From NCBI GenBank assembly GCA_937995675.1, contig CALKJE010000072.1, positions 1 to 41,138 of the forward strand: a stretch of DNA of 41,138 nucleotides, given 5' to 3'. Position numbers and translations under genes: made by a program. The notes beneath the pieces are model-generated. The model had not been told where the DNA came from. It searched no databases and saw only the letters and a list, made by a program, of their open reading frames with translations. This document shows positions 1 through 41,138 of this stretch, in pieces. The number at the start of each line of letters is the position of its first letter. Positions within the stretch are counted from its first letter, which is position 1. The stretch is from an uncultured Saprospiraceae bacterium. GTDB lineage: Bacteria > Bacteroidota > Bacteroidia > Chitinophagales > Saprospiraceae.

Positions 1-155
1 ACCTCACAAGCAAACTTTGTTTTAAATTCGGTGGTATCAAAACGAGTGATGGGAGCGGCTCCGCTAACTCCGTTTTGTAAACCCTGATAGTATGCTTGCA
101 GGTTATTTCCGATAGGAGTAAGTGCTCCTAGGCCTGTTACAACAACCCTTTTCAT
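1..155 (-). CDS. fabF: beta-ketoacyl-ACP synthase II, N-terminal part (runs off window edge)
   Basis: Reverse-strand translation from the ATG at 153-155 gives MKRVVVTGLGALTPIGNNLQAYYQGLQNGVSGAAPITRFDTTEFKTKFACEV, a typical KAS II N-terminus. It lies directly downstream of acpP, the usual arrangement. Confidence 0.85.
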   Translation of the reverse strand, partial: MKRVVVTGLGALTPIGNNLQAYYQGLQNGVSGAAPITRFDTTEFKTKFACE

Positions 156-290
156 AAATTTGGTGTAAAACAACAAATTAGAGAATGATTACTCATCCTC
201 TAATCTGCAGTATGATGGTTAAATCACGCAGAAATACTTGTCATTAGACAATGATCTCCGCTTTTCAATTTCTCTGTAGGAAGGTCTAGT

Positions 291-530
291 TTATTCCTCA
301 ATCTGAGATTGCAGGTATTCTACTGCCTGACCGACAGTTGTAATGTTTTCCGCTTGTTCATCAGGAATTGAAATATCAAATTCTTTTTCAAATTCCATAA
401 TTAATTCAACTGTATCAAGTGAGTCTGCTCCCAAATCGTTGGTGAAGCTAGCCTCTTGCGTGATTTCTGATTCATCGACTCCTAATTTGTCTACGATGAT
501 CTTGTTAACTCTTTCAGCAATGTTTGACAT
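291..530 (-). CDS. acpP: acyl carrier protein
   Basis: 79-aa product with the ACP signature [17 protein letters not shown] trimmed the tracked ORF 291..599 to the internal ATG (MSNIAERV...) because the 23 upstream codons look like read-through of the leader. Confidence 0.93.
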
Positions 531-909
531 AATAATAATTTCTAGTTTGTTAAATTCCAAAAGTATTGCAAAGTAAGCTATAAGAACGTTGATAACCAAA
601 GTTTTTACCTCTTTTTTGCACTACTAATCCAATGTGAATCATATAATTTAATACATTTTGGGCGTAAAATTGTTCACTTACCCTACTTAAATAGCGTTAT
701 TCGAAGGTATTTATTGTAAAAAACACACTAATACTTTTCAATTGACCACTTATTATAGAGACATTATTGTATATTAGCCTTGTTTTAGGGGAATTACAAG
801 TAGTTTGCTCTCTTAAAATAGGCGCTCAAAAAAATAGAATCATACAATAATTTCCATATTTAACCCCTATTAAAACACTTTTCAGTATCACCTTTTTTAA
901 CTTTTTTTT

Positions 910-2343
910 ATGAAAAGAATAGATCACCAAAACACAAAAATAGTTGCTACCGTAGGTCCAGCTTCCAGTTCTTACGAAAATTTACTTGCCTTAGCTAATG
1001 CTGGAGTTGATTGTTTTCGACTCAATTTTTCCCACGGAAAGCACAGCGATCATAAAAAAGTCATTGACCATATCGTCTATATTAACGAAAAGTACAACTA
1101 CCATATCAGTATTTTAGCAGACCTACAAGGTCCTAAATTAAGAGTCGGTAAGATAAAAGATGATGGCTTGATGCTAAAAAAGGGAGATGTTCTAACTTTT
1201 GTTAATACAGAGTGTATTGGGACACGTGAGAAAATCTATATGAGTTACCAACAGTTTCCACAAGATGTAAAAGTTGGTGAAAAAGTCATGATTGATGATG
1301 GAAAATTAATGCTAGAAGTCATCAGCACCAATCAAAAAGACGAAGTAAAGTTAAAGGTACTTTTTGGTGGAAAATTATCCTCCAACAAAGGAGTTAATTT
1401 ACCAAATACTAAGATATCACTTCCTTCTTTGACACCAAAAGACGAGATTGATCTAGAATATATCCTTACCTTACCTGTCCACTGGATCGCACTTTCTTTT
1501 GTTCGTTCTGCTAAAGATATAAAAGATTTACAGGCTCGCCTCGCAGCGGCCAATCATCCAGCCAAAGTCATGGCAAAAATAGAAAAGCCAGAAGCTATCG
1601 ATAAGTTGGATAAAATCATCAAAGCTTCCAATGGTATTATGGTAGCACGAGGAGATTTAGGAGTAGAGATGCCGATTGAAAAGCTCCCTATTCTACAAAA
1701 GCATATTATCAATCGTTGTCTACAATATGCTCGTCCAGTAATTGTAGCGACCCATATGATGGACAGTATGATTACGCAGCCAATTCCTACCAGAGCTGAG
1801 ATCACCGATGTTGCCAACGCCGTACTAGATGGAGCAGATGCGGTGATGCTTAGTGGTGAGACTTCTGTTGGTGTGCATCCTGTTAAGGTGGTAGAAGCCA
1901 TGAATAAGATTATTGAAGAAGCTGAAAAAACCTATAGTATTAAAGGACGTAGACCGAAGCCTACCAAGAAGTCTAGAACCTTTATCTCTGATGCAGTTTG
2001 TTTCAGTGCTGCTAAAACGGCGGAAGAAATTGATGCGAAAGCGATTGTTGGGATGACCAGTTCAGGGTATACGGCATTTAAAGTTTCTAGCTTCCGTCCG
2101 AATACGAAGATTTATATCTTTTCCGAAAAAGCGCACATGCTTTCTACGCTCAACTTAGCTTGGGGCGTAAAATGTTTTTATTATGATAAATTTACGACCA
2201 CCGATGAAACGATCCATGATGTAAATGATATTTTGAAGAATAATGAGATTGTAGAAGTTGATGATGTGGTGGTAAATATTGGAAGTATGCCGATAAAACG
2301 TCGGCACCGAACCAATATGTTTAAAGTAACCGTAGTTGAATAG
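910..2343 (+). CDS. pyk: pyruvate kinase
   Basis: 477 aa. N-terminal TKIVATVGPAS, NFSHG, and MVARGDLGVEMP plus MLSGETSVG motifs typical of pyruvate kinase. Confidence 0.93.
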   Translation: MKRIDHQNTKIVATVGPASSSYENLLALANAGVDCFRLNFSHGKHSDHKKVIDHIVYINEKYNYHISILADLQGPKLRVGKIKDDGLMLKKGDVLTFVNTECIGTREKIYMSYQQFPQDVKVGEKVMIDDGKLMLEVISTNQKDEVKLKVLFGGKLSSNKGVNLPNTKISLPSLTPKDEIDLEYILTLPVHWIALSFVRSAKDIKDLQARLAAANHPAKVMAKIEKPEAIDKLDKIIKASNGIMVARGDLGVEMPIEKLPILQKHIINRCLQYARPVIVATHMMDSMITQPIPTRAEITDVANAVLDGADAVMLSGETSVGVHPVKVVEAMNKIIEEAEKTYSIKGRRPKPTKKSRTFISDAVCFSAAKTAEEIDAKAIVGMTSSGYTAFKVSSFRPNTKIYIFSEKAHMLSTLNLAWGVKCFYYDKFTTTDETIHDVNDILKNNEIVEVDDVVVNIGSMPIKRRHRTNMFKVTVVE

Positions 2344-2370
2344 AATTCAATTCAAATAGATAAAGTCATA

Positions 2371-2410
2371 AAATAACCCAGACCTTCTTTTTAGTCTGGG
2401 TTATTTTTTT
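2371..2410 (+). terminator. rho-independent terminator after pyk
   Basis: aaataacccagac / gtctgggttattt 13-bp stem followed by a T-run. Confidence 0.8.
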
Positions 2411-2525
2411 GTCCAGTAAAAGGATCCTCTTATAACCAAATTCGTAATTTTACGTATATATCAGTATATCTGCTAGTAGTGCTCATTACTTGGCATTTTT
2501 TTTATAAAATACACAATTCTTAAAA

Positions 2526-3530
2526 ATGAAGATTATTATTCCAATGGCAGGACGTGGTTCTCGTCTACGCCCACACACGCTCACGACTCCAAAACCACTG
2601 GTAAAGATTGCTGGAAAACCAATGGTACAAAGACTAGTGGAAGATCTCACTAAAGGATATCCTGGTAAAGTAGAGGAAATCGCTTTTATTATCGGTGATT
2701 TTGGACCTGAAGTTCCGCAACAGCTAAAGGATATTGCTGCTTCATTGGGAGCGAAAGGAAGTGTTTATCAACAGCACGAACCATTAGGTACTGCGCACGC
2801 CATTCTATGTGCTAAAGAAAGTCTTTCAGGGAACTGCTTCGTAGCTTTTTCTGATACCCTCTTTAGTGCTAGTTTTGACTTTGATCCAAATGAAGATGGT
2901 GTTATTTGGGTACAAAAAGTAGAAGACCCTTCTGCATTTGGTGTCGTAAAAGTGGATAATAATCAAGTAATTACCGATTTTGTAGAAAAATCACCTGTTT
3001 TTGTGTCTGATCTAGCGATTGTTGGAATTTATTACTTCCGAGATGGTGAAAATCTTCGCGATGAGTTACAGTATGTGATTGACAATGAAATCAAAGATAA
3101 AGGAGAATACCAATTGACCAGTGCATTGGAAAATATGAAGTCTAAAGGGCTTAAATTCCGTCCAGGAAAGATCGATGAATGGCTAGATTGTGGAAATAAA
3201 GACGCAGTTGTACACACAAATCAACGTATGTTAACCTTTATGGGCACAGAAAACCACATTGATCCTAGTGCAACCGTTGAAAATGCCGTAATTTTACCTC
3301 CCTGTTTTATTGGTAAAAATGCCGTTATTAAAAATTCGGTTATTGGCCCCTATACCTCCATTGGAAACAATTCTTTAGTTGATAGTTCCGTTATCAATAA
3401 TAGTATTGTTCAAGAGGACAGCACCGTAACCAATGCCAACATGAGCAATTCTATGTTAGGTAATAAGGTTGATTACGAAGGAAAAGCATCTGAGCTGAGC
3501 TTAGGTGATTTTTCAAAATACATAATATGA
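2526..3530 (+). CDS. sugar-phosphate nucleotidyltransferase with C-terminal left-handed beta-helix repeats
   Basis: N-terminus MKIIIPMAGRGSRLRPHTLTTPKPLV is the NTP-transferase G-rich loop. The C-terminus has hexapeptide-like I/V-G-x-N repeats. Substrate cannot be assigned. Confidence 0.8.
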   Translation: MKIIIPMAGRGSRLRPHTLTTPKPLVKIAGKPMVQRLVEDLTKGYPGKVEEIAFIIGDFGPEVPQQLKDIAASLGAKGSVYQQHEPLGTAHAILCAKESLSGNCFVAFSDTLFSASFDFDPNEDGVIWVQKVEDPSAFGVVKVDNNQVITDFVEKSPVFVSDLAIVGIYYFRDGENLRDELQYVIDNEIKDKGEYQLTSALENMKSKGLKFRPGKIDEWLDCGNKDAVVHTNQRMLTFMGTENHIDPSATVENAVILPPCFIGKNAVIKNSVIGPYTSIGNNSLVDSSVINNSIVQEDSTVTNANMSNSMLGNKVDYEGKASELSLGDFSKYII

Positions 3531-5242
3531 TTATTCGTCGCTTTTTCATTTTGTTATTAACCATGAGTCTGCTTGCAGGCGCTACCCTTTCTTTGTCTGC
3601 TCAGATACGACCTTCAGAGGATCAGGTAGAAACGGAGAAAATCTTTATTGATGCTTCCCGTGAAAAGGTATTAGGTAACTATGAAAACGCGGCCTATTTA
3701 TTTAAAGAAGTCCTAAAGCGAGATAAGCGCAACCACGCTGCAGCCTATGAGCTAGCGCGATTATACGATGTACTTGATAATGTAGACAAAGCGATGGCCA
3801 GTATAAAAATGGCTATCGCCGGAGACCAGCAGAATCCTTGGTATCAGATGTTTTTGGCAGATCTATTTGACCGTAAGGGTAAATATAAAGATGGAGCCAA
3901 AATTTTTGAAAAATTAGTCAGCGATGCTCCCTACAATGAATACTATTATATCAAATGGGCATTTCTTTTAATGAAAGCCAAACAGCCAGAAAAATCTATC
4001 GAAGTCTACTCTATGTTAGAAAATCGGATTGGTATTTCTGAAGAAATCTCTCGCAAAAAACAGGCACTCTATCTAGGAATTGGACAACCTGCCAAAGCAA
4101 TTGAGACTTACCAACTATTAATTATTTCTGATCCTTATAATCTAGAATATCATCATTTGCTAGCTTCTTTGTATAAACAATTAGGAGACGAAGAAAATGC
4201 TGCTAAGGTATACCAAGATATCTTAGAAATTGATCCCAATGATGCACAAGCGAGTATCGCTTTGGCCGATCGAAAAAAAGTAGAAGGAGATGATGTCAGT
4301 TATCTAAATAGCCTACAGCCAGTATTTGCGAAGTCAGACGTAGATATTGATCTAAAAATAAAAGAGATTCTTCCTTACATTCGTCAAGTAGTAGATACGC
4401 CTAATGAACCTATCATGAACGCTACGCTACAATTAGCTAGCATTCTAGAAGAACAGCATCCAGACGAAGCAAAAGCTTATTCAGTTTCTGGTGATTTACT
4501 TTACTATTCGGGACGAAAAAGACAGGCGCTAAAAAAATATTTAAAAGCACGTTCTTTAAATAATACTATTTATAGTATTTACGAACAAATCATGTATATC
4601 AATTTGGAGACGAATAGCTATGATACGCTATTAACGATTTCAAATGAAGCAATTGATTTATTTCCTAATCAAGCGGGAGCATATTATTTTAATGGAGTCG
4701 CTTTAGATTTCAATCAAAAAGATCAAGCAGCCATCAGTTCTTATCAACAAGCATTGTTAATGGCTCGTAAAAATCCACGGTTACAATTTGACTTATATGC
4801 TCGGCTCGGTGGACTGTATCATCGGATCGGAAAGCATACTTTGTCTGACACTAACATGGACAAAGCTTTACAACTTAATCCAAAAGATTTTAATCTACTT
4901 AATAATTATAGTTTTTATCTAGCTGAACGAGGTGTTCAATTAGAAAAGGCAAAAAAAATGTCTGCACTCGCTAATGAGCTACGCCCTAATCAAGGACATT
5001 TTCAAGATACATACGGTTGGATTTTATATCAGATGAAAGAATATGAAAGCGCTCGTGAATGGCTAACCAAAGCGATTGATAATGGCGGAGATTCTAATCC
5101 TGGTATCCTAGAACACTACGGTGACATTCTTTTTCAAATCGGAAAAACGGAAGCAGCCATTATTGAATGGCAAAAAGCCTTAGAGAAAAAAGGAGGAAAA
5201 GATGAAGAACTAGAAGAAAAAATCCGTAGTCGTCAGTTATAA
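3527..5242 (+). CDS. secreted TPR-repeat protein
   Basis: ATGA overlap with the upstream gene. Signal-peptide-like N-terminus (LLLTMSLLAGATLSLSAQ). Repeated A..Y/L...G....A 34-aa TPR-like units throughout. Confidence 0.7.
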   Translation: MIIRRFFILLLTMSLLAGATLSLSAQIRPSEDQVETEKIFIDASREKVLGNYENAAYLFKEVLKRDKRNHAAAYELARLYDVLDNVDKAMASIKMAIAGDQQNPWYQMFLADLFDRKGKYKDGAKIFEKLVSDAPYNEYYYIKWAFLLMKAKQPEKSIEVYSMLENRIGISEEISRKKQALYLGIGQPAKAIETYQLLIISDPYNLEYHHLLASLYKQLGDEENAAKVYQDILEIDPNDAQASIALADRKKVEGDDVSYLNSLQPVFAKSDVDIDLKIKEILPYIRQVVDTPNEPIMNATLQLASILEEQHPDEAKAYSVSGDLLYYSGRKRQALKKYLKARSLNNTIYSIYEQIMYINLETNSYDTLLTISNEAIDLFPNQAGAYYFNGVALDFNQKDQAAISSYQQALLMARKNPRLQFDLYARLGGLYHRIGKHTLSDTNMDKALQLNPKDFNLLNNYSFYLAERGVQLEKAKKMSALANELRPNQGHFQDTYGWILYQMKEYESAREWLTKAIDNGGDSNPGILEHYGDILFQIGKTEAAIIEWQKALEKKGGKDEELEEKIRSRQL

Positions 5243-5393
5243 TAAAAAAACGCTCTTATTAAGCTAAATACCCTTTCTTTTTTCCCTCTTTACGTTCTAT
5301 TTTTTCTTTCTAAAAAATATATTAAAATACCTTTAACTATAATATTGTAATACAATTACTATTTTTGTGCATTACTTAATTAAAAAAATTATT

Positions 5394-6095
5394 ATGACAC
5401 AAAGATTTCTATTAGTATTACTTAGCACTTTTTTATTTGGTGCTTTAAATGCGCAACGATTATTAAGCCCTTCTCTTAGTTTTTCTCATAAAAAAACAGC
5501 CTATATTACTCTGAAAGATGGAACTGAAATTCAAGGTAACATCAAAGATATTGATCGTAAAAAAGGTTTGATTAAATTTATCAAATTAAAGGATGGAAAA
5601 GGAACGAAGCATAAATTAGATGCAGATCAGATTCAGCATATGTACTTGCCACCAAGCGGCCTTGACAAATTGGGTAAACTTGACGAGATGCTTTTCGACG
5701 CAGATAACTGGGATTCCGAGAATCTAAACAAAGATTACATCATGCAAGGACTTGTATTTTTCGAATTAGCGGATGTTAAAATAAAGAAGAAAAACAGAAA
5801 ATTATTGATGCAATTATTAAATCCTGAATTTAGTAAGCAAGTAAAAGTTTACCATGATCCCTTTGCAAAAGAAACCATGAGTTTAGGCATTGGACCGGTC
5901 AAAGCGATTGGAGGAGATGCTAAATCGTACTACCTAGCAAAAGGAGATGGTGCTGCTTATAAAGTTAAAAAGAAAGACTACAAAGATGAGTTTAAGGCTT
6001 TATTTCAAGGTTGTAAAGACATGAAAAAAACGTATAAGAAGCCAAGCTGGAGCGATTTAGTTGAACATGTTATTGCCTATTCAAATTGTCAATAA
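5394..6095 (+). CDS. hypothetical secreted protein
   Basis: The tracked ORF starts at GTG 5367. The ATG at 5394 gives a clean signal peptide, MTQRFLLVLLSTFLFGALNAQ. No family recognised. Confidence 0.6.
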   Translation: MTQRFLLVLLSTFLFGALNAQRLLSPSLSFSHKKTAYITLKDGTEIQGNIKDIDRKKGLIKFIKLKDGKGTKHKLDADQIQHMYLPPSGLDKLGKLDEMLFDADNWDSENLNKDYIMQGLVFFELADVKIKKKNRKLLMQLLNPEFSKQVKVYHDPFAKETMSLGIGPVKAIGGDAKSYYLAKGDGAAYKVKKKDYKDEFKALFQGCKDMKKTYKKPSWSDLVEHVIAYSNCQ

Positions 6096-6131
6096 TATTT
6101 ATTTAAATAATAAGAGTTATTTAAAAACTTC

Positions 6132-6213
6132 CTAAAAAAGAGAGGCTACTCGATTCTTCGAGTAGCCTCTTTTATTTAGAGATATTGAAATGATATCAAT
6201 GATTGATTATAAT
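6132..6213. repeat. direct repeat copy 1 (terminator hairpin plus ~40 bp of flank)
   Basis: ctaaaaaagagaggctactcgattcttcgagtagcctcttttatttagagatattgaaatgatatcaatgatt(gatt)ataat recurs at 8460..8537 with 2 substitutions and one 4-nt indel. Confidence 0.9.
6141..6178. terminator. bidirectional rho-independent terminator (inside repeat copy 1)
   Basis: 13-bp perfect stem agaggctactcga/tcgagtagcctct with a 4-nt loop. An A-run precedes it and a T-run follows. Confidence 0.85.
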
Positions 6214-6481
6214 AATAAATAATAATACATTGCATTACTTCAATCCTTTTTTAAGCGCCAATAATATTTTTTATGAAAAATCAAAAGGCAGCTACCCGAA
6301 TAATCAAAAAATACAATCAGCTAAATTTTTAGTTCTACCTAATTCACATTTTCGAATTTATTTAAAGCCTCCTTCTTTTCAACATTATCTAATCTGTTAT
6401 TTTTAGCATAGTTATTGTATTATATTTTTCACTAATCTAAAAATAAGTTTATACATCACTGATTCTCAATGAATTAATAGA

Positions 6482-6644
6482 GAAGTTGTTTAAAAAGTAT
6501 CTTCAAACTTGCAGACAAAGCATTGATCATCAGATACTTCAGCTTTTTTTCGTCTCGTAGCTACGGCTACGAAACTCAAAAAGAACTTCGTCCTGATGAT
6601 CAAGCCTTTGTCTTCGTTTCTAAACATACTTTTTGAACAACTTC
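6482..6644. repeat. 163-bp imperfect palindrome, MITE-like element
   Basis: Termini gaagttgtttaaaaagtat ... atactttttgaacaacttc are inverted copies. Internal arms also pair in blocks (agacaaag, ttgatcatcag, cgtagc/gctacg at the centre, ~6563). The terminal 15-mer recurs at 30628 and 31766. Confidence 0.7.
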
Positions 6645-6673
6645 AGAAATAAAAATTATCAGTTAGGTATTTT

Positions 6674-8029
6674 ATGAATACTAGATATATATTTGGAATA
6701 ATTATCACGGTCGTTCTTTTATCTGTAAATCAAGCTTTCATTCAGTATTGGTTGGCACAAAAAAAACATGACGCTAATACCATTAATATTGCTGGAAAGC
6801 AAAGAATGCTCAGTCAAAGAATTAATGCGGAATTTTATAGATTAGAAAAAGAGAGTGCCTCTCCCCATCTTTTAAAGAAACTTGTTGCTGAATGGAAAAC
6901 TTCTCATTTTAAACTTCAGTCTAAAGATAAGTCTAACAAATTAGTTCCTATAACTAATTCAGAAATCCGATTAGCATTAAAAGAATTAAATCCTAATATT
7001 GAGTTTATTGAATCACAACTCAACAATATTGGAAAGGCCTCACTGAATTTGAGTTTGATTAATCAAAATCAGAACTCCTTTCTTCCCAAAATGGATAAAA
7101 TTGTAAAATCTTTAGAAAAAATTTCTGATAAGAAACTTCAATTTATTATTAAAACAGAGTTCTTTTTATTTTTTATGTCCTTGATTATTCTTATTCTAGA
7201 AGTAGTCTTTATTTATATTCCTATTGAAAAGTCACTAAACCTAGCAAATGCAGAAATTTCAAAAAAGAATGAAGATTTAAAACAGGCTTTGACCAGTATT
7301 GGTAAAAAAAATAGAGAGTTAGAACAAATTACTTATATCACCTCTCATGATTTACAAGAGCCTGTTCGTACTATTAATAGTTTGGTTAATATTTTCAAAA
7401 TAAAGTATGCTAGAGATTTTGATGAAGAAGGAATTAAAATGCTGAGGTATTTAGACACCGCAACGGTGCGGATGCGAGATTTAATCAAAGATTTACTAGA
7501 TTACTCTATAATTGGCAAGAAAAGAGAAAAAACGAAAATAGATTGTGCTGAGATATTAGAAATAATATCAAAGGATTTGGCATTAAAGATTAATGAAACA
7601 AAAGCGAAGATAACCTGGGGTAGACTACCAAAAATTTTAGGAATTGAAGCAGAAATTAGATTGCTTTTCCAAAACTTAATTTCGAATGCCCTAAAGTTTC
7701 AAATGAAGGGTCATCAGCCTAAAATTGATATTGCTGCGATAGAGAAAAAAGATTTTTGGCTATTTACTGTTTCTGATAACGGAATAGGGATAGAATCAAA
7801 AAACGTGGAAAAGATTTTTTCTATTTTCCATAGAATACATTCAAAAGACAAATTTGAGGGCACAGGAATTGGACTGGCACACTGTGCAAAAGTCGTTGAT
7901 ATTCATGGAGGAGCAATCTGGGTAGAATCAGAACTTGGAAAAGGCTGTACATTTTTCTTTACGATTAAAAAAGATCAAAATAAAATAGTTGGATATGAAC
8001 AACAAACTGAACTCTATATTACTAGTTGA
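6674..8029 (+). CDS. sensor histidine kinase with a PilJ/NarX-type periplasmic sensor domain
   Basis: Two TM segments bracket a ~150-aa region containing INIAGKQRMLSQRI (a P-box-like motif). H-box ITSHDLQEPVRTI. HATPase motifs NLISNALKF, DNGIGI, GTGIGLA. Confidence 0.85.
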   Translation: MNTRYIFGIIITVVLLSVNQAFIQYWLAQKKHDANTINIAGKQRMLSQRINAEFYRLEKESASPHLLKKLVAEWKTSHFKLQSKDKSNKLVPITNSEIRLALKELNPNIEFIESQLNNIGKASLNLSLINQNQNSFLPKMDKIVKSLEKISDKKLQFIIKTEFFLFFMSLIILILEVVFIYIPIEKSLNLANAEISKKNEDLKQALTSIGKKNRELEQITYITSHDLQEPVRTINSLVNIFKIKYARDFDEEGIKMLRYLDTATVRMRDLIKDLLDYSIIGKKREKTKIDCAEILEIISKDLALKINETKAKITWGRLPKILGIEAEIRLLFQNLISNALKFQMKGHQPKIDIAAIEKKDFWLFTVSDNGIGIESKNVEKIFSIFHRIHSKDKFEGTGIGLAHCAKVVDIHGGAIWVESELGKGCTFFFTIKKDQNKIVGYEQQTELYITS

Positions 8030-8417
8030 TGACGATGAAGCAACAAATTTCATACATCAATTCGTCATCCAAGATCATGGTGCCTGTAAACATATCGTTA
8101 CCAAATTAGACGGGCAAGAAGCATTTGATTATCTTACTACTCCTAATGAAAGTGGACTACCTAGTCCTGATATTATTTTTGTAGATATTAATATGCCTAA
8201 ATTAGATGGTTGGGGGTTTTTAGAAAAATATGAATCGGAATTTGGAAGTAACTCTTCAAAAATAATAGTTATGCTAACTACTTCTTTAAATAAATATGAT
8301 AAAGAAAGGGCAGAAAGTATGAACGTTATTTCTGAGTTTAGGAATAAACCTTTAAGTCCTGAGATATTGGATGAAATTGTAGAGAAATACTTTACTAATA
8401 AGCATATGGTGCAGTAG
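7995..8417 (+). CDS. stand-alone receiver-domain response regulator
   Basis: ILLVDDDE acidic pocket, phospho-acceptor in IIFVDINMPKLDG, and MLTTS plus a conserved K region. No output domain. The tracked ORF starts at TTG 7989; I prefer ATG 7995. Overlaps the kinase 3' end. Confidence 0.8.
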   Translation: MNNKLNSILLVDDDEATNFIHQFVIQDHGACKHIVTKLDGQEAFDYLTTPNESGLPSPDIIFVDINMPKLDGWGFLEKYESEFGSNSSKIIVMLTTSLNKYDKERAESMNVISEFRNKPLSPEILDEIVEKYFTNKHMVQ

Positions 8418-8459
8418 TTTTTATAACTTCTAAGGTAAACAGAGATATAAGATTTTACT

Positions 8460-8537
8460 CTAAAAAAGAGAGGCTACTCGATTGTTCGAGTAGCCTCTTT
8501 TATTTAGAGATATTCAAATGATATCAATGATTATAAT
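8460..8537. repeat. direct repeat copy 2
   Basis: Near-identical to 6132..6213. Its right end reaches the stop codon (8531-8533) of the convergent lectin gene. Confidence 0.9.
8469..8506. terminator. bidirectional rho-independent terminator (inside repeat copy 2)
   Basis: Same 13-bp stem as copy 1, with loop ttgt instead of ttct. Serves the receiver gene (+) and the lectin gene (-). Confidence 0.85.
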
Positions 8538-10678
8538 CTACTGATCACAAACATTTTTGTCATTTGGCGTTTACCATCCAGTTTGATTCTTACGGTGTAA
8601 ACTCCAGGCTGATAATTTGGCATTTCAAATCTCACCACATCTTCCGTCAATGCATCAATAGAACGAGACTGCATTGGCTGTCCTAAACTATTGCTGATCA
8701 TAATCTCCGCAGACAATCCTTCGTAAGCACCTAAGCTTAGATTGATTTGGTCTAATGCAGGATTCGGATAAACAGAGAAGTCTTTGAGGTTCAAATCAAA
8801 TGAAACTTCTTTCACTTCAGAGTAGCGGTAAGTTCCATCCGCAAATATTTGCTTCAGTCTGTAATAGTTAACTCCTTCAGATGCATCTTCATCTTTAGCT
8901 TGATAATTTACATATTCTCGAGAATCACTGATACTCATCACTTCTTCTAGAATCTCAAAATTGATTCCATCTGTAGAAGTTTCCACTTCGAAATAATCGT
9001 TCTTATAATCTGTATTAGTTACCCAATTCATAGATACCTCACGATCATTCTTAACAGCATCGAAGTACAAGTAATCACTTTGCTGCGTAACCGAAGCCGT
9101 TGCACCTGGAGTACCCGCACAACCAAAGATTTTGATTTCGTCCAAATCCCATACTGCTAATCCAGTAGTTCCAGTCTGACGACAGTAACCTAGTAATTCG
9201 AATTGGAAGGTAGTTTGTCCAGTAAATACAAAGTCAGGATCATTTCCTAGATTAAACTGTTCATAACTCCAATTCTCTGTCGTATTTCTTCCCGTTTTTC
9301 GGTAGATCTCTTGACCATTCTTCAATACCCTCATTCCATAATGTGACGGTGGATCGTTATCACCGCTATTTCCACTAATGTGAGAATAGTAGTAAGGAGC
9401 TGCCTCATAAAAACTTAGCTTTGTTAAAGTAGCCGTTCCTCCATTTGTTGGTGCTACGGTAATAGAGAATTTAAAAGCATCATTGCTATTAGCTACAAAA
9501 CTACAAGAATTTCTAATTCCACTACAAATTGCGATACCACTTTGTCCTTCTGTACAAGAATGAACTCCATCATCATGAGATAGAATAGAAGCATTCACAA
9601 CAGAAAAACCTGATGGTGTATTAGTCACGGCTGTAAATTCACTAAAATCATTATTAGAACCATTACTTGAGAATGATTCACAAGCATCAAGATCCCAGTA
9701 AGCAATACGGGTAGGATTACAAACTTGGACTGGCGTACCAGCACAACCACAACCATCTGCAGTTACTACATCATTTTCGGTATCTGGATTACCATCATTA
9801 CAAGCACTTCCTGGTGTCGCTGGGAAACTTGGATTGTTTGGTTGACAGTCGTTGTTGTTACACACTCCGTCTCCATCTGAATCTCCTCCCTGTCCAGCAC
9901 ATGGAGCTGGAGCTGAATTTACCGTAACTGTGAATGAACAAGAAGCATCATTACCGCAATTATCTGTTGCTAAGTAGGTAATAGTAGTTGTTCCGATAGG
10001 AAAAAAAGAACCACTAGATAAGCCTGCTGTTTGATTTAAAGATACAACTCCAGGAGTCGTAGTAATTGGACATCTTTTTTCCATAACTACTTCATAATGG
10101 TCGTGTCCTTGTCGGTCTTTCCACTTTCCATCATTCTTAACCATTACAACATAATCAGAATTATTATAGTTATTTGGTTCGCCATGTGCCCAGTTAGTAT
10201 AAGAAGAATTAGCACCGTTTTGCCATACGAAATTACCTTCACTTGCTGCATCATTGTAACCAATCCAAGCATGCGAAGCAATCAGATTATTTTTAATAAA
10301 TTGATTTTCTCCGCTATTCCCCACAGTTAAAAGATATCCTCCTCGACTAATGGCAAGGTTCTTACCTTCATGCCAAGTGTAATTATTGGTACTTGAGCAC
10401 CAATACTTACTACCATTGTATTGTCCCATATAGGTAAAACCATTTGCACTATTGGAAAGTGCACCACAATTTGTTTGAGTGGTCGTACATTCAGTAGTTG
10501 GATTGGGAGTATTCCAGCTAACGATCGCTCCATTTGCACCAGCCTGTGCTTGAATTGTAATATTACTTGGGCAATTCAAGGAAATCCCAGTAAAATCCGG
10601 ATTAGATCCGGCATTTGCTGTCTGTTGCCAAAGCAAACAACAACACAAAAACGAAAAATAGTAAGTTATTCTTCTCAT
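8531..10678 (-). CDS. T9SS-secreted surface protein with HYR-like, C-type lectin and calcium-binding-like modules
   Basis: Trimmed to MRRITYYFSFLCCCLLWQQTANA (signal peptide). CTLD signature WIGYND...GNFVW...W..GEPNN...GKWKD. HYR-like TTITYLATDNCGNDASCSFTVTV. DSDGDGVCNNNDC. C-terminal FSVYPNPALDQINLSL...YTVRIKLDGK...FVISRL resembles a T9SS sorting domain. Confidence 0.8.
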   Translation of the reverse strand: MRRITYYFSFLCCCLLWQQTANAGSNPDFTGISLNCPSNITIQAQAGANGAIVSWNTPNPTTECTTTQTNCGALSNSANGFTYMGQYNGSKYWCSSTNNYTWHEGKNLAISRGGYLLTVGNSGENQFIKNNLIASHAWIGYNDAASEGNFVWQNGANSSYTNWAHGEPNNYNNSDYVVMVKNDGKWKDRQGHDHYEVVMEKRCPITTTPGVVSLNQTAGLSSGSFFPIGTTTITYLATDNCGNDASCSFTVTVNSAPAPCAGQGGDSDGDGVCNNNDCQPNNPSFPATPGSACNDGNPDTENDVVTADGCGCAGTPVQVCNPTRIAYWDLDACESFSSNGSNNDFSEFTAVTNTPSGFSVVNASILSHDDGVHSCTEGQSGIAICSGIRNSCSFVANSNDAFKFSITVAPTNGGTATLTKLSFYEAAPYYYSHISGNSGDNDPPSHYGMRVLKNGQEIYRKTGRNTTENWSYEQFNLGNDPDFVFTGQTTFQFELLGYCRQTGTTGLAVWDLDEIKIFGCAGTPGATASVTQQSDYLYFDAVKNDREVSMNWVTNTDYKNDYFEVETSTDGINFEILEEVMSISDSREYVNYQAKDEDASEGVNYYRLKQIFADGTYRYSEVKEVSFDLNLKDFSVYPNPALDQINLSLGAYEGLSAEIMISNSLGQPMQSRSIDALTEDVVRFEMPNYQPGVYTVRIKLDGKRQMTKMFVISRL

Positions 10679-11073
10679 GATTAAGTAAATTTTGATAGTT
10701 AAAAAAATAATAAAAAACGTGTATAGCCTTAACTCCAAAATGGAGAATACAGGTTCGATATTTGGAAAATGATAAATAATAACCAAGTCATTGAGCCATG
10801 ATCATCCATGTTCAATGAAGTTATTTTAACAGTTGTTTTTGGAACGGAATAGTAATTATGGCACCAAAGATGGCCGATCAGTTTTAAAAAAAACATTTAG
10901 ATTTGAGATAGAAATCACTCAAATCCAAAATGGACTAAATATTTGTTTGGCAAGAGGTGTTTAAACAATTAGATGAAAGTACCTAAAAAGGTATTTGTAT
11001 GTTTTTAAGACAAGAAAAGCATGAATATGTCACAAAAAAGACAATTATTTTGTTCAAAATTAAGTCTTTTTCT

Positions 11074-12873
11074 TTAATTATTAAAATATGCGAGAATTTT
11101 TCCTGCATTTCCCGATCCGATTATTGCTGCTAAGTCAGCATGGGTTGCTAATTTTATCTTTTTAACCGAGCCAAATTCTTGTAATAATTTAGCTGCTGTT
11201 TTCTCACCAATCCCAGGAATATTGGTAAGCTCTGTGGAAGTGAAATTCTGAGAACGTTTAAGTCTATGGAAAGTAATGGCGAAACGGTGTGCTTCGTTTC
11301 GTAGTTGTTGAATCAGTTTAAGTGATTCTGATCTTTTATCAATGTACAAAGGGATAGAATCTTCAGGAAAGAAAATTTCTTCCAATCTTTTGGCGACCCC
11401 AATCATGGTAATTTTTTTATCTAGTCCTAAAATCTTTAAGCTTTCTAAGGCTGCACTTACCTGTCCTTTTCCACCATCAATGATAATAAGTTGGGGTAAT
11501 GGTTGGTCTTCATCAAGGAGTCGACGATATCGACGATGGACGACTTCAGTCATGGATGCAAAATCATCTGGTCCGACTACTGTTTTAATATTAAAATGAC
11601 GATAATCTTTTTTAGAGGGTTTAGCATTTTTAAAAACAACACAAGAAGCCACAGGAAAAGCACCTCCCATGTTTGAATTATCAAAGCATTCAATATGCAA
11701 AGGTAAGTCATCCATCTGTAAATCTGCCTTTAATGTACGCAAGATTCGTTCAGCGGGTGTTTGTTTATTCATCCTAGTTAAGTCCTCTTTTTTCCGTTGG
11801 AACATAAAATACTTTCCATTTTTTTCGGAAAGATCGAGTAATTTTCTTTTGTCTCCTATCTTAGGGATTGTCATTACCACATCTTTTGCTGGAGGTGTTA
11901 TTTCAAAAGGAACAACTATTTCTGGTGCGATGCTATTAAACTTATCACGTAGTTGTACGATGGTGTATTCAAGTAATTGAATAACGTCGTCGTCCAAATT
12001 TTTGACCAACTCTTGTGTGTATGTATTGACCACTACTCCATTGAGCACTTTGATATAATTTACAAAAGCTAATTTTTCATCATCCGTAATAGAAAAAATA
12101 TCGATGTCTCTCAAAGTCGGGCTGACCATCGTTGACTTACCTTGATAATTATCAAAAGCCGTCAATTTATCTTTAATCTGCGCTGCCTTTTCAAATTCCA
12201 TATTTTCCGCAAGCCTAGTCATCTCTTCCTTAAAATGATTTTTCACAGCTGCGAAATTACCTTTGAGCATATTTTTTATCTGCTCAATTTTCTTATTATA
12301 ATCGGCTTCTGATTCTAGATTTTCACAAGGACCTAAGCAGTTCTTAATATGATATTCTAAACATACCTTGAACTTGCCTGCTTCAATATTTTGTTGAGAG
12401 AGGTTGTAAGTGCAAGTTCGTAAAGGGAATAATTCTTTGATCAAGTCAAGGATAATCTTAATTCTATTTTTAGAAGTGTAAGGACCAAAATAAGTAGAGC
12501 CATCTCGAATAAATTTTCTCGTTAAAAAGACCCTTGGAAAACGTTCTTTCTTAATCACTAGATAGGTATAAGTTTTCCCATCTTTGAGTGCTACATTATA
12601 TCGAGGTTGGTGTTTTTTTATTAAGGTTGCTTCGAGCAAAAGCGCATCTGCTTCTGTATCTACCACGGTGAATTCAATGCGGTGTGCATTCTTCACCATT
12701 ACCTTGGTTTTCCGTATCCGGTCTTTTCGTTCACCGAAGTAAGAAGATAGACGACTCTTTAGACTTTTTGCCTTACCTACATATAGGATCGTATCCTCTT
12801 TATCAATAAATCGATAGACCCCGGGCTGTCGCGGAATAGAAGGAGCAAGCGCTTGGTAATCTTTGGTTGTCAC
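11074..12873 (-). CDS. uvrC: excinuclease ABC subunit C
   Basis: 599 aa. GIY-YIG N-terminus (PGVYRF...ILYVGKAKSLKSR), a UvrBC-interaction region, and a C-terminal endonuclease plus (HhH)2 (LTNIPGIGEKTAAKLL). Confidence 0.93.
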   Translation of the reverse strand: MTTKDYQALAPSIPRQPGVYRFIDKEDTILYVGKAKSLKSRLSSYFGERKDRIRKTKVMVKNAHRIEFTVVDTEADALLLEATLIKKHQPRYNVALKDGKTYTYLVIKKERFPRVFLTRKFIRDGSTYFGPYTSKNRIKIILDLIKELFPLRTCTYNLSQQNIEAGKFKVCLEYHIKNCLGPCENLESEADYNKKIEQIKNMLKGNFAAVKNHFKEEMTRLAENMEFEKAAQIKDKLTAFDNYQGKSTMVSPTLRDIDIFSITDDEKLAFVNYIKVLNGVVVNTYTQELVKNLDDDVIQLLEYTIVQLRDKFNSIAPEIVVPFEITPPAKDVVMTIPKIGDKRKLLDLSEKNGKYFMFQRKKEDLTRMNKQTPAERILRTLKADLQMDDLPLHIECFDNSNMGGAFPVASCVVFKNAKPSKKDYRHFNIKTVVGPDDFASMTEVVHRRYRRLLDEDQPLPQLIIIDGGKGQVSAALESLKILGLDKKITMIGVAKRLEEIFFPEDSIPLYIDKRSESLKLIQQLRNEAHRFAITFHRLKRSQNFTSTELTNIPGIGEKTAAKLLQEFGSVKKIKLATHADLAAIIGSGNAGKILAYFNN

Positions 12874-12904
12874 CGTTTATATTTAGAGATTATTTTATGA
12901 TAGC

Positions 12905-15529
12905 TTAAAACATCTTACCTTGACCTTTATCATCTACATCGAAGTCAATTGAATCGCCTGGTGATAATTTTTTCTTATTTTTTGTATTATCTCGAACATT
13001 CATAATACGGCTTTCTTCCAGCTTATTACCAACTGCTTTCCAACCTTTTACATCAATAAAGTCCGCGATATTTAATTCATACTCTACCTTTTCTTTCTTC
13101 TCTTTTACATCATATAAAATAACCGGTTTTGGTTTGATAGATACAAAGAATAATTTTGAGCTACGATGTTCTGTGATAAAATTGTACTTCGTATTATTGG
13201 TCGTGGTTTCGATCTGGAATCGTTTAACCATGGTCCATTTTTTACTACCATCAAAATACACGGCATTGACGACCAACTTAGGACTAAACTTACCGACATG
13301 TAGTAGTTCTTTGGTATCAAACTTTTTGGTTAGATCCGCTTCATTTACTTCATAGGTACCATCCTTATAAATCGCAAGTATTTTATCACCTGTGTCATAC
13401 TCACCAAGAGAAACACCTCGTTCCTCTGTGTTCAAACGACCGCTCACCTTATCCATATATATTTTTTGTGCACCCAGAGTAGATTTACCTACTTCTTTAA
13501 GTGTAATTTTCTTTACAGGATATTGCGTAACGATATTTCCATTCACTGAACGAGTTTTGATATCTAATTCTTCGAAGTAGTAATCAAACACTTTCTTTCG
13601 AGCCTTAGATGTCGGTGATAATACGATAGATACGACCTCTGATTCTCCGTTGGGATTGGCAGATAAATAATGGATTCGCGAGCCTTTAGCACCTTTGGTT
13701 AGGTCGTAATCTCGGTCACGGGTAATTCCTTTTACTGGAAAACGTTTCGCCATCGACTTACCTGTTTTAGCATCTAGATAAATCATATTATAAGTCATTC
13801 GTTCGTCTCCTTTCTTCCAAACGGCCACATGTAAGATATTCTTACCAACAAAAACTTTGGTTCCCATTCGAACCACTTTCATAACTCCATCCTTGCGGAA
13901 AACAATGATGTCATCAATATCTGCACAGTCACAAACAAACTCGTCCTTTTTAAGTCCAGATCCAATAAAACCTTCTTTACGACTAACATAAAGCTTGGTA
14001 TTATTTGCTACTACTGCTCGAGCTTTGATTGTTTCAAAAGAAGTAATCTCTGTCTTACGTTCTCGTCCTTTACCGTATTTATCCAATAGATTTTGGTAAT
14101 AAGCAATAGAAAAGTCAGTCAAATGTTTGAGGTCGTATTTGGTTTGTTTGATATCGTCTTCTAAGCGAGCAATCAACTCATCTGCTTTAAATGCATTATA
14201 TTTAGAAATACGACGAATCTTTATTTCCGTTAAACGAGCGATATCTTCTTCCGTAACATCTCTTAATAATTTTACGCGCTTATCTCCTTTCTTTGGCTTG
14301 CCATCCTCCGGCGTAATGATGTATTTTTTAAGTTCTTTCGCAATTACTTTAAGCACCTCTTCCCAAGATTCACACTCTTCAATTTCACGATAGATTCTAT
14401 TCTGAATAAATATTTTTTCTAAACTCGCAAAATGCCATTTCTCCTCTAGTTCTGATAATTTGATTTCTAATTCTTTTTTAAGCAAATTCTTTGTTCGCTG
14501 CGTACAGAATTTCAAAATATCATTAACAGACAAAAAGTGTGGTTTATCATCAATAATCACACAAGCATTGGGAGAAATAGAAACCTCACAATTGGTAAAA
14601 GCATATAATGCATCAATCGTAATTTGAGGAGAAATACCCGCTGCGAGATCAATCTGAACTTCTACTTCTTTGGCGGTATTATCAATTACTTTTTTAATCT
14701 TAATTTTCCCTTTATCATTCGCCTTGATGATGCTATCGATCAAGTTAGTCGTGGTAATATTGTAAGGCAAATCTTTTACCAGTAAGGTAGTCTTATCTTT
14801 CTGTTCAATTCTAGCACGCACCTTAATTTTCCCACCTCGTTTACCAAGATTATATTCCGTAGCATCCATTAGGCCACCTGTCTGAAAATCAGGTAAAATT
14901 CTAAACGGTTTATCTTGTAAAATTTTAATAGAAGCTCGAATGAGTTCAATAAAATTATGAGGCATGATCTTGGTCGACAGTCCCACCGCAATCCCTTCTA
15001 CTCCTTGAGCAAGAACGAGCGGAAATTTCATCGGGAGATTGATCGGTTCTTGATTACGACCATCGTAAGAATATTGCCATTCGGTCGTCTGTGGATTGAA
15101 AGCTACTTCGAGTGCAAATTTGGTTAATCGTCCTTCAATATAACGTGGTGCAGCAGCTCGGTCTCCGGTACGTTGATCTCCCCAGTTTCCTTGCGGATCG
15201 ATTAATAGATCTTTTTGGCCAAGATTCACAAGGGCGTCTCCGATGGCAGCATCTCCGTGCGGATGATATTGCATGGTTTGTCCAATCACGTTGGCGATCT
15301 TATGATAACGACCGTCATCCATCTTTTTCAGTGCGTGTAAGATACGACGTTGTACGGGTTTTAGTCCATCTTCAATAGAGGGAACGGCTCTTTCCAAGAT
15401 TACGTAGGAAGCGTAATCCAGAAAATAATCCTGATACATACCACTTAGGGAAATATTGCCTTCTTCGGTAACCGCACGGCTAGGAGCGATTAGCTTGTCT
15501 TTCTTTCGGGAACCTTTGTTTTTACTCAT
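12905..15529 (-). CDS. parC: DNA topoisomerase IV subunit A
   Basis: Trimmed to MSKNKGS. ILERAVPSIEDGLKPVQRRILH, QYHPHGDAAIGDALV and LLIDPQGNWGD match the Bacteroidota ParC pattern rather than GyrA. A long C-terminal beta-pinwheel region follows. Confidence 0.85.
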   Translation of the reverse strand: MSKNKGSRKKDKLIAPSRAVTEEGNISLSGMYQDYFLDYASYVILERAVPSIEDGLKPVQRRILHALKKMDDGRYHKIANVIGQTMQYHPHGDAAIGDALVNLGQKDLLIDPQGNWGDQRTGDRAAAPRYIEGRLTKFALEVAFNPQTTEWQYSYDGRNQEPINLPMKFPLVLAQGVEGIAVGLSTKIMPHNFIELIRASIKILQDKPFRILPDFQTGGLMDATEYNLGKRGGKIKVRARIEQKDKTTLLVKDLPYNITTTNLIDSIIKANDKGKIKIKKVIDNTAKEVEVQIDLAAGISPQITIDALYAFTNCEVSISPNACVIIDDKPHFLSVNDILKFCTQRTKNLLKKELEIKLSELEEKWHFASLEKIFIQNRIYREIEECESWEEVLKVIAKELKKYIITPEDGKPKKGDKRVKLLRDVTEEDIARLTEIKIRRISKYNAFKADELIARLEDDIKQTKYDLKHLTDFSIAYYQNLLDKYGKGRERKTEITSFETIKARAVVANNTKLYVSRKEGFIGSGLKKDEFVCDCADIDDIIVFRKDGVMKVVRMGTKVFVGKNILHVAVWKKGDERMTYNMIYLDAKTGKSMAKRFPVKGITRDRDYDLTKGAKGSRIHYLSANPNGESEVVSIVLSPTSKARKKVFDYYFEELDIKTRSVNGNIVTQYPVKKITLKEVGKSTLGAQKIYMDKVSGRLNTEERGVSLGEYDTGDKILAIYKDGTYEVNEADLTKKFDTKELLHVGKFSPKLVVNAVYFDGSKKWTMVKRFQIETTTNNTKYNFITEHRSSKLFFVSIKPKPVILYDVKEKKEKVEYELNIADFIDVKGWKAVGNKLEESRIMNVRDNTKNKKKLSPGDSIDFDVDDKGQGKMF

Positions 15530-15841
15530 TGATAATAGTGTATATAATGCGATCCAAATGGATGAACAAATATACAAAATTACTAGAGAAATAAAAAACA
15601 ATTTGTTGATTATTTCTTGCGTTCATTCTGTCCTAAATAATCCGTTTGGCAGAAAAAGAATTGAACTAATAAGGATAAATGGTCATTCTCACTTTTCAGA
15701 AAAAATAGGTTAGATTTCGGTAAGTATTTTTAAATGCTGAACATCTTGCCTTATTTAGGGTTTAGGAGGAATAGTGCTATCCAATAAAAAAATTCAACTA
15801 TAATGATAACACTTTAACAACTTTATTTAAAAGATTCCATT

Positions 15842-16375
15842 ATGAGTAACAAATTATCTTTAGCGATTATTTTATTAATTCCGTTTTATCTTAGCTCTTG
15901 TCTAAACGACAATCCCAATATAAACGATCAAGGGGAAGACGAACTCAAAACCTTAGAGATGTCAACTCCAATTAATCGAAATGAAATCGTCTTTACTGAT
16001 ACCATGTATGTGCCCATTTACTCTGATATTTATATAGATGCCACTAATTTAAAAAGTCTACTGGCTGCAACCTTAAGTATTCGAAATACCAGTTTTACCG
16101 ACTCCTTATTTATTTCTTTAATCGATTATTATAATACAAATGGTGATTTAGTTCGCAAATATATTGACCGACCAATCAGTTTACCACCAATGGCCTCCAT
16201 TAATTATGTAGTAGAAAGAGAAGATGATACCGGAGGATCTGGAGCTAACTTTATTGTGGCACTGGAAGCAAAAAACAAAAACATCAAACCTATAATCCAA
16301 GCGATCATGATTGGTCAAAACGGCAACAAAGGGTTCTCTTTCACTAGTGAAGCATATTCTCTAAAAAATAATTAA
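15842..16375 (+). CDS. lipoprotein, DUF3124-like
   Basis: Lipobox LSSC at the N-terminus. MYVPIYSDIY and ATLSIRNTS motifs match my recollection of DUF3124. Confidence 0.55.
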   Translation: MSNKLSLAIILLIPFYLSSCLNDNPNINDQGEDELKTLEMSTPINRNEIVFTDTMYVPIYSDIYIDATNLKSLLAATLSIRNTSFTDSLFISLIDYYNTNGDLVRKYIDRPISLPPMASINYVVEREDDTGGSGANFIVALEAKNKNIKPIIQAIMIGQNGNKGFSFTSEAYSLKNN

Positions 16376-16465
16376 CACCAACTGAACATAGGTAATACAA
16401 GATCGTTATAGTATTAAAATCAAAATATACATATTTTTAATTAAAAAATATATAAATCAAAACTT

Positions 16466-16633
16466 ATGTTACGTTACGCAGTCAATTTTCTAATTATTGC
16501 CATTGTGGCAGGGATACTTGGATTCAGTGGCATCGCAGGAGGTGCAGCCTCTATTGCTCAAATGCTATTCTACGTCTTTCTTATCTTACTAATAATATCT
16601 ATTGTAAAACACCTACTGACTAAAACTGCTTAG
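16466..16633 (+). CDS. small membrane protein, DUF1328/UPF0391-like (not in the ORF track)
   Basis: Hand translation: [55 protein letters not shown] (55 aa). Two TM helices and the GFxGIAG motif typical of this family. Followed by a terminator. Confidence 0.75.
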
Positions 16634-16670
16634 ATTACAAAAGACTGGTTAGAAATACACCAATAAAAAA

Positions 16671-16703
16671 GCCATCAACTTAAACAAGTTATTGGCTTTT
16701 TTT
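16671..16703 (+). terminator. rho-independent terminator after the DUF1328-like gene
   Basis: gccatcaactt / aagttattggc stem (2 mismatches) followed by T7. Confidence 0.65.
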
Positions 16704-16759
16704 AATTTCAACGATTAATTGACGTGTCAAATATTTATTTACCACTTGAAACTTTAAAC

Positions 16760-16798
16760 AAAAAAAAGGAACCGAGAGATTTTTAATCTTTCGATTCC
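16760..16798 (-). terminator. rho-independent terminator after the sigma-factor gene
   Basis: On the minus strand, ggaatcgaaagat...atctctcggttcc followed by T8. Confidence 0.7.
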
Positions 16799-16837
16799 AG
16801 TTCATAGGATTTTATTGATATTTTTTTTTGCTAAAAA

Positions 16838-17362
16838 CTATGCAGCTTTCAGAGGATTGATGTCATATCTACTAATAACCTTCGCGGATAATTTTTTACG
16901 AGCATAAAAAATCCGGCTTTTTATTGTGCCCATTGGTAAGTCCATTTTTTCGGCAATTTCATTATAATGATATCCTTCTGTATACATTTTGAAAGGTATG
17001 GCATATTTATCATCAAGATCATTGACCATTCCTCTCAACTCTTTCAGCAAAATTATTTTTTCTCCGTTCATTTCTGTACTTGTATTTCCAGGTAGGAATG
17101 ATAGATCTTCAATTGGCTTGATCACTGCGTTTTTAGTCTTTGCTCTTCGGTAATGATTGATGTAAGAATTGTACATAATTGTGGTGACCCATGCTTTAAA
17201 GTTTGTCCCTTCTTTGAAACGATCTCTATTGGCAAAACTGCGCATCATCGTCTCTTGCATTAAATCTTTTGCATTTTCTTGATTACGTGTTAATTTCATA
17301 GAAAAGCCAATTAGTAAAGATTTTATTTTATTTATTTCAGCATTAAAGATGGCGGTTGTCAT
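16838..17362 (-). CDS. ECF-type sigma-70 family RNA polymerase sigma factor
   Basis: 174 aa. Region 2 (AKDLMQETMMRSF...FKAWVTTIMYNSYINHYR) and region 4 HTH (YNEIAEKMDLPMGTIKSRIFYARKKL). Confidence 0.85.
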   Translation of the reverse strand: MTTAIFNAEINKIKSLLIGFSMKLTRNQENAKDLMQETMMRSFANRDRFKEGTNFKAWVTTIMYNSYINHYRRAKTKNAVIKPIEDLSFLPGNTSTEMNGEKIILLKELRGMVNDLDDKYAIPFKMYTEGYHYNEIAEKMDLPMGTIKSRIFYARKKLSAKVISRYDINPLKAA

Positions 17363-17429
17363 AATATTTATTTTTGATTTTGGTAAAAGTATAAGTGTCG
17401 TAAGAAATTATTTTGATACATAGCTAATG

Positions 17430-17846
17430 CTAAGCAGCTTTGGGTCTGGAAAGGCTGATGGTAAGTGCTTCGAAATGTCGACTGATAAAGGAAGCATAAG
17501 ACTTTGCTACTTCAAAGTGCATACAATTTAGGAGGTCTACCTCCTGAACAAAATCATCCTCCTGTTCTTTATTAATGGTGCCTGCTGCTATTTGCTCGAT
17601 CATCCGATTTTTCAGATCTTCAGCAATATTAGAGAGCTTCGCTTGTTTGGTTAAATACAACTCAGCTTTTTCTCTAATGGATACTCTCTGGTTTACTTTG
17701 CTGATTAAAAATAATTGGCGATAGCTCTTCTCCATTTTGATTTCATAATGAGCTACTGCTTTAATCAGATTGACAATTACGGGAAACATCTTTCCTTTTC
17801 CAGTCTCTCTAGTCGTTTTCGGTTGAAATGCAATTGCGTTTGTCAT
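17430..17846 (-). CDS. hypothetical soluble helical protein, first gene of the sigma-factor unit
   Basis: Trimmed to MTNAIAFQPK (ATG 17844-17846). 138 aa with no TM segment and no recognisable family. 67 nt upstream of the sigma gene on the same strand. Confidence 0.55.
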   Translation of the reverse strand: MTNAIAFQPKTTRETGKGKMFPVIVNLIKAVAHYEIKMEKSYRQLFLISKVNQRVSIREKAELYLTKQAKLSNIAEDLKNRMIEQIAAGTINKEQEDDFVQEVDLLNCMHFEVAKSYASFISRHFEALTISLSRPKAA

Positions 17847-17927
17847 AATTCGTATTTTTAAATTTGATTGAAGTGTGAAAAGCACCAATAAATATTTGTA
17901 TTCACCTCTTCACACACTCTTTGTATT

Positions 17928-17942
17928 TCAAACCGCGTGCCA
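17928..17942 (-). promoter_or_regulatory. candidate sigma-54 (-24/-12) promoter
   Basis: The minus strand reads TGGCACG-CGGT-TTGA. The -24 element and spacing are exact; the -12 GC is GA. It lies 82 nt upstream of the 17846 start and is divergent from the sigma-54 activator gene. Confidence 0.55.
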
Positions 17943-17970
17943 ACTTCATAAATCACTGTAAATCAAATAC

Positions 17971-18032
17971 TTATGATAATTATTCAGAAAATTATTTTAT
18001 GATATTTCAGAAAAATGATGATATTTAAGAAA
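17971..18032. promoter_or_regulatory. three direct repeats, possible activator binding sites
   Basis: TTATGATAATTATTCAGAAAA, TTATGATATTTCAGAAAAA and TGATGATATTTAAGAAA lie in the divergent intergenic region. Confidence 0.35.
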
Positions 18033-18065
18033 TAAGAATTATCTTTACGATCTATTTTAAAATAA

Positions 18066-20567
18066 ATGAAAGAAAAATTTAATTCTACCTTAAAATTGTT
18101 GGTTAAAACGGCCAGCTTATCTCCCAATGGCGTGTTGTGGTTGAATAAGGAAGGACAAATTCTGGCTGTTAACAATTCCCTTGCTACGCAATTAGGTTAT
18201 ACCTTATCTGATTTTGTGCCTACCACTATTTTTGAGGTCAACCCTTCCACCTCATTACTATCCTGGAAGCGGCTTTGGAAAAAATTGGTGGAAGATGGCC
18301 AGTCCACCTTTGATACCGAACAAATCACTGCTGACGATTCTATTTATCCAGTTACCATGCGGACTATGTTGCTTGAGGTAGAAGATCAATTCGTCTGTAT
18401 GGCCTTGGTAGAAAATCTAATGACGACCAACCGTTTTAAGGATTTATTGGAGATGACTGCACAAGTTGCAGGAGTTGGCGCCTACGAATACGACCTGGTC
18501 CAAGATGAACTAATTATCACAGATGAGTTTTTCCGACTCATGGATATTCCTAAAAGAAAGAAGGTAACGATTGAAGATACCAGACCAATTTTTCGGAGTA
18601 GAATTGCAAAGGAGGATCTTCCATTATATTTAAAAAACCTTGAATTTGCCATCAAAAAAGGAAAACCAGCAGAACAAGAGTTATCTTATCTCATCAATGG
18701 AAAATACGAGACCTTTAATTTTAAAATCATTCCAACCCAATTAGAAGATCAGACGATCAAAATTCATGGAACGATCCAAAACCTTGGTAAAATTGCTGAA
18801 CGGACTGACGAAATGCATTTTATGAAATTTTGTATCGAACACGCTCGGGATATGATCCTATGGGTAAATGAAGCTGATCAGAAAATTGCTTATGTGAATA
18901 AAAAATTGTGTAAAACACTTAATTATACTAGCTCAGAACTGATTGGAGAACATTACTCCATTCTAGTTAACCAAGACGAACGAACCGTCAGCTGGGACGA
19001 TTTTGATGAACAGATAGTCGAAGAAGGAGAGGTCGATGTAGAAATTAATTTTTTATCTAAACAAGGGAAGATCATTCCTGTCTCTACCTCTACAGACCGA
19101 CTGGACTTTAGAGGCAAAAAAATCAATTGTACCTTTGCCAGAAGTCTATCAAAAAAGAGAAAAAGAGACGAACTGATCAAGATGGCCAAGCATAGTCTAG
19201 ATCAATCAACCGATATTATTTTTTGGCTCAGGTCGGATGCTAGTTTCAAATACTTCAATGACGCTTTTGTAAAAAAATCAGGCTACACGCGCAAGCAAAT
19301 AGAAAAGATGACTATTCTAGATTTCTTTCCTGATACGACTGTAGAAGATTTTGAGGCAGGATGGGAAAAATTACAACAGGGAGAAACCCTAAGTAGTCAG
19401 GGAAGAAAGATGGTCTTAAAAAACAAAAACCACATCATCACAGAAATCACCGTCAACCTCGTAAAAATAGAAGGTAAGGAATATTCCACCACCGTACTGA
19501 GAGATATTACAAACCGTCAAGAAAAGGAGGACAAACTGCAAACATACCTTCAGGAAATTGAGCGGCTCAAAGCCAACGCGGAAGCAGCAAATATTATCTT
19601 AAAAGAAGAAATAGAACTAGAAAGTAACTTTAGCAATATTATCACTCGTGATCCTAACTATAAAAAGGTGATGAGACAAATTGAACAAGTTGCCGACACA
19701 GATGCAACGGTTCTGATTTTAGGGGAAACAGGTACCGGCAAAGAGCTCTTGGCCCGTGCAGTACATCAGCTGAGTGATCGTGCGGAATTCCCGCTGGTAA
19801 AAGTCAACTGTGGTGCACTCCCAGAAAACTTAATAGAATCTGAACTATTTGGTCATGAAAAAGGAGCATTTACCGGAGCACATCAACAAAAAATTGGTAA
19901 ATTTGAACGTGCAGAAAAAGGAACTATTTTTCTAGATGAGATTGGAGAATTACCGCTGGACTTGCAAACACAATTACTTCGAGTACTACAGGAAGGAGAA
20001 ATTGAGCGAGTCGGAGGATCAAAAACTATCCACTTGGACGTACGGATTATTGCAGCCACCAACAGAAATTTAGAAGAACAAATCGATCTTGGAAAATTCA
20101 GAGAAGATTTATACTATCGATTAAATGTTTTCCCAATTTATAATATTCCTCTACGGGAAAGAAGAGAAGACATCAAAATTTTAATCAAACATTTTACCGA
20201 TAAATACAGTAAAAAATTAAATAAAGAAATATCCGAAATTGCTCCAAGTGGAATGAACAAATTACTATCCTATAACTTTCCAGGAAATGTAAGAGAACTC
20301 GAAAATATTATTGAGCGTTCTGTTATTCTTACTAAAGGAAAAGTATTGATGATCGATCCAGCATTAACAAAAGTGAAAAAATCTACCAATGCTAAGAAAA
20401 AATTTAATACAATGGAAGAAATGCAGAAAGAACATATCATAGAAGCATTACGCAGATGTAAAGGAAAAGTGAGTGGACAAAATGGTGCAGCTGCTTTGCT
20501 GGACATGAACGATAAAACGTTAACTTCAAGAATGAAAAAATTGAAAATCGATAAAACTGATTTTTGA
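18066..20567 (+). CDS. sigma-54-dependent transcriptional activator with multiple N-terminal PAS domains
   Basis: 833 aa. ~520 aa of PAS-like repeats, then AAA+ with Walker A GETGTGKE, the [15 protein letters not shown] (GAFTGA) loop and Walker [10 protein letters not shown]-terminal Fis-type HTH. No receiver domain. Confidence 0.9.
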
Positions 20568-20618
20568 TCAGTTCAATGGAATAATTTTTGACACATTTTA
20601 AATAAAATCATATTAGTT

Positions 20619-20975
20619 TTGCCTGATAATCAAAATTATATATCTCTCTCTAACGAAGCTTTTGTTAAAAAAGTGATTGCCGAAAAACAGCCCTCTGTCC
20701 TACTTTTCAGTGTCTCTTGGTCTGGAAATGCAGAGATTATGAATAGTATGATGGAACGGATCAGCAAAGAATTTAACAACCATCAGGTTCATTTCTATAA
20801 AGTAGATATTGAGGAAGAGCCAAGTATCGCTGAATTTTTCAATATCTATAATGTCCCCACTATTCTAATGGTTAAAGAAGGAGAAGTAATTGATCTTGTA
20901 AAAGGTTTTTTACCTGCCTCAAAAATTAGAAAAAAGGTAGTAGAACTCTTTGAATTAAAACAAAATCGCGCCTAA
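20619..20975 (+). CDS. thioredoxin-fold protein lacking the CxxC active site
   Basis: Trx-like layout (VLLFSVSW-SGNA-...YKVDIEE...YNVPTILMVKEGE). WSGNA (20718-20732) sits where WCGPC is expected. TTG start at 20619; there is no in-frame ATG near the N-terminus. Confidence 0.7.
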   Translation: MPDNQNYISLSNEAFVKKVIAEKQPSVLLFSVSWSGNAEIMNSMMERISKEFNNHQVHFYKVDIEEEPSIAEFFNIYNVPTILMVKEGEVIDLVKGFLPASKIRKKVVELFELKQNRA

Positions 20976-21105
20976 AACTCCTTTTTACCATAAAAAAAAG
21001 TCTTCTCTCAACTATTCAACCCGCTATCCTACTCTAATAATAAAGACAAGTAAATTCTCCGTTATTTTTACTATTTTTACATCAATCAAATTTGTATAAT
21101 CTCTG

Positions 21106-21648
21106 ATGAATTCTGCTAAAATAGCTGCTCTAAAAGTAATGATTCTGGAAGATCAACAACCAGATCAAATATTAGTAAAAAGGCAAGTGCTCAAATATGA
21201 GCCAAACAGCGTATTTCTAATCGCCGATAGTAAAAAGACCTTTTTAGATAAGATTGACTGGTTTTTACCAGACCTTATACTAGCCGATTACAACTTACCC
21301 GATTACACTGGTCTGGATGCCTTGATGTACATCAAAGAAAAAAAGCCATTTGTCCCCTTTGTTTTCGTAACAGGAGGCTTGCACAAATCCGATCCGGTAG
21401 CAGATGTGGTACTTGGACTAGCAGATGGGTTCATTTTGAAAGATGACCTCTCAACCTTGCACCAGCAACTAAAATCAATCATGGAAAAAAATGCTGAAAA
21501 AGTTAACATGCAGAAGGAGTTAATAAAGGTTCAGAACCAACAGCGGTTAAAAATTATGAAGGCAACTGTTCTATTAAAAGAATCCGGTGATTTTTCTAAA
21601 AAAGATGAACTGTTCAAACTCTTAAATGAACTAAAAGATCCATCCTGA
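21106..21648 (+). CDS. receiver-domain response regulator with a C-terminal coiled-coil tail
   Basis: VMILEDQQ, LILADYNLPDYTG (acceptor Asp), FVFVTGG, ILKDD. A ~50-aa helical tail and no DNA-binding domain. Confidence 0.75.
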   Translation: MNSAKIAALKVMILEDQQPDQILVKRQVLKYEPNSVFLIADSKKTFLDKIDWFLPDLILADYNLPDYTGLDALMYIKEKKPFVPFVFVTGGLHKSDPVADVVLGLADGFILKDDLSTLHQQLKSIMEKNAEKVNMQKELIKVQNQQRLKIMKATVLLKESGDFSKKDELFKLLNELKDPS

Positions 21649-21672
21649 TTTCTTTTAATACTAATAAAAAAC

Positions 21673-22875
21673 ATGATCCCCCCTCCTATTCCAGAGAACG
21701 AAGAAGAAAGATTGTCTGCACTACAGACGTACAACATCATGGACTCTCTTCCTGAAAAGGATTACGATAATTTAACTAAGATCGCGTCAGAAATCTGCCA
21801 AGTACCCGTTGCCCTTATTACCTTTATGGGACGAGAGCGACAGTGGTTCAAATCTAAGGTTGGGGTAGACTTATCTGAAAACCAAAGAAATTTTACTTTT
21901 TGCGCTCATGGTATGATTGATACCGAGGAACCACTCGTTGTAAATGATGCCACCAAAGATCCTCGCTTTGTTGGTAATCCACTAGTAACTGGACCGTTTC
22001 AAGTTCGGTTTTATGCAGGAGTTCAATTGGTGGATAAAGCAGGGTTTCCGCTAGGTAGTATATGCGTTTTAGATGTTAAAAAAAATGAACTCAACCAAGG
22101 TCAATTAGAAACCTTGAAGATTTTAGCACAACAAGTTATTCGGTTACTTGAGTTACGTAAAACAATCACAGATTTAGAAATAAGTAAAGAAAATTTACTC
22201 CGGACCAATAAACAACTTCAGGAATATGACTACGTCATATCTCATGATCTCAAAGCACCACTCCGCAATATGAAACATTTAGCGGAAGCGATCAACGAAA
22301 TTTATGAGGACAAATTAGATGAAAAAGGAAAAAAGTATCTTCAACTTATTGACGAAACAGCAACGGATGCCATCTCCTATGTTACGGGAATATTAAATTA
22401 TTCCCAAGCAACCCATTATATTGATGTACTAAAAGAAAAAATTGAATTTGACAATTTTCTTAAAACCATAATTAGACAACAGACAATTCCAGACCACATT
22501 ACAATTTCTATTCCGGATCAACTCCCTGTCATTGAAGGTTCTAAAGCAATCTTAAGACAGATCTTTAGCAATCTGATCAACAATGCCATTAAATATCATG
22601 ACAAAAAAGAAGGATGGGTAAAAATAAATCACACGGAAAATAAGAGTCAACATATTTTTCAGGTAAGCGATAATGGGTGTGGCATTCCAAAAGATAAATT
22701 AGGGAGTATTTTTTCGCTTTTTTATATGGTTAACAAAGCTGATGCTAAAGATAAGAAAAGTTCAGGTGTTGGTCTTTCTATTGTCAAAAACCTCATCACA
22801 GAAATGGGAGGAAATATAAAAGTAGATTCCACCTTAGGAATAGGTACGACATTCAGCTTTTCCTTTCCAAAATAA
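21673..22875 (+). CDS. GAF-domain sensor histidine kinase
   Basis: N-terminal PENEEERLSALQTYNIMDS...VALITFM...RFYAG pattern typical of GAF kinases. H-box VISHDLKAPLRNM. HATPase motifs NLINNAIKY, DNGCGI, GVGLSI. Confidence 0.85.
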   Translation: MIPPPIPENEEERLSALQTYNIMDSLPEKDYDNLTKIASEICQVPVALITFMGRERQWFKSKVGVDLSENQRNFTFCAHGMIDTEEPLVVNDATKDPRFVGNPLVTGPFQVRFYAGVQLVDKAGFPLGSICVLDVKKNELNQGQLETLKILAQQVIRLLELRKTITDLEISKENLLRTNKQLQEYDYVISHDLKAPLRNMKHLAEAINEIYEDKLDEKGKKYLQLIDETATDAISYVTGILNYSQATHYIDVLKEKIEFDNFLKTIIRQQTIPDHITISIPDQLPVIEGSKAILRQIFSNLINNAIKYHDKKEGWVKINHTENKSQHIFQVSDNGCGIPKDKLGSIFSLFYMVNKADAKDKKSSGVGLSIVKNLITEMGGNIKVDSTLGIGTTFSFSFPK

Positions 22876-23030
22876 AAGATCATTTTCTAGCTCGTGAGCT
22901 CATCTTAAACAACTCTATTCTAAAACGGCTTAAAAGGAAGCTCTTCTATCAGTGATTGAACATTTTAGTCACTTTTTCTTTTTATGCATGGCCTTTAGCC
23001 AAAACAAACACCCCTTGAAAAATTAAAAAA

Positions 23031-23924
23031 ATGAATAACGAATTCCTCAATGATTTATGGGTAAACTTACAAAGTTACTACGACAGCTTTATTATTCTTT
23101 TGCCAAAACTAGTCTTAGCAATTATCAGTTTTTATATCCTGCTCTTTATTGCTAATAAAAGCCGAAATCTTGCCAATCGTAGATTAACCGAACGAATGGA
23201 TGATCCACTACTCGCTGCCTTTTTAAGTAGAATAATTAAAATAGTGATCGTCATCTTTGCCTTGATGGTGGTCATGAATATTGTGGGATTAGCTGGGGTC
23301 GCTGGTGGTCTATTGACGGGGGCTAGCGTCAGCGCGGTAGTGATTGGTTTTGCTTTTAAAGATATCGGTGAAAACTTTTTAGCTGGAATTATCTTAGCCT
23401 TTAACCGACCATTTCGAGTCGGTGACATCGTAGAGCTAGACGGAATAAAAGGAAAAGTGGTAGCCCTCAATATACGTAACACACAGATCAAATCTTTCGA
23501 TGGAAAAGACATTTTTATTCCAAATGCCAATGTGATAAAAAATCCAGTTTTCAACTATACCTTAGACGGATTTATGCGCCACGAATTTAATATTGGATTA
23601 GACTATGGGTCTGACACAGATAAGGCTATTTCTATTCTCAAAGAGACCATTGGAAGTGTTGGAGGCATACTGCAAGGCGATCGAGGACCTGCCGTGCACG
23701 TAGGTGACCTCAACGCTAGCTCTTACAATCTGACTGTCCAATATTGGCTAAATACTTTTGATAAAAATTATGGATCCAACTCCGTTCGTACCGAGGCAAT
23801 TAATAAAGCCATGACCAAATTGGAAGAAGCAGGATTTTACATGCCAGGAGATATCGTAGAATTGAAAAACTATAATGATCGAGAAATCAAAACTGGAATC
23901 TCAGAAAAAAAACCCGCAGTTTAA
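23031..23924 (+). CDS. mechanosensitive ion channel, MscS family
   Basis: Three N-terminal TM helices followed by FAFKDIGENFLAGIILAFNRPFRVGDIVELDGIKGKV..L..R.T...FDGK...IPN, the MscS beta-domain signature. Confidence 0.85.
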   Translation: MNNEFLNDLWVNLQSYYDSFIILLPKLVLAIISFYILLFIANKSRNLANRRLTERMDDPLLAAFLSRIIKIVIVIFALMVVMNIVGLAGVAGGLLTGASVSAVVIGFAFKDIGENFLAGIILAFNRPFRVGDIVELDGIKGKVVALNIRNTQIKSFDGKDIFIPNANVIKNPVFNYTLDGFMRHEFNIGLDYGSDTDKAISILKETIGSVGGILQGDRGPAVHVGDLNASSYNLTVQYWLNTFDKNYGSNSVRTEAINKAMTKLEEAGFYMPGDIVELKNYNDREIKTGISEKKPAV

Positions 23925-23958
23925 TTACCAGGAAAATATTCTAATAAAAAATAGACAA

Positions 23959-23992
23959 GGGCCGATTACATTAATTTGTGATTGGCCCTTTT
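23959..23992 (+). terminator. rho-independent terminator after the mscS-like gene
   Basis: gggccgattac / gtgattggccc stem (two G-U wobbles) followed by TTTT. Confidence 0.6.
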
Positions 23993-24213
23993 CAATAAAA
24001 GCGTAACTACATTTTTTAAAACTGAACATTACACCTTCTCATCCTTTATACTATCGAAACCAGAAACGAAACACTTATTTTTTTTAACCTCCAAAACTTA
24101 AACAACCATGAAAAATCTAGAAAAAAAATTAGACAACTCGCTGTAAATCATTCAGCGACAACATTAAAATACAATTACCAAATATTTATTTTTAACCATA
24201 AAACAAATTTATC

Positions 24214-24405
24214 ATGAGTGCATTAACAGATAAAATCAAAGGGAACTGGAACCAGATGAAAGGTAAACTTAAAGAAGAGTATGCGGAATTAACGGACAAT
24301 GACTTGATGTATCAGGAAGGTCAGGAAGACCAACTACTGGGACGTCTACAAGAAGCGACTGGAAAGACCAAAGAAGAAATCAAAAACTGGGTCGACAGTT
24401 TCTAG
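24214..24405 (+). CDS. CsbD-family stress protein
   Basis: 63 aa. KIKGNWNQMKGKLKEEYAELTDNDL...G..D.L.G.LQE..G resembles the CsbD/YjbJ pattern. Confidence 0.85.
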   Translation: MSALTDKIKGNWNQMKGKLKEEYAELTDNDLMYQEGQEDQLLGRLQEATGKTKEEIKNWVDSF

Positions 24406-24435
24406 TACCAAATTAAAATTATAATCCTTAGAGAT

Positions 24436-24474
24436 AAAAAGCAGCTTCCCCAACGATGGAAAGCTGCTTTTTTT
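24436..24474. terminator. bidirectional terminator between the csbD-like and VOC genes
   Basis: aaaaagcagcttcc...ggaaagctgcttttttt: a GC-rich stem flanked by an A-run and a T-run. Confidence 0.8.
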
Positions 24475-24498
24475 ACACCTTACCTTTAAGTAACCAAC

Positions 24499-24903
24499 TT
24501 AGATTCTAAAGTTATTTACTGGTTCAATCAAATCCCACAAATTTCCATAAAGGTCCGCAAAAACCAATACTTTACCCCAGTCTTCTTTGACAGGTGGACG
24601 GATGATTTCTATCTGATGGTCTAATAAATTTTTATAATCTCGATCAAAATTATCTGTATATAAAAATAAAAAAACACGTCCTCCTGTCTGGTTACCAATT
24701 CTAGATGCTTGCTCTTCATTCGCGGCTTTCGCTAATAGCAAACCTGCTGCATCTGATCCTGGTGGTTTAACGACCACCCATCGTTTAACTTCACTTAGCT
24801 TGGTGTCTTCGACCAGTTGAAAGTGTAATTTTTTAGTATAAAATTCTATGGCCTCATCATAGTCTCTAACGACAAGTGCAAGTTGAGCAAGGGTTTGTTT
24901 CAT
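24499..24903 (-). CDS. VOC (glyoxalase/bleomycin-resistance) family protein
   Basis: 134 aa. LALVVRDYDEAIEFYTKKLHF and C-terminal DLYGNLWDLIE are typical of the paired beta-alpha-beta-beta-beta fold. Confidence 0.7.
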   Translation of the reverse strand: MKQTLAQLALVVRDYDEAIEFYTKKLHFQLVEDTKLSEVKRWVVVKPPGSDAAGLLLAKAANEEQASRIGNQTGGRVFLFLYTDNFDRDYKNLLDHQIEIIRPPVKEDWGKVLVFADLYGNLWDLIEPVNNFRI

Positions 24904-24929
24904 TATTATTTTCGTTTTATAAAAAATTA

Positions 24930-27900
24930 TTATCGTAAGCTAAGCAATTCTCTCAACTCGTCATTATCGTAATTTCCAATCCATTTCTCTCCATTGGCAA
25001 CGGTTAAGTTAGCCAGCTCTTTTTTTGATTGGAGCAACTCATTTATTTTTTCCTCAAAAGTTTGTTGAGTAATAAAACGATGGACCATGACATTTCGTTT
25101 TTGTCCAATCCGATAAGCACGATCAGTTGCTTGTGCTTCTGCAGCCGGATTCCACCATAAATCATAATGGATCACATTGCTGGCCTGCGTCAGATTCAAT
25201 CCTGTTCCTCCAGCTTTTAAAGAAAGAATCATCACCCGAGTAGAACGGTTATTTTGAAAATCATCTACCATCGCATCTCTCCCTTTTCGGTTGATACCAC
25301 CATGTAAAAACGATGCAGACAAACCAAAATTATCAGCCAATAATTCTTGCAACAAAGTACCCATCTGTTGGTATTGTGTAAAGATCAAAGTCTTTTCTCC
25401 GTTGTCCAAAATCTGTTGTAACAACTGAAATAACAACATCGTCTTACCTGATAGATTCGCCGCTTTATCTCCTTTTTTCAAATATTGATAAGGATGATTA
25501 CAAATTTGTTTAAGTGCGGTAATCAGCATCAACACCAATCCTTTTCTTTCTGCACCTTCTGCGGTTTCTACTCGTTTCAATGTTTTGTCTACTACATTTT
25601 GATAGATCGCGGCTTGCTCAGGAGTTAGCTGACAATACTGATCTTGTTCTATTTTTTCAGGTAAATCTTTAATAATAGATTTATCGGATTTTACCCGACG
25701 CATAATAAACGGTCCCGTAATTTTTTTAAATTTTTCCAACTTCACTAAATCACGATCTGCTTCGATAGGTTTTGCGTATTCGTCTTTAAATTTTTTCAAG
25801 GTTCCGAGATATCCTTTATTGGCAAAATCAAAAACACTCCAGTATTCACTCATTCGATTTTCTACTGGTGTTCCACTCATTGCTATTTTAATTGGAACCT
25901 TAATTTTCTTAATCGCTTTAGTTTGTGCGGTCGCTGGATTCTTAATATTCTGCGCTTCGTCAATCACCATAATCAACCAATGGTATCGTTGCAGTTTGGC
26001 TACTTCTCCACGTGCCACGCCGTAAGTTGTCAAAAGTACATCCGCCTCTTCAATCGGTGCAAGTTTTCGATTAGCACCGTGGTAGATATGCGTGATTAAT
26101 TCTGGCCCAAACTTTTTAATTTCTTTATCCCAATTGGTCAATAAAGTGGTCGGCACCACCACCAATGCTTTTTGCTCATCCAGCCTACCCTCTTCTTTCA
26201 ATTTTAGTAAAGTCGTAATCACTTGCAATGTTTTACCAAGCCCCATATCATCGGCGAGCAAACTACCAAATCCCAGTCTCGTGTTTTTATATAACCATTC
26301 ATAACCTTTTTGTTGATAAGGTCGCAGCGTTGCTTCCAAACTGATCGGTGGCTCTATGGTTTCTGACTTAAGCAACTCATCCATCAGTGCTCGTAACTCT
26401 GGCGTCAATTCTATACCCGCCCCTTTATACTCATCTGCTAAAGCGATTTGTAAAAGTTCGTGTCCGCTTAATTCCGGAGGATTTTCTAATGCTTGAATTA
26501 GCTTAGTAATTTCTGCTTCATCAAAAAAGAGATATTGATTTTGATAGCGAACGATTCCTTTAAAACGCCTGATCATTTTTAAAAACTCCTCTCTCGAAAT
26601 CGTGGTATCTCCTAACGCTACTCGCCAGTCAAAATCTAGGAGTTCATCTAAATTAACCAGTGACTTTTTCTTAACCACTCCTGAATTTTCTGCAGAGACC
26701 TTCATGGATAATTGCGGCTTGAGAATTTTCCGCAAAGCTTTCGGCAAGACTACTTTAATTCCAAACAATCGAATGGTTGGTAATATTTTAAATAGGATAT
26801 CTACAAATTCTATTTCATCAAAAAGTAATGGAACTTTACCTTTTAATTTAACCAAGTCTCCTATTCCTGAAAAATATTCAGAGAGCATGGCGAGATCTCG
26901 CAGTGCATCCATTCGAATATCGGCGTACTGCTTTTTTTCTAATAATGCTTTAAGGCCAAAAACAGGTCTGGTCTTTTTTCGTTTGTCTTCAAAAGCAACT
27001 TCCACAGCAAACCCTTCTTCGGAATCATCTACTTTTATAACTGGAACAAAATCTTTCTCAATGATATAAAATTTATTTAACCATAATTGAATCGCAATTG
27101 GATAGTCCTTGATTTCGTAGTCATTGAACGATTCTGATTTTTGATTAAAAAATAATTGCACCACTTCTATTGGCCAAAGTCGATCTTTGACTTTAGCATT
27201 TTTAGTCACTAAACCTGTTAGAAAAATACTTGTTAAAGCGGTAAAAAAATCAGCAGCAATCGGTTGTTTTATTTTTGTTCTAGCTTTATAGAATAGTATA
27301 TTTTCAGGAACAAGTGCTTCCACCAAATCATGGAGGTTTTTCACAATAGGATTTAATAGTGCAGGAATCCAACGAATGATATACTGTTCTTTTTCATCTA
27401 CCAAAAGCTGTGGAATAATGGCTCCTTTTTTCGCCAATTGCTTGGCATAGACCCAAGCTATCCACAACCCACGTAATCCCGGCGCGTACTGTTGGACACG
27501 AAGAAAAGACAAGGTATCTAACCAATTTATTAAATCCTCTATTTTTCCAAAATTAAATAGGACCTCACCCTTTTTATCGCGAAAGCTAACATCCAAAAAC
27601 GATCCTTTTTCAGAAAGGATAATTTCTAAATCTTCAATCGAATCTTTTTGAATATCGAGCGCAGTTGAAGGTGTTTCAGAGGTCGTACTTTTTTGTAAAT
27701 TCTTCGTTAACTGATCATAATTTGCAGATAATATTTTTTTAAAATTACCTGCCGGAAAGAAAACAGGTTGATCAGAAAGAATGGCCATCAGATCTTCCTT
27801 TAGCGAAGGAATGACAGAAAAATCAATTTGGTCCAAACTTAATCTGGGTTGTTTCCTAGTTCGAGTCTCTTCTGTCAAATCTTCCCAAAGTCGGGACAGT

Positions 27901-28448
27901 GAAAGGATACGAATGTCTTGGTGTTCTTGGGTTGTATAACCTGCTTTTCTAAGCGCTTCGAACAAATCAAATTTGTGTAATTCAAAAACCAGAAACGGAT
28001 TTTGATCGATCTCATTAGCAGTAAGATAGAGCACTGCAGCCATGTGTTTACAAGGAACTGCCCAATCGGGACAAGAGCAACTACCTTCGAGGTCATTCCA
28101 AGAATCAGGAAAAAGTGCGACGCCTTTTCTAGCACAAAGTTCCTTCAGTTCTGGTGGTAGTTGTCTATTAAGTAGTGCCGACAAATGCATTGGATGCTCA
28201 ATGACTGCTTCTACGATTTTTGCTTTTTCTTTATTTGAAAAAGGTGGAATGGTAAAGGAGACTTTATAAGGATGATATTGACTACCTTGAACATTAGCAG
28301 AGATTTCATTGCCTGCAATTTCGATATCACTAGCCAATCCTTTATTTGCATAGGTACGACCACGAGGCAAGCGGTTAGAAAAATCAATTCGGTTTAACGA
28401 ATTCAGCCATTGCTTTCCCCACCAAGTATTTCCGTAAGATTTTCTCAT
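24930..28448 (-). CDS. SNF2-family helicase with an N-terminal SWIM zinc finger
   Basis: 1172 aa. SWIM CSCPDWAVPCKHMAAV. SNF2 motifs LRPYQQKGYEWL, LADDMGLGKTLQ, DEAQNIKN, then helicase-C (LSLKAGGTGLNLT, WWNPAAEAQATDRAYRIGQ). Confidence 0.9.
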   Translation of the reverse strand: MRKSYGNTWWGKQWLNSLNRIDFSNRLPRGRTYANKGLASDIEIAGNEISANVQGSQYHPYKVSFTIPPFSNKEKAKIVEAVIEHPMHLSALLNRQLPPELKELCARKGVALFPDSWNDLEGSCSCPDWAVPCKHMAAVLYLTANEIDQNPFLVFELHKFDLFEALRKAGYTTQEHQDIRILSLSRLWEDLTEETRTRKQPRLSLDQIDFSVIPSLKEDLMAILSDQPVFFPAGNFKKILSANYDQLTKNLQKSTTSETPSTALDIQKDSIEDLEIILSEKGSFLDVSFRDKKGEVLFNFGKIEDLINWLDTLSFLRVQQYAPGLRGLWIAWVYAKQLAKKGAIIPQLLVDEKEQYIIRWIPALLNPIVKNLHDLVEALVPENILFYKARTKIKQPIAADFFTALTSIFLTGLVTKNAKVKDRLWPIEVVQLFFNQKSESFNDYEIKDYPIAIQLWLNKFYIIEKDFVPVIKVDDSEEGFAVEVAFEDKRKKTRPVFGLKALLEKKQYADIRMDALRDLAMLSEYFSGIGDLVKLKGKVPLLFDEIEFVDILFKILPTIRLFGIKVVLPKALRKILKPQLSMKVSAENSGVVKKKSLVNLDELLDFDWRVALGDTTISREEFLKMIRRFKGIVRYQNQYLFFDEAEITKLIQALENPPELSGHELLQIALADEYKGAGIELTPELRALMDELLKSETIEPPISLEATLRPYQQKGYEWLYKNTRLGFGSLLADDMGLGKTLQVITTLLKLKEEGRLDEQKALVVVPTTLLTNWDKEIKKFGPELITHIYHGANRKLAPIEEADVLLTTYGVARGEVAKLQRYHWLIMVIDEAQNIKNPATAQTKAIKKIKVPIKIAMSGTPVENRMSEYWSVFDFANKGYLGTLKKFKDEYAKPIEADRDLVKLEKFKKITGPFIMRRVKSDKSIIKDLPEKIEQDQYCQLTPEQAAIYQNVVDKTLKRVETAEGAERKGLVLMLITALKQICNHPYQYLKKGDKAANLSGKTMLLFQLLQQILDNGEKTLIFTQYQQMGTLLQELLADNFGLSASFLHGGINRKGRDAMVDDFQNNRSTRVMILSLKAGGTGLNLTQASNVIHYDLWWNPAAEAQATDRAYRIGQKRNVMVHRFITQQTFEEKINELLQSKKELANLTVANGEKWIGNYDNDELRELLSLR

Positions 28449-28487
28449 CTTTTTTTACAAAGTAACTTTTTAGAATAGCTGCACAAG

Positions 28488-29009
28488 TTACCTTTTTTTC
28501 TTCTTTTTCTTATTTCGCTTTTGCCAAAATTTCCAATTGATTTTTTTCTTCTTTTTCTTAATAAGAATAAAACGGAGACTGATTCCAGTTTGATGATAAA
28601 TGCTATTGCGTCCACCAGACAAATTGATGGCTGGTTTATAATCCCAAGACAAAACCGTATTCTTCATCGCGAATTCTAATCCACCAATAAAAGTGACACC
28701 ATAAGGATTATCGAATCCTTCTCTATTATCAATCCAACCGATGTGGGGACCAACTCCTACATAATAATTGAATCGTCTCGAAAGAATTTTTCGATGATTT
28801 TCAAATAAAAGCGTCAAAGCAGATTCATTGGCTTTGGGATGAAAAGTCAAAATACCTTCGATCGTATTCTGGCCCCAAAGCACTTGCTGGACGGATAGTC
28901 CAAAGGGACTTCCGAGTCGTAATCCTGCAGCAGTTCGATAGCGTTGTGCCGACAGTGAAGTAGTCCAAAATAGACCAATCAAGAAAATGAAAATGATATT
29001 TTTATTCAT
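28488..29009 (-). CDS. small outer-membrane beta-barrel-like protein with a polylysine C-terminal tail
   Basis: Signal peptide MNKNIIFIFLIGLFWTTSLSAQ and alternating beta-strand patterns. A barrel-like terminal strand GISLRF is followed by ILIKKKKKKINWKFWQKRNKKKKKKR. Confidence 0.55.
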   Translation of the reverse strand: MNKNIIFIFLIGLFWTTSLSAQRYRTAAGLRLGSPFGLSVQQVLWGQNTIEGILTFHPKANESALTLLFENHRKILSRRFNYYVGVGPHIGWIDNREGFDNPYGVTFIGGLEFAMKNTVLSWDYKPAINLSGGRNSIYHQTGISLRFILIKKKKKKINWKFWQKRNKKKKKKR

Positions 29010-29200
29010 AAATTAAATTTCTAATCTAATTATCCAACGAAAGAAGATTCAGAAAATTACTAGGATCATAAAATAGTAGATTACTTCTACCTGTTTTTAA
29101 GAATTTGTCACAGAATTGTCAGCACCGTATTAAAATATTTTGTATCTTTAAGTAGATATAAGCACATTTTTTTTGAAACTAAAACTAAATTCCCTTCATC

Positions 29201-30616
29201 ATGAAAAGATTTTTCATTCTGGCAGTGGTATTTTCAACACTCGCCTTCACCATTAGTAGACCAACCGTCTCTAACTTTATTTTCACTACGGTCAATGACG
29301 TTCCGGACTTACCGGATACTCCTTATGACTATTCAGATATTACTTTTCCCGATCATCTGCTCAATGCTCAAGATGACACCATCGACCTTGGATACGAAGG
29401 TGGTGGTATTGATAGTTTATCTTTTGCAGATATTACTGACAACGGTGCTACCTTAGGACGTGTCTTATTTTACGATAAGAAGTTATCGTCTCTTGAGACC
29501 ATGTCTTGTGCCACCTGTCATAATCAAGCGATGTCTTTCGCAGAAAATAAAGCAGTAAGTGATGGACTAACCGCTCCGACATTAAGAAACTCTATGCACC
29601 TTAATGATATTGCCTGGACCAATAAAGAACATTTCTTTTGGGACATGAGTGAATCTGATTTAAGAACCATGATTCGTTTGCCCTTAACCGACGAAAACGA
29701 AATTGGAGCCGATATGGATGATGTTGCAGAAAAACTTGGAGCAACTAGTTATTATCCACAATTGTTTACAGAAGCTTTCGGTGATCCAGTTATTACGGAA
29801 GATCGAATTGCAGAGGCACTCGTACAGTTTATCTCTTCCATGACGACCTTCAATTCTCGATTTGATCAAGAGGCCGCTAATAATTTTGCTGGCTTTACTA
29901 CCCAAGAGCAATTAGGACTTGATCTCTTTTCTACCAACTGTAATAATTGTCACAGTCAAGGCGGACACAGTGTTTTTGGAGACATCTTTCCTGCTGATAT
30001 TCCTATTTTAGAAATCTTTCCTTTTATCTTCAACAATGGATTACCAGAGGATCCAGAAGATTCGGGTGCTGGTAATTGGGAACCTGGATTTAGCAATTTA
30101 TTCAAAATTCCTACTTTACGAAATATTGATCTAACGGCTCCATATATGCACGACGGTCGTTTTGAAACCCTGGAAGAGGTTGTTGACCACTATTCTGATG
30201 AAGTAGAAGAAAACGAATGGACCGCAGGATTTTTCCCTCCTGGAGGTTTTGATTTTACAGACTCGGAAAAAGAAGCGATGGTGGCGTTCTTGAAAACACT
30301 AACCGACGAATCTTTTTTAACCGAACCAAGATGGTCTGATCCTTTCGGACTTGAAACCGATATAGAAAATTTTTCCATTGAGAATCTCATCATTCGTCCT
30401 AATCCAACACGTGACGTCGCCGTTATCGAATATGATAATCCAACTAATGAATTGGTAACTTTCCATGTTTTCTCCGCTGACGGAAAGCTAGTACTGAACG
30501 AAAATACGCGTAGTGATCGTTACACACTTGACAAAGGTATCTTCCACCCTGGAACTTATTTTATTGAGGTGCTGATGGACGACAAAAAGAGTACTGCAAA
30601 GCTGATGGTCCAATAA
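29201..30616 (+). CDS. di-haem cytochrome c peroxidase (CCP/MauG family) with a T9SS-type C-terminal domain
   Basis: Two CxxCH motifs (CATCH at 29507-29521, CNNCH). PYMHDGRF Met-ligand region. C-terminal IIRPNPTRDVAVIEY...GTYFIEVLMDDKKSTAKLMVQ resembles a T9SS sorting domain. Confidence 0.8.
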   Translation: MKRFFILAVVFSTLAFTISRPTVSNFIFTTVNDVPDLPDTPYDYSDITFPDHLLNAQDDTIDLGYEGGGIDSLSFADITDNGATLGRVLFYDKKLSSLETMSCATCHNQAMSFAENKAVSDGLTAPTLRNSMHLNDIAWTNKEHFFWDMSESDLRTMIRLPLTDENEIGADMDDVAEKLGATSYYPQLFTEAFGDPVITEDRIAEALVQFISSMTTFNSRFDQEAANNFAGFTTQEQLGLDLFSTNCNNCHSQGGHSVFGDIFPADIPILEIFPFIFNNGLPEDPEDSGAGNWEPGFSNLFKIPTLRNIDLTAPYMHDGRFETLEEVVDHYSDEVEENEWTAGFFPPGGFDFTDSEKEAMVAFLKTLTDESFLTEPRWSDPFGLETDIENFSIENLIIRPNPTRDVAVIEYDNPTNELVTFHVFSADGKLVLNENTRSDRYTLDKGIFHPGTYFIEVLMDDKKSTAKLMVQ

Positions 30617-30627
30617 TATTAAATTAA

Positions 30628-30642
30628 GAAGTTGTTTAAAAA
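30628..30642 (+). repeat. solo copy of the MITE-like terminal motif
   Basis: gaagttgtttaaaaa is identical to the left terminus of the 6482..6644 element. Confidence 0.6.
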
Positions 30643-30650
30643 AATATTCA

Positions 30651-30690
30651 AATCCTCAAATGCGTAAACTGCGTATTTGGGGATTTTTCA
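30651..30690 (+). terminator. rho-independent terminator after the peroxidase gene
   Basis: aatcctcaaatgcg / cgtatttggggatt 14-bp stem (two G-U pairs) followed by T5. Confidence 0.75.
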
Positions 30691-30731
30691 TTTTTTAATA
30701 ATAAAACTTGCAAAGTATCGTTTTTAGCTTT

Positions 30732-30757
30732 AACTTTGATTTTCAAAGTACTTTATA
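30732..30757 (+). promoter_or_regulatory. palindrome-containing operator/promoter box, copy 1
   Basis: AACTTTGATTTTCAAAGTACTTTATA is 24/25 identical to 31826..31850 and contains the perfect palindrome AAAGTACTTT. It ends 28 nt before the 30786 ATG. Confidence 0.55.
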
Positions 30758-30785
30758 ATAAGCGAAATTTTCATTAACTGGCATT

Positions 30786-31433
30786 ATGGTCATGGATCAA
30801 CAAAAACATCATCTCGAGACACTAACAGAAATAAGGGCGCTCATGGAGCAATCCTCTCGCTTTATCTCCTTAAGTGGATTATCTGGCGTAGCTGCAGGTA
30901 TTTTTGCGCTTTTAGGAGCCGCTGCTGTTTATTGGTATTTGGGCATTACGCCGTTTTCTGGCCAGAAAGCTTATTACGTAACGGCTGAGACTATTAATCG
31001 TGGTGGAGTGCATTATCTTACGTTCTTTTTAGTAGATGCGGCGATTGTATTGGTACTGGCTTTAGCTAGCGGTATCTTTTTTACAACGCGTAAGGCTCGG
31101 AAGAAAGGACTAAAGATGTGGGATGCCTCTTCTAGACGATTGTTGATAAATATGGCGATTCCATTAGTTGCTGGTGGAATATTTTGCTTAGGTTTGCTCT
31201 ATCATGGTTTATTCGGAATGGTCGCACCTGCCACATTGGTTTTTTATGGTTTGGCCTGTTTAAATGCGAGTAAATATACTTTAAATGATATCCGGTATTT
31301 GGGTATTTTAGAAATTGTCCTTGGACTTAGCTCCTTATTCTTTTTAGGATATGGATTAGAATTTTGGGCATTTGGTTTTGGTGTTTTACATATTGTTTAC
31401 GGACTGATTATGTATTATAAATACGAGCAGTGA
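30786..31433 (+). CDS. multi-pass membrane protein, family unknown
   Basis: 215 aa with about six hydrophobic helices. GTGA-type overlap with the downstream regulator gene. Confidence 0.65.
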   Translation: MVMDQQKHHLETLTEIRALMEQSSRFISLSGLSGVAAGIFALLGAAAVYWYLGITPFSGQKAYYVTAETINRGGVHYLTFFLVDAAIVLVLALASGIFFTTRKARKKGLKMWDASSRRLLINMAIPLVAGGIFCLGLLYHGLFGMVAPATLVFYGLACLNASKYTLNDIRYLGILEIVLGLSSLFFLGYGLEFWAFGFGVLHIVYGLIMYYKYEQ

Positions 31434-31729
31434 AAAATATTTTTACAAAAATAAGAAAGGAATTTGATCATCGAACCCGGTTGGGAATCATGTCAATGCT
31501 GGTGGTAAATGAATGGGTAGAATTTACGACATTCAAAGAGATGTTGGCATTGCAAGATGGCACGCTTGCCAGTCATCTAAAAAAATTAGAAGCCAATGAT
31601 TTTATTAAAATAAAAAAAGAATTCATCGGGCGTAAACCCAAGACTTCTTATGCCGTCACTGAAGTTGGTAGAAAGGCTTTTACAGATCATTTAGATGCAC
31701 TTGAAGAAATTATCCGGCAGAGCAAATAA
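31430..31729 (+). CDS. small winged-helix transcriptional regulator
   Basis: 99 aa. RLGIMSMLVVNEWVEFTTFKEMLALQDGTLASHLKKLEANDFIKIKKEF.GRKPKTSYAVTEVGRKAF fits the wHTH (ArsR/PadR-like, HTH_34-type) pattern. GTG start overlaps the upstream stop. Confidence 0.7.
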   Translation: MKNIFTKIRKEFDHRTRLGIMSMLVVNEWVEFTTFKEMLALQDGTLASHLKKLEANDFIKIKKEFIGRKPKTSYAVTEVGRKAFTDHLDALEEIIRQSK

Positions 31730-31765
31730 TCTAGTTTCGATAAAAAACTGTAACGCTATTTTAAA

Positions 31766-31780
31766 GAAGCTGTTTAAAAA
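31766..31780 (+). repeat. solo copy of the MITE-like terminal motif (1 mismatch)
   Basis: gaagctgtttaaaaa. Confidence 0.5.
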
Positions 31781-31792
31781 TAAAAATTAAAC

Positions 31793-31818
31793 ATCAGAGA
31801 TTTCTGATCTCTTTTTTT
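31793..31818 (+). terminator. weak terminator after the regulator gene
   Basis: 6-bp stem (atcaga/tctgat or agagat/atctct) followed by T7. Confidence 0.4.
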
Positions 31819-31825
31819 GCTCATA

Positions 31826-31850
31826 AACTTTGTTTTTCAAAGTACTTTAT
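31826..31850 (+). promoter_or_regulatory. palindrome-containing operator/promoter box, copy 2
   Basis: AACTTTGTTTTTCAAAGTACTTTAT ends 21 nt before the 31872 ATG. Confidence 0.55.
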
Positions 31851-31871
31851 TAAAAAATAAAATTCTCTAAC

Positions 31872-32858
31872 ATGAATAAATCAGCTTTTAATTCCGTACG
31901 GCTCACCGCGGCTGAAAAACAGGAAGCAGCAGTAGCCACTGCGGCTTTTGAAGCGCAACTATCTCGACTACCAAAAGTAGGAGAAGTCGGTTTTTTTGGA
32001 CCGGACAGTATGACCTGGAAAATATACAGAGAGCCAACCATGTTGTTAGGAGGCATTAGTGCCTTATTGCTTCAAATTGCTCATCCAGCTATTGCAGAAG
32101 GCGTTCGAAAGTTTAGCAATTTTCATGAAGAATATTTATACCGAGCGCACCGGACCTTTAATGCAATGGCTGGGTTTTATTTTGGATCAGAAGAGCTCGC
32201 ACTCAAAACTGCTCGAAGATTATTTCAGATGCATGGGATGATTCGTGGGAACATTGGTAAAAAAATAGATGGTTGGTGGCAAGTAGAAAAGTTTTGTGCT
32301 CGTGATCCGGAGCTGCTGACGTGGGTGTTAGCGACACTTGTTGAAACCAGCTTGCGCATCACTGAATTGATCAATGGACCACTACCCCGTTCTGAAAAAG
32401 AGCAATTTTTCCAAGAGTCTAAAATCATTGCTACGCTCATGGGTATTCCTGCGGATCAGTATCCGGATGACTTAACTGCTTTTGAACGTTATTACCAAAT
32501 CATGTTAGAAAATAATACCCTTCAAGTCAATCCAACCAACATGCGATTATCAAAAATTATTTTGAATCCACCTTATGGAAGCAACCGAATTTTTCGAGCA
32601 ATGGCCGCGGTATTTTTACCTGAAAAATTTGCACAAGAATATCAATTACTTCCTTCTCCAACTGAAAAAAAATGGATTGATCGGTTCGTTAATTTTCTAC
32701 GATTCATTCTAAAATTCTTACCCAAGTTTATTCGGTTTGCACCACCCTATCATCAAGCCAACTGGCGACGTGCGAAAATTCGAAAAAAGTGGCATACTGG
32801 TTATTTCTATACCTTGATTACAAAGCATTTTAAATTTCCTTTTGGAATTAATACTTAA
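31872..32858 (+). CDS. DUF2236 / MpaB-like oxygenase family protein
   Basis: GPDSMTWKIYREPTMLLGGISALLLQIAHPAIAEGV is the characteristic N-terminal block of this family as I recall it. Confidence 0.6.
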   Translation: MNKSAFNSVRLTAAEKQEAAVATAAFEAQLSRLPKVGEVGFFGPDSMTWKIYREPTMLLGGISALLLQIAHPAIAEGVRKFSNFHEEYLYRAHRTFNAMAGFYFGSEELALKTARRLFQMHGMIRGNIGKKIDGWWQVEKFCARDPELLTWVLATLVETSLRITELINGPLPRSEKEQFFQESKIIATLMGIPADQYPDDLTAFERYYQIMLENNTLQVNPTNMRLSKIILNPPYGSNRIFRAMAAVFLPEKFAQEYQLLPSPTEKKWIDRFVNFLRFILKFLPKFIRFAPPYHQANWRRAKIRKKWHTGYFYTLITKHFKFPFGINT

Positions 32859-32868
32859 ATTTTAGATT

Positions 32869-33600
32869 ATGTCTTTACTAACAAAAATAAGAATCCTATT
32901 TTCCGAAGATCGGCAGTTTCGACAATTTATGTTGCTGTGCTTGTTTACCCTATTTAACTTTTGCCTAGTAGGTGTACGGTTATATTACGTAGACTTTAAC
33001 CTTGCTTCCATTCAATCTTCCGAAGATTTATTTATGCTACGAGGTACGACTACCTTTTTATTTCTAATCTGGAATTTATTTCTAGCCTGGATTCCGTACT
33101 GGTTGTCGCTAGCCGTAGCCCCCTTGTATGAACGTAAGAAGTCACTACTACTTACAGGTGGGTTGCTTTTTGTTTGGTTGCTTTTTTTACCTAACGCACC
33201 TTATATTCTCACCGATCTTTTACATTTGCGAATGCGTGCACCCATCCCTTTTTGGTATGATCTAATGCTGTTAATTTCCTTTGCTTGGACAGGTTTATTA
33301 TTAGGAATAATTTCTCTGTATGAAGTACATCGTTTCATTGCTAAACAGTGGTCTGGATTAGCTGGTTGGATGATTATCATTACCTCAATAGTTCTCAGTG
33401 GGTTAGGTGTGTATATTGGCCGTTTTTTAAGATGGAATTCTTGGGATATTATTACTCAACCATTTGCTCTATTAAAAGATCTTCTTCAAATTTTAATCGA
33501 ACCACAATCATTTTATGGAAGTGGAAGCATCGTGATTTTTGCAGCTTTCTTTTTACTTTCTTATCTCACTTTCTTTAGTTTTTCAAACGATAAATATTAG
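32869..33600 (+). CDS. integral membrane protein, DUF1361-like
   Basis: NLFLAWIPYWLS and FLPNAPYILTDLLHL motifs, with about six TM helices. Confidence 0.55.
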   Translation: MSLLTKIRILFSEDRQFRQFMLLCLFTLFNFCLVGVRLYYVDFNLASIQSSEDLFMLRGTTTFLFLIWNLFLAWIPYWLSLAVAPLYERKKSLLLTGGLLFVWLLFLPNAPYILTDLLHLRMRAPIPFWYDLMLLISFAWTGLLLGIISLYEVHRFIAKQWSGLAGWMIIITSIVLSGLGVYIGRFLRWNSWDIITQPFALLKDLLQILIEPQSFYGSGSIVIFAAFFLLSYLTFFSFSNDKY

Positions 33601-33603
33601 GCT

Positions 33604-34509
33604 ATGAATCTCTCTTTCCCTTCATTTGTCCATCCCAAAAATCGGGGTGGACTTTCTTCAACCGAAGCACCAATTGATATATATTTTAATCAGTTGATTA
33701 TTTACTGGTCTGAGCGTTTATTAGCTCCTAATTTACGTGGACGTCGCCTACATGAGCTGGTGATTTTTGGTATTAAACAAGCACGCGCAGCTAGCTTTGG
33801 TGGTAGTCTCTTAGCTTTAATAATATTGACAAGTTTTTTTGAATTTAGTACAATTGCTCGATATGACTTTTTATTTCTTGGTGCAATCTTTATTCAAGTG
33901 ATGTTATTAATTCTAAAAATAGAAACCTGGAAAGAAACTCAAGTTATCTTAGTTTTTCATATAGTAGCTACCTTGATGGAGTTGTTCAAAACGCACCCAT
34001 CTATTGGAAGTTGGCAATATCCTGAGGCTTGTTTTTTTAAGATTGGAAATGTGCCACTCTTTACTGGTTTTATGTATTCGGCGGTCGGTAGTTTTATTGC
34101 ACGCTCCTGGAAAATAATGAAATTGAGATATACCAATTATCCACCTTTTAAGGTGACTATATTTTTAGCAATTGCGGTTTACGTCAATTTTTTTACGCAT
34201 CATTTTATCTATGATTTCAGATATATATTATTTGGGTTAATCGGTTTGTTTTATTTTAGAACAGAAGTTTATTTTATTGTTTATCAAAAAGAAAGAAAAA
34301 TGCCGATGCTTTTGTCCTTTGTTTTAATTTCCTTTTTTCTATGGTTGGCTGAAAATGCTGGCACCTATGGCAACATGTGGCAGTATCCAGATCAGGTGGA
34401 AGTATGGCAGATGGTATCTTTCGGAAAGATGGGTGCTTGGTTTTTACTGATGATTGTCAGTTTTGTATTGGTTTCGTTAAATCAAAAGCATACACTTTTT
34501 ACTGATTAA
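33604..34509 (+). CDS. integral membrane protein, DUF817-like
   Basis: ELVIFGIKQARAASFGG, FHIVATLMELFKT..SIGSWQYPE and VPLFTGFMYSAVGSF blocks. Multi-pass. Starts 3 nt after the previous gene. Confidence 0.5.
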   Translation: MNLSFPSFVHPKNRGGLSSTEAPIDIYFNQLIIYWSERLLAPNLRGRRLHELVIFGIKQARAASFGGSLLALIILTSFFEFSTIARYDFLFLGAIFIQVMLLILKIETWKETQVILVFHIVATLMELFKTHPSIGSWQYPEACFFKIGNVPLFTGFMYSAVGSFIARSWKIMKLRYTNYPPFKVTIFLAIAVYVNFFTHHFIYDFRYILFGLIGLFYFRTEVYFIVYQKERKMPMLLSFVLISFFLWLAENAGTYGNMWQYPDQVEVWQMVSFGKMGAWFLLMIVSFVLVSLNQKHTLFTD

Positions 34510-34579
34510 TAGATTGATTAGTTAATGATATAAAAGTCTAAAATTTGATTATATTTATGGCAATAAATATAATCAGATT

Positions 34580-35827
34580 TTGGAAAACAATCTATTACTC
34601 GACGTTGAAACTTATGCTGTTAACTTCATTACCCGTAATGTTCCAAAAGATTATGCCTTTCACGATCTGCAACATACTATTATTGTTGTAGAGGCTGCCC
34701 ACAAAATTGGGAAGGCGATGAACCTTAATGAAGACGATCTGGAAATACTACAAATCGCCGCTTGGTTTCATGATATGGGCTATGATAAAGGAAAAGAAGG
34801 CCATGAAGAAAGAGGTTGTGAATATGCTGCAAACTTTTTGAAGCCTTTAAATTATCCAGCTGATAAATTAGAAAAGATCCAAAAATGTATCCGCGCGACC
34901 CACCTTAATCATACACCACAAACAGACTTAGAAAGAATCATCTGTGATGCAGACCTCAGTCATCTTGGTCGGAGAAACTATTGGGATCGTTGTCAACGTG
35001 TTAGACAAGAAATTGCTATTACACGAGATACGGTAATGACGGATGAAGAATGGGTAAGTTTCGAACTTGGCTTTATGCAGGCGCACTCTTTCAATACGCA
35101 AATTGCACAAGAATTATACGGTGCACGTAAAAATAAACATATCCAAAAACTTGAGCGTCGACAAAAAAAGTATACCAAACAATCAAATCCTGACACTCCG
35201 AATAATTTGCCAGTCCGCGCTAAAAAAAATAAAAAGAAAAAGAAACCTTCTTATGCAGATCTTGCGAGTAAGAATAATTCTGGCAATATCAACCTAAAAG
35301 AAATCAACCTAGGACGAGGAGTAGAGACGATGTATCGAACTACCTATCGAACGCATATTAACCTTAGTTCTATTGCAGATAATAAAGCGAATATCATGCT
35401 TAGTATCAATGCTATTATTGTCTCTATTACGCTTTCAACCCTTGTCCCTAAATTTGAGGACATTCCAAATTTAGTCATCCCAACGGTGGTCCTACTATTG
35501 GTTTGTTTAGTCGCTATTATCTTTGCCACCCTTTCTACCCGACCCAAAATTACGGAAGGTCGATTTACTCGAAAGAACATCGAAGAACGAAATGCTAATT
35601 TACTTTTCTTTGGTAATTTCTATAATATGAGTCTCGATGATTATCATTGGGGAATGTTGGAAATGATTAAGGATGAGGATTTCTTGTATAGTTCAATGAC
35701 TCGCGATCTTTATTATTTAGGAATCGTATTGGCAAAAAAGTATCGTTACCTAAGTTACTGCTACGCTGTATTTATGTATGGTTTAATTCTGGCGGTCATT
35801 ACTTTCGCGATTGTTTTTATTGCTTAG
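34580..35827 (+). CDS. HD-domain phosphohydrolase fused to a C-terminal two-helix membrane domain (DUF5706/PycTM-like)
   Basis: HD signature FHDLQHT...AAWFHDMGY...CDADLSHLG, then a K-rich linker (KKNKKKKKP). Next come GVETMYRTTYRTHINLSSIADNKANIML and two TM helices. TTG start: it is the first start-type codon after in-frame stops at 34523 and 34526. Confidence 0.7.
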   Translation: MENNLLLDVETYAVNFITRNVPKDYAFHDLQHTIIVVEAAHKIGKAMNLNEDDLEILQIAAWFHDMGYDKGKEGHEERGCEYAANFLKPLNYPADKLEKIQKCIRATHLNHTPQTDLERIICDADLSHLGRRNYWDRCQRVRQEIAITRDTVMTDEEWVSFELGFMQAHSFNTQIAQELYGARKNKHIQKLERRQKKYTKQSNPDTPNNLPVRAKKNKKKKKPSYADLASKNNSGNINLKEINLGRGVETMYRTTYRTHINLSSIADNKANIMLSINAIIVSITLSTLVPKFEDIPNLVIPTVVLLLVCLVAIIFATLSTRPKITEGRFTRKNIEERNANLLFFGNFYNMSLDDYHWGMLEMIKDEDFLYSSMTRDLYYLGIVLAKKYRYLSYCYAVFMYGLILAVITFAIVFIA

Positions 35828-35839
35828 ATTTTTCTTGGA

Positions 35840-35901
35840 TCAGGATTAATAATATCCTGAAAAGGGAAGTGTCCACATCGTAAGTAAACTTACGAGTGGA
35901 C
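35840..35901 (+). other. two adjacent hairpins downstream of the HD gene, no T-run
   Basis: tcaggat-taataat-atcctga (7 bp), then gtccac(a)tcgtaag-taaa-cttacgagtggac (13 bp with one bulge). Confidence 0.5.
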
Positions 35902-36179
35902 TTGCCCTATAGAAAATAACAACAAAACAGAAAGTTCTTTAAGTTTGTATATAAACTTGAATTAGATTAGAATCAGGTTGTTAGCACATAGACAAATACT
36001 ATATTTTTAATAGATTAGTGCTATCTTCACATAGATAGGGTAAATCAGAGAAAATACAAACTTTTTTTTTCGAGTAAGTTAATGCAATAAAATACCTGTA
36101 GGCACACTTAATTTCACAAGATACTAGCTATTCCCTTATGGTTCGGAAAAAAATCTCTTTAGAAAGTAAAGTATCTAAA

Positions 36180-37208
36180 TCAGGATTCATTGGCTTCAAT
36201 TCGATGTGCCATTCGCTGGATAGCTTCAATAATTGCTTCTAAGGCAGGTGGATAATCTACATATTGTACCTTATGGCGGTCTTTTCCCCAAATACTCAAG
36301 GTGATTACCTTTTTCTTTTTTCCATAAGCAATCGCCAATCGAAGCGGGATCGGACGAGGTTTTTCTTGTTTTCTTTTTTGGCAGATACTATTGTCACAAT
36401 CATAGATTCGCTCTAGTTCAAAGAATCCTTTTTTGTCTACAAATTCGGCAAAAGCTTCTAGTTCTTCTCTCGGAATATCCTTGCGAGTAACATTCAGCCC
36501 TTTACTAACTGTTTTAAATTCTTTGATTAAACGACCATCACTTTTGATATGAATATAATCTCTTAACACCGGATCAATACCGCCATAATAACCGCCACCG
36601 ATCAATTCGATGTTAATATAGACTCGGTCTTCTTTATATTTTTTTCGTTTCTTTTTCTTCTTCTTTCGTTTTTTTGATTTACGTTTTACAAAGCTAAAAA
36701 GTCCTCCACTCTTTTTCTTTTCATCCATTTCTACAATAACATCAGGCAGTTCATTTGCAGGTTTGATAAAAGGAGCATCTTTGCTTTCTACTTTTACAAA
36801 ATGATATTGATACGTCCCTTTACTATTGGGCTGCGTAAATTCTAGAATAAGTCGGTTCCGACTCAATTCTGCTACCACAAACTTTTTAATGTGTTTAAAA
36901 CTATAGATAAGTTCTCTATCTTCTACCTTAAATCTACCTTTGGTCAAGCGACCATTCAGATATTGCTGATAGGTATAATTGTATCGAAAATAAAGATAAT
37001 ATTCGTAGAAGTTTTCTGCTTTGTGAATAGTTGTATTAGATTCTAGATGGATCGCATAAGTATATTTCCACTTAGATTCTAAAAGCCGACGCTCCTCTAC
37101 TTCTCCAAAACTTCCTCTAGCATTAGCCCTACTATTATCTTGCTGTGCATGTACATCCACAGCAAAGAATCCGATAAATATCAGTAGTAAAGCTAGAAGC
37201 TTTCTCAT
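36180..37208 (-). CDS. hypothetical secreted two-domain protein with a polybasic linker
   Basis: Signal peptide MRKLLALLLIFIGFFAVDVHAQ. Central FVKRKSKKRKKKKKKRKKYK. No family recognised. Confidence 0.6.
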   Translation of the reverse strand: MRKLLALLLIFIGFFAVDVHAQQDNSRANARGSFGEVEERRLLESKWKYTYAIHLESNTTIHKAENFYEYYLYFRYNYTYQQYLNGRLTKGRFKVEDRELIYSFKHIKKFVVAELSRNRLILEFTQPNSKGTYQYHFVKVESKDAPFIKPANELPDVIVEMDEKKKSGGLFSFVKRKSKKRKKKKKKRKKYKEDRVYINIELIGGGYYGGIDPVLRDYIHIKSDGRLIKEFKTVSKGLNVTRKDIPREELEAFAEFVDKKGFFELERIYDCDNSICQKRKQEKPRPIPLRLAIAYGKKKKVITLSIWGKDRHKVQYVDYPPALEAIIEAIQRMAHRIEANES

Positions 37209-37224
37209 TGTTATCTCGTATTTA

Positions 37225-37262
37225 CAAAAAATTTGAGATTCGTTCGGTCGAATCTCAAATTT
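37225..37262 (-). terminator. terminator-like hairpin after the barrel gene, abutting the next start codon
   Basis: The minus strand reads aaatttgagattcg-accgaa-cgaatctcaaattttttg. 12-bp stem plus T-run, ending ~17 nt before the ATG at 37208. Confidence 0.65.
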
Positions 37263-37369
37263 AATATTAACAAAAATTATACCACTGATCTAGTTACGAA
37301 TGAATAGATTAGTTAAGAGTTTGTCCAAATTTGCCAATTGCAGCCAATTAATGGAAGTTTAGACAAGCT

Positions 37370-38884
37370 CTAGAATCGATAGCCAAAAGTAAATAGTATT
37401 CTATTACTTGCTAACTTTCGATTCACCAGTTGTTCTGCACTATTATCTCGTAAATTATAAGGAGAATACTCTGATTCTGTGATTCCTCTAACATACGCTA
37501 GATCCAAATAATATCGATCCGCTCGAAAACCTCCTCCTAAACTAATCCTACTACGAGATCCATCACGGTCAGAATAAGCACTTCCCAACCAATTGTATCC
37601 TGCTCTCACCAAAAAGCGTTGGATCATGTATTCCGCACCTACTCTAATATTCAAAGCAGATTGTAACTCATTATCAATATCTCCATTAGCCACATCTCCT
37701 CGGTCTGTATCAAAAACACTATTTCCATCCTTATCCAAATTATAAGAACTGCCAGCATAATTAACATACTCTACCTCTGCAGATAATAATCCGACCTTAG
37801 GAATAACCAATCCTCCACTACCAATAAAACGCCAAGGTGTTCGAAAACCATAATCAATATCTCTAGGTTCTGCTGGAATTCCTCTTCCTGATATAGTCTG
37901 GTCCAATTCAGTATATGTATAGTCTATACTAGTATCGTAGTAATCTGTTAATCTGTAAAAGGTAGGTGAATGTACCGCCGCACCAATTCTAATCTTTGGA
38001 GTAGGCCAATAAATCATTCCTATCTTTAAATTGATTCCTATCCCATCGGTACTTAAAGTATCCGTAAATTGTAAGCTTTCAAAAAAAGGAATATTCCCAT
38101 CAAACTCCGTCCCTGGATCAAACTCCTCGTATTCTCTAGATTGAGCATATCTTAAGAATGGAATCCCTAATGTTCCACCAATCAAAAACTTATTTCGATA
38201 ATTCCCTGCTAAAGATAGAGACAATTCCTTAATAGATCCTTCCCGTTCTAGACTTTGCAATCGTTGTACTTCAGCACCTGGTTCTGCCTCCTCAAAATCA
38301 TTAAAGTATCTTAAGTTATCATCATCATCTAAGAAATCACCAATTGCAAATGCATCAAATGCAGGTCCTGCCAAAAAATCATCCAACTGTTGCGCTGGTA
38401 TTCCTAATCCATCTGGTCCAGTAGCCAGTTCTAAAAACTGATCTGCCATCGAACCAGAAGATCGTCCTTCAAAATCAAAATTCTCTTTAAAATCTGCTAT
38501 CCGATTATAACCAATCGCAAAATTCGACGTTCTCCATTTTCCTCTAGGTCTTGAATTTAAGACGATCCCTACATTACTAAAATTAAAGGTCGACGCATTC
38601 TCACTTTGTGAATCATTCCTTCCACCCAAGGTTCCAGTAGATCTTCGTAAATCAAAAGAAGGGGTAATACTAAATTCAGAACTTCGGTAAATAGCCAATC
38701 CCGCAGGATTTACATTCACCACCGAAAATTCACCTCCTAAAGCACTCATTCCACCACCGATACCAGCCATTCGGGCAGTACTAGCAGATTCGGTCTGGCT
38801 AAAACGTAAAGCATCACTAATTGATTGAGCAGAAAGAAAAGTGGTGATGCTAAAGGTCAATAAAATTAAAATGATATTTTTCAT
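37370..38884 (-). CDS. outer-membrane beta-barrel protein, FadL/PorV-like
   Basis: Trimmed to MKNIILILLTFSITTFLSAQ. N-terminal ARMAGIGGGMSALGGEFSVVNVNPAGLAIY resembles the FadL-family hatch motif. Alternating strands throughout, and C-terminal FTFGYRF is a beta-signal. Confidence 0.6.
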   Translation of the reverse strand: MKNIILILLTFSITTFLSAQSISDALRFSQTESASTARMAGIGGGMSALGGEFSVVNVNPAGLAIYRSSEFSITPSFDLRRSTGTLGGRNDSQSENASTFNFSNVGIVLNSRPRGKWRTSNFAIGYNRIADFKENFDFEGRSSGSMADQFLELATGPDGLGIPAQQLDDFLAGPAFDAFAIGDFLDDDDNLRYFNDFEEAEPGAEVQRLQSLEREGSIKELSLSLAGNYRNKFLIGGTLGIPFLRYAQSREYEEFDPGTEFDGNIPFFESLQFTDTLSTDGIGINLKIGMIYWPTPKIRIGAAVHSPTFYRLTDYYDTSIDYTYTELDQTISGRGIPAEPRDIDYGFRTPWRFIGSGGLVIPKVGLLSAEVEYVNYAGSSYNLDKDGNSVFDTDRGDVANGDIDNELQSALNIRVGAEYMIQRFLVRAGYNWLGSAYSDRDGSRSRISLGGGFRADRYYLDLAYVRGITESEYSPYNLRDNSAEQLVNRKLASNRILFTFGYRF

Positions 38885-38943
38885 AAAAGGGGTTGTTTTA
38901 TAGCTTTCTAAATAATAATTGTTCAAAGACTCCTCGCAGTACA

Positions 38944-38978
38944 TAAAAAAAGTGGGTGAAAATAAATCCACCCACTCT
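38944..38978 (-). terminator. rho-independent terminator after the low-complexity gene
   Basis: The minus strand reads agtgggtg-gatttatttt-cacccact followed by T7. Confidence 0.7.
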
Positions 38979-39004
38979 TTTCGCTTATGCGAATTTAGCA
39001 AAGA

Positions 39005-40057
39005 TTAATTACCTCTGCGGCTTGAACTTCTTCGGCTGCTACCAGAAGAAGATCTGCTGCTTCGAGAAGGAGAAGCACTGCTTCGAGAGCTACTTCGAGA
39101 AGAACTAGATCTTGCACTACTTCGTCGCTGTGTGCGTGGTGCAGTTCTAGTACTACTTCGACTTGAGTTACTACGGCTGTTAAAGATGCTAGAACGCTTC
39201 TTTGTAGCACGACTGTTAGAACGAGTAGCAGGAGAAGAACTTCTAGTACTGCTTCGTCGAGTAGCGCGGCTGTTACCTCTAGAAGTATTACCTCTATCGT
39301 TTCCAACACTATTTCTTCTAGACTTACTTGTCACACGCTTATTACGAGTTACGCCGTCATTTGTACGACCACCTACGTTGCTGTTGTTACCAGGTCCGTA
39401 GTTACCTCGTGCATTGCTATTATTGTTTGTTGCTCTGCTCGTGAAAGTAGAACCGCTTCCGCTCCAAGAAGGAGGACAGTAGGCATTTCCGCCTCCATAA
39501 CTATTGGCAAATCCGCCACCACCGAAACCGTTTCCAAAGTTATTCCCATAACGATTATATGGATTGTTGAATCCATTATTAAATCGGTTATATGGGTTAT
39601 ATGGATTGAATCGGTTACGGAAAGGACTAAATCCTCTGTATCGGTTACGATTTCCAATAATAATCGTCACTCCATTGTTTCCAAAGGCGTTATAAGGATT
39701 ATAGAATCCATTATTAAAATTAGAAGCATAAATCGCACGACCAGGTACGCCATAACGATCATAGTAGTAACTATCTACGTAAGCTGGCGAGTAAAAGCCA
39801 AATCCAGCGTATGGACGTTGGAATCGACGAATTCGCGAAGTATAATAATAATCGTAATCATCATCATCGTAGCTTGCTGAATCAAAGTCATCATCTTCTG
39901 AATCCTGTTCATCATAATCATCGTAAGAAGTTTCGTAGACATCCTCTGTATCAGTGGAAGGATCAAAATAAACGTCGTCGTACTGCGCAATCGCGGTAGC
40001 TCCGAATCCAAAAAGGAAAAGGGCGACTAAAAAGGTTGATAATCTATACATTTTCAT
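39005..40057 (-). CDS. secreted tri-block low-complexity protein (acidic D/Y, then N/G/F/Y/P, then Ser/Arg-rich)
   Basis: 350 aa. Signal peptide MKMYRLSTFLVALFLFGFGATAIA. Residues 25-74 have 18 D, 4 E, 10 Y and no K/R. Residues 75-207 are N/G/F/Y-rich with a duplicated FNNGFxNPYN..GNN unit. Residues 255-350 have 24 R, 2 K and no D/E. It has its own terminator. Confidence 0.7.
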   Translation of the reverse strand: MKMYRLSTFLVALFLFGFGATAIAQYDDVYFDPSTDTEDVYETSYDDYDEQDSEDDDFDSASYDDDDYDYYYTSRIRRFQRPYAGFGFYSPAYVDSYYYDRYGVPGRAIYASNFNNGFYNPYNAFGNNGVTIIIGNRNRYRGFSPFRNRFNPYNPYNRFNNGFNNPYNRYGNNFGNGFGGGGFANSYGGGNAYCPPSWSGSGSTFTSRATNNNSNARGNYGPGNNSNVGGRTNDGVTRNKRVTSKSRRNSVGNDRGNTSRGNSRATRRSSTRSSSPATRSNSRATKKRSSIFNSRSNSSRSSTRTAPRTQRRSSARSSSSRSSSRSSASPSRSSRSSSGSSRRSSSRRGN

Positions 40058-40275
40058 AAAAAATAAGTTTTAATGTAATTATGTGACTCTCTTACAAGTT
40101 ACAAGTACAATTTATTACTTTTGTGGCTATTTTTTAGTTAAAAAACCATTAAAGTTGAATTTTTATTTTCAAAAGTCGGTTTAGTAACAAATAAACAACC
40201 TTAAAAACACTATTAAGACGCTATAAGTTTAATTTGCGTCACTATATAAAATTTAATAATTCGTTAAAATTGTAA

Positions 40276-41138
<863 letters not shown>

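Follow-up and report, generated by a model that had tools for sequence, protein, structure and literature searches.

What brings an ECF sigma factor into action in an uncultured member of the Saprospiraceae, and what does it mean that its operon is divergent from the gene for a sigma-54 activator? The window analyzed here, a stretch of 41,138 nucleotides (contig CALKJE010000072.1), carries on its minus strand the gene for a 138-aa protein (17430–17846) followed by that for a 174-aa ECF sigma factor (16838–17362), and on its plus strand, pointing away, the gene for an 833-aa enhancer-binding activator (18066–20567). A sequence-only reading had proposed a sigma-factor cascade, in which the PAS-bearing activator fires a sigma-54 promoter from which the small gene and the sigma gene are expressed. 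All comparative tests that were run support this proposal, and we consider it very likely that, through an enhancer-dependent sigma-54 promoter, the divergent PAS activator controls the ECF sigma factor. The support comes from a promoter box that is invariant amid varying flanks and a varying N4 spacer, from the co-occurrence of this box with the activator and the ECF clade far above background, and from upstream dyads and an IHF-like box at fixed distances.

The box, TGGCACGCGGTTTGAA, lies at 17927–17942 on the minus strand and reads, from 17942 to 17927, TGGCACG (-24), CGGT, TTGAA (-12). As first described from the letters, the -24 heptamer matches at 7 of 7 positions (with the GG at -24/-25 inside TGGCAC), the spacing to the -12 element is exact at 4 nt, and the -12 element is TTGA instead of the consensus TTGC, the G being kept and the C replaced by A. 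The distances given earlier also hold: 82 nt separate the A of TTGA from the ATG of the 138-aa gene (17846), and the approximately 120 nt to the divergent activator measure 124 nt, from the T of TGGCAC to its ATG (18066). By eye this had been the only such promoter match found in the intergenic regions of the window, and a pattern scan agrees, TGGCACGNNNNTTGCW at one mismatch or fewer having a single match in the whole window. Shuffled windows lead one to expect 0.12 matches at that stringency (at least one match in 10 of 100 shuffles), and at two mismatches or with a shorter pattern the sigma-54 motif alone is not above chance in the window. This in-window statistic is modest, so it is conservation that carries the case for a sigma-54 box. 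A Bacteroidota -7 box (TAnnTTTG) overlapping the motif was also considered and rejected, since the positions required as TA vary: the bases before TTTG are GCGG, GCCA, GTGG, and GTCG.

Conservation in orthologous intergenic regions, which the sequence-only reading had named as a check, was found at several evolutionary depths (loci are denoted by L numbers). The box is present in 10 of 10 loci with a homologue of the 138-aa protein, including L012, L014, L016, and L018, where that protein is only 22–34% identical, and TTGGCACG-N3-TTTGAA is identical in seven Saprospiraceae loci while spacer and flanks vary. It stands 5' of 23 of the 25 nonredundant members of the ECF sigma clade (L046 and L050 are without it), compared with a background rate of 0.026 per 1.1 kb; among more distant ECF genes, only 5 of 38 have it upstream.

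The -12 position deserves particular attention, as the C there is strongly conserved in the classical sigma-54 consensus. Across the 23 clade promoters the -12 base is A in 15, C and T in 2 each, and G in 3, and in the remaining one a C replaces the -13 G; the orthologous promoters of L037 and L042 have the canonical TTGCA. Mapped sigma-54 promoters of Flavobacterium psychrophilum often lack the -12 C and, the mutagenized remF promoter included, have TAGT or TTGT at this position (PMC9723704). Taken together, the family norm of GA, the TTGCA of two loci, and the Flavobacterium promoters without C largely answer the worry raised by the GA at -12. TTGA is the norm of the clade and appears to be a tolerated departure.

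Upstream of the box, two 19-nt direct repeats each contain a 14-bp dyad, the distal one (UAS-1, TTCTTAAATATCATC, 18017–18031, minus strand) centered near -107 from the predicted start and the proximal one (UAS-2, TTCTGAAATATCATA, 17998–18012, minus strand) near -88. Their start-to-start spacing of 19 bp is kept in distant loci, and the UAS-1 dyad becomes the perfect palindrome GATGAAATTTCATC in L016, L028, and L040. The window has a third, degenerate dyad copy (TTCTGAATAATTATCA, 17974–17989, minus strand), which is absent from the consensus of 41 promoters and not conserved in relatives. Between the repeats and the promoter, centered near -41, lies a box resembling a site for IHF or another bending protein (17944–17967, minus strand); its clade consensus is TGATTATCAR-N4-TTA, to which the window copy, TTTGATTTACAGTGATTTA, is a degenerate match, and many copies elsewhere match WATCAANNNNTTR (for example, in L001, L009, L014, L016, and L019). 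When 41 distinct promoters are anchored on TGGCAC, the two dyads and this box stay in fixed register without gaps. Upstream sites with a bending box at a fixed distance are the standard layout of enhancer-dependent promoters. From position and conservation, the dyads are candidate sites for this activator, and the -41 box is a putative site for IHF or HU.

Transcription is predicted to start near 17916 (±2), counting from the GG at 17941/17940 by the -24 numbering rule, which would leave a 5' untranslated region of about 70 nt (17847–17916, minus strand). A possible hairpin in this region is weak (consensus fold, -1.98 kcal/mol), with compensatory changes in four of six pairs. As stated earlier, the small gene is separated from the sigma gene by 67 nt and the pair is followed by a terminator. 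In the AT-rich spacer (17363–17429, minus strand), inspection by eye showed no terminator hairpin, nor was a conserved promoter found, which makes cotranscription of the two genes probable. An intrinsic terminator at 16762–16800 (minus strand), a 13-bp stem followed by U8, gave no match in a simple terminator scan and was revealed by folding; the minimum free energy of the surrounding 101-nt stretch is -19 kcal/mol (z = -2.7), and the hairpin is kept in relatives with compensatory changes. An A-run on its other side suggests that it may also serve the convergent gene for a DUF1328 protein.

The activator is a member of the NtrC/NifA superfamily, of the one-component subclass with sensor domains. 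The GAFTGA loop, Walker A motif, Fis-type helix-turn-helix, and missing receiver domain that had been read from its translation were all borne out by domain searches and motif positions. Its AAA+ domain (residues 525–691) matches Sigma54_activat (PF00158) at 1.6e-75, with Walker A at 553–560 and GAFTGA at 600–605; a Walker B motif was also found. A lid domain (AAA_lid_14) and a Fis-type HTH_8 at 782–826 complete this portion, and no Response_reg (receiver) domain was found. Of the approximately 520 aa of PAS repeats described earlier, at least three PAS domains stand (19–104, 253–346, and 378–485), and residues 126–250 match no domain, so the region is better described as three PAS domains plus one unassigned stretch. 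A LOV-type PAS is not supported, as no NCRFL motif was seen by eye. Every one of the seven loci whose contig covers the activator side has the activator adjacent and divergent, as do 13 of the 25 loci of the census, of which many are short contigs.

Downstream of the activator gene lies that of a thioredoxin-fold protein (20619–20975, plus strand; 8e-16), in which WSGNA replaces WCGPC and whose window copy has no cysteine at all. Its orthologues have WSGNA or WSGTA in six of six cases and no redox-active CxxC motif. The gene sits beside the activator in L001, L005, L012, L014, and L017 and in many census loci, making it a frequent fourth gene of the module. The window also encodes, downstream of the activator, a receiver-only response regulator and a GAF histidine kinase. 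GAF histidine kinases are neighbors in L001, L005, and L019 as well as in the window, and phytochrome histidine kinases in L014 and L017.

The sigma factor consists of regions 2 and 4 only (Sigma70_r2, 4e-14; Sigma70_r4_2, 1.4e-9) and scores 78.8 bits against the TIGR02937 cutoff of 42.9. Among the best 25 of 84 NCBIfam matches, all named ECF equivalogs and subfamilies are far below their cutoffs (the top scores are SigY, 88 against 194, and the PG0214 family, 86 against 130), and the HrpL model does not appear. Its tail ends in LKAA; of the 14 clade members aligned, 13 have A as their last residue, often within RAA, MAA, or RRA, and some members end in RRA or LAS. The 138-aa protein ends in PKAA. 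Since both thus end in Ala-Ala, the two proteins may be short-lived, with these terminal residues as putative degrons.

A candidate output promoter of the ECF type, TGAACATAGGT-N10-CGTTATA (16383–16410, plus strand), is located about 60 nt 5' of the DUF1328 gene (16466–16633, plus strand; 55 aa, domain confirmed). The motif TGAAC-N16-CGTT occurs once per locus, each time before a gene start, and TGAAC-N16-CGT[TA] has 24 matches in 467 kb of clade loci versus 1 in 596 kb around other ECF genes. Genes that follow it encode a Dps-type ferritin, MscS, DUF1328, and DUF5670 proteins, and PerM too in relatives. No such box or other autoregulatory ECF promoter was found before the operon or in the 67-nt spacer. 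Position and conservation point to TGAAC-N16-CGTT as the putative target of this particular sigma factor.

What, then, is the 138-aa protein? It had been described as helical and of no named family, and both parts of the description stand: it has zero matches in Pfam and NCBIfam, a Pfam scan of all 23 family members gave scattered chance matches only, and the family numbers 27 clusters among 1.84 billion representatives. An AF2 model (pLDDT, 80.8) predicts a three-helix bundle, with a disordered stretch at residues 1–18 and long helices at 20–51, 55–88, and 93–132. A profile search of solved-structure sequences returned designed helical proteins only, and the 50 Foldseek matches displayed from the PDB are generic helical bundles, none at E ≤ 0.001, so the fold gives no functional clue. 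The small gene is found only together with the sigma-54 promoter (in 11 of 11 census loci that have the gene) and is missing from 14 of 25 clade loci. In about half of the clade the same promoter lies directly before the sigma gene with no small gene between; L019, L039, L040, L042, L044, and L045 have activator and promoter without it. Its absence from about half of the clade makes the protein an accessory and not part of the core of the circuit. No known anti-sigma domain was matched in Pfam or NCBIfam by the protein or its 23 relatives, the HxxxCxxC (ZAS) motif is absent (there is one Cys, which is not conserved), and the 50 displayed Foldseek matches include no anti-sigma structure. With a family this small and unannotated, a predicted three-helix bundle, and no copy in roughly half the clade, the anti-sigma role suggested by the sequence-only reading is plausible, but it stays a hypothesis, as does its alternative of a cofactor. 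Our working hypothesis is that the protein most likely acts as a soluble antagonist, buffering or delaying the action of the sigma factor.

Other explanations can be envisioned. The TGGCACG...TTGA box could serve some regulator other than sigma-54 as its operator, or belong to a housekeeping-sigma promoter, with the operon transcribed by the primary sigma. The missing -12 C would fit, as would the TAnnTTTA-like strings seen in the pre-sigma spacer of two nearby species; the start near the box is a prediction, the runs found to hold the locus sequence are DNA metagenomes with no RNA run among them, and rpoN, sought by its RpoN-box motif, is absent from the window and from 101 fetched loci. However, the conserved bases are the sigma-54 contact positions at exact spacing, with the N4 free to vary, the box is accompanied by a GAFTGA activator and by upstream elements arranged as at an enhancer-dependent promoter, and two orthologous promoters have the full canonical consensus, so that we find this alternative very improbable. 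A question of a different kind is where the signal enters. It is possible, though we lean against it, that the activator is no direct PAS sensor and that its activity is set by partner proteins encoded downstream, namely the cysteine-free thioredoxin-fold protein, the receiver-only regulator with the GAF histidine kinase (whose place is taken in relatives by a bacteriophytochrome kinase), or both. The thioredoxin-like gene lies 3' of the activator gene in most loci, both cysteines are lost in six of six aligned copies, and histidine kinases recur as neighbors in the loci listed above; yet the activator lacks a receiver domain to take a phosphoryl group, the kinase type differs among loci (with none beside the module in others, such as L012), and the three PAS domains are kept throughout. 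Partner input of this sort is compatible with the main explanation and would alter its input step only.

The 138-aa protein, for its part, might be a negative-feedback partner of the activator and not of the sigma factor, binding the AAA+ domain and shutting the operon down in the manner of PspA on PspF or HrpV on HrpS. In enterobacteria, the all-helical PspA, first product of pspABCDE, inhibits the divergently encoded PspF. The topology here matches, in that the activator is divergent and the sigma-54 operon begins with the gene for an all-helical protein; the confinement of the small gene to loci with the sigma-54 promoter is in keeping with such a role, as is the presence of the activator wherever the contig reaches that side. 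Against this, neither sequence nor fold resembles PspA: 0 of 23 family members match PspA_IM30 in Pfam at E ≤ 5, and no PspA is among the 50 Foldseek matches displayed. PspF also differs in lacking a sensor domain, and the Psp operon encodes no sigma factor. The loci that keep activator and promoter without the small gene fit an optional partner of activator or sigma alike and do not discriminate between the two. On balance, we consider an activator-directed role unlikely.

Under the preferred reading, a sigma-54 promoter driven by the divergent activator, dimers or higher oligomers of the activator would bind the two dyads and the DNA would be bent at the IHF-like box. The AAA+ domain would then, through its GAFTGA loop, remodel sigma-54 RNA polymerase at TGGCACG-N4-TTGA, and transcription would proceed from about 17916 through both genes to the terminal hairpin. 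The new sigma factor would redirect RNA polymerase to TGAAC-N16-CGTT promoters of small stress-type genes, DUF1328 here and those for Dps, MscS, PerM, and DUF5670 proteins when relatives are included, and the three-helix protein would be an accessory made together with it. As the activator lacks a receiver domain, the PAS domains are probably where the signal comes in.

To our knowledge, sigma-54-driven synthesis of an ECF sigma factor has one well-studied case, HrpL of plant-pathogenic Gammaproteobacteria. In Pseudomonas syringae (HrpR/HrpS, sigma-54, and HrpL, of group ECF32) and in Erwinia and Pantoea (HrpS and HrpL), a receiver-less activator likewise acts on a sigma-54 promoter before an ECF gene. 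HrpL is controlled by synthesis and is not positively autoregulated (PMC8999054; PMC7826278), and in the present locus, likewise, no ECF-type box was found upstream of the sigma operon. There are also differences: the phylum is Bacteroidota, the activator has a PAS region of about 520 aa whereas HrpR/S lack a sensory domain, the sigma factor is below every NCBIfam equivalog cutoff among its best 25 of 84 matches, the putative regulon comprises small stress or membrane proteins and not a type III secretion system, an additional unannotated, probably cotranscribed protein is encoded in about half of the clade, and the -12 element is TTGA. By analogy, the proposed cascade is HrpS-HrpL-like logic, apparently built independently from unrelated parts, and not a new principle. 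Sigma-54 and an activator also lead to a second alternative sigma in the Rrp2-RpoN-RpoS pathway of Borrelia and in sigma-54-dependent fliA expression in the flagellar hierarchies of Vibrio and Pseudomonas; there, in contrast, the second sigma is no ECF but RpoS or sigma-28, and the activators are response regulators with receiver domains.

Two further systems bear on individual parts. Sigma-AntA (ECF282) of Streptomyces albus has an Ala-Ala end that is a ClpXP degron, and it is governed by synthesis and proteolysis without an anti-sigma factor (PMC8999054). The window sigma, ending in KAA, belongs to an unrelated ECF group and phylum, and its degron is putative. The sigma-54 regulon of F. psychrophilum (motif SM4) is served by standard -24/-12 promoters, examined by start mapping and mutagenesis, and its reported targets are chaperone, gliding, and envelope genes; no sigma-54-driven ECF sigma gene is reported in the main text of that study (PMC9723704). 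It shows that such promoters are in use in Bacteroidota, several of them without C at -12. Our literature search found nothing on sigma-54 in Saprospiraceae.

We know of no described general stress sigma factor in Bacteroidota. A more ambitious interpretation would make the module a master switch of the general-stress type in Saprospiraceae, with a regulon of Dps, MscS, DUF1328, DUF5670, PerM, and similar proteins, the 138-aa protein as a soluble anti-sigma or anti-activator factor of a new class, and Ala-Ala ClpXP degrons on both that protein and the sigma factor yielding a self-limiting pulse; taken jointly, these proposals are doubtful. The relevance of the finding is moderate and lies mainly with specialists in transcription and ECF signaling. 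The metagenomes of an uncultured Bacteroidota family are enough to read off an enhancer architecture that is complete and unusually well conserved, and this architecture yields testable parts: a defined candidate activator site, a promoter family that systematically has A for C at -12, an IHF-like box in a phylum with few studies of sites of this kind, a putative ECF output motif tied to stress-type genes, and two unannotated accessory proteins, the three-helix protein and the cysteine-free thioredoxin fold.

The sigma-54-type box TGGCACGCGGTTTGAA lies on the minus strand at 17942->17927, with a perfect -24 heptamer, exact spacing to the -12 element and TTGA there instead of TTGC, as the sequence-only reading had it. 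Its distances also hold: 82 nt separate the motif from the ATG (17846) of the 138-aa gene and 67 nt separate that gene from the ECF sigma gene, while the divergent activator ATG (18066), put at about 120 nt from the motif, is 124 nt away. That no second such match was seen by eye in the intergenic regions agrees with a scan for TGGCACGNNNNTTGCW at no more than one mismatch, which returned one match in the window (0.12 expected; matches in 10 of 100 shuffles); at looser pattern settings, box matches in the window do not exceed chance. Taken alone, these window statistics are suggestive only. The predicted 5' UTR (17847-17916, minus) holds a possible hairpin, GAGUGUGUGAA...UUCACACUUC, whose consensus fold over six species is weak (-1.98 kcal/mol), with compensatory changes in four of six pairs.

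Comparison with relatives is more telling. Conservation in orthologous intergenic regions had been named as a check on the motif, and alignment of these regions shows AAGTTGGCACG-NNN-TTTGAA to be invariant, with variation confined to its three spacer bases and the flanking DNA; distant loci with otherwise unalignable intergenic DNA retain TTGGCACG-N3-TTTGAAT or -TTTCGTA. The order of small gene, sigma gene and activator is shared by close loci (L001, L002, L005, L008-L011) and distant ones (L012, L014, L016, L017/18). In all loci recovered, the next gene after the small one encodes the 174-aa sigma, and the divergent PAS activator precedes the small gene wherever the contig reaches that far. 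The sigma factor (48-91% identity, about 100 clusters) is much more conserved than the small protein, for which identity in the distant loci is 22-34%.

For a census, 80 metagenomic loci were fetched with the alignment of the ECF sigma clade and scored by local HMMs and regular expressions; the box was defined as [TC]GGCA[CT][GA]-N4-T[TC][GC] and had to lie in the right orientation no more than 1.1 kb upstream. Among non-redundant loci, the box precedes 23 of the 25 sigma genes in the clade (sigma HMM score of at least 245 bits) vs 5 of 38 lower-scoring ECFs, with a background rate in the same loci of 0.026 per 1.1 kb. These counts, together with the invariance among orthologues, lend good support to the sigma-54 promoter driving an ECF sigma that had been read from the sequence, and we consider such a cascade very probable. 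The small gene stands between box and sigma gene in 11 of the 25 clade loci. Since the box lies directly (60-130 nt) 5' of the sigma gene in loci without it (L019, L020, L033, L044, L045, L047 and L049), the conserved core is taken to be the predicted sigma-54 promoter and its ECF sigma, with the small protein as an accessory. One locus, L029 (4118-4500), has the box 384 nt 5' of the sigma gene, followed by a short ORF (MTKPPV...) that is apparently a truncated small-gene remnant. At the fringe of the clade, L057/L058 carry two tandem paralogous ECF sigma genes (3714-4286 and 4435-5007), each preceded by a sigma-54-type box, TGGCACGGTTATTGAA lying 802 nt and TGGCACGATTATTGAG 81 nt 5' of the second gene's start.

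The A for C at -12 had been noted as one mismatch at a conserved position; the substitution is there, and A proves to be the usual base in the clade. Among 23 clade promoters the -12 pentamer is TTGAA in 11, TTGAC in three, TTGCA, TTGTA and TTGGA in two each, and TTGAT, TTGGC and TTCAA in one each, so that the G is nearly invariant and A usually replaces the classical C. Orthologous promoters in L037 and L042 read the full canonical TGGCACG-N4-TTGCA, which links TTGA to genuine promoters of the sigma-54 class. Published work on -12 mutants suggests that such a change might affect how stable the closed complex is or how leaky basal transcription is. Sigma-54 promoters of Flavobacterium psychrophilum have been located by start-site mapping, one of them (remF) with confirmation by mutagenesis (PMC9723704); the remF promoter, TTGGCACGATTTTAGTTGTG, has no C at -12, and neither does TTGGCACGGTAGTTGTA from the chaperone region (supplementary table, PMC9723704). 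From clade counts, canonical orthologues and these Flavobacterium promoters, the mismatch appears to be a consistent property of the promoter family and not a weakness.

When 41 distinct promoter regions were anchored, ungapped, on TGGCAC, three further elements fell into register: two dyads and an IHF-like box. The 14-bp dyads, of the form (C/GA)TGAAATATCA(G/TC), have their starts 19 bp apart; in the window, where a repeat finder also detected them, the distal copy is at 18017-18031 (centre near -107) and the proximal one at 17998-18012 (centre near -88). Some loci have perfect palindromes, such as GATGAAATTTCATC. Where the activator is more divergent (L019, L044, L049, L053), the half-sites change together to CTTAAATATAAG, as would be expected of a site that co-evolves with the protein bound to it. 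Between these putative activator sites and the -24 element, at the same place in the 41 promoters, is the IHF-like box TGATTATCAR-N4-TTA (17944-17967, minus; centre near -41); many copies agree with the consensus for IHF, WATCAANNNNTTR, and the one in the window is degenerate. Tandem upstream sites, a bending site and a -24/-12 element are the textbook arrangement of enhancer-dependent promoters, which the predicted architecture matches; the identity of the binding proteins we infer.

The activator (833 aa, 18066-20567, plus) has the domains and motifs ascribed to it, namely a sigma-54 activator domain (PF00158, 1.6e-75) with AAA lid, Walker A at residues 553-560, GAFTGA at 600-605 and an HTH_8 domain, and the domain search found no receiver domain. 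The roughly 520 aa of PAS repeats proposed from the sequence are partly there: PAS domains were detected at 19-104, 253-346 and 378-485, while residues 126-250 match nothing. Next after the activator gene, most loci have a gene for a thioredoxin-fold protein (window 20619-20975, plus; L001 2862-3215; L005 2834-3205; L012 149-502; L014 2365-2679; L017 2111-2428). WCGPC is replaced by WSGNA or WSGTA in each of the six aligned copies; the protein in the window has no cysteine at all and retains the cis-Pro loop (VPT). Judged by these residues it cannot be a redox enzyme; this predicted redox-dead protein travels with the module and could be an activator partner. Histidine kinases also recur nearby. 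In the window a GAF kinase (21673-22875) is accompanied by a receiver-only regulator (21106-21648), and two distant versions of the module, L014 (1-2117) and L017 (1-1857), have a bacteriophytochrome histidine kinase (PAS_2-GAF-PHY-HisKA) immediately 3' of the thioredoxin-like gene, which hints at a light-related input. Since the activator lacks a receiver, any link from kinase to activator would be indirect.

The sigma gene and terminator of the earlier claim were both recovered. The 174-aa product (16838-17362, minus) has Sigma70_r2 and r4_2 domains and passes the TIGR02937 cut-off, reaching no named equivalog cut-off among the best 25 of 84 NCBIfam matches. The terminator at 16762-16800, a 13-bp hairpin followed by U8, was seen by folding and missed by a simple scan, and is kept in relatives with compensatory changes. 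The AT-rich spacer between small gene and sigma gene ranges from 60 to 177 nt, with no conserved hairpin or promoter across the aligned loci.

A candidate output promoter resembling ECF promoters (GAAC...CGT), TGAACATAGGT-N10-CGTTATA, lies at 16383-16410 (plus), right after the stop codon of a DUF3124 lipoprotein gene and about 60 nt 5' of a 55-aa DUF1328 gene (16466-16633). Its core, TGAAC-N16-CGTT, occurs once in the window (0.31 expected) and once per related locus, and six species retain it with spacer sequence free to vary; in L012 it precedes a PerM-DUF2254-Pmp3 operon just 3' of the sigma gene. In the census, TGAAC-N16-CGT[TA] matched 24 times in 467 kb around clade members, some of them near-duplicates, vs once in 596 kb around other ECFs (about 30-fold). 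These are candidate promoters for this particular sigma, linked to it by proximity only. Genes 3' of the motif, among them a Dps-type ferritin, an MscS channel, DUF1328, DUF5670, an APP1-like phosphatase and lipoproteins, suggest a regulon of the stress or osmoprotection type. The DUF3124 gene adjoins the sigma gene, convergently in the window (15842-16375, plus) and co-directionally in L016 (2373-2909); relatives have it after a Usp gene and a 105-aa gene, two genes with a TTGAACAT box in common in their upstream regions, and it could be a further member of that regulon. Because the ECF-type motif never occurs 5' of the sigma operon in the window, related loci or census, the sigma apparently does not activate its own expression, which is likewise true of HrpL (PMC7826278).

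The 138-aa protein (17430-17846, minus), described from the sequence as helical and of no known family, keeps that description. It has no Pfam or NCBIfam match, and a Pfam scan of family members gave none convincing. A word-indexed search of 5.8 billion proteins found only four close homologues, and searching 1.84 billion representatives exhaustively with a profile extended the family to 27 clusters. The AlphaFold2 model (11-sequence alignment; pLDDT 80.8) predicts disorder at the N-terminus (1-18) and then three long helices (20-51, 55-88, 93-132), the third holding the most conserved stretch, E-x-D-L-L-N-x-M-H-F-x-V-x-K-x-Y-x-S-F. Among the 50 matches listed, Foldseek against the PDB with this model gave only generic or designed helical bundles, none at E<=0.001, and the sequence profile against PDB chains gave the same picture.

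The last two residues are -AA, -VA or -TA in nearly every member of the family, and sigma factors of the clade end in A, commonly L-x-A-A or RRA; in the window the two C-termini are ...RPKAA (codons 17430-17438) and ...PLKAA (codons 16838-16846). The C-terminal Ala-Ala of the cleaved anti-sigma RseA is a ClpXP degron. So is that of the ECF sigma AntA (PMC8999054), and the ends of both proteins here resemble these degrons. In our working model, held tentatively at somewhat short of an even chance, the small protein would be a co-synthesised, unstable antagonist of the sigma; it lacks a zinc-binding anti-sigma motif. The main rival, a PspA/HrpV-like antagonist of the activator, seems rather improbable to us; pspF<>pspA is the closest system in gene topology and has no sequence kinship with the module. 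That the small gene is absent from roughly half the clade is consistent with an optional modulator, whether of sigma or activator, and some other role takes the remaining probability.

Some proteins of the window carry sorting domains for type IX secretion, which mark it as Bacteroidota DNA, and the nearest genome records come from MAGs of uncultured Saprospiraceae. Elsewhere in the window are a large helicase of the SNF2 family, with SWIM zinc finger and DUF3670 (24930-28448, minus), and, just 5' of it on the same strand, a 173-aa ORF (28488-29009) with no Pfam match. PycTM is the transmembrane effector module of Pycsar anti-phage systems; a 415-aa protein (34580-35827, plus) combines it with an HD domain, and no adjoining cyclase gene was noticed. 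Among sequencing runs, the window sequence is present in DNA metagenome runs only.

In logic the module comes closest to HrpR/S-sigma-54-HrpL, again with no sequence kinship. It would represent a known kind of circuit in variant form, having a distinctive family of promoters and two accessory proteins that lack annotation.

Follow-up and report, generated by a model that had tools for sequence, protein, structure and literature searches.

A FadL-superfamily outer-membrane barrel and a low-complexity exported protein form a conserved gene pair beside proS in Bacteroidota

Introduction

A low-complexity exported protein encoded beside a dedicated outer-membrane barrel is the organizational logic of curli (CsgA/CsgG) and Fap (FapC/FapF), CsgG being an oligomeric lipoprotein and FapF a trimer with a plug. 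Barrels of the FadL fold include channels for hydrophobic compounds (FadL, TodX and TbuX; Pfam PF03349) and, in Bacteroidota, FadL-like barrels that hold partners, the precedents being BamG with BamH (subunits of the Bacteroidota BAM; PDB 9hiv, 9hjm, 9n2d) and PorV of the T9SS, a proposed substrate-binding and shuttling protein (PMC12578637). The paralogous pair BamG2–BamH2 has been described as a putative operon (PMC12578637). In Flavobacterium johnsoniae, Fjoh_4939-4941 encode, in this order, a proline-tRNA ligase, an SPII lipoprotein of unknown function and an SPI FadL-family barrel, and this proximity 'might indicate a functional link', according to the authors (PMC12045153). An earlier note on the locus described here had read it by the logic of curli and Fap, as a candidate secreted, aggregation-prone substrate with a dedicated outer-membrane barrel and an accessory protein.

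Results

The window (the whole 41,138-nt stretch of DNA analyzed, from an uncultured Saprospiraceae bacterium) contains three consecutive minus-strand ORFs encoding a low-complexity (LC) protein, a barrel and a 342-aa protein, each with an N-terminal signal peptide and a Gln at position +1 (TAIA↓QYDD, LSA↓QSIS and VHA↓QQDN, respectively). Divergent from the LC gene lies the 5' part of proS, encoding prolyl-tRNA synthetase (40288..41138, plus strand), whose 283 codons run off the window without a stop codon and whose translation is 73–98% identical to Pfam-annotated ProRS ORFs of related loci. Upstream of the LC start codon, a conserved non-coding block (40058..40185, minus strand), a candidate promoter or leader, stood out when 10 Saprospiraceae-like loci with barrel identities of only ~38–41% were aligned. 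The block includes an invariant 15-mer, CAAAAGTAATAA(A/T)TT, at 40109-40123, which occurs once in the window; the 10-locus alignment yielded no consensus RNA fold, and the block had no match in Rfam.

The LC protein (39005..40057, minus strand; 350 aa) begins with a signal peptide (39986..40057; residues 1-24) and, as the earlier note had proposed, follows a tri-block plan that matches the computed composition and charge of its parts. Block 1 (39839..39985) comprises the mature N-terminus, QYDDVYFDP, and an acidic Asp/Tyr-rich stretch (residues 25-73: D 37%, Y 20%, net charge −22). Block 2 (39443..39838; residues 74-205, with N 17%, G 17%, Y 13% and F 11%) holds a conserved core, YYYTSRIRRFQRPYAGFGFYSPAYVD..., an Asn/Gly/Tyr/Phe-rich low-complexity stretch and one lone Cys, within AYCPPSW. 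Block 3 (39005..39442, stop codon included; residues 206-350, with 32% S, 21% R and a net charge of +33) is a Ser/Arg-rich polycationic tail ending in RRGN. A DD[VIL]Y-type motif lies near the start of 66 of 67 LC orthologues, at 0-9 residues past the signal peptide in SPI types, where the A-Q just ahead of it marks the signal-peptide end in all cases, and at a median of 12 residues past the lipid Cys in SPII types. The core consensus, YYDY.YSSRIRRF..P..GF.YYDP, was built from 50 orthologues, and its profile matches 57 loci; a basic tail with a basic C-terminus (RRGN, GGGRR or RKF) is found throughout the family. A phmmer search with LC residues 23-205 retrieved 143 clusters (50% identity) of the same architecture, most aligned from about target residue 23. 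Given these clusters and the conserved N-terminal motif, core and basic C-terminus, the LC protein is, judged by sequence, a member of a real, unmodelled family and more than a biased sequence. No substantial DNA tandem repeats were found in the LC gene, no imperfect protein repeats were seen on inspection of its translation, and Pfam returned no curlin or Fap matches.

The second gene (37370..38884, minus strand) encodes a FadL-superfamily outer-membrane barrel of 504 aa from an ATG; a 543-aa version of the ORF, in which an upstream TTG start runs through the terminator hairpin, was rejected, and homologues begin at the ATG. The translation consists of a signal peptide (38828-38884), a hatch with NPAG (38678-38827) and the barrel proper (37373-38677), and does end in FTFGYRF. 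The FadL/PorV-like hatch noted earlier is borne out by a confident AF2 model (pLDDT 87, pTM 0.83), the basis of both hatch and fold, in which the first 50 mature residues are non-beta, and by invariant N59-P60-A61 in the homologue alignment, where Q20 is invariant as well. Foldseek matched the model to BamG, FadL, TodX and TbuX at E values of 1e-15 to 1e-10. The barrel meets none of the curated cut-offs (Pfam Toluene_X, NCBIfam PorV/PorQ/BamG), scoring 25.2 bits against 29.7 for Toluene_X, 43 against 90 for PorV_fam and 24.8 against 250 for BamG, and therefore constitutes its own clade. It does not group with ordinary FadL transporters from unrelated contexts, which the earlier note had held would speak against a linked unit; its context is constant.

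Under a strict filter, 69 of 78 loci have an LC-type ORF immediately upstream of the barrel and on its strand, and inspection by eye added two (L056 and L092), giving about 71 of 76 assessable loci once two with too little upstream sequence (L070 and L074) were left out. Named sources include Saprospiraceae, Pontibacter, Chitinophagaceae and Tenuifilaceae, and the pair occurs in isolates and MAGs (e.g., Pontibacter russatus, a Tenuifilaceae MAG, a Chitinophagaceae isolate, and a Niabella-like locus). LC and barrel genes are thus an unnamed pair kept beside proS in at least four Bacteroidota lineages. Five barrels lack an LC gene, all within one Chitinophagaceae-like cluster; they are 41–59% identical to the nearest barrels of that cluster, LC-paired ones among them, and by sequence look like paralogues.

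In 47 of the 54 loci with at least 3 kb of upstream sequence, proS lies ahead of the pair in divergent orientation, an adjacency nearly as constant as that of the barrel although proS is surely functionally unrelated, and adjacency alone therefore overstates LC–barrel coupling. The pair is intact in three loci without a proS neighbor (L041, L052 and L100).

The third gene (36180..37208, minus strand) encodes an exported two-domain protein of 342 aa, delimited by its ORF, a homologue alignment and an AF2 model into a signal peptide (37146-37208), a beta-rich N-domain (36729-37145), a K/R linker (36621-36728) and an alpha/beta C-domain with a CxxxxC pair (36183-36620). Q22 is invariant in the alignment, and the polybasic linker reported to split the protein, KRKSKKRKKKKKKRKKYK, is present and conserved in 34 homologues. 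None of 540 homologues carried a Pfam hit or an informative name. The AF2 model has a pLDDT of 64; in Foldseek, its C-domain is Mago-nashi-like (E 3.5e-5) and its N-domain lipocalin-like, a weak assignment (E ~5e-3). Among ~100 fetched loci, counted with duplicates, the family was detected in only 19, every one within the Saprospiraceae-like barrel cluster, with the gene directly after the barrel in every genome where it was found; in look-ups seeded with the 342-aa protein, the barrel was directly ahead in 4 of 4, with differing outer flanks. Of the three-gene unit proposed in the earlier note, the LC–barrel part holds far beyond close relatives, but the 342-aa gene is lineage-specific: the ancient unit is the two-gene pair.

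As the earlier note had cautioned, a terminator-like hairpin with a 14-bp stem and a U-run follows each of the first two genes on the minus strand, between LC and barrel genes at 38945..38980 (dG −24.4, z −5.8) and between barrel and 342-aa genes at 37224..37262 (dG −19.4, z −3.9). Of the 46 loci with an LC–barrel gap of at least 80 nt, 31 have a similar hairpin with a T-run; in the other 32 of 78 loci the gap is shorter than 80 nt, which suggests that the two genes can form an operon. In the window and in those 31 loci, the strong hairpin between the two genes makes co-transcription uncertain, and stoichiometry may be far from 1:1. In F. johnsoniae proteomics, Fjoh_4941 and Fjoh_4940 were both detected in membranes, with spectral counts of ~46 for the probable LC counterpart vs 19 for the barrel, and depletion of TamL raised them together, Fjoh_4941 5.6-fold and Fjoh_4940 2.6-fold (PMC12045153).

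A profile library found no T9SS C-terminal domain in any of the three proteins, in agreement with the earlier note, but did detect this domain elsewhere in the window, in the ORFs 29201-30616 and 8531-10786. While the window LC protein is SPI-type, about half of its orthologues are predicted lipoproteins. None of 32 lipoprotein-type LC proteins carries the surface-export signal, which calls for two or more acidic residues no further than six positions from the lipid Cys (PMC12578637). This argues against LC export to the surface, with the qualification that the rule comes from work on Bacteroides, Capnocytophaga and Flavobacterium and that the LC DD motif does sit 9-13 residues past the Cys. 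Fjoh_4940, a probable LC counterpart by gene order and annotation only, has independently been classed as a periplasm-facing lipoprotein.

Discussion

We tentatively favor a reading in which the LC protein is a disordered partner, dedicated to its FadL-type barrel and oriented toward the periplasm. It draws directly on what the loci, sequences and model show, namely a conserved gene order, the shared traits of the LC family, the fold of the barrel and the absent export signal, and from there we infer physical LC–barrel docking, a periplasmic location in SPI-type lineages and the nature of any ligand. The precedents of BamG with BamH and of PorV, the periplasm-facing class of Fjoh_4940 and the joint rise of Fjoh_4941 and Fjoh_4940 speak for it as well. 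The pair would be an ancient two-gene outer-membrane module of Bacteroidota, joining a distinct FadL-superfamily barrel clade to a largely disordered LC partner, to which Saprospiraceae-like lineages would have added the 342-aa protein as a third component. After Sec export, the LC protein would stay at the outer membrane, on its periplasmic side. About half of the lineages would retain it through an N-terminal lipid anchor that has no surface-export signal and the remainder, including the window, by docking of the DD[VIL]Y segment and the SRIRRF/YYDP core onto the barrel. Its aromatic/Gly/Asn segment and polycationic tail would reach into the periplasm, where they could link the barrel to cargo or to anionic material of the envelope, such as peptidoglycan or the head groups of phospholipids. 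With its FadL hatch and NPA, the barrel may still pass hydrophobic molecules, and the 342-aa protein might add a calycin-like pocket for a ligand, carried by a polybasic, membrane-seeking linker.

It is rather unlikely that there is no specific coupling, with a FadL-type channel of the ordinary kind, passing hydrophobic compounds or lipids, next to an independent LC envelope protein through inherited synteny like that of proS. Such a channel would account for the invariant NPA, for FadL, TodX and TbuX among the top fold matches, and for the response of the F. johnsoniae FadL homologue to a lipid-homeostasis defect; the nearly equal conservation of proS adjacency would reflect a simply stable neighborhood, and terminator-like hairpins do separate the genes in many lineages. 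However, the pair persists after proS loss, its genes lie on one strand, 20-80 nt apart in 32 loci, LC-less barrels are confined to one Chitinophagaceae-like cluster and look like paralogues, and the two F. johnsoniae proteins rise together. The hatch of PorV, a substrate-binding FadL homologue that is not a known small-molecule channel, also has NPA (weak alignment, E 0.33), and the motif is therefore no proof of a transporter role.

Docking at the cell surface along BamG–BamH or PorV–substrate lines, in which the barrel would anchor the N-terminal part of the LC protein and the disordered polyampholyte would form a surface coat, we consider improbable. The barrel fold resembles BamG no less than FadL, its closest sequence family is, weakly, PorV/PorQ, partner-holding FadL-like barrels have precedent, and a conserved motif sits at the mature LC N-terminus; yet all 32 lipoprotein-type LC proteins lack the export signal, SPI-type ones have no known route across the outer membrane, and the predicted orientation of the F. 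johnsoniae counterpart is toward the periplasm.

The curli/Fap logic, with the barrel as a dedicated export or assembly pore for an aggregation-prone LC protein that builds an extracellular matrix or fiber and the 342-aa protein as accessory, is likewise of low probability: it would suit the prion-like composition of the LC middle block, the cognate barrel that always adjoins the LC gene, the lack of T9SS C-terminal domains, and a hairpin after the LC gene, expected if LC is made in excess of the barrel as the F. johnsoniae spectral counts would have it, but the FadL-fold lumen is occupied by a conserved hatch, the barrel resembles neither CsgG nor FapF, the LC gene has no substantial repeats or curlin or Fap match, the LC flanks are strongly charged, lipoprotein orthologues lack a surface-export signal, and Fjoh_4940 is classed as periplasm-facing.

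Set beside known systems, the barrel with its LC partner shares with curli and Fap the organizational logic only, whereas its proteins have no sequence or fold similarity to theirs and many LC orthologues are predicted periplasm-facing lipoproteins. With FadL, TodX and TbuX the barrel has the fold, N-terminal hatch and NPA motif in common, and many members of its family match PF03349 weakly, although the window barrel is under the gathering score; we know of no obligate upstream disordered partner for classical FadL genes. PorV/PorQ give its best sequence-family score, and its N-terminus aligns with that of F. johnsoniae PorV, including ARxxGLG and NPA, in the same weak alignment, whereas the fold match to PorV (E 5e-5) falls far short of those to BamG and FadL, and the LC partner is without a T9SS C-terminal domain. 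BamG, likewise a FadL-fold barrel with a dedicated protein partner, is the top Foldseek match (E 7e-15), but is only 11–14% identical to the window barrel, which is ~100 residues longer, and BamH, a surface lipoprotein, is folded and carries an export signal, whereas the LC protein is mostly disordered and has no such signal. Fjoh_4939-4941, which have the same order, are the probable counterpart of the window genes, by gene order and annotation only; F. johnsoniae would then represent a lipoprotein-type (SPII) lineage, whereas the LC protein of the window is SPI-type.

Gene layout and export signals

The three adjacent minus-strand genes proposed by the earlier note were all present in the window: a low-complexity (LC) exported protein of 350 aa (39005–40057), an outer-membrane barrel protein (37370–38884), and an exported two-domain protein of 342 aa (36180–37208). 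The upstream neighbor of the LC gene, proS (40288–41138, partial), lies divergently on the plus strand. For the barrel we took the ATG at 38884, which yields 504 aa; a longer ORF with a TTG start was rejected because it crosses a terminator hairpin and is absent from homologues. The sequence features described for these genes were likewise confirmed, including the FTFGYRF end and hatch-like N-terminus of the barrel, the polybasic linker of the 342-aa protein, and the signal peptides on all three proteins. Each signal peptide is followed by Gln at position +1, and in homologue alignments this residue is invariant in the barrel (Q20) and in the 342-aa protein (Q22). Gln at +1 conforms to the ‘Q-rule’ reported for signal peptidase I (SPI) substrates in Bacteroidota (Bochtler et al. 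2018).

The composition of the LC protein bears out a tri-block plan, in which an acidic block of Asp and Tyr (net charge −22 across 49 residues) is followed by a middle block of Asn, Gly, Tyr and Phe and a third block of Ser and Arg (net charge +33 across 145 residues). Neither type of T9SS C-terminal domain (Por_Secre_tail or type B) was matched in the LC, barrel or 342-aa proteins. Two other ORFs served as positive controls in carrying Por_Secre_tail domains, a C-type lectin/HYR protein (8531–10786, minus strand) and a CCP_MauG di-haem cytochrome c peroxidase (29201–30616, plus strand), indicating, in line with the earlier note, that the organism uses T9SS for other exported proteins. PADLOC returned no match for the LC, barrel and 342-aa proteins.

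Conservation of the LC–barrel pair

A scan of genome contigs with the single barrel sequence found seven close relatives, all of them fully syntenic and therefore uninformative on co-conservation. A metagenome scan seeded with a 10-sequence subset of the barrel alignment recovered 80 loci with barrel identities of 30–42%, to which look-ups in isolates and metagenome-assembled genomes (MAGs) added more. Across these more distant loci the pairing proposed by the earlier note held: under a strict LC filter, an LC gene lay beside the barrel gene in 69 of 78 assessable loci. Two further loci (L056 and L092) encode LC-like proteins as judged by eye, and in two others (L070 and L074) the upstream sequence was too short. 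LC-seeded look-ups again found the barrel adjoining. The order proS, LC, barrel recurred in Pontibacter russatus, a Tenuifilaceae MAG, Chitinophagaceae bacterium MMS25-I14, GCA_038918115 and a Niabella-like locus. Taxonomic breadth was assessed as four named lineages plus metagenome contigs, for which ProRS clusters supplied only the labels Niabella, ‘Bacteroidales’ and ‘Bacteroidia’. If the two genes are truly coupled, the occurrence of the pair in at least four named lineages, beside a housekeeping gene, would suggest a basic envelope function.

As a possible reading of this pairing we tentatively favor a barrel of FadL type that has its own disordered partner, located at the periplasmic face of the outer membrane. 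The alternative that survives best, although we consider it unlikely, is that the pair reflects inherited synteny around a barrel that is an ordinary FadL channel for hydrophobic substrates. The near-constancy of proS, which was divergent in 47 of the 54 loci having at least 3 kb of upstream sequence, is in keeping with inherited synteny, as are hairpins that part the genes. However, the pair outlives the loss of proS, being kept without it in three loci (L041, L052 and L100). The exceptions to pairing, moreover, look like paralogues. The five barrels that truly lack an LC gene (L030, L058, L059, L064 and L077) all lack proS too, and identity clustering of the barrels placed them in one Chitinophagaceae-like cluster, where they are 41–59% identical to their nearest barrels, LC-paired ones included. 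They probably arose as lineage-specific paralogues, and at the N-terminus they carry the motif EAYNLSN in place of DALRYS.

Expression signals

Strong hairpins follow both the LC gene and the barrel gene, in agreement with the earlier note. Among homologous loci, hairpins varied with the length of the LC–barrel gap: only 1 of 32 loci with a gap below 80 nt had one, and 31 of 46 loci with a gap of at least 80 nt had a hairpin with a T-run. The wide-gap layout is equally compatible with attenuation, which would leave the LC protein in excess, and with separate transcription units.

Alignment of Saprospiraceae-like loci, whose barrels are only ~40% identical, revealed a common non-coding block immediately 5′ of the LC start (40058–40185, minus strand; core 40109–40123). 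Its core is an invariant CAAAAGTAATAA(A/T)TT, flanked by TTTAA..TTAAC and ACTTGTAAGAGAGTCAC..TAATTAC, and it is unique in the window. RNAalifold found no consensus structure in this block and Rfam returned no match anywhere in the window; the block is probably a promoter or operator.

The barrel belongs to a separate FadL-superfamily clade

Curated family models place the barrel near, and outside, the named groups. It missed the gathering threshold of Pfam PF03349 (Toluene_X; 25.2 bits vs 29.7, over residues 262–467 only), a family with precomputed matches on some of its homologues. It also fell below the cut-offs of the NCBIfam PorV/PorQ models NF033709, NF033710 and NF033711 (43.1 bits vs 90 for PorV_fam, 25.5 vs 250, and 20.1 vs 220 for PorQ) and of the BamG equivalog NF053685 (24.8 vs 250, over the N-terminal 80 residues only). 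Among 25 diverse barrel homologues, weak BamG-model matches occurred in seven, and none reached a cut-off. A sequence search of the PDB gave only weak FadL-family matches, and the NCBI name for clade members is the generic ‘OmpP1/FadL family transporter’.

An AlphaFold2 model built on the 25-sequence alignment (pLDDT 87, pTM 0.83) begins with ~50 residues that lack beta structure and continues as a large beta-barrel. DSSP assigned 15–16 beta segments to the model; a break at residues 131/134 could be the kink of strand S3, which in the 14-stranded FadL fold opens the barrel laterally. The predicted structure is a FadL-type beta-barrel with an N-terminal hatch in its lumen. In Foldseek comparisons it matched BamG, FadL, TodX and TbuX (E 1e-15 to 1e-10, TM 0.57–0.67, identity 10–14%), with BamG of B. 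thetaiotaomicron, P. gingivalis and F. johnsoniae roughly on a par with the other three, whereas PorV was a much weaker match than BamG or FadL. Taken together, the barrel and its relatives are a separate clade within the FadL superfamily.

We rejected the possibility that the barrel is the organism's BamG, given a score far below the cut-off, a length ~100 residues greater and no Bam context; no genes resembling bamA or bamH, whose products associate with BamG, appeared in the listed neighborhoods. An NPA motif in the hatch is highly conserved in the 25 diverse homologues (N59 and P60 invariant, A61 in at least 90%). F. johnsoniae PorV has NPA at the equivalent hatch position, albeit in a weak alignment (E 0.33), so the motif cannot separate a channel from a docking protein, and we rejected it as proof of a transporter role.

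The LC proteins form a family

Upstream ORFs of about 70 loci share an ordered plan. A signal peptide is followed by a DD[VIL]Y(Y/F).P motif, which lies 0–9 residues past the A|Q cleavage site in SPI-type proteins and a median of 12 residues (range 9–21) past the lipid Cys in lipoprotein (SPII) types. A variable acidic stretch then leads to a conserved core of ~50 residues (consensus dDyYDY.YsSRIRRFhrPy.gfgYYdpyYtdsyyYDPf..pG.siY.G), a stretch rich in Tyr, Trp, Gly and Asn that often closes with YYGPR, and a long, net positive tail of Ser, Thr, Asn, Arg, Lys and Pro, ending in a basic C-terminus (RRGN, GGGRR or RKF). An exhaustive phmmer search with LC residues 23–205 found 143 clusters at 50% identity, most aligned from target residue ~23. 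The LC protein is therefore a member of a real family and not noise. Tandem Repeats Finder reported only short, low-scoring arrays of 2–3 copies in the LC region, indicating that the low complexity is compositional rather than repeat-based.

Several observations bear on how well such proteins are represented in databases. A word-indexed search with the N-terminal half of the LC protein found only six proteins, and the window's LC sequence was absent from a 15-billion-protein collection in which both neighbors were present. Family members are labeled hypothetical by NCBI, and eight diverse LC proteins had no match in Pfam or NCBIfam. The family has no model in either database. At one homologous locus (L008, 7035–7826) the gene caller had placed two wrong-frame ORFs in the position of the LC gene, so the family may be under-called. 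In the window, ORFs of 89–104 aa in alternative frames of the LC gene (38995–39309, 39132–39401 and 39373–39657) were rejected as by-products of the biased composition; only the LC frame is conserved.

Mature SPI-type LC proteins nearly always contain a single Cys, and the matching barrels usually contain none (loci L001–L026 and L093–L095). In the Saprospiraceae-like clade its context is a conserved YCPP[STG][WY], represented in the window by AYCPPSW at residues ~190–196 (~39470–39490). For a disordered protein that is exported, a single Cys of this kind is suggestive of disulfide bonding between molecules. The tails of lipoprotein-type LC proteins have in common a linear motif resembling Y.SP.Y..P[KR]SS.EY..P[RK] (loci L031, L035, L036, L039, L068, L072, L078 and L085), which may be a binding motif; it is absent from the window's LC protein, and the surrounding Ser/Thr/Asn/Arg sequence is unalignable.

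A lineage-specific third gene

The 342-aa protein has 540 homologues, at least 56% identical among the matches listed, none with a Pfam match or an informative name; conservation extends to the K/R linker and to a CxxxxC pair. Its AlphaFold2 model is of moderate confidence (pLDDT 64) and comprises a beta-rich N-domain of ~8 strands (domain pLDDT ~75–80), which a disordered linker joins to an alpha/beta C-domain. Foldseek matches are only suggestive: the C-domain matched the Mago-nashi fold (E 3.5e-5), and the N-domain matched lipocalins (E 5e-3 to 1e-1, TM ~0.45), whose calycin fold is an eight-stranded antiparallel barrel enclosing a ligand pocket. Sequence matches to FABP appeared only at E ~0.5, and the PDB sequence search gave nothing significant.

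The proposal of a three-gene unit stands in part. Wherever the 342-aa gene was found it was adjacent to the pair: a family profile matched 19 of ~100 fetched loci (duplicates included), all in the Saprospiraceae-like barrel cluster with the gene directly downstream of the barrel, and look-ups seeded with the 342-aa protein gave proS, LC, barrel and 342-aa genes in four of four cases, with different genes beyond. At loci without it, the downstream neighbor of the barrel varies. This restriction to Saprospiraceae-like loci makes the 342-aa protein a lineage-specific third member, outside an ancestral unit that did not include it.

Other genes in the window

Convergent with the 342-aa gene is a plus-strand gene (34580–35827) whose 415-aa product has an HD domain at its N-terminus and a PycTM (Pycsar effector-type transmembrane) domain at its C-terminus; no adjacent cyclase gene was observed. 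Identity of the protein among close relatives is 87–94%, and locus L011 has a copy of 38% identity ~6 kb away from the module. Next to it are adjacent genes for DUF1361 and DUF817 membrane proteins (32869–34509, plus strand), which are 83–97% identical across all close relatives; L011 likewise has a DUF1361 gene close to its HD–PycTM copy. Further away is a 1172-aa SWIM, DUF3670 and SNF2 helicase protein (24930–28448, minus strand) that scored 441 bits against PADLOC ZorD and 384 bits against DpdE, a candidate link to defense; the small adjoining ORF (28488–29009) had no match.

Localization of the LC protein and a probable counterpart in F. johnsoniae

The LC orthologues divide about evenly between lipoproteins and SPI substrates. 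Under the reading we favor, of a dedicated periplasm-side partner, the LC protein would be lipid-anchored in half of the lineages and elsewhere would dock to the barrel through its conserved N-terminal segment, with Saprospiraceae adding the 342-aa protein as a possible ligand-binding accessory. By a published rule, the export signal of surface-exposed lipoproteins in Bacteroidota consists of at least two acidic residues among the first six or so that follow the lipid Cys (PMC12578637). This signal was present in none of 32 lipoprotein-type LC proteins, so by that rule none of them is surface-exposed. The model of the earlier note, in which the LC protein is exported in the manner of curli or Fap, has in its favor the prion-like composition and possible excess of the LC protein; we find it quite improbable, since the barrel has a hatch-plugged FadL fold, the LC protein lacks repeats, and the lipoprotein forms carry no export signal. 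Docking of the LC protein at the cell surface, of the BamG or PorV type, has the fold and precedent behind it and is a poor prospect because of the same missing export signal.

A study of TamL in F. johnsoniae (PMC12045153) lists Fjoh_4939 as a proline-tRNA ligase. In the same listing Fjoh_4940 is an SPII ‘periplasm-facing lipoprotein’ with no assigned function, and Fjoh_4941 is a barrel of the FadL family with an SPI signal. When TamL was depleted, Fjoh_4941 increased 5.6-fold and Fjoh_4940 2.6-fold, and the authors remarked that their proximity ‘might indicate a functional link’ (PMC12045153). The gene order is identical to that of the window and, with the annotations, indicates that Fjoh_4939–4941 are probably the orthologues in Flavobacteriia. 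The probable counterpart thus reacts when lipid homeostasis of the outer membrane is disturbed. F. johnsoniae is genetically tractable, so the role of the pair is directly testable there.

A more speculative possibility, to which we assign a low likelihood, is that LC molecules associate with one another to form a gel-like or condensate layer, for which their FadL-like barrel would be the nucleation site, with a calycin-like accessory in Saprospiraceae. The composition is FUS-like: the head is acidic and made of Asp and Tyr, the ‘sticker’ region is aromatic/Gly/Asn, and the tail is Arg/Ser or Arg/Gly. If such a layer formed, it would be a previously unrecognized element of the Bacteroidota envelope with a structural or tethering role, and it could, for instance, replace the Lpp-type connection of the outer membrane to peptidoglycan, which is not known to be present in Bacteroidota.

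Comparison with known systems

As the earlier note had observed, there is no sequence resemblance to curli or Fap. Pfam gave no match for curlin repeats or CsgG at E values up to 1, nor for FapC or FapF, and substantial tandem repeats were lacking. CsgG belongs to a lipoprotein channel family, unlike the window's barrel with its SPI signal and FadL fold; no FapF-type fold match was found, all significant fold matches of the barrel being of FadL type. Closer precedents come from two papers, published in 2025, on the BAM complex of Bacteroidota. These show that a FadL-fold barrel can serve as a subunit that holds another protein, as BamG does BamH, and they recall the proposed role of PorV in substrate binding and shuttling.

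In a literature check that is as yet incomplete, the F. johnsoniae remark was the only description of the pair; with that passing exception, the barrel clade, the disordered partner family and their constant place beside proS are not described in the searchable literature. The pair nonetheless is of a known kind, in which a FadL-fold barrel of Bacteroidota has a cognate partner. Should the coupling prove real, it would add a further FadL-fold barrel with a dedicated partner in this phylum, beside BamG–BamH and the proposed binding by PorV, and would be the first such case in which the partner is intrinsically disordered and polyampholytic.

Follow-up and report, generated by a model that had tools for sequence, protein, structure and literature searches.

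What does a bacterial gene encode when its product, after a Sec signal peptide, consists of three blocks of segregated charge and composition, and does this product have a partner in the cell? This question is raised by an open reading frame (referred to as X, the disordered exported protein) from an uncultured Saprospiraceae bacterium, and we analyzed it in the 41,138-nucleotide stretch of DNA that contains it (the window). The outer membrane of Bacteroidota is built around pairs of barrels and lipoproteins, with SusCD, BamGH, and the T9SS shuttles as examples; work on several basic processes of this membrane is still in progress. Since the X family is phylum-wide and is nearly always located just upstream of its own barrel gene, X is probably a pointer to some component of the cell envelope that has yet to be described. 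The features of this locus are listed in Table 1.

Table 1. Features of the X locus in the window and the evidence on which each is based.
Feature	Position	Strand	Basis
5' part of proS (prolyl-tRNA synthetase)	40288..41138	+	Pfam tRNA-synt_2b; divergent from X
CDS of X	39005..40057	-	ORF list and sequence
Signal peptide type I, X residues 1-24, cleavage A-I-A/Q	39986..40057	-	Sequence
Linear motif QYDDVYFDP, X residues 25-33	39959..39985	-	Conservation, profile-profile match
Acidic Asp/Tyr block, X residues 25-74, net -22	39836..39985	-	Composition, relatives, dN/dS
Conserved core DYDYYYTSRIRRFQRPYAGFGFYSPAYVDSYYYDRYGVPGRAIYAS, X residues 67-112	39722..39859	-	Conservation, dN/dS, hhalign
Aromatic/Asn/Gly/Arg block, X residues 75-207	39437..39835	-	Composition, relatives
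Two 17-18-aa units, X residues 113-129 and 158-175	39671-39721, 39533-39586	-	Sequence
GFGGGGF, X residues 177-183	39509-39529	-	Sequence
AYCPPSWSGSG in the middle block	39452-39484	-	Sequence
Basic Ser/Thr/Asn/Arg tail, X residues 208-350, net +33, end SSSRRGN	39008..39436	-	Composition, relatives, dN/dS
NYGPG in the tail, degenerate copy of the family motif YYGPR	39386-39406	-	Sequence
Intrinsic terminator or attenuator hairpin with U-run, between X and the barrel gene	38947..38980	-	Folding, comparative
Partner outer-membrane barrel, 504 aa, FadL/BamG fold, N-terminal hatch, NPAG at residues 59-62	37370..38884	-	AlphaFold2, Foldseek, synteny
Third gene, secreted 342-aa protein without a family	36180..37208	-	Pfam/NCBIfam null, synteny, dN/dS

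Composition and predicted structure of X

X starts with ATG, comprises 350 amino acids, and ends with the stop codon at 39005-39007 on the minus strand. The acidic block contains 18 Asp, 4 Glu, and 10 Tyr with neither Lys nor Arg; the middle block contains 23 Asn, 22 Gly, 17 Tyr, 15 Phe, 13 Arg, and 10 Pro; and the last 96 residues contain 40 Ser, 24 Arg, and 2 Lys with neither Asp nor Glu (24 SR/RS dipeptides), two Asp being present in residues 208-254. The open reading frame, composition counts, signal peptide, and GFGGGGF stretch described in a sequence-only reading of this DNA were all exact on recount, and the charge segregation that it described was far beyond chance: 22 of the 26 acidic residues are located before the first basic residue, kappa was 0.38 versus 0.19 ± 0.025 in 2000 shuffles (none as high), and a permutation test gave p < 1e-5. 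The duplication of ~17 amino acids noted there was also present (12 of 17 amino acids and 34 of 51 nucleotides identical), but did not represent a conserved unit, GFNN/NPY-like units being gained and lost in frame in this stretch of the orthologues.

The GC content of the X open reading frame was 42.3% versus 35.8% in the window, in agreement with the earlier remark on its GC richness. Since this excess was confined to codon position 2 (0.57), with a GC3 of 0.288 (neighboring genes, 0.24-0.35), it is ascribed to amino acid composition and not to a foreign origin; horizontal transfer as its source was ruled out, and the GC content is no sign of a foreign or special gene.

An AlphaFold2 model of X, based on an alignment of 74 sequences, had a mean pLDDT of 47.9, with the signal peptide as the sole helix, no other secondary structure, and no β-rich core. 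X is predicted to be completely disordered, yet with conserved short linear motifs.

Selection on X

X is a real protein-coding gene under purifying selection in all three blocks. The overall dN/dS was 0.10-0.20, and that of single blocks ranged between 0.05 and 0.27 (acidic block, 0.05-0.20; core, 0.05-0.13; tail, 0.16-0.27). Every indel among the orthologues was in frame, and the C-terminal ..SSSRRGN was retained; the conservation of frame and block order in relatives, proposed earlier as a check, was observed. Overlapping alternative-frame open reading frames of ~90-104 aa, which are usual in compositionally biased DNA, may be taken as indicating that X is a functionless by-product of a low-complexity DNA tract; however, a dN/dS of 0.1-0.2, exclusively in-frame indels, conserved termini and motifs, and relatives in the hundreds all argue against this, and meaningful DNA repeats are missing. 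Tandem Repeats Finder (TRF) detected only a 9-nt × 2.1 repeat, and the Ser codons of the tail (AGT15/TCT15/AGC13/TCA2) were mixed, as were Ser and Arg codons. The by-product reading was therefore ruled out, and its remaining probability is negligible.

The X family

We found 73 relatives of X as word-index matches, and the family is represented in at least 387 GTDB species. All 216 representatives obtained by 50% clustering aligned in register from the N-terminus, and the same block order as in X was found in more than 200 relatives. The acidic block was net negative (median -16) and the basic tail net positive (median +30) in 127/127 relatives each, while the middle block was near 117 aa in length with ~35 aromatic residues. 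The tail varied between 130 and 345 aa in length, and its Arg-rich C-terminus was kept across the phylum. Several short motifs characterize the family: QYDDvYYDP, YYTSRIRRFhRP..YYDP, YCPPsWG (YCPPxWG in the family consensus), YYGPR, and ..RRGN. In the N-terminal motif, Asp27 is invariant and Gln25, Asp28, Tyr30, and Pro33 are at least 90% conserved (Gln25 in at least 90% of 74 relatives); in the core, Tyr72, Arg75, and Arg78 are invariant, and Phe79 and Tyr99 are at least 90% conserved. X of the window possesses all of the features that we propose for this proS-linked family and that its relatives share: a signal peptide of either the plain or the lipoprotein type, DD[ILV]Y[YF] close to the mature N-terminus, an acidic block, a Y-x-SRIRRF-h-x-P..YYDP core, an aromatic/Gly/Asn block, a basic Ser/Thr/Arg tail with an Arg-rich end, and a downstream gene for a FadL-fold barrel.

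Most of the homologues outside Saprospiraceae are lipoproteins with a lipobox. On the other hand, the A-I-A/Q site of X in the window has no Cys around it and, hence, is not a lipobox. A profile-profile comparison by hhalign nevertheless linked the signal-peptidase-I form with the lipoprotein form (99.9%, E = 3e-35), and the core of X matched lipoprotein-type homologues at 99.8-99.9% with the N-terminal motif aligned; the DD[ILV]Y[YF] motif was found in 37 of 38 distant homologues, mostly lipoproteins. When a surface-export signal was defined as at least two Asp/Glu among the six residues after Cys (PMC12578637), it was found in 0 of 32 lipoprotein-type homologues.

The claim that X belongs to no recognized family was borne out. 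No match to Pfam or NCBIfam was obtained for the window protein, 74 relatives, and 36 distant homologues, and the sole match in a PDB profile search, Ser/Arg-rich mL77, was compositional. The RefSeq label of a relative and cluster look-ups returned "hypothetical protein", and a literature search, including one with the motif SRIRRF, found no description of the family. Among the best 120 matches of searches with the barrel profile, all were from MAGs or little-studied genera, with no orthologue in a model organism (Bacteroides thetaiotaomicron, Porphyromonas gingivalis, or Flavobacterium johnsoniae); PG534 of P. gingivalis was considered as a lead and dropped because nothing supported it. As judged from these sequences, X belongs to an undescribed family that spans Bacteroidota and is predicted to be Sec-exported and disordered.

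Gene organization and the terminator

The module consists of divergent proS, X, and the FadL/BamG-fold barrel, in this order. Of the 70 Saprospiraceae/Lewinellaceae loci that could be evaluated, 67 have the barrel gene immediately after X, at a median distance of 143 nt, while X is present with no barrel downstream in three Saprospiraceae-type loci (L009, L042, and L050). Metagenome loci found via the barrel showed the pairing in 49/50 cases, with gaps down to 6-33 nt. The same order was found in Pontibacter, Marinifilum, and Tenuifilaceae, and the pairing spans at least four orders. The proS gene of the window is 98-99% identical to that of the closest MAGs, and a divergently transcribed proS has been retained by Saprospiraceae, Pontibacter, Marinifilum, and Tenuifilaceae and in 31 of 35 metagenome loci; the X-barrel pair is intact where inserted genes part it from proS, and its other flanks differ between lineages. 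Since adjacency to proS is likewise conserved and a functional link to it is unlikely, part of the synteny could be inertia; however, inertia alone is rarely enough for an adjacency of this phylogenetic depth.

The third gene is located behind the barrel in 28 of 65 loci and has a dN/dS of 0.02-0.05; it has no match in Pfam or NCBIfam and is missing from the position after the barrel in Pontibacter, Marinifilum, and Tenuifilaceae. This gene is a lineage-restricted companion outside the phylum-wide module.

The hairpin following X (dG of -24.4 kcal/mol, z = -5.1) has a counterpart with a T-run in 12 of the 13 Saprospiraceae/Lewinellaceae intergenic regions examined, with compensatory changes in the stem. 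The terminator described in the sequence-only reading is, thus, conserved. However, X is not the stand-alone secreted product that this reading took it for: its gene heads a phylum-wide pair, the barrel gene being the second member. A consensus terminator scan did not report this minus-strand hairpin, which was detected by folding, apparently because the scan permits loops of 3-8 nt only. The position of the terminator between the two genes speaks against their strict co-expression.

The downstream barrel

The AlphaFold2 model of the barrel had a pLDDT of 91.5, with a complete FadL hatch modeled at ~90. Foldseek retrieved FadL and BamG at E = 1e-14; the best match was BamG from Bacteroides thetaiotaomicron, with BamG chains from Flavobacterium johnsoniae and P. 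gingivalis near the top, and likeness to Escherichia coli FadL, Pseudomonas aeruginosa FadL, and TodX was equal to that to BamG. The TM score was 0.52-0.68 against BamG and 0.31/0.41 against a PorV chain (8gl6_F). The NPAG motif is invariant or nearly so among homologues, and the mature N-terminus is strongly conserved and, ahead of the NPA motif, apparently exceeds that of E. coli FadL by ~7 residues; an acidic insertion is present at approximately residues 146-205. Family models were matched below their cutoffs: Toluene_X at 25.2 (cutoff, 29.7), although PF03349 was assigned to many homologues, NCBIfam BamG at 24.8 bits, or 27.5 bits when the barrel of Marinifilum was scored (cutoff, 250), and NCBIfam PorV_fam at 43 bits (cutoff, 90). 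Furthermore, BamG chains were not retrieved from PDB by the barrel profile at E ≤ 1. The barrel belongs to the FadL/OmpP1/TodX superfamily, with 14 strands, an N-terminal hatch, and the NPA motif. Its identity with BamG was ruled out by the NCBIfam cutoff and PDB profile search, and that with PorV by the NCBIfam cutoff.

Comparison with known systems

BamG is a FadL-fold barrel of Bacteroidota that serves as a protein-binding platform, and BamG2 and BamH2 are a barrel and lipoprotein pair encoded by a putative operon (PMC12611786, PMC12578637). BamG-BamH and BamG2-BamH2 resemble the present pair in the use of a 14-stranded FadL-fold barrel, in their case as a dock for a partner (lipo)protein, and BamG2-BamH2 also in being a gene pair in a putative operon; a phylum-wide distribution is a further shared trait. 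Although BamG and FadL are structurally the closest to the window barrel, the latter scored only 25 of the 250 bits required for BamG; BamH has a fold, carries an export signal, and is exposed on the surface as a lipoprotein, whereas X is predicted to be disordered, has no such signal, and is not lipidated in Saprospiraceae. PorV and PorQ of T9SS are also FadL-superfamily barrels of Bacteroidota that bind proteins and do not transport small molecules, and the window barrel matched PorV_fam weakly; however, this score was 43 against 90 bits with a low TM, and X has no T9SS C-terminal domain (Por_Secre_tail and type A/B domains were absent from X and present in two other window proteins). The characterized FadL-fold proteins of Bacteroidota that we found, PorV and BamG, are protein-binding platforms. 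The FadL, TodX, and TbuX channels share the fold, N-terminal hatch, and NPA(G) motif with the window barrel, which is ~80 residues longer with the acidic insertion; to our knowledge, these channels have no obligate co-encoded protein partner.

Among the disordered outer-membrane lipoproteins of Proteobacteria, RcsF is threaded through OmpA/C/F, and LpoB reaches through peptidoglycan. X would be similar to them in concept, as a protein that is tethered to the outer membrane and has a long disordered segment crossing layers of the envelope or lying with a barrel, but they have folded end domains, no charge blocks, and no sequence relationship with X. The functional amyloids curli (CsgA/CsgG) and Fap (FapC/FapF) are defined by curlin or Fap repeats and linked secretion genes, and resemble X as exported, low-complexity, Asn/Gly-rich proteins encoded beside an outer-membrane protein. 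However, curlin repeats were not found by Pfam in X or 74 relatives, csgB and csgEFG were not found near X (the neighbors being the barrel, the family-less secreted protein, and proS), and neither X nor its relatives had a family match to FapC-type repeats, the partner barrel matching FadL/BamG and not FapF. The partner of X is a hatch-plugged FadL fold, and no β structure is predicted for X. Eukaryotic RS domains and FUS-like Tyr/Arg domains are similar to X in composition only, including Tyr/Phe and Arg "stickers" in the middle block; unlike RS-domain proteins, in which RS repeats are joined to RNA-recognition motifs (RRMs) and which function in the nucleus, X is bacterial, has a signal peptide, contains no RRM or other domain, and shows no homology to them.

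Proposed function and alternatives

The explanation that we favor, with a probability of approximately 0.4, is that X is a disordered envelope protein that stays, together with a dedicated FadL/BamG-fold barrel encoded downstream, at the outer membrane on its periplasmic face. We infer that X and the barrel work together. X would be kept on the periplasmic side of the outer membrane, in most lineages via a lipid anchor; since an AxA/Q signal peptide appears to have replaced the lipobox in Saprospiraceae, X may be docked there on the barrel through the conserved motifs QYDDvYYDP and YYTSRIRRFhRP..YYDP (the core). The acidic Asp/Tyr head would be close to the membrane, and the aromatic/Arg middle and long basic Ser/Arg tail would reach into the periplasm and bind anionic envelope polymers (peptidoglycan, or phospholipid or LPS head groups) or, alternatively, pair with the acidic heads of neighboring X molecules, resulting in a brush- or gel-like structural layer. 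Such binding and brush or gel behavior are suggested by the composition of X, and polyanion binding or self-coacervation by its charge blocks is physically plausible. The conserved terminator after X suggests a surplus of X over the barrel, as for a structural subunit relative to its anchor. The localization is read solely from missing signals: the lipoprotein homologues without an acidic export signal point to the side of the outer membrane that faces the periplasm and not to the extracellular matrix previously considered. A wider version, in which X and the barrel constitute an unrecognized phylum-wide system and the barrel displays, threads, or exports X, which then builds a polyelectrolyte layer resembling a condensate or gel, either periplasmic or on the cell surface, appears somewhat doubtful.

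It is unlikely that X is a surface or extracellular matrix protein that crosses the outer membrane through the barrel with the hatch displaced, or remains threaded in it. A never-folding chain would suit passage through a narrow barrel, Tyr/Trp/Phe with Arg and Asn/Gly and blocks of opposite charge are reminiscent of sequences that undergo phase separation, the cell surface is where the known partners of PorV, PorQ, and BamG are located, and the order of subunit gene, terminator, and barrel gene recalls operons in which the gene for a major subunit is followed by that for its outer-membrane assembly protein. However, the hatch is complete in the model (pLDDT ~90), we know of no FadL-fold protein that exports polypeptides, the lipoprotein-type homologues have no acidic export signal, and X carries neither the T9SS C-terminal domain found in two other window proteins nor curli/Fap features. 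An adhesive, coacervate, amyloid-like, or polyanion/eDNA/mineral-binding layer outside the cell is less likely, as are extracellular amyloid or adhesive roles in general; since AlphaFold2 gave no β core and curli/Fap/T9SS features were not found, the amyloid, adhesive, or mineral-binding role suggested by the sequence-only reading is weakened to pure conjecture. The intact fold, hatch, and NPAG motif of the barrel, its structural resemblance to TodX and the FadL proteins of E. coli and P. aeruginosa (as close as that to BamG), Pfam Toluene_X in many homologues, and the constrained length of the aromatic-rich block are in line with a genuine FadL-type channel that takes up a hydrophobic compound or lipid, for which X may be a periplasmic accessory (a substrate acceptor or chaperone via the aromatic block, or a gate regulator via the N-terminal motif). 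This is quite unlikely: no FadL transporter is known to us to require a partner protein, it is not evident what a basic tail of 130-345 aa would contribute to lipid handling, and the flanks vary by lineage with no consistently linked genes for lipid or aromatic catabolism.

The possibility that X acts alone, for instance by binding peptidoglycan or as a polyelectrolyte or crowder of the periplasm, with adjacency to the barrel as inherited gene order, would account for the equally conserved adjacency to proS, the terminator between the genes, and the three loci with no barrel downstream, but is decidedly unlikely because same-strand adjacency survives across several orders while the remaining flanks change, with pairing in 49/50 and 67/70 loci and gaps down to 6-33 nt. 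A BamG-like barrel that functions with X as an accessory of outer-membrane protein biogenesis, with or beside BAM, is very unlikely, even though B. thetaiotaomicron BamG is the best Foldseek match, a weak NCBIfam BamG match exists, the conserved and apparently longer N-terminus recalls the BamG extension, and the pair is as widespread in the phylum as BamG and BamH; X would then be a disordered holdase or a mimic of aromatic-rich β-strand segments. The BamG equivalog score was 24.8-27.5 bits against a cutoff of 250, no BamG chain came up at E ≤ 1 when PDB was searched with the barrel profile, there is no relationship between X and BamH, and X was not seen among the BAM subunits reported in two structures.

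The X-barrel pair is found in several orders adjoining proS, yet it is unnamed, is covered by no model in Pfam or NCBIfam, and appears in none of the literature that we found. Purifying selection on the charge blocks, block lengths, and a few short motifs of a protein predicted to be wholly disordered, as in X, is unusual in bacteria and in envelope proteins. If X and the barrel form a complex, this would be a fourth partner-binding role of the FadL fold in Bacteroidota and a tractable bacterial example of a selected polyampholyte or "sticker-spacer" protein beyond the cytoplasm. If they constitute a layer-building system, the FadL fold would have acquired a new use and the envelope a structural component of a new kind, with X kept by selection that acts on its composition and short motifs and not on a fold. 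Both forms of X have cultured carriers, the signal-peptide form in Flavilitoribacter nigricans DSM 23189 and the lipoprotein form in Pontibacter russatus, and the question is, therefore, directly testable.

Composition and authenticity of a predicted disordered protein

The sequence-only reading had divided the exported product of the X gene into a signal peptide and three compositional blocks, and a recount reproduced the ORF and block composition exactly to the residue. Residues 25-74 lacked basic residues and contained 18 Asp, 4 Glu, and 10 Tyr; Asn, Gly, Tyr, Phe, Arg, and Pro predominated in residues 75-207; and the last 96 residues, devoid of acidic ones, held 40 Ser, 24 Arg, and 2 Lys. 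The duplicated ~17-aa unit was recovered as two units of 17-18 residues (12/17 identical). Charge segregation, also proposed earlier, was far above chance: kappa was 0.38 versus 0.19 ± 0.025 in 2000 shuffles, and 22 of the 26 acidic residues preceded the first basic residue. The gene was indeed GC-richer than its surroundings (42.3% vs 35.8% for the window). Since this excess was confined to codon position 2 (0.57), it was attributed to the Ser/Arg/Gly content of the product; GC3 (0.288) matched that of neighboring genes, and a foreign origin was ruled out as the cause.

Sequence comparisons indicate that X is a real gene under selection, and a spurious ORF is practically inconceivable. Only a single DNA repeat (9 nt x 2.1) was detected by TRF, and the codons of the tail were mixed (AGT, TCT, AGC, and TCA for Ser; four codons for Arg). 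Against five orthologs from related Saprospiraceae MAGs, dN/dS was 0.10-0.20 overall, 0.05-0.20 in the signal peptide and acidic block, 0.05-0.13 in the core, and 0.16-0.27 in the tail; no indel shifted the frame, and the very C-terminal end (..SSSRRGN) was retained. The reading frame, which the sequence-only reading had proposed to check, is conserved. X evolves faster than the neighboring genes: identities to locus L003, another X-bearing genome locus, were 71% (X), 79% (barrel), 93% (next gene), and 98% (ProRS). Three overlapping alternative-frame ORFs are by-products of biased composition, the comparative data backing the 350-aa frame only.

Features of the X locus and of other genes in the window
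Feature	Coordinates	Strand	Remarks
X CDS	39005-40057	-	350 residues
X signal peptide	residues 1-24		ends A-I-A/Q
Barrel gene	37370-38884	-	504 aa; directly 3' of X, same strand
proS	40288 onward		divergent from X, on its upstream side
proS-X intergenic region	40058-40287		common to both genes; 100-500 nt including counterparts
X terminator	38947-38980	-	3' of the stop codon
Alternative-frame ORF	38995-39309	-	~90-104 aa, overlaps X
Alternative-frame ORF	39132-39401	+	~90-104 aa, overlaps X
Alternative-frame ORF	39373-39657	-	~90-104 aa, overlaps X
Secreted protein	36180-37208	-	342 aa
HD-PycTM protein	34580-35827	+	415 aa
CCP_MauG peroxidase	29201-30616	+	T9SS sorting domain
Small ORF without family	28488-29009		after the SNF2-family gene
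SNF2-family helicase	24930-28448	-	large; SWIM zinc finger and DUF3670 domains
Second T9SS cargo	8531-10786	-	C-type lectin and HYR domains

The X family and its lipoprotein-type homologs

A word-index search returned 73 relatives, 300-510 aa long and all lacking a functional name. A GTDB scan (one genome per species) matched at least 387 species, the best 80 loci being mostly from Saprospiraceae/Lewinellaceae MAGs, and exhaustive phmmer with residues 1-226 yielded 216 cluster representatives, every one in register from the N-terminus. Block order, whose conservation had been put forward as a check, was common to all members: signal peptide, QYDDvYYDP, acidic/Tyr block, core (DYDYYYTSRIRRFhRPyxGFgYYDPvYVDxxYYDP..PG), aromatic/Asn/Gly/Arg block (WNRWN frequent), YCPPsWG, YYGPR, and a basic Ser/Thr/Arg tail closing with ..RRG(G)N. 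In all 127 members analyzed the head carried a negative net charge (median -16) and the tail a positive one (median +30), and the middle block was kept near 117 residues. AlphaFold2 (74-sequence alignment) predicted no structure beyond the signal peptide (mean pLDDT 47.9). The earlier impression of an unrecognized family was borne out by Pfam, NCBIfam, and PDB searches, all without a match; no description of an X-barrel family was found in the literature, and no ortholog of either protein in a model organism was identified among the matches listed.

Distant partners of the barrel are X homologs, mostly lipoproteins. Most start with a lipobox (e.g., ..LLAVGC and ..FLTASC), followed 8-20 residues past the Cys by [DE]D[ILV]Y[YF]. 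Beyond this lie an acidic region, in many cases a core of the form ..NNYY..Y-x-SRIRRFH-x-P..YYDP, a block rich in aromatic residues and Gly, often YYGPRR, and a basic Ser/Thr/Gly tail closing with ..GRR, RRR, or GRGN. Profile-profile comparison of 74 signal-peptide-type with 36 distant sequences gave a probability of 99.9% (E = 3e-35) across the signal peptide, N-motif, and core. None of the 36 matched a Pfam family, and the Pontibacter homolog (WP_161889768.1) is named "hypothetical protein" in RefSeq. The surface-export criterion of B. thetaiotaomicron BAM lipoproteins, at least two acidic residues within six after the Cys (PMC12578637), applied to 0/32 lipoprotein-type members. Outside Saprospiraceae, X homologs are usually lipid-anchored without a surface signal.

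Linkage to an outer-membrane barrel

The barrel gene directly followed X in 67 of the 70 judgeable loci (those of the 80 with enough downstream sequence; median gap 143 nt); in the other three (L009, L042, and L050), an M28 peptidase or esterase gene stood there instead. In a divergent X subfamily, three genes were inserted between proS and X, and the X-barrel pair was still intact. Barrel homologs extended to Pontibacter russatus (Cytophagales), a Marinifilum genome, and a Tenuifilaceae MAG (Bacteroidales), each with the order proS, a 391-523-aa unannotated protein, and barrel. In metagenomes, an X-like gene lay directly upstream of the barrel in 49/50 loci with enough upstream sequence, with divergent proS beyond it in 31/35. 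Thus, X is an exported, selected, and motif-bearing protein, predicted to be disordered, alongside which a FadL-fold barrel is encoded across the phylum, "phylum-wide" referring to four named lineages and diverse metagenome contigs without assigned taxonomy; almost certainly, it genuinely belongs to a new family linked to such barrels.

The strong terminator ascribed to X was found as a hairpin with a U-run (dG -24.4 kcal/mol, z = -5.1). It was present in 12/13 Saprospiraceae/Lewinellaceae loci with compensatory stem changes; variants in the intergenic regions of X-bearing loci L002-L079, at a conserved position, included GTGGGTGG/CCACCCAC, GTGGATG/CATCCAC, and GAGGCGG/CCGCCTC. This conservation suggests that X is produced in excess over the barrel.

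The divergent proS-X layout was shared by Saprospiraceae, Pontibacter, Marinifilum, and Tenuifilaceae; in L050, proS and X were separated by a PD-(D/E)XK transposase-family gene. The secreted 342-aa protein had no Pfam/NCBIfam family, was 90-93% identical to relatives (dN/dS 0.02-0.05), and was encoded after the barrel in 28/65 Saprospiraceae loci, not in other orders.

The barrel model (AlphaFold2, pLDDT 91.5) was FadL-type with an N-terminal hatch bearing a conserved NPAG. The top Foldseek group (TM 0.5-0.68) comprised BamG (B. thetaiotaomicron, F. johnsoniae, and P. gingivalis) and FadL (E. coli and P. aeruginosa); T9SS chain 8gl6_F, which we take to be PorV, was far more distant (TM 0.31/0.41). 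Only P. aeruginosa FadL and TbuX matched the barrel profile in PDB. Sequence ruled out BamG (25 bits vs cutoff 250) and PorV/PorQ (43 bits vs cutoff 90). Relative to FadL, the barrel had an extra Asp/Glu-rich insertion of ~60 residues (~146-205; ..DDFLAGPAFDAFAIGDFLDDDDNLRYFNDFEEAEPGAE..), modeled as short helices and strands. The mature N-terminus (Q-x3-DALR[YF]S) was strongly conserved; before the NPA motif it appears ~7 residues longer than that of E. coli FadL, a feature that calls to mind the extended N-terminus of BamG.

Possible function of the pair

The characterized Bacteroidota FadL-fold proteins found, PorV and BamG, are protein-docking platforms rather than channels. By analogy, X may be held with the barrel at the periplasmic face of the outer membrane. 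In most lineages a lipid anchor would retain it there; in Saprospiraceae, AxA/Q would have replaced the lipobox, and the N-terminal and core motifs would retain X instead. The aromatic/Arg block and basic tail may project into the periplasm, where the middle block and tail could associate with anionic polymers of the envelope or with acidic heads on neighboring X molecules, X output exceeding that of the barrel. We give this composite model a probability of about 0.4.

Physically, an unfolded chain lends itself to a surface or extracellular matrix, an adhesive, or an amyloid; such a role is unlikely given the hatch in the barrel model, the absence of export signals, and the fact that no feature of an amyloid system is present. 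We consider it less likely again that X is an accessory of a true FadL-type lipid/hydrophobe channel. That X and the barrel are functionally independent neighbors would fit a proS adjacency conserved just as well, the terminator between the two genes, and the three exceptional loci, and appears improbable given how deep and tight the pairing is; a BAM-related accessory is more improbable still.

The periplasmic, barrel-held X would work most like a Bacteroidota barrel-partner pair, i.e., BamG/BamH or PorV with T9SS cargo; BamG2 and BamH2 are a barrel-lipoprotein pair encoded in a putative operon (PMC12578637). Tests of membership placed X and the barrel outside BamG, PorV/PorQ, T9SS cargo, surface lipoproteins, curli, and Fap, and X resembles RS and FUS-like domains in composition only. 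What is new is a pair whose partner is a fully disordered charge-block protein. A categorically new system, with an envelope layer built from a disordered polyelectrolyte that a FadL-type barrel would display or export, is a doubtful prospect.

Other genes in the window

An N-terminal HD phosphohydrolase was fused to a C-terminal PycTM (Pycsar effector, E = 1e-33) in a protein 87-89% identical in related MAG loci; no adjoining cyclase was seen, and the protein may be a defense effector, orphan or variant, that responds to cyclic nucleotides. The sorting domain on the di-heme cytochrome c peroxidase suggests that this enzyme would be secreted or at the surface.
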